Of a stretch of DNA of 51,595 nucleotides, positions 1 through 51,595 are shown piece after piece. Under the pieces are notes generated by a model. That model searched no databases. It was not told the origin of the DNA and saw only the letters and a list, made by a program, of their open reading frames with translations. The stretch is taken from assembly GCA_947626095.1 (NCBI GenBank), contig CANQQV010000011.1, positions 1-51,595 of the forward strand. Direction: 5' to 3'. The position numbers were made by a program, and so were the translations under genes. How positions within the stretch are numbered: the first letter of the stretch is position 1; every line of letters starts with the position of its first letter. Source of the stretch: an uncultured Bacilli bacterium. GTDB lineage: Bacteria > Bacillota_I > Bacilli_A > RF39 > UBA660.

Positions 1-76
1 AAAGGTATATTCTATTATATAGTAATACTGACATTTCTAAAAAATCTTATACTGACATTTTAAAAAAGGATTAACA
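1..76. mobile_element. Probable terminal end of an ISNCY/IS481-like insertion sequence (transposase outside window)
   Basis: Two direct repeats ATACTGACATTT(C)TAAAAAA at 25-44 and 49-67, ending in TTAACA at 76. Repeated TGACATT boxes ending in ACA resemble TGT...ACA-type IS ends (recalled pattern, not searched). Confidence 0.5.
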
Positions 77-155
77 TAAGGTAAAATAATTATTGCTTTA
101 TTTAAGAAATTGCTTTAAAATTATAGGTAAGTAATATACTTGGGAGGTGTGTTAT

Positions 156-446
156 ATGAAAATTACAAAGGTTGTACTTCGTAATAAAGAAAAAGAAGAT
201 TCACGTATGAAGGCCATTGCAACTGTTACGTTGGATGAAGCTTTTGTTATTACTGGTATCAGATTAATTCAAGGAGACGATAAAATGTTTATCGCTATGC
301 CTAGTAGAAAAGTATCTGAAGGAGTTTACGATGATGTAGCTCATCCAGTAAATCAAGAAACACGTAAAATGTTTGAAGATGCTATCTTTAAAGCTTATGA
401 CGAAATGAAATCTAGCGGTGAAGAACTAGTTAAGATTGATTTATAA
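156..446 (+). CDS. spoVG: SpoVG septation regulator / nucleic-acid-binding protein
   Basis: MKIT.V...MKAIATVTLDEAFVITGIRLI.G...FIAMPSRK...Y.DVAHPVN.ETR; RBS GGAGG at 143-147 favours ATG 156. Confidence 0.95.
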   Translation: MKITKVVLRNKEKEDSRMKAIATVTLDEAFVITGIRLIQGDDKMFIAMPSRKVSEGVYDDVAHPVNQETRKMFEDAIFKAYDEMKSSGEELVKIDL

Positions 447-525
447 TTATTACTCAAAGTTAAAAGCTTTGAGTTTTTTTGTGCTAAAAATTAAAGATAG
501 TTCATATATATTATTAGGTGAGAAT

Positions 526-804
526 ATGGATAATAGTTATGAAAATACTAAGCATGAAGTAAAGATTATTGATCGTAATTTAATATATTTATCAGGAATA
601 GATAAAATAATTAGTTTTGATAGTGAAGAATTCTTATTAGAAAGTGTGATGGGAATTATCTTACTTAAAGGAGAAAACTTAGAGATTGTTAAATTAGATA
701 CCCATGATGGAGTTGTTAGTATTAAGGGAGTTATTAACAGTATGACTTATGATAATGATAAAAAGAAAGAATCAGAGTCGATTATAGGTAAATTATTTAA
801 GTAA
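526..804 (+). CDS. yabP: Sporulation protein YabP
   Basis: H.V.I.DR..I.LSGI..I.SFD.EEF.LE..MG...LKGENL.I.KLD...G.V.I.G.I; order yabP-yabQ-divIC; start moved to ATG 526 after AGGTG. Confidence 0.9.
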   Translation: MDNSYENTKHEVKIIDRNLIYLSGIDKIISFDSEEFLLESVMGIILLKGENLEIVKLDTHDGVVSIKGVINSMTYDNDKKKESESIIGKLFK

Positions 805-1067
805 TGAATTCATATATTCAATTAATTAGTTTATTAGTATCTTTTGGATATGGAATATTACTTTTTTATTTAAATAGGTTTAATATTAAGATAATTAGAG
901 GCAAAAACATAGTTATTAGAAGTATTATCAGTTTGTTATATTTATTTGATATAGCACTATTATATATAGTTATATTGTATAAATTAAATAGTGGGATATG
1001 GCATGTATATTTTGCGTTATGTATTATATTAGGGTATGTTTTTATCTGCGTTAAAAAGTGTCAATAG
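804..1067 (+). CDS. yabQ: Spore cortex protein YabQ-like membrane protein
   Basis: Three hydrophobic segments, Q near the N-terminus, LNSG motif; coupled to yabP. Confidence 0.75.
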   Translation: MNSYIQLISLLVSFGYGILLFYLNRFNIKIIRGKNIVIRSIISLLYLFDIALLYIVILYKLNSGIWHVYFALCIILGYVFICVKKCQ

Positions 1068-1130
1068 ACATTATAAGACATTCTTATTTACTTGTTATTT
1101 TGTTATACTTAATAATAAGGAGAGCAATAT

Positions 1131-1472
1131 ATGACAAGTAAAAATAAAACAAAAAATATTGAAGTTGTTGAAGAAAAAAGTCATGTCGGTTTTTTGTTGT
1201 TTTTTGTTGTTGTATTTATTGTAATTTTATTTGCGACTGTCTTTAGTGATTGGACGCAAATATATGAAAATAATAAGTTAAAAGATGATTTAAATGTCTA
1301 TTATGGTGAGTTACAGGAAGAGGAAGCTGCTTTAAATAGTGAAGTAGCGAAGTTACAAGATCCTGATTATATGGCAAGATATGCTAGAGAAAGATATGGT
1401 TATACTAAGGATGGCGAAAAAATACTGACCATAATAGATGGTAAAGTTATTACTGAAAGTGATACAGAATAA
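1131..1472 (+). CDS. divIC: Septum formation initiator DivIC/FtsB family
   Basis: TM helix, coiled coil, LQDPDYMARYARERYGY..DGE. Confidence 0.9.
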   Translation: MTSKNKTKNIEVVEEKSHVGFLLFFVVVFIVILFATVFSDWTQIYENNKLKDDLNVYYGELQEEEAALNSEVAKLQDPDYMARYARERYGYTKDGEKILTIIDGKVITESDTE

Positions 1473-1493
1473 GCAGATTATCTGCTTTTTTTT
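1471..1493 (+). terminator. Intrinsic terminator after divIC
   Basis: AAGCAGA-TTA-TCTGCTT plus T tract. Confidence 0.75.
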
Positions 1494-1544
1494 ATGTATA
1501 AATTTAGCATTATATAATATTTATTTATTATATGGAGAGATTAT

Positions 1545-2096
1545 ATGAACTTTTATAAAGTCTTATTAATTAGTGTTGGTTTAGCAATGGATGCTTTTGC
1601 AGTTTCAATATGTAAGGGAATATGTCTTAAAGAAATAAATATTAAAAAACAAATTAAAGTAGGATTATACTTTGGTTTATTTCAAGCGATAATGCCAATA
1701 ATTGGTTACTTTTTAGGTGATATATTTAACGATTATTTACTTGTGTTTGATCATTATATTGTCTTTACTTTATTAGTGATTATTGGAGTTAATATGATTA
1801 TGGAGACGATTGCTAATAAGAAGGATACTTTTGATGAACAAATTAATTTTAAAGCAATGTTTATACCGGCTTTAGCTACTAGTATTGATGCTTTAGCTGT
1901 TGGTTTTTCTTTTGCTTTTATGAAAGTTAATTTAATTTTTTCGGTAATAATGATTGGATTGGTAGCTTTTCTATTTACTTATGTGGGAGTTAAGATTGGA
2001 TTTAAAGTTGGGAGTAAATACGAGAATAAAGCAAAGATAATTGGAGGGATTATTTTAATATTAATTGCCATAAAGATTATTATTGAACAGATGTAA
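1545..2096 (+). CDS. mntP: Manganese efflux pump MntP
   Basis: GLAMDAFAVS..KG, FGLFQAIMP..G, ALATSIDALAVG. Confidence 0.92.
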   Translation: MNFYKVLLISVGLAMDAFAVSICKGICLKEINIKKQIKVGLYFGLFQAIMPIIGYFLGDIFNDYLLVFDHYIVFTLLVIIGVNMIMETIANKKDTFDEQINFKAMFIPALATSIDALAVGFSFAFMKVNLIFSVIMIGLVAFLFTYVGVKIGFKVGSKYENKAKIIGGIILILIAIKIIIEQM

Positions 2097-2155
2097 TAGT
2101 TTTTGTGTATAAGTTCGATTAATTATAGTAAAATATTAATAAATTTGGGAATTTG

Positions 2156-2212
2156 CAACCGAAAATTGACAAAAAACAACTTAAAATTGGTAGAGTGCAA
2201 CCAGATAAATTG
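2156..2212 (+). promoter_or_regulatory. Three phased CAAC-N5/7-ATTG boxes, candidate XRE operator array
   Basis: CAAC at 2156, 2177 and 2198 (21-bp period), each followed by ATTG, directly upstream of an XRE-HTH gene. Confidence 0.45.
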
Positions 2213-2243
2213 ATATATTTTGGTCATGAAAAGAGGAAAAGTT

Positions 2244-3791
2244 ATGAATTTAGCTGATAATTTAAAAAGAATAAGAAAAGATAATAACTTATCACAGGAA
2301 CAATTAGCTGAAAAGCTTGGGGTGACTAGGCAGGCGGTTAGTAAATGGGAATCTGGTATTTCATATCCAGAAATGGATAAAGTTATGCAAATATGTCAGT
2401 TATTTAATTTAAATATTAATGAATTAGTGCATGAGAATTTAAATCAAGTAACAGAGAAGAAAAAAGAAAAGGATAATTTAAGTAAAATAGTTGATAGTTT
2501 CTTTAATTATATTACGAAAGTAGTTAATTTATTTAGTAGTTTTAAATTTAAAGATATTATCAAATGTTTATTTGAACAATTTGTTATTATAATAATTTTA
2601 CTAGTATGCTTTGCTGTTTTAGGAATGTTTTTAGGTAATATTGTTTTATGGATGATACCTTATGGTAGTAGTCTACGTAATATTATATATTTCTTAGAAG
2701 GTATATATGTGTTTGGAGCTTTTGTCTTAGGTTTAGCAATATTTCTTCATATATTTAAAATTAGATATTTAGATTATTATGAAATTGTTACTAAAGATGA
2801 AGTTATGAATGATAATGAAGAAGAAAAACATAATGAATTAGTTAGAGAAGGTAAAAAAGTATTAGAACAAAGAAGAGAAAAAATAATTGTTAGAGATCCA
2901 AAGCATAGTGAATATAGTTTTATTAAGTTTTTATTTAAAGGTGTATTATTACTTTTAAAAGGTTTAGCGTTATTTGCTTTATCTATTGGAGCAGGAATAT
3001 TTGTATTTGTTTTAATTTGTTTTATCTTAAGTTTTTTGGTAATTAAATCGGGATTGTTCTTTGTTGCATTAGAAGTAGGTTTGATAGGAGCAGGCTTACT
3101 TACTTATTTACTTATTTTAATCTTCTTTGATTTTATCTTTAACCGTGATTTAAATAAAAAATTCTTATTGATATGTTTTATTAGCTCTTTAATCTTAATT
3201 GGTTCAGGTATTGGTTTAGGAGCTGTTAGCTTAGTTCAATTTGATATTAAAGATAGTGAAAATTATGTTAAAACTCAATTTAATCAACCTATGAAAAATG
3301 ATATGGTATTGGTCAAACAATCATTTTCTTCTCGTTTATATAGTGATATAGAATATATTCCTAGCGATAATAATGATATTAAAATAGTTGTTGAACATTC
3401 AAGATATAATAATGCTGATTTATATATAAAACTTAATAGTATTGTTTTAGGTATTTCCGATAATCAAGATTTTACAATGGATTTGATTCGTCAAATCATA
3501 GATGATATTAATAATAAAAAGATTGTTACTTATAAAAGTGATTATAAAGTTAAAGTATATACAACAGAGGAAAATATTAAGATATTAAAAGCTAATGAAG
3601 AAAAGTATTATGATTTAGTTGAATCTTATGAAAAAAGAATAAATGAATTAACTGATTTAACTTATGAAAAAGATGAAGAAATAACAGAATTAAGTGAAAA
3701 GTTAGAAGAATTAATTCAAGATTTAAAATATAATGGCTTTAATGTTACTTATGATGAATATGGTAATATAGTTTTAGTTAAAGCTGAATAA
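2244..3791 (+). CDS. XRE-family HTH regulator fused to a multi-TM membrane domain and C-terminal coiled coil
   Basis: LSQEQLAEKLGVTRQAVSKWESG...P; several TM segments; RBS AGAGGA favours ATG 2244. Confidence 0.85.
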   Translation: MNLADNLKRIRKDNNLSQEQLAEKLGVTRQAVSKWESGISYPEMDKVMQICQLFNLNINELVHENLNQVTEKKKEKDNLSKIVDSFFNYITKVVNLFSSFKFKDIIKCLFEQFVIIIILLVCFAVLGMFLGNIVLWMIPYGSSLRNIIYFLEGIYVFGAFVLGLAIFLHIFKIRYLDYYEIVTKDEVMNDNEEEKHNELVREGKKVLEQRREKIIVRDPKHSEYSFIKFLFKGVLLLLKGLALFALSIGAGIFVFVLICFILSFLVIKSGLFFVALEVGLIGAGLLTYLLILIFFDFIFNRDLNKKFLLICFISSLILIGSGIGLGAVSLVQFDIKDSENYVKTQFNQPMKNDMVLVKQSFSSRLYSDIEYIPSDNNDIKIVVEHSRYNNADLYIKLNSIVLGISDNQDFTMDLIRQIIDDINNKKIVTYKSDYKVKVYTTEENIKILKANEEKYYDLVESYEKRINELTDLTYEKDEEITELSEKLEELIQDLKYNGFNVTYDEYGNIVLVKAE

Positions 3792-3864
3792 TTAGATTGG
3801 GAACTGATAGTTCCTTTTCTTTTGACTTAAAAATGATATGATTTTATTAAAGGAGCAAATAGGT

Positions 3865-4620
3865 ATGGAACAAAATAAAACTGGTAAATTTATAAAAGAG
3901 TTAAGAGAAAAGAATAAATTAACGCAACAAGAATTAGCTAATATAATACCAGTAACAAGAGAAGCAGTAAGCAAATGGGAGAGAGGAATTAGTTTACCAG
4001 ATAGTGATTGTTTAGTTAAATTAAGTACATTATTTAAAGTAAGTATTAATGAAATATTAGAAGGAGAATATAAGGTTAATAAGAAGTTAATTATTGTATA
4101 TATAGTTATTTTTCTTTTTAGTACTTTTGTTTTTAATGAGTTTTTCTTATTTAATGAAGTAATTAACTCTATATTTTTTGTTTACTTTGTTTTATTACTA
4201 ATTAATGATGATAAAATAGAAAGATTTATTTATTGGGTATTAACAAGTATGATATTTCTCTTAATAATTAGAATGGTAGTTGGTTGGATATACTTTCCTT
4301 TAAAAGGTTTTACTCTTAATAAATTGAATTTAGTTTCTAATATAGTTAGAGTAATATTTGAATGTTATGTTTTAAGTAACTTACTTGGTTTATTTAAGAA
4401 AAACAAGATGTTTATGAGAGTCTTTATAGTACTTTATATAATTTTAGAAATAGTTATAATGATTATTAGTATTATAAACTTTAAATATCTAGTAGGAGAT
4501 ATTATGATAAAATGCTTTAGTACTTTATTGGAAATAGTACTTAATATAATAATTATTATTTATTCTTTTAATTTTAAGAAAATTAAAAGAATTAAAATAG
4601 TGAATGTCAAAGAAAGTTAA
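3865..4620 (+). CDS. XRE-family HTH regulator with multi-TM C-terminus
   Basis: LTQQELAN..PVTREAVSKWERG.SLPD followed by hydrophobic helices. Confidence 0.85.
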   Translation: MEQNKTGKFIKELREKNKLTQQELANIIPVTREAVSKWERGISLPDSDCLVKLSTLFKVSINEILEGEYKVNKKLIIVYIVIFLFSTFVFNEFFLFNEVINSIFFVYFVLLLINDDKIERFIYWVLTSMIFLLIIRMVVGWIYFPLKGFTLNKLNLVSNIVRVIFECYVLSNLLGLFKKNKMFMRVFIVLYIILEIVIMIISIINFKYLVGDIMIKCFSTLLEIVLNIIIIIYSFNFKKIKRIKIVNVKES

Positions 4621-4691
4621 AATCTATTAATTTAGATTTTCTTTTTTTCTTTTGTGTTATAATTTTTGTATGTAGAGGTAGAGTGGTAAAA

Positions 4692-5216
4692 ATGAAAAAA
4701 GGATTTGTAAGGTTAGCAATGCCTGAAATACAAACTGATAGTATTGTAGATGGGGAAGGTATTAGAAGTGTAATTTGGTTTCAAGGATGTTCTCATGATT
4801 GTCCTGGCTGTCATAATCCTGAAACACATGATTTTAAAGCTGGAACTGAAGTAGCTATTGCCGATGTAAAAAAGCAAATAGATGAATTAGAATTTCAAGA
4901 AGGTGTTACTTTTTCTGGAGGAGATCCAATGATGCAGATAGAAGCATTAGAGGAACTAGCTAAATATGTTAAAGAAAAAGGTATGGATGTATGGTGTTAT
5001 ACAGGTTATACTTTTGAAGAAGTGTTAGAACTAGCGAAAAAGAATGAACATTATATGAATGCTTTAAAATATATCGATGCTTTAGTTGATGGAAGATTTA
5101 TAATGGCTTTAAAGAGTTTTGATGTTGTATTTAGAGGTTCTAGTAATCAGAGAATTATAGATGTAGCTAAAAGTTTAGAAAAGGGTAAAGTGGTTAAATA
5201 TAAGAATTATAAATAG
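4692..5216 (+). CDS. nrdG: Anaerobic ribonucleotide reductase activating protein (radical SAM)
   Basis: DSIVDGEGIR...QGCSHDCPGCHNP, TFSGGDP, YTGYT, LVDGRF, FRGSSNQR. Confidence 0.95.
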   Translation: MKKGFVRLAMPEIQTDSIVDGEGIRSVIWFQGCSHDCPGCHNPETHDFKAGTEVAIADVKKQIDELEFQEGVTFSGGDPMMQIEALEELAKYVKEKGMDVWCYTGYTFEEVLELAKKNEHYMNALKYIDALVDGRFIMALKSFDVVFRGSSNQRIIDVAKSLEKGKVVKYKNYK

Positions 5217-5225
5217 AGGTAGGAT

Positions 5226-7031
5226 ATGAAAGCAAAAATAAGAACAATATTAATAACAGTTTGTATTTTATTAGCTCTTTGTTTTGACTATGTTAAGTAT
5301 TTAGCGGCTGAAAATCCATTGGGGGGGGTAGACGGCTCTTTAAAGATTGGCTATGTTGGAACTATTGTATTATTTATATTGCTATACCATTTTATAAAGC
5401 AAAAAGAAGTTATTAAAAGTAAAATAGTTAGCTTCTTAAGTGGATTATTAGCTTTCTTTATGTTATTTGGCGCTAGTTATATGAAGTATGGAAATGCTTC
5501 TTTAGTCTTTGCTAATTTTTATAATTTTATAATTTGTTTAATTGTTTTTGTAGGTTATTACTTCATATTTAAGTATATTATTAGTTTATTTTATAACATT
5601 TTAGATAAGTATAAGGATAGTAAATGGCCAAATAAAATATTAAATGTTTTTAAAAAACATCCGTTTATAATTAGTTTAATTGTTATTATATTATGTTGGA
5701 TACCTTATTTTATTGCTTATTATCCAGTTATATTGTCACCAGATCCTAGTTTTCAAATAAAACAGTTTTTTGGAATTAGAAGTAAATATAATGATTATGT
5801 AGTTATGTTAGATGATAATGTTTTACTTACTAATCATCATCCGGTTGCCCATACGGTTTTAATTGGTGGTTGTTTAAAACTAGGCCATATGATAGGTAAT
5901 GATAATTTAGGATTATTCTTTTATAGTTTAATCCAAATTGCTGTTCTTTCTGTTGTTTTAGCTTATACCATAAAGTATATGGTTAAAGATATGAATGTTT
6001 CTTGGAAATTTGTTTTAGGAGCTTTAGCAATATATGCTTTAGTACCAATGTATGGAATGTATGCCATAAGTGCAGTTAAAGATGTTTTATTTACAGCGTT
6101 TATTATTTTATATATTTTGTTATTACATAAAGTACTTTCTTATAAAGGGAAGTTTAAAATATTTGATATGATAAAGCTTGTACTAGTTATGTTATTAGTT
6201 ATTCTATTTAGAAATAATGGGTTACATGTAATTATTTTATCTTTTCCATTTTTAATCTTAGCAGTTAAGAAATATCGTAAACAATTAATTACAGTCTTTT
6301 TAATAGTACTTGTTTTGTCTACTTGCTATTCAAAAGTTTTATTACCTGCTTTAAAGATAACTCCTGGTAGTATAAGAGAAGCTTTATCTGTACCTTTTCA
6401 ACAAACAGCAAGATATGTTAAATATCATAGTGATGACTTAAGTGATAAGGATAAAGAAGTAATAGATAAAGTATTAATATATGATACTTTAAGTGAAAGG
6501 TATGATCCTGAACTAGCTGATGATGTTAAAAATAAGTTTAATAAGTATGCAACTAGTGAAGATATAAAAGAATATTTTAAAGTATGGTTTAAGGGACTAG
6601 TAAAACATCCGATTACTTATGTTAATGCAACAGTTAATAATACTTATGGGTTCTTCTATCCAGAGAAAACATCTTGGTATTTACATACTAAGTTAGATAC
6701 TAGAATAAATGAAGATGGTTTTGCTTATCATTATAATAAGTTAAATAATTATCGAGATAATGTAACTGATTATGTCGTTAATTATCCTAAAATACCAGTA
6801 ATAGGTTTAATATGTAATATTGGTTTTAATACTTGGATGGTTTTTATATTAGTAGGTTATATCTTAAAAAATAAAGAATATAAGAAGTTAGTATTATACT
6901 TACCAGCTTTAATTTCAATATTAGTTTGTATTGTAGGACCTGCTAATACTTATTTTAGATATGCAATGCCTTATATGTTTGCGATGCCTTTAATGATAAG
7001 TTTTGTTTTACAAAGAAAAAATATAGTATAA
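5226..7031 (+). CDS. Multi-TM membrane protein, DUF6020-like (probable GT-C glycosyltransferase)
   Basis: Many TM helices; YP..LSPD..FQ, NHHPV.HT, KDV.F, FRNNG, S.PFQQTARY, FRYA.P; adjacent GT2. Confidence 0.7.
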   Translation: MKAKIRTILITVCILLALCFDYVKYLAAENPLGGVDGSLKIGYVGTIVLFILLYHFIKQKEVIKSKIVSFLSGLLAFFMLFGASYMKYGNASLVFANFYNFIICLIVFVGYYFIFKYIISLFYNILDKYKDSKWPNKILNVFKKHPFIISLIVIILCWIPYFIAYYPVILSPDPSFQIKQFFGIRSKYNDYVVMLDDNVLLTNHHPVAHTVLIGGCLKLGHMIGNDNLGLFFYSLIQIAVLSVVLAYTIKYMVKDMNVSWKFVLGALAIYALVPMYGMYAISAVKDVLFTAFIILYILLLHKVLSYKGKFKIFDMIKLVLVMLLVILFRNNGLHVIILSFPFLILAVKKYRKQLITVFLIVLVLSTCYSKVLLPALKITPGSIREALSVPFQQTARYVKYHSDDLSDKDKEVIDKVLIYDTLSERYDPELADDVKNKFNKYATSEDIKEYFKVWFKGLVKHPITYVNATVNNTYGFFYPEKTSWYLHTKLDTRINEDGFAYHYNKLNNYRDNVTDYVVNYPKIPVIGLICNIGFNTWMVFILVGYILKNKEYKKLVLYLPALISILVCIVGPANTYFRYAMPYMFAMPLMISFVLQRKNIV

Positions 7032-7051
7032 TTAACTTATGAGGTGGATTT

Positions 7052-8002
7052 ATGAAATCTAAAGATAAAAGTAAGATAGCGGTTTTAATACCTTGTTGTA
7101 ATGAAGCTAAGACAATAGAAAAGGTAGTTAAAGATTATAAGAAGGTATTACCGGATGCTGATATATATGTTTATGATAATAATTCTAGTGATGGGACAGA
7201 TGAAATTGCAAGAAAAGCAGGTGCTATTGTTAGATATGAGTATCGTCAAGGTAAAGGTAATGTTATTAGAACGATGTTTCGTGAAATAGATGCTGATTGC
7301 TATTTAATGATTGATGGCGATGATACTTATCCAGCAGAAAATGCTAAAGAAATGTGTGACTTAGTATTAAATGGTAAAGCAGATATGGTTATAGGAGATA
7401 GATTGTCTTCAACTTATTTTACGGAGAATAAAAGATTATTTCATAACTTTGGTAATAAGATGGTTAGATGGTTAATCAACACAATGTTTAAAAACAAAGT
7501 TAAAGATATTATGACTGGTTATAGGGCATTTAGTTATGAATTTGTTAAAGGTTTTCCTGTTTTATCAAAAGGATTTGAAATAGAAACAGAAATGACAATA
7601 CATGCAGTAGATAAGAATTATAAATTAGTAGAAATACCTGTTTCTTATCGTGATAGACCAGAAGGATCTGTATCAAAGTTAAATACTTATAGTGATGGCT
7701 TAAAGGTTTTAAAGACAATTGCGACGTTATTTAAAGAATATAAACCAGCTATATTTTTTAATACTTTAGCTTTAATTTTCTTTATTATAGGTGTTGTAAT
7801 TGGTTTACCAGCTTATATAGGTTATTTTCAAACTGGTTTAGTTGAAAAGTTTCCTAGTTTAATAGTTAGTTGTTTTAGTATTATGATGGCATTATTATTT
7901 TTTATGACTGGTTTAATACTACAAGTTATAGTAAAAAAGCAAAAACAGAACTATGAATTATACCTAAATTTATTAGAGGTAACAAAAGATAAAAATAATT
8001 AG
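7052..8002 (+). CDS. Glycosyltransferase family 2 (polyprenyl-phosphate sugar transferase-like)
   Basis: IPCCNE, DNNSSD, GKG, DGDDTY, DIMTGYRAF, GFEIETE; two C-terminal TM helices. Confidence 0.9.
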   Translation: MKSKDKSKIAVLIPCCNEAKTIEKVVKDYKKVLPDADIYVYDNNSSDGTDEIARKAGAIVRYEYRQGKGNVIRTMFREIDADCYLMIDGDDTYPAENAKEMCDLVLNGKADMVIGDRLSSTYFTENKRLFHNFGNKMVRWLINTMFKNKVKDIMTGYRAFSYEFVKGFPVLSKGFEIETEMTIHAVDKNYKLVEIPVSYRDRPEGSVSKLNTYSDGLKVLKTIATLFKEYKPAIFFNTLALIFFIIGVVIGLPAYIGYFQTGLVEKFPSLIVSCFSIMMALLFFMTGLILQVIVKKQKQNYELYLNLLEVTKDKNN

Positions 8003-8083
8003 AATTTAGTTAAAGAAAAGGCTTAAAAACCTTTTCTTTTTTTGTTTTTAATGTATAATAAACCATTAAGTGAGTGAAGAATT

Positions 8084-8875
8084 ATGGGAAATATAAAATT
8101 AAAAAATTTAGCATTTTCTTATAATGATACTAACCAAGTATTTAAAGAGGTTAATTTTACGTTAAGGAAAGATAAAACGTTAAGTATTATTGGTCCTTCT
8201 TGTTCAGGAAAGACAACATTACTTAAGATACTTAATGGAGAATTAGAATATAAGGGTGAAGTTATTATTAATGGGGTTTTAGTAAATAGTGATAACTTTG
8301 ATGCTTTAAGAAAATGTATTGCTGTAGTATTTAAAGATACATTATTACTTGCAGATACAGTAGAAGATGAGCTTAAATATCCTCTTGAAAATATGAACTT
8401 ATCACCTGGGGAAATACGCAAACGTATGAATGAAATAAATGAATACTTTGGAATAAACAAAATACTTAAAAAAAGAATAAACTCACTTAGTTTAAATGAT
8501 CAAACTTTAGTTAAAATATTATCTTATGCGATAATGAATCCTTCTTATCTAGCCTTAGATGACTTACTTATTGACTTGAATTTAAGAACAAAAATACTAT
8601 TACTTAACTATTTAAATACGAAACATATTACTTTAATAAATGTAACAACTAATATGGAAGATGTCTTATATACTGATTATATTTTATGTTTATATGATGG
8701 AATTAATGCTTTAGATGGTAAGACTTTAGATGTTTTACAAAATGAAAAAATCTTAAAGAGATTAGGTTTTGATTTACCATTTATGATTGATTTATCTATT
8801 CAGTTACAACTATATGATCTTATTAATAGAAATTATTTAAATATGGAAGACTTGGTGAAGAACTTATGGAAATAG
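8084..8875 (+). CDS. ecfA1: ECF transporter ATPase A1, degenerate motifs
   Basis: Walker A GPSCSGKTT intact; signature LSLND, Walker B LALDD; conserved position upstream of truA-rplM. Confidence 0.75.
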   Translation: MGNIKLKNLAFSYNDTNQVFKEVNFTLRKDKTLSIIGPSCSGKTTLLKILNGELEYKGEVIINGVLVNSDNFDALRKCIAVVFKDTLLLADTVEDELKYPLENMNLSPGEIRKRMNEINEYFGINKILKKRINSLSLNDQTLVKILSYAIMNPSYLALDDLLIDLNLRTKILLLNYLNTKHITLINVTTNMEDVLYTDYILCLYDGINALDGKTLDVLQNEKILKRLGFDLPFMIDLSIQLQLYDLINRNYLNMEDLVKNLWK

Positions 8876-9690
8876 TATTTAATAATTTATCGTTAATTGA
8901 AAATAAGAATACTAAGCAAGAAGTTAAGTATTTAGATAATGTATCATTAACAATTAATGAAGGTAGTATAGTTGGTATAGCTGGTGAAAATTTAAGTTTT
9001 ATAAGTAATTTATTAATGGTTAGTAAAAGACCAAGTAAGGGTGAATTAAAGTTAGATGATTTAGTAATTAAAAGAACAAGTCATATTAATAATGTTAATA
9101 TGTTAAGAAAGAGAATTGGCGTTTTAGAAAGTAAGAATAACTTTATAACTAAGTCGGTTAAAGAAGAGATAGAGTTAGTTATGAAGAACTTTGAATATAA
9201 AGCTAAAGAAGATAATCAACACATTGTTGACTCTTTAAAGATAGCTGGATTAAATGAAGAGTATTTAGATATAAATCCGAATGAACTTTCTTATACAGAG
9301 AAGAAAAAGCTTAGTTTGGCTTGTTTACTTTCTTATAATCCAGAGGTAATAATTTTAGAAGATTTTTATAAAGGATTTATTTATCGAGAAAGAGAATATT
9401 ATAAAAAGTTATTCTTAAAATTAAAAAATAAATTTAAGAAAACAATTATTATCTTAGGTAATGATTTAACGTTTATGTTTAATCTTGTTGATAATTTATA
9501 TGTTATTAACAAGGGAGAAGTAGTTGTTAATGGAGACAAACAAGTCTTTTATAATGATGAATTATATAAATATTTAGAAATGCCTAAGATAGTAGAATTT
9601 ACCAAATATGCGCAAAGTAAAGGACATAAAATATTAGAATACACTGATTTAAAAGAACTTATAAAGGAATTGTATCGTAATGTTAAATAA
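8866..9690 (+). CDS. ecfA2: ECF transporter ATPase A2, Walker A lost
   Basis: LDNVSL.I.EG..VGI.G, P.ELS..EKK, L.YNPEVIIL; P-loop replaced by GENLSFIS. Confidence 0.72.
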   Translation: MEIVFNNLSLIENKNTKQEVKYLDNVSLTINEGSIVGIAGENLSFISNLLMVSKRPSKGELKLDDLVIKRTSHINNVNMLRKRIGVLESKNNFITKSVKEEIELVMKNFEYKAKEDNQHIVDSLKIAGLNEEYLDINPNELSYTEKKKLSLACLLSYNPEVIILEDFYKGFIYREREYYKKLFLKLKNKFKKTIIILGNDLTFMFNLVDNLYVINKGEVVVNGDKQVFYNDELYKYLEMPKIVEFTKYAQSKGHKILEYTDLKELIKELYRNVK

Positions 9691-10426
9691 TTTAGATTAT
9701 ACATATAATGATGAAGATTCAATAGTTCATAGGATTAATCCATTACTTAAGTTTATAGGTTTATTTATCTATATATTAGTATGTTTATTTAAATATGATA
9801 ATGTCTTATTTATATTAAATCTTAGCTTAGTATTTATACTAATCTTACTTAGTAATGTTAGTATTTTAAGATATTTAAAGGTTGTATGGAAGTTAAAGTA
9901 TTTAATTATAGTATTATATTTTATGTTATATCATTATGGACAATCGATAAGTGATATAAATATAATAGTATTTAAATTAGTATTTTTCTTCTTATATATA
10001 GCTATAATTGTTTATACAACGACTAAAGAAGATATAGGTAAAGGTTTAGCTAAGGGACTTAATATATTTAATTTAATAGGGATTAATCTTAAAAAGATAT
10101 CATCATTTTTTACCAATATAATTACTTTTATTATTAATTATATTGATAGAATGAAAGAATTAATTAACAGTGGAGAAAATAAGGGGATAGACTATTCTCA
10201 TTCTAATATTTTAAATAAAATTAAGTTAGTATTTACTAATTTAAGAAGAGTGTATAAAGATTGTAAAAGTAAAATGAGATTAAGAAAAAGTGATATGAAG
10301 TATAAGTTATATAATGGTAATATAATAAGTAAATATAAGTATCGAACTAAATTAGTTATATTTGATTATGCGTATATATTTATGAATATTGGTTTAATTA
10401 TATACTATGTATTGAAGGTGAGATAA
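9680..10426 (+). CDS. ecfT: ECF transmembrane component T, divergent
   Basis: DS.VHRINP..K N-terminal motif, TM helices, YTTT; synteny. Confidence 0.75.
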   Translation: MLNNLDYTYNDEDSIVHRINPLLKFIGLFIYILVCLFKYDNVLFILNLSLVFILILLSNVSILRYLKVVWKLKYLIIVLYFMLYHYGQSISDINIIVFKLVFFFLYIAIIVYTTTKEDIGKGLAKGLNIFNLIGINLKKISSFFTNIITFIINYIDRMKELINSGENKGIDYSHSNILNKIKLVFTNLRRVYKDCKSKMRLRKSDMKYKLYNGNIISKYKYRTKLVIFDYAYIFMNIGLIIYYVLKVR

Positions 10427-11145
10427 TGAATTACTTAATAACTATTGCTTATGATGGAAGTAAGTTTTATGGCTTTCAAAGACTTAATGAGTTAGATAGT
10501 GTGCAAAAAGTTTTAGAAGAGGCTTTAACTAAGATAAATAAAAAAGAAGTATTAGTTAAGGGGGCTGGAAGAACTGATCGTGGAGTACATGCTAATGGGC
10601 AGAGAGTAAGTTTTAAGTTAGATATTAAGATAAGTCCTGAGGGACTTAAGGAAGCAATTAATTCATTAGTTAAACCTTATATATATGTTAAAGAAGTATT
10701 AGAAGTTAGTGATGATGTTCATGCTAGATTTAGTGTGAAGAAGAAAAAGTATATATATAAAATTAATATGGGTGAATATAAACCAATCTTAACTGATTAT
10801 ACTTATCAACCAGAATATAAGTTAGATATAGATAAAATGAAAGAAGTAGCAAAGTTATACTTGGGTGTACATGATTTTCGTAATTTTGTTGCTGGGGAAA
10901 GAGAAGATGCGCAAGCAATTATCTATAATATAGACTTTGAATGGGAAGATGATATTTTAAATATTATCTTTGAAGGTAAGAGTTTTTATCGTTATATGGT
11001 AAGAAACTTAGTAGGAATGATGATTGAAGTAGGTCGTGGGAAAGATAAGATTACTAAAGTAGAAGAAATGCTTAATAGTAATGAAGAAATATATGGTTAT
11101 ACAGCACCTGCTTGTGGCTTATATTTAGAAAGTATTGAGTACTAA
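10426..11145 (+). CDS. truA: tRNA pseudouridine(38-40) synthase
   Basis: AYDGS.F.GFQ, GAGRTD.GVHA.GQ, HARF, G.HDF, TAPA.GL.L. Confidence 0.97.
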   Translation: MNYLITIAYDGSKFYGFQRLNELDSVQKVLEEALTKINKKEVLVKGAGRTDRGVHANGQRVSFKLDIKISPEGLKEAINSLVKPYIYVKEVLEVSDDVHARFSVKKKKYIYKINMGEYKPILTDYTYQPEYKLDIDKMKEVAKLYLGVHDFRNFVAGEREDAQAIIYNIDFEWEDDILNIIFEGKSFYRYMVRNLVGMMIEVGRGKDKITKVEEMLNSNEEIYGYTAPACGLYLESIEY

Positions 11146-11199
11146 TTGACAGAAATAAAATAAAACTAGCTAAAAATAGTCAAAAAACAGCGATTTTAT

Positions 11200-11228
11200 T
11201 TGACTTTTTAGCTGGTTTTTCATATAAT
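11200..11228 (+). promoter_or_regulatory. SigA promoter of rplM-rpsI
   Basis: TTGACT-N17-TATAAT. Confidence 0.8.
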
Positions 11229-11234
11229 TTTAAT

Positions 11235-11305
11235 CGGTACATTTTATTTGTTTGAGTTTGTTAGCCTTGGGAAAGCGAAGCAGGTGAAGACAGTGAAAGG
11301 AAATT
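11235..11305 (+). ncRNA. Probable L13 ribosomal protein leader
   Basis: Untranslated leader before rplM containing TTAGCCTTGGGAAAGC, similar to the AGCCCCGGAAAC loop of Firmicutes L13 leaders. Confidence 0.45.
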
Positions 11306-11308
11306 TTT

Positions 11309-11740
11309 ATGAATACATTTATGGAAAAGAAAGAAACTGTTGAACGTAAATGGTATGTTGTAGATGCTGAAGGTGCTACTTTAGGTAGATTAGCTACTAA
11401 AGTTGCTGTAGTTTTAAAAGGTAAACATAAAGCTACTTATACACCTCACATCGATTGTGGAGACTACGTAATCGTAGTAAATGCCGAAAAAGTTAAACTT
11501 ACTGGAAATAAACTAGAAGATAAGAAATATTATAATCATAGTGGATATCCAGGAGGATTAAGAGAAAGAAACGCTAAAACAATGATCGAAAAATATCCAG
11601 AAGAAATGATTGAAAGAGCTGTTAAAGGTATGTTACCAAAAGGTCCTTTAGGAAGAGAAATGGGTAAGAAATTATTCGTTTATGCCGGACCTGATCATAA
11701 ACATCAAGCTCAAAAACCAATCGAACTTAAGGTAGACTAA
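11309..11740 (+). CDS. rplM: 50S ribosomal protein L13
   Basis: RKWYVVDA...LGRLAT..A..L.GKHK..YTPH.D.GD. Confidence 0.99.
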
Positions 11741-11752
11741 GGAGGATTTTAA

Positions 11753-12169
11753 ATGGCAAAACAAGTATGGACAGCTACTGGACGTAGAAAACGTTCAATT
11801 GCTCAAGTAAGAATGACTGCGGGAAAAGGAAATATTACAGTTAATGGTGTAGATGTTAATGAATATATGCCTTTTGCAGTATTAGTAATGGATTTAAAAC
11901 AACCATTAGTTGCTACAGGTAATGAGGATAAATTCGATATTGATGTTACAGTTAAAGGCGGAGGTTTCTCAGGACAAACTGGTGCTATAAGATTAGGTAT
12001 TACTCGTGCTTTATTAGCATTCGATGCAGATGCTGATCAAACTAGAGAAGATTCTTATAGAAAAGTTTTAAAAACTGCTGGATTCGTTACTAGAGATCCA
12101 AGAAGTAAAGAACGTAAAAAACCAGGTCTTAAAAAAGCTCGTCGTGCTCCACAATTCTCAAAGCGTTAA
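11753..12169 (+). CDS. rpsI: 30S ribosomal protein S9
   Basis: [32 protein letters not shown]. Confidence 0.99.
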
Positions 12170-12188
12170 GATTTATTTCAAGTGTTTC

Positions 12189-12215
12189 AAAAGCTCAATC
12201 ATTTGGGCTTTTTTT
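12189..12215 (+). terminator. Intrinsic terminator after rpsI
   Basis: AAAAGCTCAA-TCAT-TTGGGCTTTT plus T tract. Confidence 0.75.
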
Positions 12216-12312
12216 CTTGGAAAGATTTAAGGCAATATTAAAATAAGAGATTAATTGTTGATTACTTTTATTATTTTTTTTATAATAGATATAGATAATA
12301 GAGGGGATATTA

Positions 12313-13167
12313 ATGGCCGAAGTAAAAGATAAAGATAGTAATAATACTTTTAAATATATAATTATATTTGTTTTATTTTTAGCAGTGGGAGCTGTTATTG
12401 GTTTTTATTGGGCGACTAAATATTTAGAAGAAAAAGAAGAAGAGGATAATACGCCAGCACCAATAGAAGCGAGAGAAATAACTAGTGATTCAATGTATCA
12501 AGATAAAATTAAAAATTTATATAATATAGTTAATACTAATACTTCTTTTTATAGTAGTAAGGGAGTTAATTATGCTGAGTTGACTCCTAATGATAGGTTA
12601 GCAATTATTTATAACTATATGACATTAAAAAATAATAATACTAAAGAAACTTTAAATAGAAATGAATTTGGTAGTTGTGATAATGGCTTTATTTTAGATG
12701 AAGCTGGTAGTGCTAATATTCCATCACTAGTTTGTACAGTATATAAATATAATAATGATGATATAACTACTTTAAGTAAAACGTTATTTAATGATGATAA
12801 TCTTAGTTTAGTTAGTGAATTTACACCAGTAGTTGGAAAAAAGTGTGTCTTAGGTGAAGATAGTTATGTGTGTGGAAATACTGCTACACCACAAAGTGGA
12901 GCTTTAGAGATAAAATTTGATATTCAAAAAGTTATGTTAAATCCAGATGGAACTATTGAAATATATGATAAAGGTTATTTGACTGATAGAAGAGCTGGAG
13001 TAGATAATCCTAATGATCAGTATGATAATTATTATTTACATACATCTGATAGTACAAGTTATTATTATGAACTTAAGAGTGCTGATAATGTAACATTTAA
13101 ACATACTTTTAAAACAGATGACAATGAAAATTATTATTATGTAAGTACGGAAATTTTTAATGGTTAA
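12313..13167 (+). CDS. Hypothetical membrane-anchored extracellular protein
   Basis: One N-terminal TM helix, RBS GAGGGG, four Cys in the soluble domain; no family recognised. Confidence 0.75.
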   Translation: MAEVKDKDSNNTFKYIIIFVLFLAVGAVIGFYWATKYLEEKEEEDNTPAPIEAREITSDSMYQDKIKNLYNIVNTNTSFYSSKGVNYAELTPNDRLAIIYNYMTLKNNNTKETLNRNEFGSCDNGFILDEAGSANIPSLVCTVYKYNNDDITTLSKTLFNDDNLSLVSEFTPVVGKKCVLGEDSYVCGNTATPQSGALEIKFDIQKVMLNPDGTIEIYDKGYLTDRRAGVDNPNDQYDNYYLHTSDSTSYYYELKSADNVTFKHTFKTDDNENYYYVSTEIFNG

Positions 13168-13213
13168 TTGTTAAAGAGAGTAATTTCTCTTTTTTTTTGG
13201 AATAAATATTAGT

Positions 13214-13858
13214 ATGAAAAAGAAAATATTATGGATGTTGATATGTTTGTTTTTATTAACAACTAGTTTAGTTTATGGAAAAGATATTAATAATCAGTTG
13301 GTGGGAAACGTTATTATTTTAGATATTGGACATGGTGGTAAAGATAAGGGAACATCAGTAAATGGGATTCTTGAAAGTGATATTAATTTAAAGATAGGAT
13401 TGAAACTTAGAAGCGAATTAGTTAAACAAGGTGTTGAGGTAATAATGACAAGAGATGGTGATTATGATTTAAGTAGTCCTGATGCTGATAGAAGAAAGAA
13501 AAGTGATTTTGATAATCGGATTAATTTAATTAATAGTAGTAAGGCAGATTTATATATTAGTATTCATATGAATTATTTAGAAGATAAAAGATATTATGGA
13601 GCGCAAGTTTTTTATACTGATGGTAATGATGAATTAGCTAAAGTAATGCAAGAAGCTTTTAAAAATAATTTAAATAGTCCAAGAACTGAAAAGAAGTTAT
13701 CAAATAGTATTTATATGTATAAAAATTTAAGGATACCAGGTATATTAATTGAATGTGGTTTTTTATCGAACGATAAAGAGAGAAAGTTACTTAATAGTGT
13801 AGAATATCAAGATAAAGTTGTTAAATCTATTATAGATGGAATTTTAAGTTATTATTAA
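13214..13858 (+). CDS. cwlD: N-acetylmuramoyl-L-alanine amidase (Amidase_3), CwlD-like
   Basis: Signal peptide, ILD.GHGG.D.G, E..INL, RKK.D...R, SIHMN, GAQVFY, LIECGFLSN; lies near rpsI as cwlD does in Bacilli. Confidence 0.8.
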   Translation: MKKKILWMLICLFLLTTSLVYGKDINNQLVGNVIILDIGHGGKDKGTSVNGILESDINLKIGLKLRSELVKQGVEVIMTRDGDYDLSSPDADRRKKSDFDNRINLINSSKADLYISIHMNYLEDKRYYGAQVFYTDGNDELAKVMQEAFKNNLNSPRTEKKLSNSIYMYKNLRIPGILIECGFLSNDKERKLLNSVEYQDKVVKSIIDGILSYY

Positions 13859-13867
13859 AAAAAGAGG

Positions 13868-14851
13868 TTAACCTCTTTCAAAATAGTCCATACGAATATT
13901 ATCTTTGATTATTAAACCAGTTGAATAGTCGATATCCGGGATTAGTTCTTTTAGATCTATATTATTTCTTGTTTCGTTAAATAGATATTTATTGATTGCT
14001 TTGATGATAGTTATAGTTTGTTTTTGGGCTTTATTTACTAGATCATCAAATGATTCAGTAGATGTTTGTTCTTTAATACTTGGATGATGCCATGTATGAT
14101 GTTCATTATTTAAAAGTGATAAGTCTGGATGTTTACGATAGGTACTATAGGCAGCTAGGTTACCAAATGATTTGTTAGTAATAAAGTCAATTATAGTATA
14201 TAGTAGTCTTTTGATACCTAGGAAGTCGTTAATAACTAATGTATTAATTATTTTAGTATGTTTAATACTTTTAAAATAGTAGATACCTATATTATCTACA
14301 TTATATGTTTTTTTATAGACATTACTAATTAATTCAGATAGTTCTTGATTAAATACAGGTTTCTTAATAATATCTCTATTTAAATTACAATGATTGTATT
14401 TTTTATGGAATTCTCTTTCATAGAATATAGCATCAATGTCTTTTTCCATACGATTATGTTCACCACGATAGATTTTAGAATGTTTATTATTTTTACGATA
14501 AATACCAGTTTTATAGAAGATAAAAGGGTGACAAGTTGAATCTAATACATAGTGAGTAATAACACCATATAAATAAGCAATACATTGTTTATTATTTTCT
14601 AAATGTTTAGTTTTTATTTCTTTTATAATATTTAGAATATAGTCTTGAGTATGAGAATGATGAGCGTTATGACCTAGTTCTTTAATTCTTTTAGCATTTT
14701 TTAAATCAAAGGTATAGTAAAATAAGTAGTCATGACTTTGGGCAAATGTTGTATAAATTAATTCTTCATTTATAAAATGACTTTTTATTTCTTTATTTAA
14801 CTCTTTTAAAAGATCTTTTGCAAAAAGATGATGAGTTGTAATTGATGGCAT
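13868..14851 (-). CDS. Zinc-dependent phospholipase C family protein
   Basis: MP...TH..F, HY.LD..CHPFI, H...E..ID metal-ligand pattern. Confidence 0.8.
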   Translation of the reverse strand: MPSITTHHLFAKDLLKELNKEIKSHFINEELIYTTFAQSHDYLFYYTFDLKNAKRIKELGHNAHHSHTQDYILNIIKEIKTKHLENNKQCIAYLYGVITHYVLDSTCHPFIFYKTGIYRKNNKHSKIYRGEHNRMEKDIDAIFYEREFHKKYNHCNLNRDIIKKPVFNQELSELISNVYKKTYNVDNIGIYYFKSIKHTKIINTLVINDFLGIKRLLYTIIDFITNKSFGNLAAYSTYRKHPDLSLLNNEHHTWHHPSIKEQTSTESFDDLVNKAQKQTITIIKAINKYLFNETRNNIDLKELIPDIDYSTGLIIKDNIRMDYFERG

Positions 14852-14952
14852 AATTTCACCTACTTTTCACAATATTATAACATAATGTACACACAAAAAA
14901 TATATGATTTAAATAGCTTTTCAAATGTGGTATAATAGTTTCGAATAATAGG

Positions 14953-15891
14953 GTGATGCTTGTGATAAAGACCTTTAAAACTATTGATGAACAAATTGAT
15001 ATTTTGAAAAGTAAAGGTTTAGTAATAGATGATATAGATTATGCTAAAGATGTTTTACTTAGAGAAAATTATTTCTTTATTAGCGGCTATAGACATTTAT
15101 TTTTAAAATCACCTAAAGATAGAATGTTTATTCCTGGTACTAATTTTAAAGAGTTATATGCCTTATTTAATTTTGATAGGCAAATAAGAAATATATTTTT
15201 TAAGAATATATTAATTGTTGAAAATAATGCGAAAAGTATATTTTCTTATCAATTATCGAAAAAATATGGTATTAAAGAAAAAGACTATTTAAATCCATCT
15301 AATTTTGATCGTTCTAACGATAAAGTAAGGCAAGTTAATGATTTACTTAAAAAGATTAAAAGACAGATAAGAGTAAATGGTGGTCAGCATTCAGCAACAA
15401 TGCACTATATTAGTAATTATGGATACGTTCCATTTTGGGTAGTTGTTAAGGTTTTATCTTTTGGTTTAATATCAGAATTATATACGATAATGAAAAAAGA
15501 GGACCAAAGAGATATTGCTGGGGTGTATAATATATCAGTAGATGATTTATTGGTTTATTTACCGATATTAGCCAATTTTAGAAATTTATGTGCTCACGAA
15601 GATATTATGTATGATCATAAAACTCAAAGAATGATTGATGATACTAAATATCATGCTTTTCTAAATATTGAAAAGACTGATGGTGAGTATATATATGGTA
15701 AAGATGATTTGTTTACTCTAGTAATAATCTTGAAGCAATTACTTAGAGAAGAAGATTTTACTTTGTTAATAAATGAGTTATCATATGAATTAGATATCTT
15801 GGGTGGTAAATTAAGTTCAATAAGTTTAGAAAAAGTACTGGATGCGATGGGATTCCCTAGTACATTTAGAGAGATTGCGAGGATAGATTAA
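14953..15891 (+). CDS. Abi family (Abi_2, AbiD/AbiF-like) HEPN protein
   Basis: FKT..EQI..L...GL, NY...SGY, LF.FDR..R, P.WV....LSFG, RNLCAH (RxxxxH). Confidence 0.88.
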   Translation: MMLVIKTFKTIDEQIDILKSKGLVIDDIDYAKDVLLRENYFFISGYRHLFLKSPKDRMFIPGTNFKELYALFNFDRQIRNIFFKNILIVENNAKSIFSYQLSKKYGIKEKDYLNPSNFDRSNDKVRQVNDLLKKIKRQIRVNGGQHSATMHYISNYGYVPFWVVVKVLSFGLISELYTIMKKEDQRDIAGVYNISVDDLLVYLPILANFRNLCAHEDIMYDHKTQRMIDDTKYHAFLNIEKTDGEYIYGKDDLFTLVIILKQLLREEDFTLLINELSYELDILGGKLSSISLEKVLDAMGFPSTFREIARID

Positions 15892-15892
15892 T

Positions 15893-17056
15893 ATGGATTA
15901 TAATAATTTAAATTATATTGAACCAATTCCTGTGAAGGAAAATAAAGAAAAAAATAATGGAATAGGTATGGGTAAGGTAGTTGCTTTAGTTATTTTTACA
16001 GCGATTATTTCAGTATTAATTGGAGCTGGAGCACTGTTATTACTTTTTCACTTCTATCCTGATTTTGCGCGAGATCAAATTACTAATATAACAAAGACGG
16101 AAAAAGAAGTAACAGTTACTGATACTGGTATAGCTGATGGTGTAGAAAAGATATATAATGCTGTTGTTGTTGTTAAAACATATCAAAGAGGACAGTTATA
16201 TGCGACAGGAACAGGATTTGTTTATAAAAAAGATAATGATAAATACTATTTATTAACTAACTACCATGTTATTCAAAATGGTAATTCCGTAGGAGTTGTT
16301 TTCACTGATGGTACTGAAGAACAAGTTACTATAGAAGGTGGAGATAAATATGCTGATTTAGCTGTTTTATCTTTAACTTCTAAAAAGGAGTATCAAGTAG
16401 CAGAAATAGGTAGTAGTATTGATATGAGAGTTGGAGATACAGTCTTTGCAATTGGTGCTCCACTTGATTATTCTGTTTATTCTTGGAGTGTTACAAGAGG
16501 TATTTTATCTGGTAAAGATAGAGAAGTAGAAGTAAGTACTAATGGTTATCAAAATGATTGGATAATGCAAGTATTACAAACTGATGCAGCAATCAATAAT
16601 GGTAATTCAGGTGGCCCTTTATGTAACGCTAATGGTCAAGTAATTGGAATAAACAATATGAAATTAGCATCAACTGGTATTGAAGGTATGGGTTTTGCAA
16701 TTCCTATCGAAGAAGCTACTTCATATGCTGATGCCTTAATTAAAGGTGAAGATGTTTCAAGACCATATCTAGGTATTTCAATGGCTGAAGCTTCTAATAT
16801 CTATAGTGCTCGTAATTATGGTATTAGTGCAATGGATGGCGTAATTGTAGCAGAGGTAGCATCAGGTTCTCCAGCTGCTAAAGCTGGTTTAAAGGTTGGC
16901 GATGTTATTACAGATTTTAATGGTGCTGCTGTAAGTAATATTGCTGCTTTAAGATATCAATTATATAAATGTAAGAGCGGAGATACAGTAACAGTTAAGA
17001 TTATGCGTAATAATAAAGTATCATCTGTTAAATTAACTTTAACTAATTCAAATTAG
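15893..17056 (+). CDS. htrA: HtrA-like serine protease with PDZ domain
   Basis: TM anchor, TNYHV, DLAV, QTDAAIN.GNSGGPL, C-terminal PDZ. Confidence 0.95.
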   Translation: MDYNNLNYIEPIPVKENKEKNNGIGMGKVVALVIFTAIISVLIGAGALLLLFHFYPDFARDQITNITKTEKEVTVTDTGIADGVEKIYNAVVVVKTYQRGQLYATGTGFVYKKDNDKYYLLTNYHVIQNGNSVGVVFTDGTEEQVTIEGGDKYADLAVLSLTSKKEYQVAEIGSSIDMRVGDTVFAIGAPLDYSVYSWSVTRGILSGKDREVEVSTNGYQNDWIMQVLQTDAAINNGNSGGPLCNANGQVIGINNMKLASTGIEGMGFAIPIEEATSYADALIKGEDVSRPYLGISMAEASNIYSARNYGISAMDGVIVAEVASGSPAAKAGLKVGDVITDFNGAAVSNIAALRYQLYKCKSGDTVTVKIMRNNKVSSVKLTLTNSN

Positions 17057-17121
17057 AACTGAAAATATTTCAGTTTTTTTATTTTATGTTATAATACATA
17101 TGCGTTTGGGGTGAAGTATAG

Positions 17122-18423
17122 ATGAAAGTTGGTTTTATATCTTTAGGATGTTCTAAGAATTTAGTTGTTACTGAGCAAATGATAGGTTTATTTAGAAAAC
17201 ATAAATATGAAATAGTTGATGATGCTAGTGAAGCAGATATTCTACTTATTAATACATGTGGTTTTATTGAATCAGCTAAAGATGAAGGAATTAAAACAAT
17301 ACTAGAATTTGCAGATTATAAAAAAAATAACTTGAAATACTTGATTGTTACTGGGTGTTTAGTGGAAAGATATGAAGAAGAATTAAAACATGAAATACCT
17401 GAAGTAGACTTATTCGTTAGTATTAAAGATTATGATAAGTTATGGAATAAAATAGATAATTTAATAAATAAAAAAGGTGAGAATGATTTATTAAATTATA
17501 AAGATAGGGTGTTAACTACTGGAGATGCTATGGCTTATTTAAAGATAGCTGAAGGATGTAGTAATTATTGTACTTACTGTGCAATACCTTATATTCAAGG
17601 TAAATATATATCAAGAGATTATAATGAGATACTTGATGAAGCTCGTCATTTAGCACAGAAAGGAATTAAGGAATTAGTAGTTATAGCACAGGATACGACA
17701 AAGTATGGAATAGACCTGTATGGAAAATCTAGACTAGCTGAATTACTTAATGATTTAACAAAGATTGATGGTATTAAATGGATTAGATTTTTATATTCTT
17801 ATCCGGAAACGATTGATGATGAATTAATAAAAGTAGTAAAGAATAGTGATAAAATATGTCATTACTTTGATTTGCCGATACAGCATATTAATGATCGAGT
17901 ACTTAAATTAATGAATCGTAAGAGTGACGGAAAAAGTATTAGAAATCTTATTGCTAAATTAAGAAAAGAAATACCTGATGTAATTTTAAGAACGACATTA
18001 ATTGTTGGATTTCCTGGTGAAACAGAAGATGAATTTCAAGAACTGTGTGATTTTGTTAAAGAAAGTAAATTTGATCGTTTAGGGGCCTTTGCTTATAGTG
18101 CTGAGGATGGGACTCCGGCTGCTAAGTTTAAAGAACAAATTCCTGAAGAGGTAAAGATGAATAGACAGAATAAGATAATGGAGATTCAACAAGAGGTTAG
18201 TAAAGAATTATTAAGTAAGAGAATTGGTAATACGTATGAATGTTTAATTGAAAATATTACAGATGATGGAGAATATTTTATTGGTCGTAGTTATATGGAC
18301 GTTCCTTCAGAAGATGGAATTATATATATTAAGTTTAATCCGGAATATATGATTAATGAATTTGTTAAGGTTAAGATTATTGATTCATATGCTTATGATT
18401 TAGTGGGAGAGATTATAGAATAA
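17122..18423 (+). CDS. rimO: Ribosomal protein S12 methylthiotransferase
   Basis: SLGC.KN, NTCGFIE.AK, EGCSNYCTYC, TRAM domain with P..DG. Confidence 0.92.
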   Translation: MKVGFISLGCSKNLVVTEQMIGLFRKHKYEIVDDASEADILLINTCGFIESAKDEGIKTILEFADYKKNNLKYLIVTGCLVERYEEELKHEIPEVDLFVSIKDYDKLWNKIDNLINKKGENDLLNYKDRVLTTGDAMAYLKIAEGCSNYCTYCAIPYIQGKYISRDYNEILDEARHLAQKGIKELVVIAQDTTKYGIDLYGKSRLAELLNDLTKIDGIKWIRFLYSYPETIDDELIKVVKNSDKICHYFDLPIQHINDRVLKLMNRKSDGKSIRNLIAKLRKEIPDVILRTTLIVGFPGETEDEFQELCDFVKESKFDRLGAFAYSAEDGTPAAKFKEQIPEEVKMNRQNKIMEIQQEVSKELLSKRIGNTYECLIENITDDGEYFIGRSYMDVPSEDGIIYIKFNPEYMINEFVKVKIIDSYAYDLVGEIIE

Positions 18424-18483
18424 AAATGCTAATGTTTTTATTCTTTTTATATGCTATAATTAATTAGAATAGAGGTGCAATTT

Positions 18484-19908
18484 ATGGCGTCATCAATAAA
18501 TATTAGTAGTAAAAATGAGTTAGTATCTTTAGCATCTCAACTTGATTCTAAAAAAAACGATATAAAGAGTGCAGCTGAGAATTTGAAAAGTAAATTAAAA
18601 AATATAAGTAATTATGATGGTATAGATGTTGCTAGTGCTGGTAATGTACTGGCTAGTAATATAGATAATATATTTATGGATTTGAATGCAGTATCCAGCA
18701 ATATTACGAATTATTCAACATCGGTTATGGATTTTGATGTTGATGACTTTAATAATGTCGAAACTTATTTGGCTGAAGAATCAGGAAATGCAATTGCGTT
18801 ACCTGGAGGATTGGGTAGTGTTCATTCATATATGGGATGGCAATGTATTACCGATACTTCATCTAATCAATATAAGTTAAGAACAGAAGCTGGGATGAAT
18901 TTCGATGAACAAGGTTTTGGTAAGATAGGGGATAGATATGTAGTAGCAACAACTACTACTTTTGGTAATGTTGGTGATTACATAGATGTTGTTCAAGAAG
19001 ATGGAACAGTTATTAAATGTATTATTGGCGATATAAAAAATCAAAATGATGCAGGTTGTAATAAATGGGGTCATGATAATGGACAATGTGTTGTAGAGTT
19101 TGTTGTAGATAAATCGTCTTGGTATGGAACAAATAAAACAGTAGTAGGATATCATCCTGAATGGAATAAAAATATTAGTAAAATAGTTAATAAAGGTAGT
19201 TACTTTAATTTAAAGAATCAATATGATACTTCTACAGCAAAGAGTAATTCTAGTGGTGGTCAAAAACAAAATTCTTATAGTTGGTCTACATTAAGTACAG
19301 CTAGTAGTGCTGCTTCTTCAGTAGTACATTATAGTAGTAATAGTAAGAGTGGTTCATCTAGTAGTGGATATACTTATACATATTCGGTTGGTAGTAATAG
19401 TAGTTCAGTTAGTAATTTAAGTAGTAATAGTAGTCCAGTAGGTACAACACCTGTTACAATTACTTCGGGAGATCCTAATATAGATGTTAGTAAATATCAT
19501 AATAATTTAGATAAAGGGTTTGAAGTTACTGTAGGTAATTTGGCTTATGAAGTTAGTGATGAGGATTATGAATTATTATGTGCAATAGTTGCAGCTGAAA
19601 GTGATAAATCATATGATGATGCATTAGCTGTTATTACGACTATTTTAAATAGATGTGAAGCTCCTAATTGGGTTAGAAGTCATGGAACTAATCCTGTAGC
19701 ACAAGCGACTGCACCTAATCAATTTGTTGTTTATCAACATGGAAGTTATAAGGCTTATATGAATGGTAGGGCACCAGAGACTGTTCAAACAGCTGTTAAG
19801 GATGCTTTAGCAGGAGTAAGAAATCATCATTATCTATCATTTAGATCTAATGGAACTACAAGCTATAGTGATAATAAAATAACTAATACAGGTAATAGAT
19901 ATAAGTAG
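18484..19908 (+). CDS. Putative T7SS-type cargo: WXG100-like N-terminus + 3D/DPBB-like domain + Ser-rich linker + SleB-like (Hydrolase_2) cell wall hydrolase
   Basis: No signal peptide; helical hairpin of about 90 aa with a YDG turn ending FDVDD; YMGW.CIT...QY.L...RYVVA...GD.K...VVEFVVD; LL.AIV.AES...AV...ILNR...PNQF. Confidence 0.7.
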   Translation: MASSINISSKNELVSLASQLDSKKNDIKSAAENLKSKLKNISNYDGIDVASAGNVLASNIDNIFMDLNAVSSNITNYSTSVMDFDVDDFNNVETYLAEESGNAIALPGGLGSVHSYMGWQCITDTSSNQYKLRTEAGMNFDEQGFGKIGDRYVVATTTTFGNVGDYIDVVQEDGTVIKCIIGDIKNQNDAGCNKWGHDNGQCVVEFVVDKSSWYGTNKTVVGYHPEWNKNISKIVNKGSYFNLKNQYDTSTAKSNSSGGQKQNSYSWSTLSTASSAASSVVHYSSNSKSGSSSSGYTYTYSVGSNSSSVSNLSSNSSPVGTTPVTITSGDPNIDVSKYHNNLDKGFEVTVGNLAYEVSDEDYELLCAIVAAESDKSYDDALAVITTILNRCEAPNWVRSHGTNPVAQATAPNQFVVYQHGSYKAYMNGRAPETVQTAVKDALAGVRNHHYLSFRSNGTTSYSDNKITNTGNRYK

Positions 19909-21365
19909 GGAGGTAATAAATTTATGGCAACAGATATTAAGGATAAGAATGAATTAGTTGCTTTAGCTACTAAATTAGAAGAACAAGCTAAGAGTATAAA
20001 GGGTGATGGTGAAAGTTTAAAAGAAAAAATGTCATCATTAGAAAATTATGATGGTATAAATGTTGCAGGATCTGGTCAAACATTAGCTAGTAATATGGAT
20101 AATATTATTGCTGATTTAGATGCTGTTTCTAGTAATATAAAAAATTTTGCCATTTCAATTGTCGGTTTTGATGTTGATGATTTTAGTTCTTTAGCAAATA
20201 GTGAAAGTAGTAAGATGTCATATGAAGATTTATTTAAGACTGATGGTACTGTAAATGGTAATGCGCAAGTTATTTGGAATTTCTTTAAATATAAAGGTTT
20301 ATCTGATGCAGCTGTTGCTGGTATTTTAGGTAATATTCAAGCTGAAAGTAATTTTGATCCTGGAGTAGTTGAAGCTAAAACAGGTGAAGGTTATGGCCTT
20401 ATACAGTGGAGTTTTGATAGAAGAACAGCATTAGAAGCAGCAGCTCGTGAAAGAGGAGTAGATCCTAGTAATTTACAATTTCAACTTGAATACTTGTGGG
20501 AAGAAGCTGTTGATCCTAATTCATCTTATGGTAAAGATTTAGCAAAAGCAGGTTTTTATGATACTGATAGTCCATCTGATGCGGCTTATTATTTTCATAA
20601 TATTGTTGAAGGATCAAATGATAGTGAAGAAGCTATTAGAAATAATCGTTGTCAAACAGCTCAACAATGGTATAACCAATTAAAAGGAACAAGTGCTGGT
20701 GAAGTTGGTGAGGCTGTTGCAACTGGAAAAGTAAATGGTTTAACACCATTAGTAAATACAGCTTCGGTAGTTGGAGCAGCACGTAGTACATCATCTGGAG
20801 GATATAGTTCTTCATCTAGTTATAGTTCTTATACACCTGCAAGTTATGGAACACCTAGTTTTCCTAGGTCAACTGCTAATCGTAATGTTAAAATTGCGAA
20901 TGTTGATTATGAAAAATTAGAAGAATATTTAGAGGAAGTTAAAGGAACATCAGTTAAATTACCAGGTGGATTAGGTAGTAAACATACATATATGGGATGG
21001 CAATGTATAACAGCGCGTAGTTCTGATCAGTATAAACTTATTGAGTCAGCTGGAATGAACTTTGATGAACAAGGTTTTGGTAAAATAGGAGATAGATATG
21101 TTGTAGCAACAACAACAACTTTTGGTAATGTTGGCGATTTTATTGATGTTGTTCAAGAAGATGGAACAGTTATTAAATGTATTATTGGCGATATTAAGAG
21201 TCAGGGAGATGCAAATTGTAATAAGTGGGGACATAGTAATGGAGTAGATGTTGTTGAATTCGTTGTAGATAAATCTTCTTGGTATGGATCTAGTAATTCA
21301 GTTGTTAAGTTTCATCCTGAATGGAATAAAAATATAGACACAATTATTAATAAGGGTAATTATTT
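18800..21365 (+). repeat. Duplicated domain-coding segment (about 18800-19205 and 20960-21365, offset 2160)
   Basis: Highly similar DNA, including an identical 50-mer at 18985-19034 and 21145-21194. Confidence 0.9.
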
Positions 21366-21405
21366 TGACTTGGCGCAAAAGTATCCTAAAACAGTAGATA
21401 TTTAG
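19924..21405 (+). CDS. Putative T7SS-type cargo: WXG100-like N-terminus + phage-tail-type lysozyme + Ser-rich linker + 3D/DPBB-like domain
   Basis: N-terminus paralogous to the preceding gene; IW.FF...GLS..A.AGILGN.QAES.F.P...GYGLIQW...R...L...QL.YL (Phage_lysozyme2 pattern). Confidence 0.75.
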   Translation: MATDIKDKNELVALATKLEEQAKSIKGDGESLKEKMSSLENYDGINVAGSGQTLASNMDNIIADLDAVSSNIKNFAISIVGFDVDDFSSLANSESSKMSYEDLFKTDGTVNGNAQVIWNFFKYKGLSDAAVAGILGNIQAESNFDPGVVEAKTGEGYGLIQWSFDRRTALEAAARERGVDPSNLQFQLEYLWEEAVDPNSSYGKDLAKAGFYDTDSPSDAAYYFHNIVEGSNDSEEAIRNNRCQTAQQWYNQLKGTSAGEVGEAVATGKVNGLTPLVNTASVVGAARSTSSGGYSSSSSYSSYTPASYGTPSFPRSTANRNVKIANVDYEKLEEYLEEVKGTSVKLPGGLGSKHTYMGWQCITARSSDQYKLIESAGMNFDEQGFGKIGDRYVVATTTTFGNVGDFIDVVQEDGTVIKCIIGDIKSQGDANCNKWGHSNGVDVVEFVVDKSSWYGSSNSVVKFHPEWNKNIDTIINKGNYFDLAQKYPKTVDI

Positions 21406-21489
21406 TAAAAAAGTTTACACCTTTTTAAAAAAAGTAAAAATTATTAAATCAAAAATGATATAATGAAGTTAATAGAGGGAGGTCGTCGT

Positions 21490-21798
21490 ATGGGAGTTGT
21501 TACTCATAATACAGAATCAATGAGAGCTTGGTCTGGAAATATTACAAATTCAGCAAATGAATATAAAGATTATATTAGTTCTTTATATAATTTAGTTGAT
21601 ACTTTAGTTTCAGCTGATTTTACTGGAGGTTTATCAAAAGATTTTGAAAGTTCAGTATTAGATAAAAGAGATGATTTTAATAGATTAGGAGAAGTTCTAG
21701 ATGAATGTGCTGACTTAATTACTAAAACTTCAAATTCTATTGATAATGACGAAGCTGAGTTAAAAGCTCGTATTGAAAGTCATAATTCATTTAATTAA
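21490..21798 (+). CDS. WXG100/ESAT-6-like protein (central FTG)
   Basis: 102 aa, helix-turn-helix with central L...DFTG; RBS GAGGGAGG favours ATG 21490. Confidence 0.7.
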   Translation: MGVVTHNTESMRAWSGNITNSANEYKDYISSLYNLVDTLVSADFTGGLSKDFESSVLDKRDDFNRLGEVLDECADLITKTSNSIDNDEAELKARIESHNSFN

Positions 21799-21813
21799 GG
21801 AGGTTATTAATAT

Positions 21814-22095
21814 ATGGCAGATGGAGTATTAAAAATTGAAACCGGTGAAGCGAGAGCTAAAGCTGAACAAATGAAATCTTTAGCTAATAATATTGAAGCT
21901 TTACTAAATGATGTTGATGCTAAAATGCAAGAAATAAATGATGAAGAAGTTGGAACTTATCAAGGACAATATAAGCCTAGTGAACTAAGACAACAATTAG
22001 ATGAGTATAGAGCTACTTTTTATAAGTTTCATGAACAAATTAATTTGTTTGCAAATGATGTAATTGCAACAGCAGAAACAATGTTATCTGAATAA
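21814..22095 (+). CDS. WXG100-like protein (central YQG)
   Basis: 93 aa, MA...LKI.....R..A..M N-terminus, two amphipathic helices. Confidence 0.65.
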   Translation: MADGVLKIETGEARAKAEQMKSLANNIEALLNDVDAKMQEINDEEVGTYQGQYKPSELRQQLDEYRATFYKFHEQINLFANDVIATAETMLSE

Positions 22096-22153
22096 TAAAA
22101 AATTACTTTTTATAACTTAGTTATAAAAAGATTTTTTTCTAGGAGATGAAACT

Positions 22154-22447
22154 ATGGGAGATTCTTATAAATATGTACCAGAAGGTGTATCAGTAACAAT
22201 TTCTGGTTTGAAAGAAGTTATAGATGATTATCGTGAACGAATAGCTGAATTGACTTCTTTAATTAGTGAAATATCTAGTTCTGGATCTTGGAAGGATGTA
22301 CAAGTAAAAAATTCTTTTTTAAGTACGGCTAACTCATATATTGCTTTGTATAAAACTGTTTTAAGTAATATGGAGAAATATGTTAATTATTTAACTAAAA
22401 AAGCAGAAAGTGCTAGTGCATTAGAAGATGCATTTTCTAGAGGGTAG
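22154..22447 (+). CDS. WXG100-like protein (central WKD)
   Basis: 97 aa, central SGSWKD....F, two helices. Confidence 0.6.
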   Translation: MGDSYKYVPEGVSVTISGLKEVIDDYRERIAELTSLISEISSSGSWKDVQVKNSFLSTANSYIALYKTVLSNMEKYVNYLTKKAESASALEDAFSRG

Positions 22448-22454
22448 GTAAATT

Positions 22455-22718
22455 ATGGATACATCAGTTTATATTGATACAGCTGCTTTAGAAGCTTGGA
22501 GTGCTAGAATGGCAACTATTAATGAAGCAGCAATTAGTGATTTAAGTAACTTTATTAATAAAGCTAATGAATTAGATGGATCATTTGAAGGTACTTCAGC
22601 TTCAGCGTTTTTATCATCAACTAGTGGTTTTATTAATTTGGCGAAAAATGGACATCTTAAAATGTCTAATGTTAAAAACTTCTTAATTGAAGTTGCTAAT
22701 GTAATGGAGAACGAGTAA
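22455..22718 (+). CDS. WXG100-like protein (central FEG)
   Basis: 87 aa, V.ID.A.L...A..M, L..SFEG.SA.AF. Confidence 0.7.
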   Translation: MDTSVYIDTAALEAWSARMATINEAAISDLSNFINKANELDGSFEGTSASAFLSSTSGFINLAKNGHLKMSNVKNFLIEVANVMENE

Positions 22719-22798
22719 TTTACAATGGATGAAGTCTTTTATAAGACTTTTTTTTGTTTTGTGATATAATAAATTTAAGAATAAAGTGGGTGGAAATA

Positions 22799-24355
22799 AT
22801 GATTGAATTATCTGATACTTTAACTGAAGCTATTAAAGATCGTTTAAATGTTTTAAATAATGGTAATAAATTTGAACAAGAACAATTAGATAAAATAACA
22901 TATTTAAAAGTTAATAAAAATGATATTAATTCATTAAATTTATTCCCTAATTTAGTAAGAATTGATTTTGAAACATTTCCATCTATAACGGAAGAAGAAT
23001 TAAAACTTGTAAGTGAAATAGTTCCTAATTTAACAAGTTTAAAAATAAAAGAGCAAACTGCTTTAATAAATATCGATTTAAGTATATTTAATAAGTTAGA
23101 AGACTTATGTTTAATACATAATGAAAATTTAGAAACAGTAAGTTATATACCTAAGTTAAAAAGTTTTACGTTCTATGATAATAAGGATTTTAAAGATAAT
23201 AAACATATTGTTGATTTTTTGATTAATAATCCTAATTGTAATAATACTTTAGATATTATTTATTATATTGATATGATTAATACAACAGGGATGAAACCTA
23301 GTAATGATAACATTAAATGGGTTGATTCAATTGGTCTTAGAAAGTATTTGATACATGAATATACTAATGAAGAGATAGATGTACTTATGTCAAATATTTC
23401 ATATATTGTTTCTAAATATATTTATAAAACTGACGGAGATATTGAAAAATTTGGTGTTTTATATAGATGGATGCTTAATAATATAGAATTTATTAATGAA
23501 GATGATCCTAAAGGTGATAAAGAATTATTTGAAAGAGTAAATAATATTTATAAAGTATTTAATTTTAATAAAGGTGGTAGGCTTTCTTATGCTAAAGCTT
23601 TTCAAATGTTACTAGCATATGCGGGAGTTAAATCTTCGGTAGTATATTCAATGGGAGCTTTAGATGCAATAGGTTATTATAATGGAAAGAAAGTTTATTC
23701 ATTATTTGGAACATCTGATTACGCTTTACTTAGAGTTACATTAGATAATAAGTATTATTATTGTGATGTAGCTTGGGATTCAATGGTAAGCTATTATAAA
23801 TTCTTCGATGAATTAAGATTATTTTTAGTTAGTAAAGAAGAATTAAGTATAAGACATAAGTTTGTTGGTGAAGGTAATATAGATAAAACTTATTCTTATC
23901 ATGGTGATGATAGTGACGACTTAATTATGTATGCTATAGAAAGAGTAAAAGAAACTGATGACTTATTTAATAGTATTACACAGTTTGATGCTAAATTACT
24001 TGGTGAAAATATGAATAAGACGTTGCTTGATAATAAATATATTGCTTTAAATAATAGATTAAAAGATTTAAATAATGATAGCAATGAATATAATGATATA
24101 AAAGAGGAAATTAATAAGACGCAAGATGAGATTAAACAGATTGAATTGAGAATAAGAAATTATCAGGATCAAAAAGAAAGAGAACAATTAAAATATGTTA
24201 ACTATTTCTTAGAACATTACTTAACAGAGGAAGAACAGAAACTTAATAATGAAGAGTTGTTCCATGTATTGAATCGAAAAGTAGATAATTATTTACTATC
24301 AAAATATGTTTATGAAATGTTAGAAGATTTAATAAAATTAAGAGCAACTAATTAG
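22799..24355 (+). CDS. Leucine-rich repeat + transglutaminase-like (catalytically degenerate) + coiled-coil protein
   Basis: FPNL..I, PNL.SL.I, F.KLE.L.L repeats; D.EK...LY.W...NI.F, G...YAKAF..LL...GV, V.LD.KYY..DV.WD. Confidence 0.7.
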   Translation: MIELSDTLTEAIKDRLNVLNNGNKFEQEQLDKITYLKVNKNDINSLNLFPNLVRIDFETFPSITEEELKLVSEIVPNLTSLKIKEQTALINIDLSIFNKLEDLCLIHNENLETVSYIPKLKSFTFYDNKDFKDNKHIVDFLINNPNCNNTLDIIYYIDMINTTGMKPSNDNIKWVDSIGLRKYLIHEYTNEEIDVLMSNISYIVSKYIYKTDGDIEKFGVLYRWMLNNIEFINEDDPKGDKELFERVNNIYKVFNFNKGGRLSYAKAFQMLLAYAGVKSSVVYSMGALDAIGYYNGKKVYSLFGTSDYALLRVTLDNKYYYCDVAWDSMVSYYKFFDELRLFLVSKEELSIRHKFVGEGNIDKTYSYHGDDSDDLIMYAIERVKETDDLFNSITQFDAKLLGENMNKTLLDNKYIALNNRLKDLNNDSNEYNDIKEEINKTQDEIKQIELRIRNYQDQKEREQLKYVNYFLEHYLTEEEQKLNNEELFHVLNRKVDNYLLSKYVYEMLEDLIKLRATN

Positions 24356-24415
24356 TTGTTCTTTTTAATGTTAAAGTTAATTAATTGTGTTATAGTACTA
24401 TATGTGGTGATATGA

Positions 24416-24979
24416 ATGATAATAGCAACAAATAATAAGGGTAAGATAAAAGAAATTAAAGAGATATTTAAAGATTATGATTTATATAGTTTAAAAGATA
24501 AAGGGATAGATGTTGATGTTGTTGAAGACCAAGATACTTTTTATGGTAATGCTTTAAAGAAAGCTAAAGAGATATATGAATTAACTAATGAACCAGTTAT
24601 AGCTGATGATTCAGGATTATGTGTTTTAGAATTAGATGGCTGGCCAGGAGTGTTAACGCATAGATTTTTAGGTGAAGAGGCAACTGACGAAGAACGAAAT
24701 AAAGCGATAATTGAAAAGGTTAATGTTTTAAGTAGTCGTAAAGCGAAAGTAGTATGTAATATGGTTTATTATGATGGAAGTAAGACTTTAGTGGGTGTTG
24801 GAGAGATAAATGGTAATATTACTAAAGAAATGCGTGGAGAGAACGGTTTTGGCTTTGATTCAATATTTGAATTAGAAAATGGTAAAACATTAGCTGAACT
24901 TAGTTCTGTAGAAAAGAATAAAGTAAGTGCAAGGTATTTGGCGCTGGTTGATTTAAAGAAACAATTAGATAATAAATAA
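24416..24979 (+). CDS. rdgB: Non-canonical purine NTP pyrophosphatase (Ham1)
   Basis: AT.N.GK..E, TF..NA..KA, ADDSGL, GFGFD.IF, KN.VS.R. Confidence 0.93.
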   Translation: MIIATNNKGKIKEIKEIFKDYDLYSLKDKGIDVDVVEDQDTFYGNALKKAKEIYELTNEPVIADDSGLCVLELDGWPGVLTHRFLGEEATDEERNKAIIEKVNVLSSRKAKVVCNMVYYDGSKTLVGVGEINGNITKEMRGENGFGFDSIFELENGKTLAELSSVEKNKVSARYLALVDLKKQLDNK

Positions 24980-25009
24980 AACTCATTTCAAAAACGAAAT
25001 GAGTTTTTT
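24977..25009. terminator. Bidirectional terminator between convergent genes
   Basis: AAAACTCATTTC-loop-GAAATGAGTTTT with T tract. Confidence 0.75.
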
Positions 25010-25010
25010 G

Positions 25011-25667
25011 TTAAGCTTTTCTAAAGAAATATACTAAACCTATGCCACTAATTAAGATTAAACCAAGAGGTAAGATAAGATTTAAGTCACCAGTAGTAGG
25101 ATTTTCTTCTTTAATTTTTTCGGCTATTTCAGGTGACCATTCTTTGTCTTTTCCTTCAGTATCTAAAAGAGATATTTTTTCTGGATCTATTTCGATTATG
25201 ACATATTGATCATTATGACCATCTTTATCCCAATCAAAACTATATTTATAAGTTAATTTTTTACCATCTAATAGAACTTTTTTTAAGTTAGTTGGAGTAA
25301 TACCGACATAATCTTTAAATGATGAAGCTTTAATTTCAGTAGTTTTATTGTCTGGGGTGGTTACTTTAAAATTTGAATCATTGTCATCACTTGGTTCAGT
25401 TACCTCAAAACCAATCCAAGCAGCAGGACCTGGTCTTTCACCATCAGCGGCATCGTTATCTTTTTCTAACATTTTGAATGTTGAAGCACCATATCTAATG
25501 TAGGTAGTATCTCCTTTCGTTTCAATTGTTCCTTTGCCAGAGGTAAGTGAATCTCCAGCTTTTTCTGTTATGTCTTTGACTTCACCGTAATTGCTAGCAG
25601 CAAAGACATGAGGAATTAATGCTAGCGACATTATAATGAATATTGGGATCATTATAATTCTTTTCAT
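25011..25667 (-). CDS. Sortase-anchored surface protein (NPTTG sorting signal)
   Basis: Signal peptide ending VFA; C-terminal NPTTG + TM + RK tail; divergent from srtB. Confidence 0.85.
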   Translation of the reverse strand: MKRIIMIPIFIIMSLALIPHVFAASNYGEVKDITEKAGDSLTSGKGTIETKGDTTYIRYGASTFKMLEKDNDAADGERPGPAAWIGFEVTEPSDDNDSNFKVTTPDNKTTEIKASSFKDYVGITPTNLKKVLLDGKKLTYKYSFDWDKDGHNDQYVIIEIDPEKISLLDTEGKDKEWSPEIAEKIKEENPTTGDLNLILPLGLILISGIGLVYFFRKA

Positions 25668-25729
25668 AAACCGACTCCTTTTTTCATAATAATATTTTAG
25701 TCATTCTTCTATGACTGAGGTGATTATCA

Positions 25730-26584
25730 ATGAAGAAATACATGACTTTGGAAGAGTTTTTTAAAACATCAACAACTATTAAGAAAAGAAAGAAGAATAT
25801 ATTAGATTATATGGTAGCTATTGGATGTTTTAGTATTATCATCTTCTCATTATATACTATATTTAATTGGTATAAAGATAATTCCAAAATTAGACAATTA
25901 AATACAGAAATTCTGCAAAATACTAATATTATAAATAGTAATGAAAAAGGAGAATTAGTTAATCCACCAGTAGATATGAATAGTAATTATTATTACTATA
26001 CTAAGTTCTCTTTAACGGAAGTAGATTTTAGTAAATTAAAGGAAAGTAATGATGATACTGTAGCTTTTATTAAAATTGATAATACGAATGTGAATTATCC
26101 AGTAGTACAAGTAGATAATAATGCTTATTATTTAAAACATTCTTTTGATAAAAAGAGTAATAAAGGTGGATGGATATTTTTAGACTTTAGAAATGATATC
26201 AATAATTTAAGTGATAATACGATTATATATGGACATTCGAGATTAGATGGAACGATGTTTGGGAGTCTTAAAAATACTTTAACTGATTATTGGCAGAGTG
26301 ATAAGAATAATTATGTGATTTATATATCAACACCTAAAGAAAATATGTTGTTTCAAATATTTAGTATTTATACTATTCAAAAGGAGAATTATTATATCAG
26401 AACTAGTTTTGAAACTAAGAAAGATAAACAAAAGTGGTTAGATACGATGAAAGAAAGGAATATAGTACCAATAGATACAGAGGTTAATGTTGATGATAAG
26501 ATATTAACTCTATCGACGTGTCAGAATAATCATGATGGAAGAATTGTGGTGCAAGCGAAGTTGATTAAGAAGCAGATAAGATAG
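25730..26584 (+). CDS. srtB: Class B sortase
   Basis: TM anchor, NYPVVQ..NN.YYL, NTIIYGH, MFG.L, LTLSTC, catalytic Arg in GRIVV. Confidence 0.93.
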   Translation: MKKYMTLEEFFKTSTTIKKRKKNILDYMVAIGCFSIIIFSLYTIFNWYKDNSKIRQLNTEILQNTNIINSNEKGELVNPPVDMNSNYYYYTKFSLTEVDFSKLKESNDDTVAFIKIDNTNVNYPVVQVDNNAYYLKHSFDKKSNKGGWIFLDFRNDINNLSDNTIIYGHSRLDGTMFGSLKNTLTDYWQSDKNNYVIYISTPKENMLFQIFSIYTIQKENYYIRTSFETKKDKQKWLDTMKERNIVPIDTEVNVDDKILTLSTCQNNHDGRIVVQAKLIKKQIR

Positions 26585-26663
26585 AGTAATGACGATAATT
26601 AATTTTTAAAAGTACTTGATTTTCACCAGAAAATATCGTAAAATGATATAAAGAGGTGAAAAT

Positions 26664-27254
26664 ATGGTATTAACTAGTGAAATTGCTAAGAATTATTTGA
26701 TTAATTATGCTAATAAAACTACTAAGTTATCAAGAGAAGTAAAAAATAATCGATTATTTAGAATTATAAATGGTTTATATGAAACTAATGCTAATGTTCC
26801 AGGATATTTGTTAGCTTCTAGTATTTATGGTCCTTCTTATATTTCGTTTGAATATGCCTTATCTTATTATGGATTAATACCAGAAAGAGTAACTACTATT
26901 ACTTGTGCTACTTTTGATAAGAAAAAAAAGAAGGAATATAAAACAGATTTTGGTGTATTTACTTATAGAGATGTTCCATCATTGGCTTATCCTGAAGAAA
27001 TAATTTTAAAAGAAGAAGATAATTATTCATATCAGATAGCAACACCCGAAAAAGCTCTATGTGATAAATTGTATACTTTACCTCCTTTATTTAATTTTTC
27101 CAATTTAGAAAATATGTTGTTTAATGACTTGAGAATAGATGAAGAAACTTTTAATAATTTAGATGAAGAAAAAGTTTATAAATTAAGTAGATTATATCAT
27201 TCTACAAATGTTGATTTATTGGCTAGATATATGAGGAGGAATAAAAATGAATAA
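26664..27254 (+). CDS. abiEi: Type IV TA antitoxin, AbiEi-like
   Basis: L.RI..GLY, PSYISFE.ALSYYGLIPE, IATPEKAL.D. Confidence 0.88.
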   Translation: MVLTSEIAKNYLINYANKTTKLSREVKNNRLFRIINGLYETNANVPGYLLASSIYGPSYISFEYALSYYGLIPERVTTITCATFDKKKKKEYKTDFGVFTYRDVPSLAYPEEIILKEEDNYSYQIATPEKALCDKLYTLPPLFNFSNLENMLFNDLRIDEETFNNLDEEKVYKLSRLYHSTNVDLLARYMRRNKNE

Positions 27255-28107
27255 TATTATTGAACAAATGTTAAGTAAGTATGAAATAAAAAATTTGAAT
27301 GATGAAATAAATGCCTTAAAGGAAATTATTCAGGAGATAGTTCTAGCTGGTTTATCAAGAGGGAACTTTTTTAATGAAGCTGCTTTTTATGGTGGAACAT
27401 CTTTAAGAATATTTTATAATTTAGATAGATTTTCTGAAGATTTGGACTTTGCGTTAATAAAACCAAATAAAGATTTTGATTTGAGTAAATATTTTCCTTA
27501 TATCGAAAAAGAATTAAAGGCTTATGGTATTAAATTAGAGATAACAATCAAAAATAAAAATATTGATTCTAATATTACGTCTGCGTTTTTAAAAGGAGAT
27601 ACATTAGAACATATCTTAAAATTTTTCCCAAGTGAAGAAGATCATACTTATAATCATATATTAAAAGATTTAAAGATTAAATTTGAAGTAGATATTAATC
27701 CTCCTACTGGGGCAACTTTTGAAGATAAATATAAATTATTACCAAGTCCTCATCAAATTAAATTATATGATAAAGAATCATTATTAGCGGGTAAGATTCA
27801 TGCTATTTTATGTAGAGGGTGGAAGTCAAGAACAAAAGGACGAGATTTATATGATTATGTTTTCTTTTTAGCTAATGATACAAAAGTTAATTTAGAATTA
27901 TTAAAAAATAAATTAATTGAATCTGATTATATTAAACCTAGTGATCTTTTTGATATAGGAAAGTTAAAAGAATTGTTAATAAATAAATTTAATGAAATTG
28001 ATTATAATGATGCTAAGGAAGATGTTAAACCTTTTATTAGAAATGTAGATAGTATTGAGATTTGGAGTAAAGAATTCTTTATTAGTATTACAGATAAACT
28101 TATTTAA
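27247..28107 (+). CDS. abiEii: Type IV TA toxin, AbiEii nucleotidyltransferase
   Basis: FYGGTSLR..Y.L.RFSEDLDF, K..A...R...RDLYD. Confidence 0.92.
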   Translation: MNNIIEQMLSKYEIKNLNDEINALKEIIQEIVLAGLSRGNFFNEAAFYGGTSLRIFYNLDRFSEDLDFALIKPNKDFDLSKYFPYIEKELKAYGIKLEITIKNKNIDSNITSAFLKGDTLEHILKFFPSEEDHTYNHILKDLKIKFEVDINPPTGATFEDKYKLLPSPHQIKLYDKESLLAGKIHAILCRGWKSRTKGRDLYDYVFFLANDTKVNLELLKNKLIESDYIKPSDLFDIGKLKELLINKFNEIDYNDAKEDVKPFIRNVDSIEIWSKEFFISITDKLI

Positions 28108-28151
28108 ATAATTTTTTGAATTTAAAAAGAGTAATATTTAGAAATTAAGTA

Positions 28152-28415
28152 TTACTCTTTTTTATACATATCTACGCGTTTAGGTAGTTTTTTAGCTTTT
28201 ATAGCTGTGCTTTCTTCAAATAGTAGAATTGGTTTAATATTTAATGATTTGGCGATTAAATCAATGTTTTTGCAAGTTAAATTGGCATATCCATTTTCGA
28301 TGGTACTTATGTAAGCCATTTTAAATTTTGTTTTATTAGCAAATTGTTCTTGAGTAATATTATTTTGATATCTATACCATTTTGTATTAAGACCAATTAA
28401 TTCCATCGAATTCAT
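28152..28415 (-). CDS. Small XRE-family HTH regulator
   Basis: ITQEQFA......YIS.IENG..N.T...I..IA..L. Confidence 0.85.
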   Translation of the reverse strand: MNSMELIGLNTKWYRYQNNITQEQFANKTKFKMAYISTIENGYANLTCKNIDLIAKSLNIKPILLFEESTAIKAKKLPKRVDMYKKE

Positions 28416-28581
28416 TAAATCACCACCAGTTAAACTATTAATTATTAAGATATAAATTAATCATATTTAAATTATAAAGTTTAAAACAATATAATTTAAT
28501 ACCAATAAAACTTATTAAGATTTATCTTAACAAAGAATAATTAACATGTTATAATTCCTTTATGAAAGGAAATAATGAAAT

Positions 28582-29622
28582 ATGAAAAAGAAGATATTAA
28601 GTTTATTATTAATTGGTATATTATTTATAGTTTTAACAGGGTGTGGAGATACTAATGAAAAAAAGAGTAAATCTAGCGGTGAAGATAATGTTTTATCATC
28701 AAAAGTAAAAGCTGGAGATTATGTAGATTACAAAGTAGAAAAAGATATTAGTTATGTAGCGCCTCAAGATAAGACTGGATATACTAAAGATCAAACTTTT
28801 GAAACTACTGGTGAAGAAAAATGGCGTGTTATGAATGTTAATTCAGATGGAACAATAGATTTAATTATGGATGGATATGGTCTATCTATTATTGATCAAG
28901 GCTTACATTTTAAGGGCAAATTAGGTGTGGAAAATTTTGAATCTGAACTAAATAATGTAATTAATATTTATCTTAATAAAGATTATGCAACAAAGGCAAG
29001 AAGTTTAAATAGAGCTGATATTGAGACTATGCTAGATTTAGAAGCAACCAAAAAGCAATTATTAAAAATATATGATAGTGATTCAATTTTATTCAAACGA
29101 GATGAAAATATAGATATAAGTGGTACAAGAGATGAAGCTCTAGAAAATATGAGTAAAACATATTATAGTTATTTAACTGGATATACTTATGGAGATGTTA
29201 TTACAATTGATGGTGAATCTATTCAGTATAATTTAAAATTTCCTTTAGAAAAGGGCTTTTATGACTGTATTACAAATGAAGAATATAGAGATTTACTTGA
29301 GGGCACATTCTCAGTTTGGCTTGGAGATAAACCTTCAACTTCTATAAATTATAACTGGAATTATCAATCTTACTATATTGATTATAAGTCATATATATTA
29401 TCTTTTGAAACTGATGATAATGGAATCAAATGGTATGAAATGAAGAGTAGTGATTGGTTCTATAGGCTAAATTTAAGTGAAACAGGAGAAAATACATTTA
29501 CTAAGGGTAGTGGTATTGAAGGTACCCATGAAGGAAATGTTAAACCAATTGTTACTTTAAAATCTGGTCTTAAAATAAGTGGTGGAAAAGGTACTGAGGA
29601 TAGCCCATACACTATAAAATAA
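28582..29622 (+). CDS. Lipoprotein of unknown function (DUF6273-like)
   Basis: Lipobox LTGC; GDYV.Y, WRV, V.P.V.L, C-terminal G.GT...PY.I. Confidence 0.75.
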   Translation: MKKKILSLLLIGILFIVLTGCGDTNEKKSKSSGEDNVLSSKVKAGDYVDYKVEKDISYVAPQDKTGYTKDQTFETTGEEKWRVMNVNSDGTIDLIMDGYGLSIIDQGLHFKGKLGVENFESELNNVINIYLNKDYATKARSLNRADIETMLDLEATKKQLLKIYDSDSILFKRDENIDISGTRDEALENMSKTYYSYLTGYTYGDVITIDGESIQYNLKFPLEKGFYDCITNEEYRDLLEGTFSVWLGDKPSTSINYNWNYQSYYIDYKSYILSFETDDNGIKWYEMKSSDWFYRLNLSETGENTFTKGSGIEGTHEGNVKPIVTLKSGLKISGGKGTEDSPYTIK

Positions 29623-29781
29623 TTAATTTATTTGGTGATGACAATAACAAATGATTTATATGAGATTATCAGAAATGATAGTCTTTTTATTTTATTTAAA
29701 TCAGATTTAAATTTTTATATATGAATTTCTTTTTAGTGTCTAAATAGTTTTTTTGTCATAGATTATAATGAGGTGAAAACT

Positions 29782-30987
29782 ATGAAGAAAGTGGTTTTAG
29801 ATAGTGGTCATGGTGGCATCGACAAAGGATCTTCAGGTAATGGAATTATTGAAAAAGAATATACTTTAAAGATATCAGAATATATTCATAAAAGATTAGA
29901 TGAGTTAGGAATAGAAAATACAATGGTGAGAACTACTGATGAAACTATTGAACCTAATGATCGTGTTAAAAGAATATTAGATATATATGGTAATAATAAA
30001 GATGTTATTGTCCTTAGTAACCATATTAATGCTGGTGGAGGACAGGGTTCAGAGATTATCTATGCTTTAAGAAATAGTGATGCTTTAAGTAAAAGAATAG
30101 CTACTGAATTAGAAAATAATGGAAGAGATGTAAGAAAGTATTATCAAAGAAGATATCCATCAGATTCAAGTAAAGATTACTATTTTATACATCGTAATAC
30201 TGGTAATACAGAAGCTATTATAGTAGAATATGGTTTTTTAGATAATAGTACAGATGCTGAGTTACTAAAGAAATATTGGGAAGATTATGCAGAAGCGGTT
30301 GTTAAAGCGATAGCTGGTTATATTGGAGTACCATATAGTTTTACAGGGGAATCTGCTAATGAAAACTATTATATTGTTAAAAAAGGTGATAGTTTATGGA
30401 GTATTGCTAATAAATTTGGATTAACTGTGGAAAAGTTAAAAGATATGAACAACTTAGCTAGTAACATAATATCAGTTGGACAGAGATTGCTTGTAAAAGA
30501 TACTAGTTCAAGTAGTGATGTAGGAGTTTATTATACAGTTAAATCAGGTGATACATTATATGGCATAGCTAAACAATATGGCTTAACAGTTGATGAACTT
30601 AAGAAGATGAATAATCTAACTTCGAATAATTTAACGATTAATCAGAAATTACTAGTTAGTGGAACAGGCGATAATAGTTCTAATAGTGATTATGATACTT
30701 ATATAGTTAAGAGTGGAGATAGTTTATGGAGTATAGCTAGTAAATATGGAACAACTGTGGATAATTTAAAAGATATTAACAACTTAAATAGTGATTTATT
30801 AAGTATTGGACAAAAGTTATTATTGCCTAAGAGTAGTAGCGGATCAAGTAAAACTTATGTTGTAAAAGCTGGAGATACATTATATCAGATAGCAAGAAAA
30901 TATGGAACGACAGTAACGGATATTATTAATTTAAATGATATAAAAACAACTAATTTAAGTATTGGACAGGAATTATTAATACCTTAG
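29782..30987 (+). CDS. Amidase_3 + four LysM domains, no signal peptide
   Basis: LD.GHGG.D, S.H.NAG, I.E.GF; four Y.VK.GD.L..IA repeats. Confidence 0.93.
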   Translation: MKKVVLDSGHGGIDKGSSGNGIIEKEYTLKISEYIHKRLDELGIENTMVRTTDETIEPNDRVKRILDIYGNNKDVIVLSNHINAGGGQGSEIIYALRNSDALSKRIATELENNGRDVRKYYQRRYPSDSSKDYYFIHRNTGNTEAIIVEYGFLDNSTDAELLKKYWEDYAEAVVKAIAGYIGVPYSFTGESANENYYIVKKGDSLWSIANKFGLTVEKLKDMNNLASNIISVGQRLLVKDTSSSSDVGVYYTVKSGDTLYGIAKQYGLTVDELKKMNNLTSNNLTINQKLLVSGTGDNSSNSDYDTYIVKSGDSLWSIASKYGTTVDNLKDINNLNSDLLSIGQKLLLPKSSSGSSKTYVVKAGDTLYQIARKYGTTVTDIINLNDIKTTNLSIGQELLIP

Positions 30988-31054
30988 AAAGTAAGTTAAA
31001 TTCTTACTTTTTTTAATAAATGTAAAATGTTTTTAACTTTTTGTTAATAAGGTA

Positions 31055-31093
31055 TTGACTTTTATATATGTTATTAATATAATGATAATAACA
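31055..31093 (+). promoter_or_regulatory. SigA promoter of the pncA operon with overlapping 25-bp palindrome
   Basis: TTGACT(31055)-N17-TATAAT(31078); TGTTATTA-N9-TAATAACA at 31069-31093; second copy with 22/25 matches at 31126-31150. Confidence 0.8.
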
Positions 31094-31195
31094 GAAAACA
31101 AAAAGCTGTTTAAATTTTTAATATTTGATATTAATAAAATGATAATAACTTTATTATAATATCTGATATTAACAAAAAGTAAAAAAGAAAAGGAA

Positions 31196-31807
31196 ATGAG
31201 AAAAATGAATAAGAAAAAAGAAATTAGTAAAATGAATGAAGCAGTATTTTTAATCGATATGAATGTAGGTTTTTGTGAGGAAGGAAAGTTAGCAGATCCA
31301 ACTATTAAGCATATTGTACCTAACATTATTCCAATTATTAGAACAACTTTAGAAAAGGGTGAAGGATTATTTGTCGTAAATGATTGTCATACTAAAGATA
31401 GTGTAGAACTTAAAAGATATCCTGAACATTGTATGGGAGATAAAGAATCTAGAACAATTAAAGAATTAGCTATTTATGAAGAATATGCAAGCAAAACTTT
31501 TTTAAAAAATTCAACTTGTGCTTTATTTGCCCCAGGGATGATGGAAATGCTTATGGATATGGGTGAACTTAAAAGAGTAGTTATTGTAGGTTGTTGTACT
31601 GATATATGTATTCAAAACTTTGCAATAGCTTTAAGAAACTTCTTTGATGAAATGAATATGGATGTCGATATTATCGTACCTAAAGATGCGGTTGAAACTT
31701 ATGATATACCAAATGTTCATGAGAGAAAACCAAATAATGAAAGGGCTTATACAGTAATGGAAAATACAGGAATTAAATTAGTTAAAACAATGAGTGAGGA
31801 GAATTAA
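31196..31807 (+). CDS. pncA: Nicotinamidase (isochorismatase family)
   Basis: IDM..GF, D.H, HC, KNS, GCCTDIC; upstream of pncB. Confidence 0.85.
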   Translation: MRKMNKKKEISKMNEAVFLIDMNVGFCEEGKLADPTIKHIVPNIIPIIRTTLEKGEGLFVVNDCHTKDSVELKRYPEHCMGDKESRTIKELAIYEEYASKTFLKNSTCALFAPGMMEMLMDMGELKRVVIVGCCTDICIQNFAIALRNFFDEMNMDVDIIVPKDAVETYDIPNVHERKPNNERAYTVMENTGIKLVKTMSEEN

Positions 31808-31810
31808 GAT

Positions 31811-33280
31811 ATGAGAAATTTAACAATGATGACTGACTTATATGAACTTACAATGAGTCAAGTATATTTTAGTAAAGGTAAAGATAAGGAAGAAGCAGTA
31901 TTTGATGCTTTCTTTAGAAAGAATCCTTTTGATAAAGGATATGGCGTTATGGGTGGTGTTAAAGAGATAATTGATTATATTAAGAATTTTCATTTTAATG
32001 ATGATGATATTGATTATCTAAGAGGTACTGGTTTATTTAATGAAGAATTTTTAAATTATTTAAGAGGTATTAAGTTTACTGGTAGTATTTATGCGGTACC
32101 TGATGGAACCCCAGTATTTGCTAATGAACCAATTGTAACAGTTAAAGCACCAATTATTGAAGCCCAAATTATTGAAACAATATTACTTAGTTATTTAAAC
32201 GCTGGTATTTGTTATGCAACAGCTGCTAAAAGAGTAGTTGAAGCTGCTGGTAAGATTCCTATTAGTGAGTTTGGAGCACGTCGTGCTTTAGGACCAGAAA
32301 CAGCAGTTTTAGCAAGTTCATATGCCATAGTTGGTGGTTGTGCGGGAACATCTAATGTTTTAGCTGGTCAAGAAAAAGACATACCAATATCTGGAACATT
32401 TGCGCATAGTTATGTAACTTCTTTTCCAACAGAGTATGATGCTTTTATAGCTTATGCAGATATTTATCCAGATAATTGTACTTTACTTGTTGATACTTAT
32501 GATGTTTTAAAAAGTGGGGTTCCTAATGCTATTAAGACTGCCCAATATTTAAGAAGTAAAGGACATGAATTAAAAGCAATTAGAATAGATTCAGGAGATT
32601 TAGCTTATCTATCTAAAGAAACAAGAAGAATGTTTGATGAAGCGGGATTTCCTAATGTTAAAATATGTATTTCTAATGGACTTACAGAAAGAACAATTCG
32701 TTCATTAAAAGAACAAGAAGCACCAATTGATTTAATTGGTTTAGGTGATAATATTGTCTTACCTGATAAAGCGAGAGTTGGTTGTGTTTATAAACTAGGA
32801 GCTATGAATATTAATGGAGAATATGTATCTAAGATTAAAGCTAGTAATGATGAAGCTAAAGCAATAACACCTGGGTATAAAAGAGTATATAGATTTTATG
32901 ATGAACAAACTGGTTATGCTTTAGGGGATGTAGTAGCATTATATGATGAAAATATACCTAAAGATAGTTTTACTTTAATTGATCCTAGTAATGAAAATAA
33001 TACTTCAACGATTAAGAATTATCGTATTAGAGAGTTACAAGTACCAATATTTAGTAATGGTGAATTAGTTTATGATGATCCTGATATTAGAACTAAGAGA
33101 GATTATTGTACTAATGAAATGGATACTTTATATCCTGAAGTTAAAAGAGAAGAAAATCCACATGGATATTATGTTGATTTAACAAGAAAATTACTTAATT
33201 TAAAAAGAGAGTTAATTAGAGAAGCTAAAAGTCAACAGGTAGAATATGATATTGATGTTAAATTAGTTAAAGATTTATAA
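31811..33280 (+). CDS. pncB: Nicotinate phosphoribosyltransferase
   Basis: TDLYELTM, FFRK.PF, EFGARR, GT.AHS, LLVDTYD, IRIDSGD, VYKL. Confidence 0.96.
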   Translation: MRNLTMMTDLYELTMSQVYFSKGKDKEEAVFDAFFRKNPFDKGYGVMGGVKEIIDYIKNFHFNDDDIDYLRGTGLFNEEFLNYLRGIKFTGSIYAVPDGTPVFANEPIVTVKAPIIEAQIIETILLSYLNAGICYATAAKRVVEAAGKIPISEFGARRALGPETAVLASSYAIVGGCAGTSNVLAGQEKDIPISGTFAHSYVTSFPTEYDAFIAYADIYPDNCTLLVDTYDVLKSGVPNAIKTAQYLRSKGHELKAIRIDSGDLAYLSKETRRMFDEAGFPNVKICISNGLTERTIRSLKEQEAPIDLIGLGDNIVLPDKARVGCVYKLGAMNINGEYVSKIKASNDEAKAITPGYKRVYRFYDEQTGYALGDVVALYDENIPKDSFTLIDPSNENNTSTIKNYRIRELQVPIFSNGELVYDDPDIRTKRDYCTNEMDTLYPEVKREENPHGYYVDLTRKLLNLKRELIREAKSQQVEYDIDVKLVKDL

Positions 33281-33295
33281 TTATGTTAGAAGTGA

Positions 33296-33919
33296 GTGAT
33301 GATAATGGATAGTATAACTTTAAAGAAAATGAAAGAAATTGTCGAAAAATTAAAGGTTGCTAAAAGTGAGTTAATATCTTCTTATGAAGAGGGATATATT
33401 GGTAAGAAGGTTTATCGTGTTACTTTAGCAGATGGCTCTTCAAGGATGTGTGAACAAATTACCAAGAATAAACGTAATGGGGATGCGGTAATTATCTTAC
33501 CAATTACAACAGATGGTAATTTTGTAATGATTTTAGAATCACGTCCTAATACCGAGGAAAATGTTGTAGCTGAATTTCCGGCAGGTATGGTTGATCCTGG
33601 CGAAGAACCAATTGTTTCAGCGAAAAGAGAATTACTTGAAGAAACCGGATATGAAGCAGAAGAATTATATGAGTTAGAATGCCATTATCAAGATCAAGGT
33701 TGTAGTAAAGCTAAGGTAAGAATTTATATGGCTGTAGGATGCAAAAAGGTACAAGAACAGAGAGTAGAAGATTCAGAAAAAATAGAATGTTTTGAAATGA
33801 CTTATGATGAGATATTAAAGTTGTTAAGAGGTGAATCTGAAGTACCAGCTGAAATTTTAGATTCAGGTAGTAAGTTAGCTATTATGACTTATACCTTAAA
33901 GAAGAAGGGAATACTATGA
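33296..33919 (+). CDS. NUDIX hydrolase, ADP-ribose pyrophosphatase-like
   Basis: Intact Nudix box EFPAG.VD.GE....A.RELLEETG; start uncertain (GTG 33296 or a nearby ATG). Confidence 0.85.
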   Translation: MMIMDSITLKKMKEIVEKLKVAKSELISSYEEGYIGKKVYRVTLADGSSRMCEQITKNKRNGDAVIILPITTDGNFVMILESRPNTEENVVAEFPAGMVDPGEEPIVSAKRELLEETGYEAEELYELECHYQDQGCSKAKVRIYMAVGCKKVQEQRVEDSEKIECFEMTYDEILKLLRGESEVPAEILDSGSKLAIMTYTLKKKGIL

Positions 33920-35832
33920 ATAAAAAATATGGATATGTAAGAGTTGCAGCGTCTGTACCTGAACTTAGGGTTGCTAATGTTGAATTCAATACAAATGAGA
34001 TCATTAAAGAAATAAAAGTTCTAGATAATGAGGTTGTCCAAATAGTTACTTTTCCTGAATTATGTATTACAGGTTATACTTGTGCTGATTTATTTAGTCA
34101 AGATATTTTATTAAATAAAGCTTTAGATGGATTAAAGAAAATATTAGATGAAACTAGTAAATTAGATATTATAAGTATTTTAGGTGTACCTATTGTTTGT
34201 GATAATCAGTTATTTAACTGTGGGGTAGTAATTAATAAAGGTGAAGTATTAGGAATTGTACCGAAGACTTATATACCTAATTATGGGGAATTTTATGAAA
34301 AAAGATGGTTTAGTACAAGTAATACGTTAAGAAGTAAGAGTATTAAACTATTTGGTAAAGATGTACCGATTGGAACTGATTTAGTATTTAGTGATATAGA
34401 AGATAAAAAATTTACTTTTGGTATAGAAGTATGTGAAGACTTATGGAGTCCTAAAGCTCCTAGTGTGGAAGCTGCTTTAAATGGAGCAACAATGATATTT
34501 AATTTATCAGCTAGTAATGAAGTAATTGGGAAATATAGTTATCGTAAAAATTTAATTAATATGCAAGCCGCTAAGAATGTATGTGCTTATATTTATGCTT
34601 CTTCTGGAGTTAATGAATCAACAACGGATTTAGTATTTTCTGGTTATGCAGGAATATCTGAAAATGGTTCAATGTTAGTTGAAAACGAAAGATTTAATTT
34701 TAAAACTAATCATATTATAAGTGATGTGGATATTCAAAGACTTATGAACAATCGAATTAAAGATATAAGTTTTATGGGAATTGGTTCTAATCTTACTTAT
34801 CGAGTTATTGATATTAATCTAAAAGATAAGAATACTGATTTACTTAGAAATTATGATGTATATCCTTTTGTACCAAGTGATGAAAGTAAAAGAGCAGCTA
34901 GATGTAAAGAGATTATTAGTATTCAAGCTTGTGGTTTAGCTAAAAGAATTAAACATACCGAAATGAAAAAATGTGTTATCGGTATTAGTGGTGGCTTAGA
35001 TAGTACTTTAGCTTTCTTAGTAATAATTGAAGCTTATCGTATGTTAGGTATTAGTAATGATAATTTAATCGGAGTTACTATGCCTGGATTTGGAACAACT
35101 GGTAGGACTTATAATAATGCTTTAACATTAATGAAAAGTTATGGAGTTACCGTTAAAGAAGTAAGTATTAAGGAAGCTTCATTACAACATTTTAAAGATA
35201 TTGGTTTAGATCCTAATGATCGTAGTGTTACTTATGAGAATACCCAAGCGAGGGAAAGAACACAGATACTTATGGATATTGCTAATAAAGAAGGTGGCTT
35301 AGTAATAGGTACTGGTGATTTATCTGAGTTAGCTTTAGGTTGGTGTACATATAATGGAGATCATATGTCAATGTATGCAGTTAATACCTCAATACCTAAG
35401 ACTTTAGTTAGATATTTAGTTAAGTATTTTGCCGATACAGAAAATGACGAAAAATGTCAAAAAACAATCTTAGATATTTTAGATACTCCAATAAGTCCTG
35501 AGTTATTACCACCAGATAAAGATGGTAATATTAAACAACAAACTGAAAGTGTTGTTGGACCTTATATCTTACATGATTTTTTCTTATATCACTTTATGAG
35601 ATATGGAGCTAGTCCAGATAAAATAAGATATATAGCGAATAAAACATTTAAAGATATGTATGATAGGGAAACAATTGATAAATGGTTAAAGTTCTTTATT
35701 AAGAGATTCTTTAATCAACAATTTAAGAGAAGTTGTTTACCTGATGGACCTAAAGTAGGAACTATTAGTGTTTCACCAAGGGGAGATTTAAGAATGCCAA
35801 GTGATGCTGATAGTAGTACTTGGTTAGAATAG
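33916..35832 (+). CDS. nadE: Glutamine-dependent NAD+ synthetase
   Basis: Nitrilase domain (FPEL..TGY, E.CED.W), GISGGLDS, EN.QARER, SPRGD.RMPSD. Confidence 0.97.
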   Translation: MNKKYGYVRVAASVPELRVANVEFNTNEIIKEIKVLDNEVVQIVTFPELCITGYTCADLFSQDILLNKALDGLKKILDETSKLDIISILGVPIVCDNQLFNCGVVINKGEVLGIVPKTYIPNYGEFYEKRWFSTSNTLRSKSIKLFGKDVPIGTDLVFSDIEDKKFTFGIEVCEDLWSPKAPSVEAALNGATMIFNLSASNEVIGKYSYRKNLINMQAAKNVCAYIYASSGVNESTTDLVFSGYAGISENGSMLVENERFNFKTNHIISDVDIQRLMNNRIKDISFMGIGSNLTYRVIDINLKDKNTDLLRNYDVYPFVPSDESKRAARCKEIISIQACGLAKRIKHTEMKKCVIGISGGLDSTLAFLVIIEAYRMLGISNDNLIGVTMPGFGTTGRTYNNALTLMKSYGVTVKEVSIKEASLQHFKDIGLDPNDRSVTYENTQARERTQILMDIANKEGGLVIGTGDLSELALGWCTYNGDHMSMYAVNTSIPKTLVRYLVKYFADTENDEKCQKTILDILDTPISPELLPPDKDGNIKQQTESVVGPYILHDFFLYHFMRYGASPDKIRYIANKTFKDMYDRETIDKWLKFFIKRFFNQQFKRSCLPDGPKVGTISVSPRGDLRMPSDADSSTWLE

Positions 35833-35837
35833 GTCTT

Positions 35838-35866
35838 TTGACTTTGAAGGTAAAATATGGTATAAT
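35838..35866 (+). promoter_or_regulatory. SigA promoter with extended -10, driving the riboswitch leader
   Basis: TTGACT-N17-TATAAT with TG extension. Confidence 0.85.
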
Positions 35867-35875
35867 ATAAATACT

Positions 35876-35986
35876 TAAGAGGGAGTAGTTCCACTAAATA
35901 TAGTGAAATAATCCAACATCATGATTATAAAAAATCTGGGTTATATAAGAACAAGACTTTTATGTTATAGCATAAAAGTCTTTTTT
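35876..35986 (+). ncRNA. yybP-ykoY (Mn2+) riboswitch with overlapping intrinsic terminator
   Basis: P1 TAAGAG/CTTTTA and GTTC/GAAC around a GGAGTA/AAGA loop; P2 CACTA/TAGTG; P3 ATAATC/GGTTAT with CAACATCAT loop; terminator AAGACTTTTATG/CATAAAAGTCTT plus T tract. Confidence 0.85.
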
Positions 35987-36011
35987 ATATCTTAAGTTAG
36001 AGGTGGATGTT

Positions 36012-36797
36012 ATGAAAATAAAATTTAATATCAATGGTTTAATTGGTAAGAGAGGTGTGGCTTTAGCTTTAGCAGTTATTAGTGCAACTACATTATCTGG
36101 TTGTGGAAAGAAAGCTGATTGTGATATAAGTAGTAATCATCTCCATAAATATGTTAATACCGAAGGATATATAAGATATATAGATAAAGAGTATTTAAAA
36201 TATGAAGGATATGAATGGACTTCTGATTATGTAGAAGCTACTAAAGAAGATATTGAAACAAGAGAATTAATGGATAAAAAAGATTTATTACGTATTGATG
36301 AAAACTTAGAAACAATTCAAAATATGCAGCAAGCTAATTCTGATTTTTTAGAATATCGTTATTCTTATATCTTTTTACAACCGATTCCTCATATGTTTTC
36401 TAATGGTAAGACAACATATACAATGTTTACTTATATTCCCGTAACCCATTATTCGTGGACTAGTGATAGTGAACATTCAAATTTAACTGGTGAAAAAAGA
36501 TTATGCCATTATATGTATAGAGCTTATAAAATAGAAATAGATGAAAAAGGTAAAGAGGTATTAATACCTAGTGATTATATAGATGATATAACTAAAGTTA
36601 TGGATGAGTATCCTTATATTAAAAAAGATTATTATAAGATATTTAATGCAGAGCTTAATTGTGAAGCTGATTATGAGGATGGTCCAGAAGAAGAATTAAG
36701 TGATGAAGAAAGAGAAAAGAGAGATTCTAATATAGATCCTTCATATAATAGTTCATCTATTAATAATAAGGGAATGAAGCTTACGCTTACGAAATAA
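36012..36797 (+). CDS. Hypothetical lipoprotein under riboswitch control
   Basis: Lipobox LSGC after a basic/hydrophobic leader; RBS GAGGTG; no family recognised. Confidence 0.8.
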   Translation: MKIKFNINGLIGKRGVALALAVISATTLSGCGKKADCDISSNHLHKYVNTEGYIRYIDKEYLKYEGYEWTSDYVEATKEDIETRELMDKKDLLRIDENLETIQNMQQANSDFLEYRYSYIFLQPIPHMFSNGKTTYTMFTYIPVTHYSWTSDSEHSNLTGEKRLCHYMYRAYKIEIDEKGKEVLIPSDYIDDITKVMDEYPYIKKDYYKIFNAELNCEADYEDGPEEELSDEEREKRDSNIDPSYNSSSINNKGMKLTLTK

Positions 36798-36897
36798 AAG
36801 AAATGTCAATTTTTTATAAAGAAATTAGACATTTCTTTTTTATTGTTTTGAGGTAATATTAATTATGTTATAATTTTGATAATAGGGAGGACTATTT

Positions 36898-38466
36898 ATG
36901 AGCACGGGATTAATTAAAAATAATGGTTATTCTTACTATATTCCTGATGAAGTTGACGATTCAACAACAGCATTTATTTATTATCCTGGTTCTGGTGGTG
37001 CGGGGAATGATGCGGCAGTATTAAGAAATATCATTCAATCTAATCCTAATCAAATTATTATAATTGCTGATACTGCTTATCAAAATATAAATCAAGCTAG
37101 TGATACTTATTTTAACTTGATTAAACAAATTGGTGATGATAATGGTGCTAATATCTCCAATATTGTTACGATGGGATTTAGTGCTGGAGGACCAAATACT
37201 TTTAATGGATTAATGAGAAATATAAATGATCATCCAGATGCTGGACCTCAAACAGCAGTTTTTGTTGATGTGGTTCAACATAATGGCTTTTATGGTGCGG
37301 TAAATAGCGAAAGTATTGAGACATTAAAAAATAACGAGGCTACCTTATTATTCTTTGAACCTAATGGAACTATTGAAGAAACAGAAAAAACATTAGCAGC
37401 AAATGGAGTTGACGTAATAGTTGCTTGGACATCTGGTAATCATAGTACACATATTAATTTAAATAAAGAAGCTTTCCAAAATGGAATAGTTGATTTAACA
37501 AGTGCCAATATTGAAGAACTAGCTAATAGTGATATATATACTTTTGTTAAATATAATCCGAATACTGGTAAATGGGATCAGATTTCAATGGATGAAGTAT
37601 CTGCTAAATTTGCTGATTTATCTATAGATCCTAATGATCCTTTTAGATATTATAAAAAATTAGGTAATTTAAAAGAGTTACAATGTAATAATGAGTTTAT
37701 TGGTTCGAAAATAAATAATATTAGAAATGCGATAAAAAATACTAACTTTTTAGCTAGTACTAGTTTAGATTCTTATAGTAGTACAACGAATATTCCTAAT
37801 GGTGAAACAGAGATAATTCAAAGTTATTTTACGGCTTGTTCAGAACTACTTAGTTATCTTGAAAAAGATACGGTTAAAATAATTCAAATTGGTAATTCGA
37901 TAAAAGATTTAAATACTTCATTAACAAATGAAGCTAATGACTTAAATAATAGTGTTTCTTATTATAATAATAACAGTTCTAATGTTGGTAATAATAATAC
38001 TTATTATAATGGTAATAATTATAGTATTGGTAATAGTAATTTTGTTAATGGTGTTACAGGAGCAACAGTTGTTGGAGTAGGAACTAATATTATTGAACAG
38101 ATGACAACAGCTGAAAAAGAAGAAAAAATTAAAGAAATTAAAAAAGAATTCTTAAAATATGATGAATTGTATTCAGATGATGAAAAAATTGTTTATCAAA
38201 AAGATGATGATTATAAAATTGTTGTTCATTATGCGGGAGATGAAATACTTACTTTAGAATATTATTTTAAATATAAAAATGAGGAAGAAGCTAAGGAAGC
38301 AATTAAGGCACTAAAGACTAAATTCGAAGGTGTTGAAGATGTTGTTCGTGATGGAAAATATGCTAAAGTAATTTTTGATAAAGATGTATATAAAGGTTTA
38401 ACATTAGATGAATTAAAAGATATGTATAAAGATTTAAAAGAATTAGTAAAGGAGGAAGATAAATAG
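36898..38466 (+). CDS. N-terminal alpha/beta-hydrolase + helical (WXG/LXG-like) segment + Asn-rich linker + C-terminal domain
   Basis: YYPGSGG oxyanion-like loop, GFSAGG nucleophile elbow, downstream His residues; no signal peptide. Confidence 0.65.
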   Translation: MSTGLIKNNGYSYYIPDEVDDSTTAFIYYPGSGGAGNDAAVLRNIIQSNPNQIIIIADTAYQNINQASDTYFNLIKQIGDDNGANISNIVTMGFSAGGPNTFNGLMRNINDHPDAGPQTAVFVDVVQHNGFYGAVNSESIETLKNNEATLLFFEPNGTIEETEKTLAANGVDVIVAWTSGNHSTHINLNKEAFQNGIVDLTSANIEELANSDIYTFVKYNPNTGKWDQISMDEVSAKFADLSIDPNDPFRYYKKLGNLKELQCNNEFIGSKINNIRNAIKNTNFLASTSLDSYSSTTNIPNGETEIIQSYFTACSELLSYLEKDTVKIIQIGNSIKDLNTSLTNEANDLNNSVSYYNNNSSNVGNNNTYYNGNNYSIGNSNFVNGVTGATVVGVGTNIIEQMTTAEKEEKIKEIKKEFLKYDELYSDDEKIVYQKDDDYKIVVHYAGDEILTLEYYFKYKNEEEAKEAIKALKTKFEGVEDVVRDGKYAKVIFDKDVYKGLTLDELKDMYKDLKELVKEEDK

Positions 38467-39050
38467 TGGCGATACTTATTAAAAGTGATTTGGTTGAAGC
38501 TAATTCCTCTAAATTGGTATCTAGTTTAGAAAAAGATAAAGAAGATACTGAGGCTTTAATTAGTGTTATAGAGGACTTTATTGATTCTTCTAAGGAGGTA
38601 CTTGTTGGTGATTCTTTTGAAGCTGTTAGGAATCATTTACAAGAATATATTAATCTATTACAAACAAGGTTAAAAATAGCTGATTCATTGTTTACAGCCG
38701 TTAATAATGCTAATCAAACAATGATTGATTATATGGGAACTGAAGATAAGATAGATTCTAGTAGTATTGATACATTAAAACAACAATTATCATTAGTTAC
38801 GACTAATTATGATGACGCTGTTACAAGAATAAATAAATATGATGCTGATAGAGAATGGGAATCATTAGATACTTTATGTAATAGAAGAGATTCGTTAGAA
38901 CAAGAAATTAATAGTTTAAAAGTTAAAATTGATTTAGCTACAAATTTAGAAGCTAAAGATACTAGTACTTATTCAACTTTCTTACAATCAGAAGTAGAAA
39001 TAACTAACTTTAAAAATGGCGTTGGAGGAATAAAAACGATTAGTATATAA
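38466..39050 (+). CDS. Stand-alone LXG-domain-like helical protein
   Basis: I..FI.....LVG.SFEA....L, M..Y.G....ID, coiled coil; GTG start overlaps the upstream stop. Confidence 0.6.
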   Translation: MAILIKSDLVEANSSKLVSSLEKDKEDTEALISVIEDFIDSSKEVLVGDSFEAVRNHLQEYINLLQTRLKIADSLFTAVNNANQTMIDYMGTEDKIDSSSIDTLKQQLSLVTTNYDDAVTRINKYDADREWESLDTLCNRRDSLEQEINSLKVKIDLATNLEAKDTSTYSTFLQSEVEITNFKNGVGGIKTISI

Positions 39051-39128
39051 GTGTTAAGTTTTAATGCTTTAACTTGGAAAATACTTTAAATATTGATATA
39101 CTTTATTTATATAGGAGGGTAGATTAAA

Positions 39129-39437
39129 ATGTCTGGAGATATTTTTGGAGCACATACTGGAGCATTAGCAGAAGGTTCACAAAGAATTATGAATGTTGCT
39201 AATGATTTTAAAAATGAATATGAAAAAATGTTTTTAGTAGTTGATTCCTTAGTAGGTAGTGAATGGTCAAGTCCAGCAGCTACAGCAGTAGCTAATAAAA
39301 TAGTTGAACAAAGACCTAATCTAGAAGCAATGTATAAAGCTATTTGCAGTTATTCTGAATATTGTGGAAGAGCAGCTAATAAAATAGAAGAAAATGAAGA
39401 AAACATCGTTACGGGAGTAGGTGGTTATAATGGCTGA
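39129..39437 (+). CDS. WXG100-like protein (central WSS)
   Basis: 102 aa; L....WSS.AA; C-terminal Y...C..AA...EE.E..I. Confidence 0.75.
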   Translation: MSGDIFGAHTGALAEGSQRIMNVANDFKNEYEKMFLVVDSLVGSEWSSPAATAVANKIVEQRPNLEAMYKAICSYSEYCGRAANKIEENEENIVTGVGGYNG

Positions 39438-39741
39438 TACAAGTATTAAATTTAGTAGTGTAGAAACAGCTGTTAATGAATTAACTACTGGTAGAAATAA
39501 TATGGAATCTACTTTAGATGAATTTGCTAATATTATTAGAACTTTAATTGCTAATGGTGATTTAGTAGGTACAGCAGCTGATACATTTGAACAAAGCTTT
39601 GAGGATTTAAAGAAACAAAAATTTGAATCTTATATTGCTTTAGTTCAAGAATTTGCTGAAGTTATTTCTAAAGCTGGACAAGCTACTCATGCAACTGCTC
39701 AAGCATTAGAAGCAGATGCCAATCAAACTTTATATCATTAA
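39430..39741 (+). CDS. WXG100-like protein (central LVG)
   Basis: 103 aa; LVG.AAD.F...F..LK. Confidence 0.7.
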   Translation: MADTSIKFSSVETAVNELTTGRNNMESTLDEFANIIRTLIANGDLVGTAADTFEQSFEDLKKQKFESYIALVQEFAEVISKAGQATHATAQALEADANQTLYH

Positions 39742-39745
39742 TAAT

Positions 39746-39770
39746 AGGACCTACGGGTCTTTTCTTTTTT
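39746..39770 (+). terminator. Intrinsic terminator after the WXG100-like pair
   Basis: AGGACC-TACG-GGTCTT plus T tract. Confidence 0.8.
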
Positions 39771-39802
39771 ACATATCTTTTTAACAAAATGTTAAAAAGG
39801 TG

Positions 39803-39841
39803 TTGACTTTTATAATTGTTATTAATATAATGTTAATAACA
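39803..39841 (+). promoter_or_regulatory. SigA promoter of the nadD operon with overlapping 25-bp palindrome
   Basis: TTGACT(39803)-N17-TATAAT(39826); TGTTATTAA-N7-TTAATAACA at 39817-39841. Confidence 0.8.
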
Positions 39842-39855
39842 GGAAGTGATATAAA

Positions 39856-40272
39856 ATGGAAGTAAGTTTTACTAAAGAAGAAACACTTAAATTAATAGAG
39901 GAGTATTATAAGAAATTAGAGGGAAAAACAGTACATGCTCAAGCTAAAGCAACAAGAGGATTAGTTGGATATTATGAAGATGAGGGGTGTATAACAGAAA
40001 TAACTGTTAGTGAGCAAATGGAAATTGCTGGACTTAATAAAGAAGTAAAAGAAGAAATTACGCCAGATAAGCTAAGAACTTTACTTAAAGCTTTATTTGG
40101 TCTTTATGAATTTGAAGTTCTTGATGTATCTTTAAATGATGGTTTAAATTCACGATGGGAAGGCTACGGAATGGCAGAACATGAAGTAAAAACTGCTTAT
40201 TTTAAAGGTATGACATTAAATATTCAAAAGAAAAAAGATTATGGTTTAAATATGTCCTATGGAAATAAATAG
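39856..40272 (+). CDS. Hypothetical protein, lead gene of the nadD-pncC-nadK operon
   Basis: 138-aa ORF with RBS, 18 nt before the nadD ORF; weak internal duplication. Confidence 0.8.
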   Translation: MEVSFTKEETLKLIEEYYKKLEGKTVHAQAKATRGLVGYYEDEGCITEITVSEQMEIAGLNKEVKEEITPDKLRTLLKALFGLYEFEVLDVSLNDGLNSRWEGYGMAEHEVKTAYFKGMTLNIQKKKDYGLNMSYGNK

Positions 40273-40290
40273 AGTTACAATTAATATAAG

Positions 40291-40887
40291 GTGATAGTTG
40301 TGAAGATTGGAATATTTGGTGGAAGTTTTAATCCACCGCATAAAATGCATATAAATATAGTGAACGAATTATTAAAACAACACTATGTTGATAAAGTGAT
40401 TTTTGTGCCGACTGGTTCTAAATATGAATATAAGAATAATCTAATTTCTGATAAGTATCGTTTAGAAATGTTAAGACTTATAACTGATGGTAATAAGTGT
40501 GAAGTTAGTGATTTCGAACTTAAGGATTATGTTGTATATACATGTGAAACATTAAAATATTTTAAAGAGAAATATCCTAATGATGAAATATACTTTATTT
40601 GTGGAACAGATAACTTAAGTTATATCGATAAATGGAAAAATGGACTAGAAATACTTAGAAATTATAAAATACTAGTTATTAATCGTAGTAGTAATGATAT
40701 TATGGAATTGTTAGATAAATATAAAGAGTATAAAGATAATATAATCGTAGCTTCTATTCCTTTAAATGATATGTCTTCTACTAATATTAGATTTTTGATT
40801 AAAGAAAATAAAAAAGAGGAATTAAATAAATATTTAGATAAAAAAGTTATAGATTATATATGTCAAAATAATTTATACTTAGATTAA
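40291..40887 (+). CDS. nadD: Nicotinate-nucleotide adenylyltransferase
   Basis: GIFGGSFNPPH..H, FI.G.DN, SST.IR, YI..N.LY. Confidence 0.93.
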   Translation: MIVVKIGIFGGSFNPPHKMHINIVNELLKQHYVDKVIFVPTGSKYEYKNNLISDKYRLEMLRLITDGNKCEVSDFELKDYVVYTCETLKYFKEKYPNDEIYFICGTDNLSYIDKWKNGLEILRNYKILVINRSSNDIMELLDKYKEYKDNIIVASIPLNDMSSTNIRFLIKENKKEELNKYLDKKVIDYICQNNLYLD

Positions 40888-40897
40888 GGTGATATTA

Positions 40898-41386
40898 ATG
40901 AAAACGTTTAAAAAAATAATTGAAGAATTAACTAAAAGAAAAGAGACTATTGCAACGATGGAATCTTGTACGGGTGGAGGAGTAGCTGATGCGATAACTT
41001 CAATAGAAGGAGCTTCAGAAGTATTAAAGTTTAGTGCAGTTACCTATTCTAATGAATATAAAATTAAAATGGGTGTAGATAAAAAAGTAATAGATAAATA
41101 TAGTGTTTATAGTATGGAGACAGCCCATGAAATGGCACTAAATATTATAAAGTTTGCTAAAGCAGATATAGGAATAGGAATTACTGGTAAATTAAATAGA
41201 GCTGATCAAAATAATAACTTTGGTAAAGATAATGAAGTATTTATTAGTATTTTGTATAAAGATAAATACTATGATATGGATATTAATGTGGATAAGAAAA
41301 GTCGTAAAGAGAATAAAGAAGTTATTATAGAACTAATTATAGATAAGTTAGGTGAGATATTATGGGAAGAAGAATCAATAAAGTAA
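40898..41386 (+). CDS. pncC: CinA C-terminal domain / NMN deamidase
   Basis: IAT.ESCTGG, GAS, VTYSN..K, S.ETA.EMA, ITG. Confidence 0.88.
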   Translation: MKTFKKIIEELTKRKETIATMESCTGGGVADAITSIEGASEVLKFSAVTYSNEYKIKMGVDKKVIDKYSVYSMETAHEMALNIIKFAKADIGIGITGKLNRADQNNNFGKDNEVFISILYKDKYYDMDINVDKKSRKENKEVIIELIIDKLGEILWEEESIK

Positions 41387-42168
41387 GACTATTTGTTAAT
41401 GATAATGAACAATCTGTTATTGTAGCTAAAGACTTAGAATTAGAACTTAAAAAGTATGGTTTTGAAATAATTAGTAATGACTATGATTTAGCTATCTCAG
41501 TAGGTGGGGATGGTTCATTTCTTAGAATGGTTAAAGAAACGAGGTTTAATCCAAATATATATTATATAGGGATTAATAGTGGGACTTTGGGTTTTTTACA
41601 AGAAATAGATCTTAAAGATTGTGTTGATTTTGTTAAAAGATTAAACTCTGATAAATATAAAGTAGAAAATATTAATATTCAAACAACTAAAGTAATTACA
41701 GAAGACAAGATATATAGTTTTGATTCTTTAAATGAAATAGTAGTTAGAAATAGAGAATTTAGTACTTTGAAAGTACCAGTATTTGTTGATGATGAGTTAT
41801 TAGAAAACTTTACTGGTGATGGATTACTTATTAGTACTAGTACTGGTAGTACAGCTTATAACATGAGTTTTGGTGGTAGTATTGTTTATAATACATTAAA
41901 TACTTTGTCTATTACACCAGTAGCTCCTTTAAATAATAAAGTGTTTAAGACATTAATTAATAGCTTAATTATACCTGGAGATAAAATAATAACGTTATTA
42001 CCTAATAAAGAATATAATAATTTGTTTATTCAAGTAGATGGGGTTAATAAAATGATAGATAATGTTATTAAGATAGAAACTAGAGTAAGTAATAAAAGTA
42101 TTAAATGTATTAGAATGAATGATTTTCATTTTATTAAAGTAATTAATGATAAGATTCTAACTAAATAG
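41362..42168 (+). CDS. nadK: NAD kinase
   Basis: GGDGSFL, G.LGFL, LNE, GDG..IST.TGSTAY..S.GG. Confidence 0.95.
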   Translation: MGRRINKVRLFVNDNEQSVIVAKDLELELKKYGFEIISNDYDLAISVGGDGSFLRMVKETRFNPNIYYIGINSGTLGFLQEIDLKDCVDFVKRLNSDKYKVENINIQTTKVITEDKIYSFDSLNEIVVRNREFSTLKVPVFVDDELLENFTGDGLLISTSTGSTAYNMSFGGSIVYNTLNTLSITPVAPLNNKVFKTLINSLIIPGDKIITLLPNKEYNNLFIQVDGVNKMIDNVIKIETRVSNKSIKCIRMNDFHFIKVINDKILTK

Positions 42169-42251
42169 ATAATAATTATAATTAAATATTGCTTTTTGTT
42201 GGTACTTGACTGGGTAATTATTGAATTTTATAATTATATTAAGGTGAGTTT

Positions 42252-42383
42252 ATGGAAAAGATAAAAAGAAAAATTAAATTATTTATAAATAGAGTTATTG
42301 CTAGAACTTCACCATATATAATATACATAGAAGAAGATAATAATAAATTATTAGCTGAATATAGAAAAAGAATTAAATTTTAA
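42252..42383 (+). CDS. Small basic protein, 43 aa (absent from the ORF track)
   Basis: MEKIKRKIKLFINRVIARTSPYIIYIEEDNNKLLAEYRKRIKF; RBS AAGGTGAG; promoter TTGACT(42206)-N17-TATAAT(42229). Confidence 0.6.
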   Translation: MEKIKRKIKLFINRVIARTSPYIIYIEEDNNKLLAEYRKRIKF

Positions 42384-42467
42384 TTCTTTTATTGGCTTAT
42401 TAGAAAATCATGATTTTGTTAATGATAAAGTGTTATCTAGATATATGTAAATTATAAGGAGTAAGAT

Positions 42468-43544
42468 ATGAAAAAGAAAAAGATTATAATATGTTTGATT
42501 GTTATTATTTTAGTTAGCTTAGTAATAGGTAGTATCTTATTACTAGGGAATAGTAAGATAGATAAGAAAGATAGTAATGAAAATAAAGAATTAGTAATAG
42601 ATCATGAGTCTTTAGATTATGTATATAATCAAGATATAGTTAAAAAATATGGAGATATTAGAGATATACATAGTGATTATAGTAAAGATAAAGCGATAGA
42701 AGATAAAGTTTATGTAAGTACTTATGATGAAGTTTATAATAAGGAAATAATTGAAAAGTTTTATGAATCTTATAAAAATAAACAAGAGTGCTTTATAAGA
42801 ATTATGGCATATACATTAGAGGGAGATCCTATTATTACTGATGTTTTATATGATAAAGACAAGGTTTATGTGGTAGTAGATGATAGAAGAGATGGATATG
42901 CTAGTGAGGGAAATGTAACACTTAAAGTATTTGATAAATTTGGTGTAGAAAAAGATCGTGGTGAATACTATTGGACTGCTTATAATGGGGAAAAGGTAGT
43001 AGAACATAATGATTATTGGTCTTTAGTTTCGGTAGCTGATGAGTATATTAAAAAAGTAAATATTGATGATATTATTTTGGAAAATATGAGTATTGAAAAG
43101 TTTTATGCGATTAATTCTCAGAATGGAATTGTTGATGTTAGATTTTTAGATAAAGATTATTCATTTGAGGATGCTAAGAAAGATAAATGTAGTATTAAAG
43201 GTAATAATGCGTTTTGTACTAATACTTTAGATAAATTTATTAAAGATTATAAAGATAAGAAAACAACTGCTATTAGAATAGTTACTAATAGTGATAATGG
43301 GATTGTTATTAAAGATGTTTATTATGATAGTGATTTAGATAAAATATATTTAGTTGTTGATAAATCAAGAGTTAATAACATACCTAATAAAGAGAAAGAA
43401 ATTAAATTGTTAGAATACGTTAAAATTCGTGAATACTCTGTTGATAATTATGAACGAATTGATTTAATTGCTGATGGTATTAGAGATGATTATTACTTAT
43501 GTGATTGTATTTGGGGAGAAGAGGAAGTCTTTAATATAGTGTAA
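42468..43544 (+). CDS. Membrane-anchored protein with two tandem DUF4362-like domains
   Basis: TM anchor; YS...A..D...N.....F......IRI...T.EGDPII.D..Y.....D..RD, repeated in degenerate form. Confidence 0.7.
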   Translation: MKKKKIIICLIVIILVSLVIGSILLLGNSKIDKKDSNENKELVIDHESLDYVYNQDIVKKYGDIRDIHSDYSKDKAIEDKVYVSTYDEVYNKEIIEKFYESYKNKQECFIRIMAYTLEGDPIITDVLYDKDKVYVVVDDRRDGYASEGNVTLKVFDKFGVEKDRGEYYWTAYNGEKVVEHNDYWSLVSVADEYIKKVNIDDIILENMSIEKFYAINSQNGIVDVRFLDKDYSFEDAKKDKCSIKGNNAFCTNTLDKFIKDYKDKKTTAIRIVTNSDNGIVIKDVYYDSDLDKIYLVVDKSRVNNIPNKEKEIKLLEYVKIREYSVDNYERIDLIADGIRDDYYLCDCIWGEEEVFNIV

Positions 43545-43570
43545 TTTAAAAGAACTATGCGAATAGTTCT

Positions 43571-44134
43571 TTATTTTTTGTAGATAAATTTATGAGTACC
43601 AAAGTAACTTAAACGTTCAATGATTTCAGCTACTTCATCGACATCTTTATCAAAATCATTTTTGACCCAATAATTAACAACACCTAAAGCACCATTAAAG
43701 ATAAAGACTGAAGCGTATTCAATGTCTTCTTCACTAAGGTTAGGTAGGTCATTCTGCCATTTCTGCTTACATTTATCATAAGCTAGTTCTAAAATATTAT
43801 TTAAAAAATATACATTATTATTAGTATTAAATAATATTTTAACTAATTCTTTATTACTTAAGAAAACAGTTAATAAATCTTTTGTGAAAGTAGATACTGA
43901 ATAAAAGTTATCTGTATTAGTAGGAACAGCATTTTTAAGCTCATTTACAAAGTCTTCTTCTATTTTATTTAGTAAATCGTAAACATCGACATAATAACGA
44001 TAAAATGTAGCTCTATTAATGTCAGATAGCTTACATATTTCACTAACTGTAATCTTTTTAATATCTTTTTCTAGTAATAAATCAATAAATGTGTCTCTAA
44101 TAATTTTTTTTGTATATTTTATTCGACGATCCAT
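43571..44134 (-). CDS. TetR/AcrR family regulator
   Basis: MDRR...TK..I...F..LL..K....ITV.EIC....INRATFY.YY.D. Confidence 0.92.
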   Translation of the reverse strand: MDRRIKYTKKIIRDTFIDLLLEKDIKKITVSEICKLSDINRATFYRYYVDVYDLLNKIEEDFVNELKNAVPTNTDNFYSVSTFTKDLLTVFLSNKELVKILFNTNNNVYFLNNILELAYDKCKQKWQNDLPNLSEEDIEYASVFIFNGALGVVNYWVKNDFDKDVDEVAEIIERLSYFGTHKFIYKK

Positions 44135-44285
44135 ATTATACCTCTTTTATTCAACAGTTTTATTATAAGTGTTTAATATTTAACAAATTGCTTAAATATT
44201 GATGATTGATGTAATAATCAAGTTAATTATATAATACATTTGTAAGTTATGCAACAAATGTTTAATAACTTAAGGAGGATGCTAA

Positions 44286-46007
44286 ATGAAAATGTTAGAT
44301 AAGGTAATTAATAAGATTAAATATAAACATCCATGGGATAAGTATTATAAAAAGAATGAAAGAAATATTGAAGTTCCTAATGTATCTTTATATGAACATT
44401 TAAAAGAGAAAAATAAAGATAATATGGATAGTATAGCAATTAATTATTTTAATAAGAAGATGACTTATAGATATTTCTTTGGGGAGATTAATCTATGTGC
44501 TCGAGCTTTAAGAAGTCAAGGGATAAGACCAGGTGATGTTGTAACGATATGTATGGCGAATACGCCAGAAGCAATTATAGCTTTTTATGCAGTGAATAAA
44601 ATAGGAGCAATAGCTAATATGATTCACCCTTTATCAGCAGAAGAAGAAATAAAGAATTCGTTAATTACAACTAATAGTGTAATGTTAATAGCCATTAACT
44701 TAAGTTATAAAAAGATTAAAGAAATAGTAGATGAGACGAATGTATATAAGACGATTATTGTTTCACCTGGGGATTCTATGCCTGTACTTTTAAAAGTTGG
44801 ATATTATATTACACAAGGTAGAAAAGTAGAAGTACCTAAGAAAAGTGAAAGTAATATGTACTGGAATGACTTTATGGCGAGAGGTAAAAGTTTTACAGAG
44901 AAAGTATTAGCTAAAACAACTAAAGATCAACTAGCAGTTATCTTACATAGTGGTGGAACGAGTGGGACACCTAAGAATATAGTTTTAACTAATGGTAATA
45001 TAAATGCAATAGCTAAACAAGCAGAGATAGTATTTAAAGATATTAATAGTAGTGATAGTGCGTTAGCCGTATTACCATTATTTCATTGCTTTGGGTTAGT
45101 AGTATGTGTACATGGACCAATGTGTTTAGGAGCTAGAACGATATTAGTACCACAGTTTGATGCGAAAAGATTTGATAAGCTACTTACTAAGTATAAACCA
45201 ACTTTTGTACCGGGAGTACCAACCTTATTTGAAGCATTACTAACTAATAAACATATGGATAATGTCGATTTGTCCTATGTTAAATATGTTATTTCAGGAG
45301 GGGACTCATTAAGTGTGGCAAAGAATGAAGAAGTTAATAAATTCTTAAAGAGTCATAATTGTCAAAGAAATATTATTCAAGGGTATGGAATGACAGAGAC
45401 ATCAGGACCAGTTACCTTTGGTTCAATGGGATCTGATGTGTTAGGTAGTGTAGGAATTCCTTTACCAGGTAATGAAGTTAGAATAGAAAGTGTTGAAACT
45501 AAGGAAGAAGTACCATATGGCGAAATAGGTGAAATATGTATTAGTGGACCAACAGTAATGCCTGGGTATCTAGATAATGAGAAAGAAACTAATTATATCC
45601 TAGAAAAAGATAGTAAAGGTAAGATATGGGTTCATACGGGGGATTTAGGTTATATGAGAGAAGATGGAGTATTATTCTTTACTTCAAGACTTAAAAGAAT
45701 GCTTATAGTGTCTGGTTATAATGTATATCCTTCACATATTGAAGAAGTTATTATGGAACATGAAGCGGTACTTAATTGTGGAGTTATAGGTATTCCACAT
45801 CCTTATAAAGTACAAGTACCTAAAGCTTATATAGTTTTAAATAATGGGGTTAAAGTAACTAATAAAATAAAAAACGAAATAAAAGAATATTGTGAAAAGA
45901 ACTTAGCTAAATATATGTTACCTAAAGAATATGTATTTAGAGAATCTTTACCTAAAACAATGATAGGTAAAGTAGATTATCGTGAGTTAGAAAAAGAAAA
46001 TAAATAA
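44286..46007 (+). CDS. Acyl-CoA synthetase (long-chain fatty acid-CoA ligase-like)
   Basis: SGGTSGTPK, QGYGMTE, HTGDLG, RLKR, GYNVYP, LPKT..GK. Confidence 0.92.
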   Translation: MKMLDKVINKIKYKHPWDKYYKKNERNIEVPNVSLYEHLKEKNKDNMDSIAINYFNKKMTYRYFFGEINLCARALRSQGIRPGDVVTICMANTPEAIIAFYAVNKIGAIANMIHPLSAEEEIKNSLITTNSVMLIAINLSYKKIKEIVDETNVYKTIIVSPGDSMPVLLKVGYYITQGRKVEVPKKSESNMYWNDFMARGKSFTEKVLAKTTKDQLAVILHSGGTSGTPKNIVLTNGNINAIAKQAEIVFKDINSSDSALAVLPLFHCFGLVVCVHGPMCLGARTILVPQFDAKRFDKLLTKYKPTFVPGVPTLFEALLTNKHMDNVDLSYVKYVISGGDSLSVAKNEEVNKFLKSHNCQRNIIQGYGMTETSGPVTFGSMGSDVLGSVGIPLPGNEVRIESVETKEEVPYGEIGEICISGPTVMPGYLDNEKETNYILEKDSKGKIWVHTGDLGYMREDGVLFFTSRLKRMLIVSGYNVYPSHIEEVIMEHEAVLNCGVIGIPHPYKVQVPKAYIVLNNGVKVTNKIKNEIKEYCEKNLAKYMLPKEYVFRESLPKTMIGKVDYRELEKENK

Positions 46008-46065
46008 TAAATAATAAAAGTTAAATATATGTTATGATATTAAAGTGGTAAGAGGTGTAGTAGTT

Positions 46066-46998
46066 ATGAAGATTGGAATACCAAGAGCTTTCTTGTATTA
46101 TAGATACCATGTATTATGGGAAACATTTTTTGATGAGCTAGGTATAGAGTATATTGTAAGTCTAGAGACTAATAAAGATATCTTAAGAAGAGGGGCGATG
46201 CATTCAATAGATGAATCTTGTTTATCCAGTAAAATATATACAGGGCATGTAGATTATCTAATTGATAAATGTGATTATATCTTTATACCTCGTGTAGCAA
46301 CTTTTGGTAATACGAAAGAAATAGTATGTTCTAAATTTCAAGCTATATATGATGTAATTAAAAATACTTATCGTGAGAAAGATTTAAAGATACTATATTA
46401 TAGTATAGATGTTCATAATAAAGATACAGAATTAAAAGCTTTTATGAAGATGGGTAAATTCTTAGGTAAGAATAAAGCTCAAGTACTAAAAGCTTATTAC
46501 ATAGCTAAACAAGCAGAAAAGACACATAAGATCTTAGATATACGTAATCAAGAGAAATTACTTGATGAAAGTGATAAATTAAAGATATTAATTGTATCAC
46601 ATCCTTATAATATATATGATGAATATGTAGGTAAACCTATTTTAAATACTTTAAAAGAATTAGATTGTGACATAGCTTTAGCTAGTATTGTAGATGAAAA
46701 GACAGCTAAGGAAAGAGCGAAAGTAATTAGTGCGACTTTACCTTGGACTTTTAATAAAGAATTAGTAGGAGCTATTAGTATTTATAAAGATAAAGTAGAT
46801 GGAATCATCTTAGTATCTTCTTTTCCTTGTGGACCAGATTCCTTAGTTAATGAAATGATAGTTAGAAGATTAAAAGATAAACCAATTATTAACTTAATTT
46901 TAGATGGACAAGAGGGAACAGCTGGGATTGAAACAAGACTAGAAAGTTTTGTTGATATTATTAGACTTAGAAAGGAAAAAGAAGATGAAGAGAAGTAA
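46066..46998 (+). CDS. Acyl-CoA dehydratase activase-related protein (DUF2229)
   Basis: MKIGIPRA, DE.CL..K...GHV, C.KF, HPYN..D, F.CGPD, G..TRLESF.D. Confidence 0.85.
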   Translation: MKIGIPRAFLYYRYHVLWETFFDELGIEYIVSLETNKDILRRGAMHSIDESCLSSKIYTGHVDYLIDKCDYIFIPRVATFGNTKEIVCSKFQAIYDVIKNTYREKDLKILYYSIDVHNKDTELKAFMKMGKFLGKNKAQVLKAYYIAKQAEKTHKILDIRNQEKLLDESDKLKILIVSHPYNIYDEYVGKPILNTLKELDCDIALASIVDEKTAKERAKVISATLPWTFNKELVGAISIYKDKVDGIILVSSFPCGPDSLVNEMIVRRLKDKPIINLILDGQEGTAGIETRLESFVDIIRLRKEKEDEEK

Positions 46999-48064
46999 AA
47001 AAGCTAAAGTATACTTCCCAAGATGGGAATCTTATAATGTAGCGGTTGAACATATAATAAGAAATGGACTTGATTGTGATTATTTATATGCTAAACCTAT
47101 TACAAGAAGAACATTAGAAATAGGTACTAAGAATTCACCTGACTTTGTATGTACACCTTTTAAATATATTTTAGGTGGATATATAGAAGCAATAGAAGAA
47201 GGGGCGGATACTTTAATACAAGTTGGTGGTTTATGTCGATTAGGTTATTACGGGGAACTACATGAACAGATACTAAGAGATTTAGGTTATAAAGATATTA
47301 ACTTTGTTAATATGGCTAATGCTAGTTTTAAAAATCCGTTAAGTTTTTATGATGAATTTAAAAAGATAAATCCTGATCTAAGTTTAAAAAAAGTAACAGA
47401 AGCTTGTTTAGTAGCTGTTAAAATGGTTGAGATAATTGATAAAGTAGAAGATTATATTAGACAGAATGTTGGTTTTGAAGTAGTAGAGGGGTCTTTTGAT
47501 AAATTACATCAAGAATTCTTAGAAGATTTAAGCGAAGTAGAAGATAAGAAAGAACTTAATGTATTGTATAAACTATATAAAAAGAAATTTAAAAAGATAG
47601 AAGTAAATAAACCTAAGAATCCTTTAAAAGTTGGTTTTGTTGGAGAATACTATACAATTATGGATGGATATAGTAATCACTATATGGAAAAAGAATTAGC
47701 TAAAAAGGGAATAGTTATATACCGTTGGATGAACTTATCTAATAGTATATTAAATCCGCAAACTAAAGAAGTTAAACAAAGTATTAAGAATTATGCTAAG
47801 TATGATATGGGTGCGACAGCAATGTATACAATTAAAAAAGCTTTAGATTATGCGAAAGATGGAGTAGATGGGATTATCCATGTTAAGAGTTTTGGTTGTA
47901 CACCAGAAATAGATACAATGCCAGTATTACAAAGAATATCAGAAGATTATAAAATACCAGTTATTTATTTTAGTTTTGATAGTCAGACTAGTGATGTAGG
48001 TATTAATACAAGGGTAGAAGCTTTTTATGATATGATTATGATGCGAAAGGAGCAGAAGAAGTAA
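46985..48064 (+). CDS. 2-hydroxyacyl-CoA dehydratase-like subunit
   Basis: SPDFVC.PFK..LG, G.CR.GYY, VG.VGE.Y, DG.IH...FGCTPE, TR.EAF.D. Confidence 0.82.
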   Translation: MKRSKKAKVYFPRWESYNVAVEHIIRNGLDCDYLYAKPITRRTLEIGTKNSPDFVCTPFKYILGGYIEAIEEGADTLIQVGGLCRLGYYGELHEQILRDLGYKDINFVNMANASFKNPLSFYDEFKKINPDLSLKKVTEACLVAVKMVEIIDKVEDYIRQNVGFEVVEGSFDKLHQEFLEDLSEVEDKKELNVLYKLYKKKFKKIEVNKPKNPLKVGFVGEYYTIMDGYSNHYMEKELAKKGIVIYRWMNLSNSILNPQTKEVKQSIKNYAKYDMGATAMYTIKKALDYAKDGVDGIIHVKSFGCTPEIDTMPVLQRISEDYKIPVIYFSFDSQTSDVGINTRVEAFYDMIMMRKEQKK

Positions 48065-49026
48065 TGAAAAAAGCTTATTTAGGCGTTGATATTGGGTCAA
48101 TTTCAACTAAAGGGGTTATTATAGATGAAGATAATAAAATATTAGCTAGTGAGTATATATGGACGGAAGGAGACCCTATTGGGGCAGTTAAGAGACTTAT
48201 TAGTATTTTAAAAGTCCAATTTAATCCTAAGAAATATAAAGTAGTTGGAGTTGGAACAACTGGTTCTGCTCGTAAGTTAATTGGTGTTATATTAGGAGCT
48301 AATGTAGTTAAGAATGAAATAACGGCTCATGCAATAGGTACATTATCTTTATATCCGGATGTTAGAACAATATTTGAAATAGGGGGACAAGACTCTAAAA
48401 TAATTATTATTGATAATGGAATAGTTGTTGATTATGCGATGAATACATTATGTGCCGCTGGTACTGGTTCGTTTTTATCTAGTCAATCTAAGAGATTAGG
48501 TTTAGAAGTAGAAGAGTTTGGACCTTTAGCTTTGAAGAGTAAGAATCCAACTAATATAGCTGCTAGATGTACAGTATTTGCGGAGAGTGATTTAGTACAT
48601 AAAGCACAGATTGGGCATAAGAAAGAAGATATAGTAGCTGGTTTATGTAAGGCGGTAGTTACTAATTACTTAAATAACGTAGGTAAAGGTAAAAAGATAA
48701 ATCCTCCAATTGTATTCCAAGGAGGAGTATCTAAGAATGTTGGAGTTATTAAAGCATTTGAAGATGCAACTGGGGAAGAAATTACAGTAGATCCTAATTC
48801 ACATTTAATGGGAGCTTTAGGAGTAGCTATCTTATCTAAAAAAGAAAAAGAAGTAGAATTTAGTTTTGATATTGAAGATATAGTATTTGAAACTAAAGGT
48901 ATTGAGTGTAAGGGTTGCACTAATAACTGTGAAAGAATATGTATTTATAAAGATGGTGAACTAATTGATGCATGGGGCAACAAGTGTGATAAGGGAGCTA
49001 TCAAAGTAAAGGGTAAATCGGCATAA
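48064..49026 (+). CDS. Acyl-CoA dehydratase activase (HgdC/BcrAD ASKHA ATPase)
   Basis: GVDIGS.STK, EIGGQDSK, MN..CAAGTGSFL, RCTVFAES, GGV..N. Confidence 0.93.
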   Translation: MKKAYLGVDIGSISTKGVIIDEDNKILASEYIWTEGDPIGAVKRLISILKVQFNPKKYKVVGVGTTGSARKLIGVILGANVVKNEITAHAIGTLSLYPDVRTIFEIGGQDSKIIIIDNGIVVDYAMNTLCAAGTGSFLSSQSKRLGLEVEEFGPLALKSKNPTNIAARCTVFAESDLVHKAQIGHKKEDIVAGLCKAVVTNYLNNVGKGKKINPPIVFQGGVSKNVGVIKAFEDATGEEITVDPNSHLMGALGVAILSKKEKEVEFSFDIEDIVFETKGIECKGCTNNCERICIYKDGELIDAWGNKCDKGAIKVKGKSA

Positions 49027-49057
49027 ATAATATGTTATAATATTATTAGGTGATAAT

Positions 49058-50032
49058 ATGGAACTAGTAACTGAAATACCAGATGGTTTTTTAATAGAAA
49101 AACCATTAACAAATGAGCAAATAAATATTTTAATAGAGCAAATAAATAGATTTAATAAATTAAGCGAATTAGATATTAGTAAAAAAGAAGTTAAATTAAG
49201 TGAAGATGGTAAAATTATATTACCAGAAGGTACTATTATTCACGGGATATCTGGTTTTACTGTAAAAAAAATAGATAATATAGCTAAATCGGGAATATTA
49301 ACGGGACAAGCTATAGGTATTTCTGAAGATGGTGAGACTTTTTATTGTGCTGATTTTCATCGCGTTCCTAAAGAGGAAAAATTAGATGAATTTAATAGTA
49401 GTTTTACTTATCGTGATGGAAGAACACCATTTGGCAATGGTATTAGAGGTGGTAATACATTAGCTTTTATTATTGAACCTAGAGATGAATTTAACGAATT
49501 ACTAGCTTATGATTGTTATAGAGAAGGAACTAAAGAAAGTGAAATTACTAGATCTTTTGTTAATGAAATAGGGTTACCAGTAGAAGATAAGAGTGTAGTA
49601 TCTTCCGTATTGTATGGTGTTCCAAGAAACGCTTTTAGCGGAATAGTACTAGGAGATAATTTGTTTTTAAAAAAAGAAATATTAGAATTACTTATTAAAT
49701 TATTTCCTGAATGTTATATAGCTTCTATACATGGAGATATTATTTATAAGCCTGGTGATAGTGTTGAAATGTCTTTACTTAGAGGAGAGAACTATGGCTT
49801 AAAAGCTCAATTACAAAGAACACAAAAACAATATGAACAAGAGTTACAACAAAGTCGTGAGCTTTCTGCTAAAACATGGAAACTAGGTAAAGCTATTAAT
49901 ACTTTAGTAACTCAAGATTGTTCTTTAGAAGAATGTGCAAGAATTTTATTAGAAAATGGATTAACACAGGGTAGTATAGAAAACGTAATGGAAGAAATAA
50001 ATGAAAAACGAAATAACGGTTTAAAACATTAA
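49058..50032 (+). CDS. Hypothetical protein with possible ADP-ribosyltransferase-like domain and C-terminal coiled coil
   Basis: IIHG......I..I...GIL pattern; fold call is tentative. Confidence 0.55.
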   Translation: MELVTEIPDGFLIEKPLTNEQINILIEQINRFNKLSELDISKKEVKLSEDGKIILPEGTIIHGISGFTVKKIDNIAKSGILTGQAIGISEDGETFYCADFHRVPKEEKLDEFNSSFTYRDGRTPFGNGIRGGNTLAFIIEPRDEFNELLAYDCYREGTKESEITRSFVNEIGLPVEDKSVVSSVLYGVPRNAFSGIVLGDNLFLKKEILELLIKLFPECYIASIHGDIIYKPGDSVEMSLLRGENYGLKAQLQRTQKQYEQELQQSRELSAKTWKLGKAINTLVTQDCSLEECARILLENGLTQGSIENVMEEINEKRNNGLKH

Positions 50033-50051
50033 AAAGGTACTTTATGAATTT

Positions 50052-50600
50052 TCATAAAGTACTTTTTATTTTGTCATATAAATCTAACCAATTAGTAGTT
50101 TGTAGACCATTAAAATCTTTATTATGATTAAATAAAATAGCTTTTTTACCTAGTTCTAAAGCTTTAGTAATATGTTTTATATCATCATCAACGATTAAAT
50201 CAATATCTTTTTCTACTAAGATACTAGCTTTATCTCTAATATTAGTATATAGAGTATTTATAGCTATATCATTTTGTTTAAACCATTCTCTTGTTTGACC
50301 TTTTAAGTCTTTATACTTATTATCAGGACGAGAAGTAATAATACATAATTCGTGACCATCATTATTTAACTTCTTAATAATTTTAGAAGCATTAGCTTTA
50401 AACTTAGGTGAGAAAGTTAGTTCTTCACGATATATATCCCAAAAATCTTGAATATAAGGATCATCCCAACCATTGATATCGGCTGGTAAATCTTTAGAAT
50501 ATCCTTCCTTAGGATATTCTTTAATATATCTTTGCCATACTTTTATTTGAACTTCCTTAGTATTAACTAAAGTATCATCTATATCTATACCTATTTTCAT
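50052..50600 (-). CDS. HAD-family 5'-nucleotidase (NT5C-like)
   Basis: IGIDIDDTL, IITSR, K, VDDD, NW. Confidence 0.88.
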   Translation of the reverse strand: MKIGIDIDDTLVNTKEVQIKVWQRYIKEYPKEGYSKDLPADINGWDDPYIQDFWDIYREELTFSPKFKANASKIIKKLNNDGHELCIITSRPDNKYKDLKGQTREWFKQNDIAINTLYTNIRDKASILVEKDIDLIVDDDIKHITKALELGKKAILFNHNKDFNGLQTTNWLDLYDKIKSTL

Positions 50601-50685
50601 ATAACACCTTTTTTTAATTAAATTTAGATAAGTATAACATATTTTTTTATATTTTATGATATAATCTATATGAGGTGTTATTAAT

Positions 50686-51513
50686 ATGATGTATAAAAGT
50701 GAGGAAGAATTTTTAAAAGCTTATAATCCTAATGCTTATGACAGAATTTCTTTAACTACAGATATACTTATATTAAGCATTAGTGATGAAGTAGCAACTA
50801 ATTATCGTAAGTCTAATAAAAAGTATATGAGTGTTTTATTAGTTAAGAGAGATGATTATCCTTTTAAAGATAAATGGTGTCTACCTGGTGGATTCTTAAG
50901 AGTAGATGAAGAGTTAGAAGATTGTCCAAAGAGAATATTGGCACAAGAAACTAACTTACATGATATATACTTAGAACAATTATATTCATATGGGGGAGTT
51001 AAGAGAGATCCTCGTATGAGAATAGTATCTGTTTCTTATATGGCTTTAGTAGATAAGAATAGATTAAAAGATAAATTAAGTCCTAATGCCTCATGGTTTA
51101 ATATTAATTACTTCGAAGAAGAAGATAATGTATTGGTAACGTTAGATAATGGGACTGATACTATTAAATTTAAAATAAAGAAAACTTTAAAAGAATTAAC
51201 GACCGATAGATATAAATTTGAAATAGAAGAGAATACTGATTTAGCTTTTGATCATCCTTTAGTTATATGGTCTGGTATTGAAAGACTAAAAAATAAAATA
51301 AGTTATACTGATGTGGTATTTAATATGATGCCAGAATTATTTGCTTTAGGGGATTTACAACAAGTGTATGAAGTTATACTTAATAAAAAGTTATTAGATC
51401 CTGCTTTTAGAAGAATTATAGCTAATAAAGTAGAAAAAACAGATCAAGTTCAAACAGGAGCAGGACATCGTCCTTCAGCCTTGTTTAGATATAAAAAAAG
51501 CACTAAGAAATAG
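50686..51513 (+). CDS. nrtR: NrtR-family regulator (Nudix + winged HTH)
   Basis: W.LPGGF with degenerate Nudix box (RILAQET), LEQLY, RDPR.R.VS.SY, LAFDH, F.L..LQ.VYE.IL....FRR, HRP..LF. Confidence 0.9.
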   Translation: MMYKSEEEFLKAYNPNAYDRISLTTDILILSISDEVATNYRKSNKKYMSVLLVKRDDYPFKDKWCLPGGFLRVDEELEDCPKRILAQETNLHDIYLEQLYSYGGVKRDPRMRIVSVSYMALVDKNRLKDKLSPNASWFNINYFEEEDNVLVTLDNGTDTIKFKIKKTLKELTTDRYKFEIEENTDLAFDHPLVIWSGIERLKNKISYTDVVFNMMPELFALGDLQQVYEVILNKKLLDPAFRRIIANKVEKTDQVQTGAGHRPSALFRYKKSTKK

Positions 51514-51522
51514 TGCTTTTTT
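51493..51522 (+). terminator. Intrinsic terminator after nrtR
   Basis: AAAAAAGCACTA-AGAAA-TAGTGCTTTTTT. Confidence 0.8.
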
Positions 51523-51595
51523 CAGAGTGTAGACAAACCTCCAGATTTTTTCTGGAGGTTTTTTTATGCGTAATTTTTTTTGAATAATTTTTTTA
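51523..51595. mobile_element. Possible terminal end of an IS1182-family element
   Basis: CAGAGTGTAGACAAAC followed by hairpin AAACCTCCAGA/TCTGGAGGTTT; resembles recalled IS1182 ends; no transposase in window. Confidence 0.4.

What the first reader, a model, noticed from the sequence alone, without database searches (positions are those of the whole stretch)
18484..22718. Candidate novel type VII secretion cargo module: two double peptidoglycan hydrolases plus four atypical WXG100-like proteins
Seen: two adjacent genes without signal peptides share a helical N-terminus of about 90 aa (central YDG turn, ending FDVDD). Each carries two predicted wall-lytic domains. Four 87-102 aa helical-hairpin genes follow directly. 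Established: Bacillota T7SSb effectors use WXG100/LXG-type helical targeting domains, co-encoded small helical partners and YxxxD/E or FxxxD export motifs. Inference: this is a T7SS-delivered cocktail of three kinds of muralytic domain (SleB-like, phage-tail lysozyme, 3D/DPBB-like). No obvious immunity gene is interspersed, so it may act on prey or host bacteria, or remodel the cell's own wall for secretion.
Basis: partly seen in the sequence, partly recalled or inferred. Interest (0 to 1): 0.85.

Follow-up and report, generated by a model that had tools for sequence, protein, structure and literature searches.

The report
Hairpin-tagged wall hydrolases beside WXG100 genes
Two neighbouring genes of an uncultured gut Bacillus-class bacterium encode cell-wall-cutting enzymes that lack an ordinary export signal, carry a previously undescribed helical tag and sit next to four small ESAT-6/WXG100-type proteins, which suggests (but does not prove) export by a type VII secretion system.

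Summary
The anatomy is real. P1 (18484-19908) and P2 (19924-21405) share a 90-aa N-terminal helical domain (53% identity) and a 147-aa domain "X" (78%) placed differently in each. P2 also has a phi29-gp13-type tail lysozyme domain and P1 a divergent SleB/Hydrolase_2 domain. Neither has a signal peptide. The four small genes are true WXG100 relatives: their joint profile hits S. aureus EsxA at E 1.8e-9.

The N-terminal domain defines an unannotated family: 85 representative clusters, N-terminal in 185 of 187 members. It is joined only to wall-lytic or unassigned domains, never to nuclease-type toxins. Domain X (at least 556 clusters) has no Pfam or PDB match and recurs in phage tail lysins, so "3D/DPBB" is unverified.

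The T7SS reading is the best explanation (about 0.5) but stays inferential. No EssC is in the window or in two syntenic MAG loci, and the genome could not be scanned. The hairpin is not detectably WXG100 or LXG, and FxxxD holds in only 57 of 187 members.

No immunity gene, strong purifying selection, sigma-A-like promoters and conserved chromosomal synteny favour a generic wall-opening role over a strain-specific toxin.

The parts
18452..18460 (+). Extended -10 promoter-like element TGCTATAAT, 24 nt upstream of the P1 start codon, in the 60-nt gap after rimO
   Evidence: Identical in the window, L001 and L002. Its function is inferred.
18484..19908 (+). P1, 474 aa: hairpin - domain X - Ser-rich linker - SleB/Hydrolase_2-like domain
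18484..18759 (+). P1 N-terminal helical-hairpin domain (residues 1-92; YDG turn at 44-46, Y77, FDVDDF at 84-89)
18775..19233 (+). P1 domain X (about residues 98-250), an unassigned family
19234..19485 (+). P1 Ser-rich linker (33% Ser), nearly neutral evolution (omega 0.66-0.92)
19486..19905 (+). P1 C-terminal SleB/CwlJ-type Hydrolase_2-like domain. It is 94-97% identical among the three genomes.
   Evidence: No PDB hit.
19924..21405 (+). P2, 493 aa: hairpin - phage tail lysozyme domain - linker - domain X
19924..20199 (+). P2 N-terminal helical-hairpin domain (residues 1-92)
20260..20682 (+). P2 Phage_lysozyme2 domain (residues 113-253). Its GNIQAES aligns with GNMQSES of phi29 gp13.
   Evidence: E 1.8e-34; 3csq_A, E 6.4e-9.
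20944..21384 (+). P2 domain X (residues 341-487)
21456..21464 (+). Extended -10 promoter-like element TGATATAAT ahead of S1
   Evidence: Identical in the window, L001 and L002. Its function is inferred.
21490..21798 (+). S1, 102 aa, WXG100-superfamily hairpin (F-T-G turn)
21814..22095 (+). S2, 93 aa, WXG100-superfamily hairpin (Y-Q-G turn)
22154..22447 (+). S3, 97 aa, divergent WXG100-superfamily hairpin (invariant W46 at the turn). It is the only other window frame hit by the hairpin-domain HMM.
22455..22718 (+). S4, 87 aa, WXG100-superfamily hairpin (F-E-G turn)
   Evidence: (the L001 orthologue scores 27.0 bits against a cut-off of 27.3).
22731..22758 (+). Terminator-like hairpin plus U-run after S4
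   Evidence: -10.2 kcal/mol, z -2.99.

Best explanation
P1 and P2 are multi-domain peptidoglycan-cleaving enzymes made without Sec signals. A roughly 90-aa N-terminal helical hairpin serves as their export tag. Its features are a turn at Y44-D45-G46, a conserved Y77, a hydrophobic residue followed by D85, and an acidic end.

The proposed route is as follows. The hairpin packs with one or more of the four co-encoded WXG100 proteins into a helical bundle. A type VII-type (EssC/TsxC-driven) secretion system encoded elsewhere in the genome recognises that bundle. Once outside, flexible Ser-rich linkers let the lysozyme, SleB-like and X domains cut the glycan or peptide bonds of murein.

The module has no immunity gene, is strongly conserved, is chromosomally syntenic and carries sigma-A-type promoters. 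I therefore lean to a generic wall-opening role: clearing the producer's own wall for secretion or growth, or breaching neighbours' walls as a helper. A strain-specific toxin seems less likely.

Shown: the gene models, domain homologies, WXG100 membership of the small proteins, absence of signal peptides, family-wide architecture and purifying selection.
Inferred: hairpin-partner pairing, T7SS dependence, export itself, catalytic activity of X, and the target wall.
For: (1) The small proteins are WXG100. The profile of 14 sequences hits S. aureus EsxA 2vrz/2vs0 at E 1.8e-9 and 2.2e-9 over the full length, and 9 of the top 13 PDB rows are EsxA or EsxB. S3 versus the others gives hhalign probability 96.1%.

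(2) No signal peptide or transmembrane segment occurs in P1, P2 or S1-S4, yet the homologous catalytic domains act on murein.

(3) The hairpin is a constant N-terminal module. 85 representative proteins match at E<=1e-3. It starts within the first 30 residues in 185 of 187 members. In the census of 201 proteins (own HMMs, E<=1e-5) it is joined to Lyz, SleB-like or X domains. In the Pfam scan of 85 representatives (E<=1e-3) the C-terminal domains found are Phage_lysozyme2 (10), Hydrolase_2 (9), CHAP (1), CW_7 (1) and Peptidase_C39_2 (2); 59 of 85 have no Pfam hit.

(4) On X-domain proteins the hairpin and a hydrophobic N-terminus are mutually exclusive. 104 of 116 carry the hairpin. The only 3 X-domain proteins with an N-terminal transmembrane-like segment lack it.

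(5) Besides P1 and P2, the hairpin HMM hits only S3 among 175 window frames at E<0.01 (E 1.2e-4; a third frame, 9665-10423, scored E 0.019). hhalign of the hairpin against the small-protein alignment A5 gives 58-68%, against 0.6-3.3% for reversed decoys.

(6) The module is syntenic in L001 and L002. There a third hydrolase follows S4, with a W-S-G helical N-terminus and an NlpC/P60 domain.

(7) S3 homologues carry the same longest-contig sizes as P1/P2 homologues: 33162, 26115 and 8349.

(8) A second module in the window has two more WXG100-like genes next to helical or enzyme proteins. A homologue of its 522-aa protein carries domain X.

(9) Literature. T7SS substrates are typically flanked by one or two small WXG100-related partner genes (PMC11217815, section 15 read). 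Lap1 carries FxxxD at the end of helix 2 and needs it for export (PMC9600955, passages).
Against: No EssC/TsxC, EsaA, EssB or YukD-like gene is in the 51.6-kb window or in the 20-kb and 14-kb related loci.

The hairpin has no significant match to WXG100, LXG or DUF3130-type models. The two window hairpins hit none. Of the 16 members of A3, none hits WXG100, 1 hits LXG at E 0.026, 1 hits ESAT6_2 at 0.0028 and 1 hits TIGR04197 at 0.12. Against PDB, an ESAT-6-like protein scores E 0.16 and TraC/VirB5 scores E 0.093.

hhalign of the hairpin against the small proteins is unstable: 4.5-8% against A11, and 0.9% (A3) or 37.6% (187-sequence alignment) against A10.

A literal F84...D88 occurs in 57 of 187 members and an aromatic-x-G turn in 81 of 187.

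None of S1-S4 reaches the Pfam or NCBIfam cut-off on its own.

The only T7SS-linked wall hydrolase I saw in the papers read, EssH, is Sec-exported and is not a T7 substrate (PMC13059805, passages).

The family is confined to unnamed metagenomic proteins, so no member has experimental data.
Confidence: 0.5

Rival explanations
1. These are signal-less autolysins that reach the wall by a route other than type VII: a holin-like pore, an unknown exporter, or release on lysis of some cells. The hairpin would be an oligomerisation or tethering domain. The adjacent WXG100 genes would be a separate secretion-substrate unit that only happens to lie next door.
For: P1-P2 and S1-S4 each have their own conserved extended -10 element, so they need not form one operon. 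The hairpin is not detectably WXG100 or LXG. There is no immunity gene, the catalytic domains are strongly conserved (omega 0.03-0.22), and no T7SS core gene is nearby. Passages of PMC10868615 say the RFN20/RF39/ML615J-28 ancestor lost most lyt/cwl endopeptidases, which leaves room for replacement autolysins.
Against: No holin-like small membrane gene lies in or beside the module. Adjacency to the four WXG100 genes is kept in the 3 loci read (the window, L001 and L002). Matching longest-contig sizes hint at three further contigs. Among 175 window frames, S3 is the only frame besides P1 and P2 that the hairpin HMM hits at E<0.01. In the relatives a third hydrolase with a W-S-G helical N-terminus sits in the same cluster.
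Confidence: 0.2
2. These are sporulation or germination enzymes. A SleB/CwlJ-type lytic enzyme and companions would be made without signal peptides in the mother cell and deposited on or in the spore, with the hairpin acting as a localisation domain.
For: P1 carries a Hydrolase_2 (SleB/CwlJ family) domain. The window encodes SpoVG, YabP and a YabQ-like ORF. RF39 is predicted to sporulate (PMC10868615, passages). That CwlJ and CwlC lack signal peptides is recalled, not checked here.
Against: Both conserved promoter elements look like sigma-A extended -10 sites, not sigma-E/K/G sites; this is read from the sequence and is an inference. Most family members carry lysozyme or X domains without a SleB-like domain (41 of 201 have SleB-like). 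X and the lysozyme domain are of phage tail-lysin type. This reading gives the WXG100 neighbours no role.
Confidence: 0.08
3. This is a remnant or domesticated part of a phage tail or a conjugation apparatus. The hairpin would dock the lysins onto a virion or a mating channel (VirB1/CwlT-like).
For: The lysozyme domain matches tape-measure or tail-lysin proteins in 478 phage records and 'phage tail tip lysozyme' in 18 plasmid records. Domain X matches the phage LE1-1 tail lysin (44-45% identity, E 1e-27 and 2e-28) and a phage M23-peptidase protein. The best PDB row for the hairpin profile is TraC/VirB5, at a non-significant E 0.093.
Against: No phage, integrase or T4SS gene is in the 51.6 kb. 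The same housekeeping neighbours (rimO upstream) occur in the three genomes, and dS is like that of the neighbours. None of the 18 plus 15 listed phage and plasmid matches begins before P2 residue 90, so none covers the hairpin. P1 has no plasmid hit. In PHROGs only the lysozyme domain hits.
Confidence: 0.06
4. These are cytoplasmic enzymes that process imported wall fragments in a lineage that scavenges muropeptides. No export would be needed.
For: There is no signal peptide. Passages of PMC10868615 suggest that RF39-type genomes cannot make murein precursors de novo and may need scavenged muropeptides.
Against: Lysozyme, SleB-type and tail-lysin domains act on polymeric murein. Some X-domain relatives have N-terminal membrane anchors or a signal peptide, which places X outside the cell. 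This reading does not explain the hairpin or the WXG100 neighbours.
Confidence: 0.03

Closest known systems
LXG toxin + Lap1/Lap2 (and EsaD + EsxB/C/D) T7SSb pre-secretion complexes
   Same: A helical N-terminal targeting region sits on a larger enzyme, with no signal peptide and with small WXG100-related partner genes alongside. An F/hydrophobic-xxx-D-type acidic motif lies at the end of a helix. (PMC9600955 passages; PMC10801868 abstract; PMC11217815 section 15.)
   Different: The tag is about 90 aa, not about 200. It is not detected by the LXG model. The motif sits on the enzyme itself rather than on a Lap. The cargoes seen are wall hydrolases or unassigned domains, never nuclease- or NADase-type toxins. 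No immunity gene is present. T7SS dependence is untested.
EssH of Staphylococcus aureus (T7SSb-associated CHAP wall hydrolase)
   Same: It is a murein hydrolase functionally tied to type VII secretion across a thick wall (PMC13059805 abstract and passages).
   Different: EssH has a Sec signal peptide and is stated not to be a T7 substrate. It has a single CHAP domain. P1 and P2 have no signal peptide, a helical tag, and two domains each.
phi29 gp13 and other phage tail-associated lysins
   Same: The P2 lysozyme domain is homologous to the gp13 N-terminal domain (3csq_A, E 6.4e-9). Both use a two-module design joined by a linker. Domain X occurs in a phi29-like phage 'tail lysin' together with NlpC/P60.
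   Different: The genes lie in a chromosomal housekeeping context with no virion genes. The N-terminal hairpin is absent from the phage and plasmid hits listed.
Reverse-orientation T7SS lipases TslA/TslM with Tla partners and lipoprotein or membrane immunity
   Same: This applies to the window's second module (36003-40272): an N-terminal esterase-like domain, then a helical region, two WXG100-like genes and an upstream lipoprotein gene (PMC13560087 introduction).
   Different: There is no sequence match to a solved lipase beyond a GxSxG stretch. An additional C-terminal domain is present, and in homologue P0114 it is replaced by domain X.
T6SS peptidoglycan hydrolase effectors (Tae/Tge type)
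   Same: They are secretion-system-delivered muralytic enzymes. This comparison is recalled and comes from no call.
   Different: Those come with dedicated periplasmic immunity proteins and belong to Gram-negative machinery. No immunity candidate is seen here.

Membership tests
WXG100 / ESAT-6 superfamily (S1-S4) | About 100-aa protein matching the family profile over its full length | tested here: met
   Lengths are 87-102 aa. The joint profile of 14 sequences hits EsxA 2vrz at E 1.8e-9 (positions 4-95 against 4-93), 3zbh at 3.3e-7 and EsxB 4j42 at 2.3e-5. S3 versus the rest gives hhalign 96.1%. Singly, all are below the curated cut-offs: PF06013 scores 19.7-24.0 bits against 27.3 for S1, S2 and S4, and S3 has no hit.
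WXG100 / ESAT-6 superfamily (S1-S4) | W-x-G motif in the inter-helix turn | tested here: inconclusive
   The turn reads F-T-G (S1), Y-Q-G (S2), F-E-G (S4) and W-K-D (S3). It aligns with NWEGQA of EsxA. A literal W-x-G is present in 0 of 4.
WXG100 / ESAT-6 superfamily (S1-S4) | Genome also encodes an FtsK/SpoIIIE-type EssC/TsxC ATPase | not testable with these tools
   None is in the window or in L001/L002.
LXG / WXG100-type N-terminal targeting domain (hairpin of P1 and P2) | Significant match to the LXG (PF04740), WXG100 or DUF3130/TIGR04197 models | tested here: not met
   The two window hairpins hit none at E<=5 or E<=1. Of 16 family members, none hits WXG100, 1 hits LXG at E 0.026, 1 hits ESAT6_2 at 0.0028 and 1 hits TIGR04197 at 0.12.
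LXG / WXG100-type N-terminal targeting domain (hairpin of P1 and P2) | Helix-turn-helix hairpin that bundles with small partner proteins | not testable with these tools
   Only indirect signs are available. Gly/Pro are confined to the centre of the domain. hhalign against the small proteins gives 4.5-68%.
LXG / WXG100-type N-terminal targeting domain (hairpin of P1 and P2) | YxxxD/E or FxxxD export motif at the end of helix 2 | tested here: inconclusive
   P1 and P2 have F84-D-V-D-D88. Family-wide, F84...D88 occurs in 57 of 187. The conserved signature is [YF]77 with D85 (173 of 187), with at least 2 acidic residues among positions 85, 87 and 88 in 171 of 187.
Phage_lysozyme2 (PF18013; phi29 gp13-type) | Profile match above the curated cut-off, with the conserved Glu-containing motif | tested here: met
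   119.3 bits against a cut-off of 28.2. GNIQAES aligns with GNMQSES of 3csq_A. Which residue is catalytic is recalled, not tested.
Hydrolase_2 (PF07486; SleB/CwlJ) | Profile match above the curated cut-off | tested here: inconclusive
   P1 scores 25.3 bits against 27. Homologues P0043 (28.4) and P0083 (27.4) pass, and 9 listed homologues carry a precomputed PF07486. No PDB SleB hit was found by sequence or by profile.
   There is no Pfam hit at E<=5 and no PDB hit with a 7-sequence profile.
Polymorphic toxin-immunity system | Variable C-terminal toxin with an adjacent cognate immunity gene | tested here: not met
   No membrane, lipoprotein or small immunity-like gene lies within or beside 18484-22718. 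The catalytic domains are strongly conserved rather than diversifying.

The most novel reading that the evidence does not exclude
In an uncultured, wall-reduced branch of Bacilli (RF39-like), classical Sec-exported autolysins have been replaced or supplemented by a dedicated class of type VII substrates: murein hydrolases carrying their own roughly 90-aa export hairpin, escorted by private WXG100 partners. These enzymes would open the producer's wall for secretion. Or they would breach neighbours' walls, to let other effectors in or to harvest muropeptides that these organisms cannot synthesise. This would be the first wall-degrading cargo class of a type VII system. It would also give a direct handle on how T7 substrates cross Gram-positive walls.
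Probability: 0.15. Interest if true: 0.85.

Novelty: new variant of a known kind. Interest (0 to 1): 0.64.

Why it matters
Two reviews seen here state that it is unresolved how T7SSb substrates cross the producer's thick wall and reach targets behind a prey's wall (PMC10765036 passages; PMC13492133 passages). The only T7-linked hydrolase described in them, EssH, is Sec-exported.

A widespread family of signal-less murein hydrolases with a private helical tag, next to WXG100 partners, would supply candidate 'wall-openers' delivered by the system itself. The family comprises 85 representative clusters for the tag and at least 556 clusters at 90% identity for domain X.

Two sequence families also lack any Pfam or NCBIfam model: the hairpin tag and domain X. 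Domain X is shared with phage tail lysins and is conserved at 65-87% identity across the 120 best-listed proteins.

My literature searches listed no paper describing a T7SS-exported peptidoglycan hydrolase or this tag. I read only listings, abstracts and the passages or sections named, and no supplements.

Tried and rejected
There is therefore no model, and fold search could not be used.
- Complex prediction (S1 + S2 + P2 hairpin + P1 hairpin) was not available. Nothing was folded.

Searches that led nowhere:
- The search for related loci with the 16-sequence hairpin alignment had no conserved stretch. With 4 sequences it gave only 2 loci from 427 pattern matches, so neighbourhoods of distant family members were not seen.
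- PDB sequence and profile searches were empty or non-significant for P1, domain X, the hairpin, the 522-aa, 194-aa and 520-aa proteins and the A2 profile.
- Rfam found no family in the window.
- The word-indexed search with the hairpin found only 3 proteins. The exhaustive profile search was needed.

Ideas rejected:
- FxxxD as a family-defining motif was rejected (57 of 187).
- Calling the 194-aa protein of module 2 an LXG domain was considered on sight of 'LVGDSF'. Pfam, NCBIfam and hhalign do not support it.
- A prophage or ICE origin was rejected on context.

Full report
**What is there.** The window is a low-GC (about 24-32%) chromosomal stretch, and 53 of the 59 ORFs of at least 90 aa lie on the + strand. 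It encodes housekeeping and sporulation-linked genes: SpoVG, YabP, DivIC, L13/S9, a RimO-type radical-SAM enzyme, NAD metabolism and a sortase. Six genes follow rimO after a 60-nt gap:
- P1, 18484-19908, 474 aa from the ATG. Homologues start at the equivalent Met.
- P2, 19924-21405, 493 aa.
- S1, 21490-21798, 102 aa.
- S2, 21814-22095, 93 aa.
- S3, 22154-22447, 97 aa.
- S4, 22455-22718, 87 aa.

P1 and P2 share two blocks. The N-terminal 87 aa are 53% identical (E 4e-26). A 147-aa block, which I call X, is 78% identical (E 1e-83); it sits right after the hairpin in P1 and at the C-terminus in P2. The duplication is visible in DNA at 83% and 74%. P2 residues 113-253 are a Phage_lysozyme2 domain (119 bits), homologous to the lysozyme domain of phi29 gp13 (3csq_A, E 6.4e-9). 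P1 ends in a Hydrolase_2 (SleB/CwlJ-type) domain that scores 25.3 bits against a cut-off of 27. Two homologues pass the cut-off. Ser-rich linkers join the domains. None of the six proteins has a hydrophobic segment, and Gly/Pro lie only in the middle of each hairpin.

**Are these real genes?** Two MAG contigs titled 'uncultured Bacilli bacterium' hold the same arrangement after rimO: L001 (CANPXB010000012.1) and L002 (CANRNY010000026.1). Pairwise dN/dS is 0.23-0.26 for P1, 0.24-0.25 for P2 and 0.10-0.42 for S1-S4. dS is like that of rimO and htrA. By domain, omega is 0.03-0.06 for the SleB-like domain (94-97% amino-acid identity, more conserved than RimO at 88-91%), 0.07-0.22 for X, 0.30-0.37 for the hairpin and 0.66-0.92 for the P1 linker. 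An extended -10 element, TGCTATAAT, precedes P1, and another, TGATATAAT, precedes S1. Both are identical in the three genomes. A hairpin with a U-run follows S4.

**The small proteins.** Taken singly they fall below curated cut-offs. PF06013 gives E 2.5e-4 for S1, 1e-3 for S2, 4.8e-5 for S4 and nothing for S3. TIGR03930 gives 2.3e-5, 6.9e-3 and 3.5e-3 for S1, S2 and S4. I built a profile from the four proteins, their orthologues and two further small proteins of the window (14 sequences). It hits S. aureus EsxA (2vrz, 2vs0) at E 1.8e-9 and 2.2e-9 over the full length, Geobacillus EsxA 3zbh at 3.3e-7 and EsxB 4j42 at 2.3e-5. Nine of the top 13 rows are EsxA or EsxB. The S3 family has only 11 relatives in the 5.8-billion-protein set. 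It aligns to the other small proteins with hhalign probability 96.1% and E 3.3e-9, against 2.8% for a reversed decoy. The turn is aromatic-x-G in S1, S2 and S4 and W-K-D in S3. All four are WXG100-superfamily hairpins of atypical sequence.

**The N-terminal hairpin.** A two-sequence profile run against 1.84 billion representatives found 85 proteins at E<=1e-3 and 35 at E<=1e-10. Pfam on those 85 found only wall-related C-terminal domains, apart from 5 unrelated or spurious hits:
- Phage_lysozyme2 in 10.
- Hydrolase_2 in 9 (one protein has both).
- CHAP in 1.
- CW_7 in 1.
- Peptidase_C39_2 in 2.
- No family at all in 59.
- No nuclease, deaminase, ADP-ribosyltransferase or pore-forming toxin domain.

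I then made a census of 201 retrieved proteins with my own HMMs. The architectures were N-X 67, N alone 55, N-X-SleB 27, N-Lyz-X 16, N-SleB 12, X alone 12, N-Lyz 5, N-Lyz-SleB 2, N-Lyz-Lyz 1 and none 4. The hairpin starts within the first 30 residues in 185 of 187 members. The best-conserved positions are K10, L13, D45, D66, N73, Y77 and D85 (141-174 of 187).

YDG occurs in 71 of 187, an aromatic-x-G turn in 81 and F84...D88 in 57. By contrast, [YF]77 with D85 occurs in 173, and an acidic end in 171.

The hairpin matches no curated family. Its PDB profile search gives only non-significant rows: TraC/VirB5 at E 0.093 and an ESAT-6-like protein at E 0.16. Profile-profile comparison with the small proteins is suggestive but unstable. 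It gives 58-68% against the mixed alignment, 37.6% against the S3 family with the 187-sequence hairpin alignment (0.9% with A3), 4.5-8% against the alignment without S3, and 0.6-3.3% against reversed decoys. In an HMM search of all 175 window frames of at least 50 aa, the only hit at E<0.01 besides P1 and P2 is S3, at E 1.2e-4; one further frame scored 0.019. I conclude that the hairpin is a new family, possibly a remote relative of the WXG100-like hairpins. That relationship is not shown.

**Domain X.** It has at least 556 relatives at E<=1e-3, and the 120 best are 64-87% identical. Of 116 listed proteins, 104 carry the hairpin. The exceptions include three proteins with an N-terminal transmembrane-like segment, two of them with CHAP. 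They also include proteins with another helical N-terminus plus LysM, and two whose first about 350 residues match the window's 522-aa protein (P0114, 49% identity). One homologue is named by NCBI as from Candidatus Coprovivens sp.. That genus was assigned to order RF39, family CAG-1000 (PMC8035907 passages).

X has no Pfam, PHROG or PDB match. tblastn found it in three phage records:
- The 'tail lysin' of Eggerthella phage LE1-1, a phi29-like podovirus (44% identity, E 1e-27), where it precedes an NlpC/P60 domain.
- A metagenomic phage protein that begins with an M23-type peptidase motif (identified by eye, with no HMM run).
- A protein with a signal-peptide-like N-terminus.

Y33, K34, D44, G85-D86-x-K88 and E108 (numbering of window:18775-19240) are invariant across the bacterial and phage copies. 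A catalytic, murein-directed role outside the cell is therefore likely but inferred. The label '3D/DPBB' has no support from sequence, and the fold could not be predicted.

**Context bearing on secretion.** No EssC-type ATPase, EsaA, EssB or YukD-like gene occurs in the window, including in ORFs of 35-90 aa in gaps, or in L001 and L002. Three things nevertheless point to a WXG100-based system in this organism:
- In L001 and L002 a further gene follows S4. It is about 340 aa, with a helical N-terminus containing F-D-G-T-W-S-G and a C-terminal NlpC/P60 domain (24.0 bits against a cut-off of 23 in L002). The window lacks this gene.
- The window has a second module at 36003-40272. It comprises a lipoprotein-like gene, a 522-aa protein with an esterase-like GFSAGG N-terminal half and a helical middle, a 194-aa helical protein, two more WXG100-like proteins (PF06013 at 3.1e-5 and 1.3e-3; ESAT6_2 at 2e-6) and a 138-aa protein.
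- Domain X is exchanged between the hairpin carriers and the module-2 type carrier.

The published pattern is that T7SS substrates are flanked by one or two small WXG100-related partner genes (PMC11217815, abstract and section 15). Lap1 partners carry an FxxxD at the end of helix 2 that is required for export (PMC9600955 passages). LXG, Lap1 and Lap2 form one helical bundle (PMC10801868 abstract).

**Most likely mechanism.** My confidence is about 0.5. The enzymes are made in the cytoplasm. The hairpin, alone or bundled with one or more of S1-S4, forms the recognition signal for a type VII-type translocase encoded elsewhere. Outside the cell, the linked domains cut murein.

Several features argue against a classical strain-specific toxin and for a generic wall-opening function. 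There is no immunity candidate. The catalytic domains are very strongly conserved. The promoters look vegetative. The chromosomal position is fixed in three genomes. That function could be clearance of the producer's wall for the secretion apparatus or for growth, or breaching of neighbours' walls as a helper.

Passages of PMC10868615 report that RF39-type genomes lack steps of murein precursor synthesis, and that the common ancestor of these orders lost most PBPs and lyt/cwl endopeptidases. This makes both an autolysin-replacement role and a muropeptide-harvesting role conceivable. Placing the window's organism near RF39 rests only on the one named homologue and the 'Bacilli' record titles.

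**Rivals.**
- Non-T7 autolysins with incidental WXG100 neighbours (0.2). The separate promoters and the undetectable WXG100/LXG homology of the hairpin favour this. The conserved adjacency, the HMM hit to S3 and the third W-S-G hydrolase in relatives argue against it.
- Sporulation or germination enzymes (0.08). The SleB-type domain and the sporulation genes favour this. The sigma-A-like promoters and the predominance of lysozyme and X architectures argue against it.
- A phage or conjugation remnant (0.06). The domain origins favour this. The context, the synteny, the absence of the hairpin from the listed phage and plasmid hits and the PHROG results argue against it.
- Cytoplasmic recycling enzymes (0.03).

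**Comparison with what is known.** The module works like an LXG-Lap or EsaD-EsxBCD substrate cluster, but it fails the membership test for LXG. It resembles EssH only in linking wall hydrolysis to type VII secretion; EssH is Sec-exported and is explicitly not a substrate. Its catalytic parts are of phage tail-lysin type. In the table rows of Zhang et al. 2012 that I saw, the NlpC/P60 toxin class is listed for T6SS, PVC and Tc routes, not for T7SS (PMC3482391 passages). The words peptidoglycan, hydrolase and lysozyme do not occur in the main text of the T7SSa-j survey. I rate the finding as a new variant of a known kind. It would be a new substrate class with a new tag and a new catalytic domain family, conditional on the untested T7SS link.

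**What stayed unchecked.**
- The presence of EssC in the genome.
- The gene neighbourhoods of distant hairpin-family members.
- All three-dimensional predictions and complex modelling.
- Names and accessions of cluster members.
- The closed viral and metagenome contig collections.
- All paper supplements.

Noticed in passing
window 36003-40272: A second WXG100-containing module. It comprises a lipoprotein-like 264-aa gene; a 522-aa protein with an esterase-like N-terminal half (GFSAGG), a helical middle and a separate C-terminal domain; a 194-aa helical protein; two WXG100-like genes (102 and 106 aa); and a 138-aa gene. It is reminiscent of the reverse-orientation Tsl lipase clusters. A homologue (P0114) of the 522-aa protein carries domain X in place of the C-terminal domain.
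   Followed up: partly
L001 14256-15284 and L002 7922-8944 (no counterpart between window 22718 and 22754): Both related MAG loci have an extra gene of about 340 aa after S4. It has a helical N-terminus containing F-D-G-T-W-S-G and a C-terminal NlpC/P60 domain. The window lacks it, and only a terminator-like hairpin lies there.
   Followed up: partly
window 22754/22799-24355: A conserved downstream gene of 520-533 aa, 72-74% identical in L001 and L002. Its N-terminal part looks leucine-rich-repeat-like by eye. It gives weak Transglut_core (E 0.14) and HepT-like (E 1.1e-4, a short stretch) hits, has no PDB hit and no hydrophobic segment. Its function and any link to the module are unknown.
   Followed up: partly
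L003 (MW679025.1), L004 (MT835642.1), L005 (MT837655.1): Domain X occurs in phage proteins: at the N-terminus of a phi29-like phage 'tail lysin' ahead of NlpC/P60, at the C-terminus of a large protein that begins with an M23-type peptidase motif (identified by eye), and behind a signal-peptide-like N-terminus. It appears to be an unannotated lysin module.
   Followed up: partly
window 14953-15891: The Abi_2 (abortive-infection-like) gene is 95-96% identical among the three genomes with omega 0.03-0.05. It is more conserved than rimO next to it, which is unusual for a defence-type gene.
   Followed up: no
window 26664-28107: An AbiEii nucleotidyltransferase toxin gene overlaps a weak AbiEi-like upstream gene, forming a type IV TA-like pair. 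An HTH ORF lies on the opposite strand at 28152-28415.
   Followed up: no
whole window: GC skew is strongly positive throughout (0.15-0.50 per 2-kb window), and 53 of the 59 ORFs of at least 90 aa are on the + strand. This is consistent with one replichore's leading strand.
   Followed up: no
window 13214-13858 and 29773-30987: Two conventional Amidase_3 wall hydrolase genes are present, the second with four LysM repeats. The organism therefore also has classical murein amidases. Their export signals were not examined.
   Followed up: no
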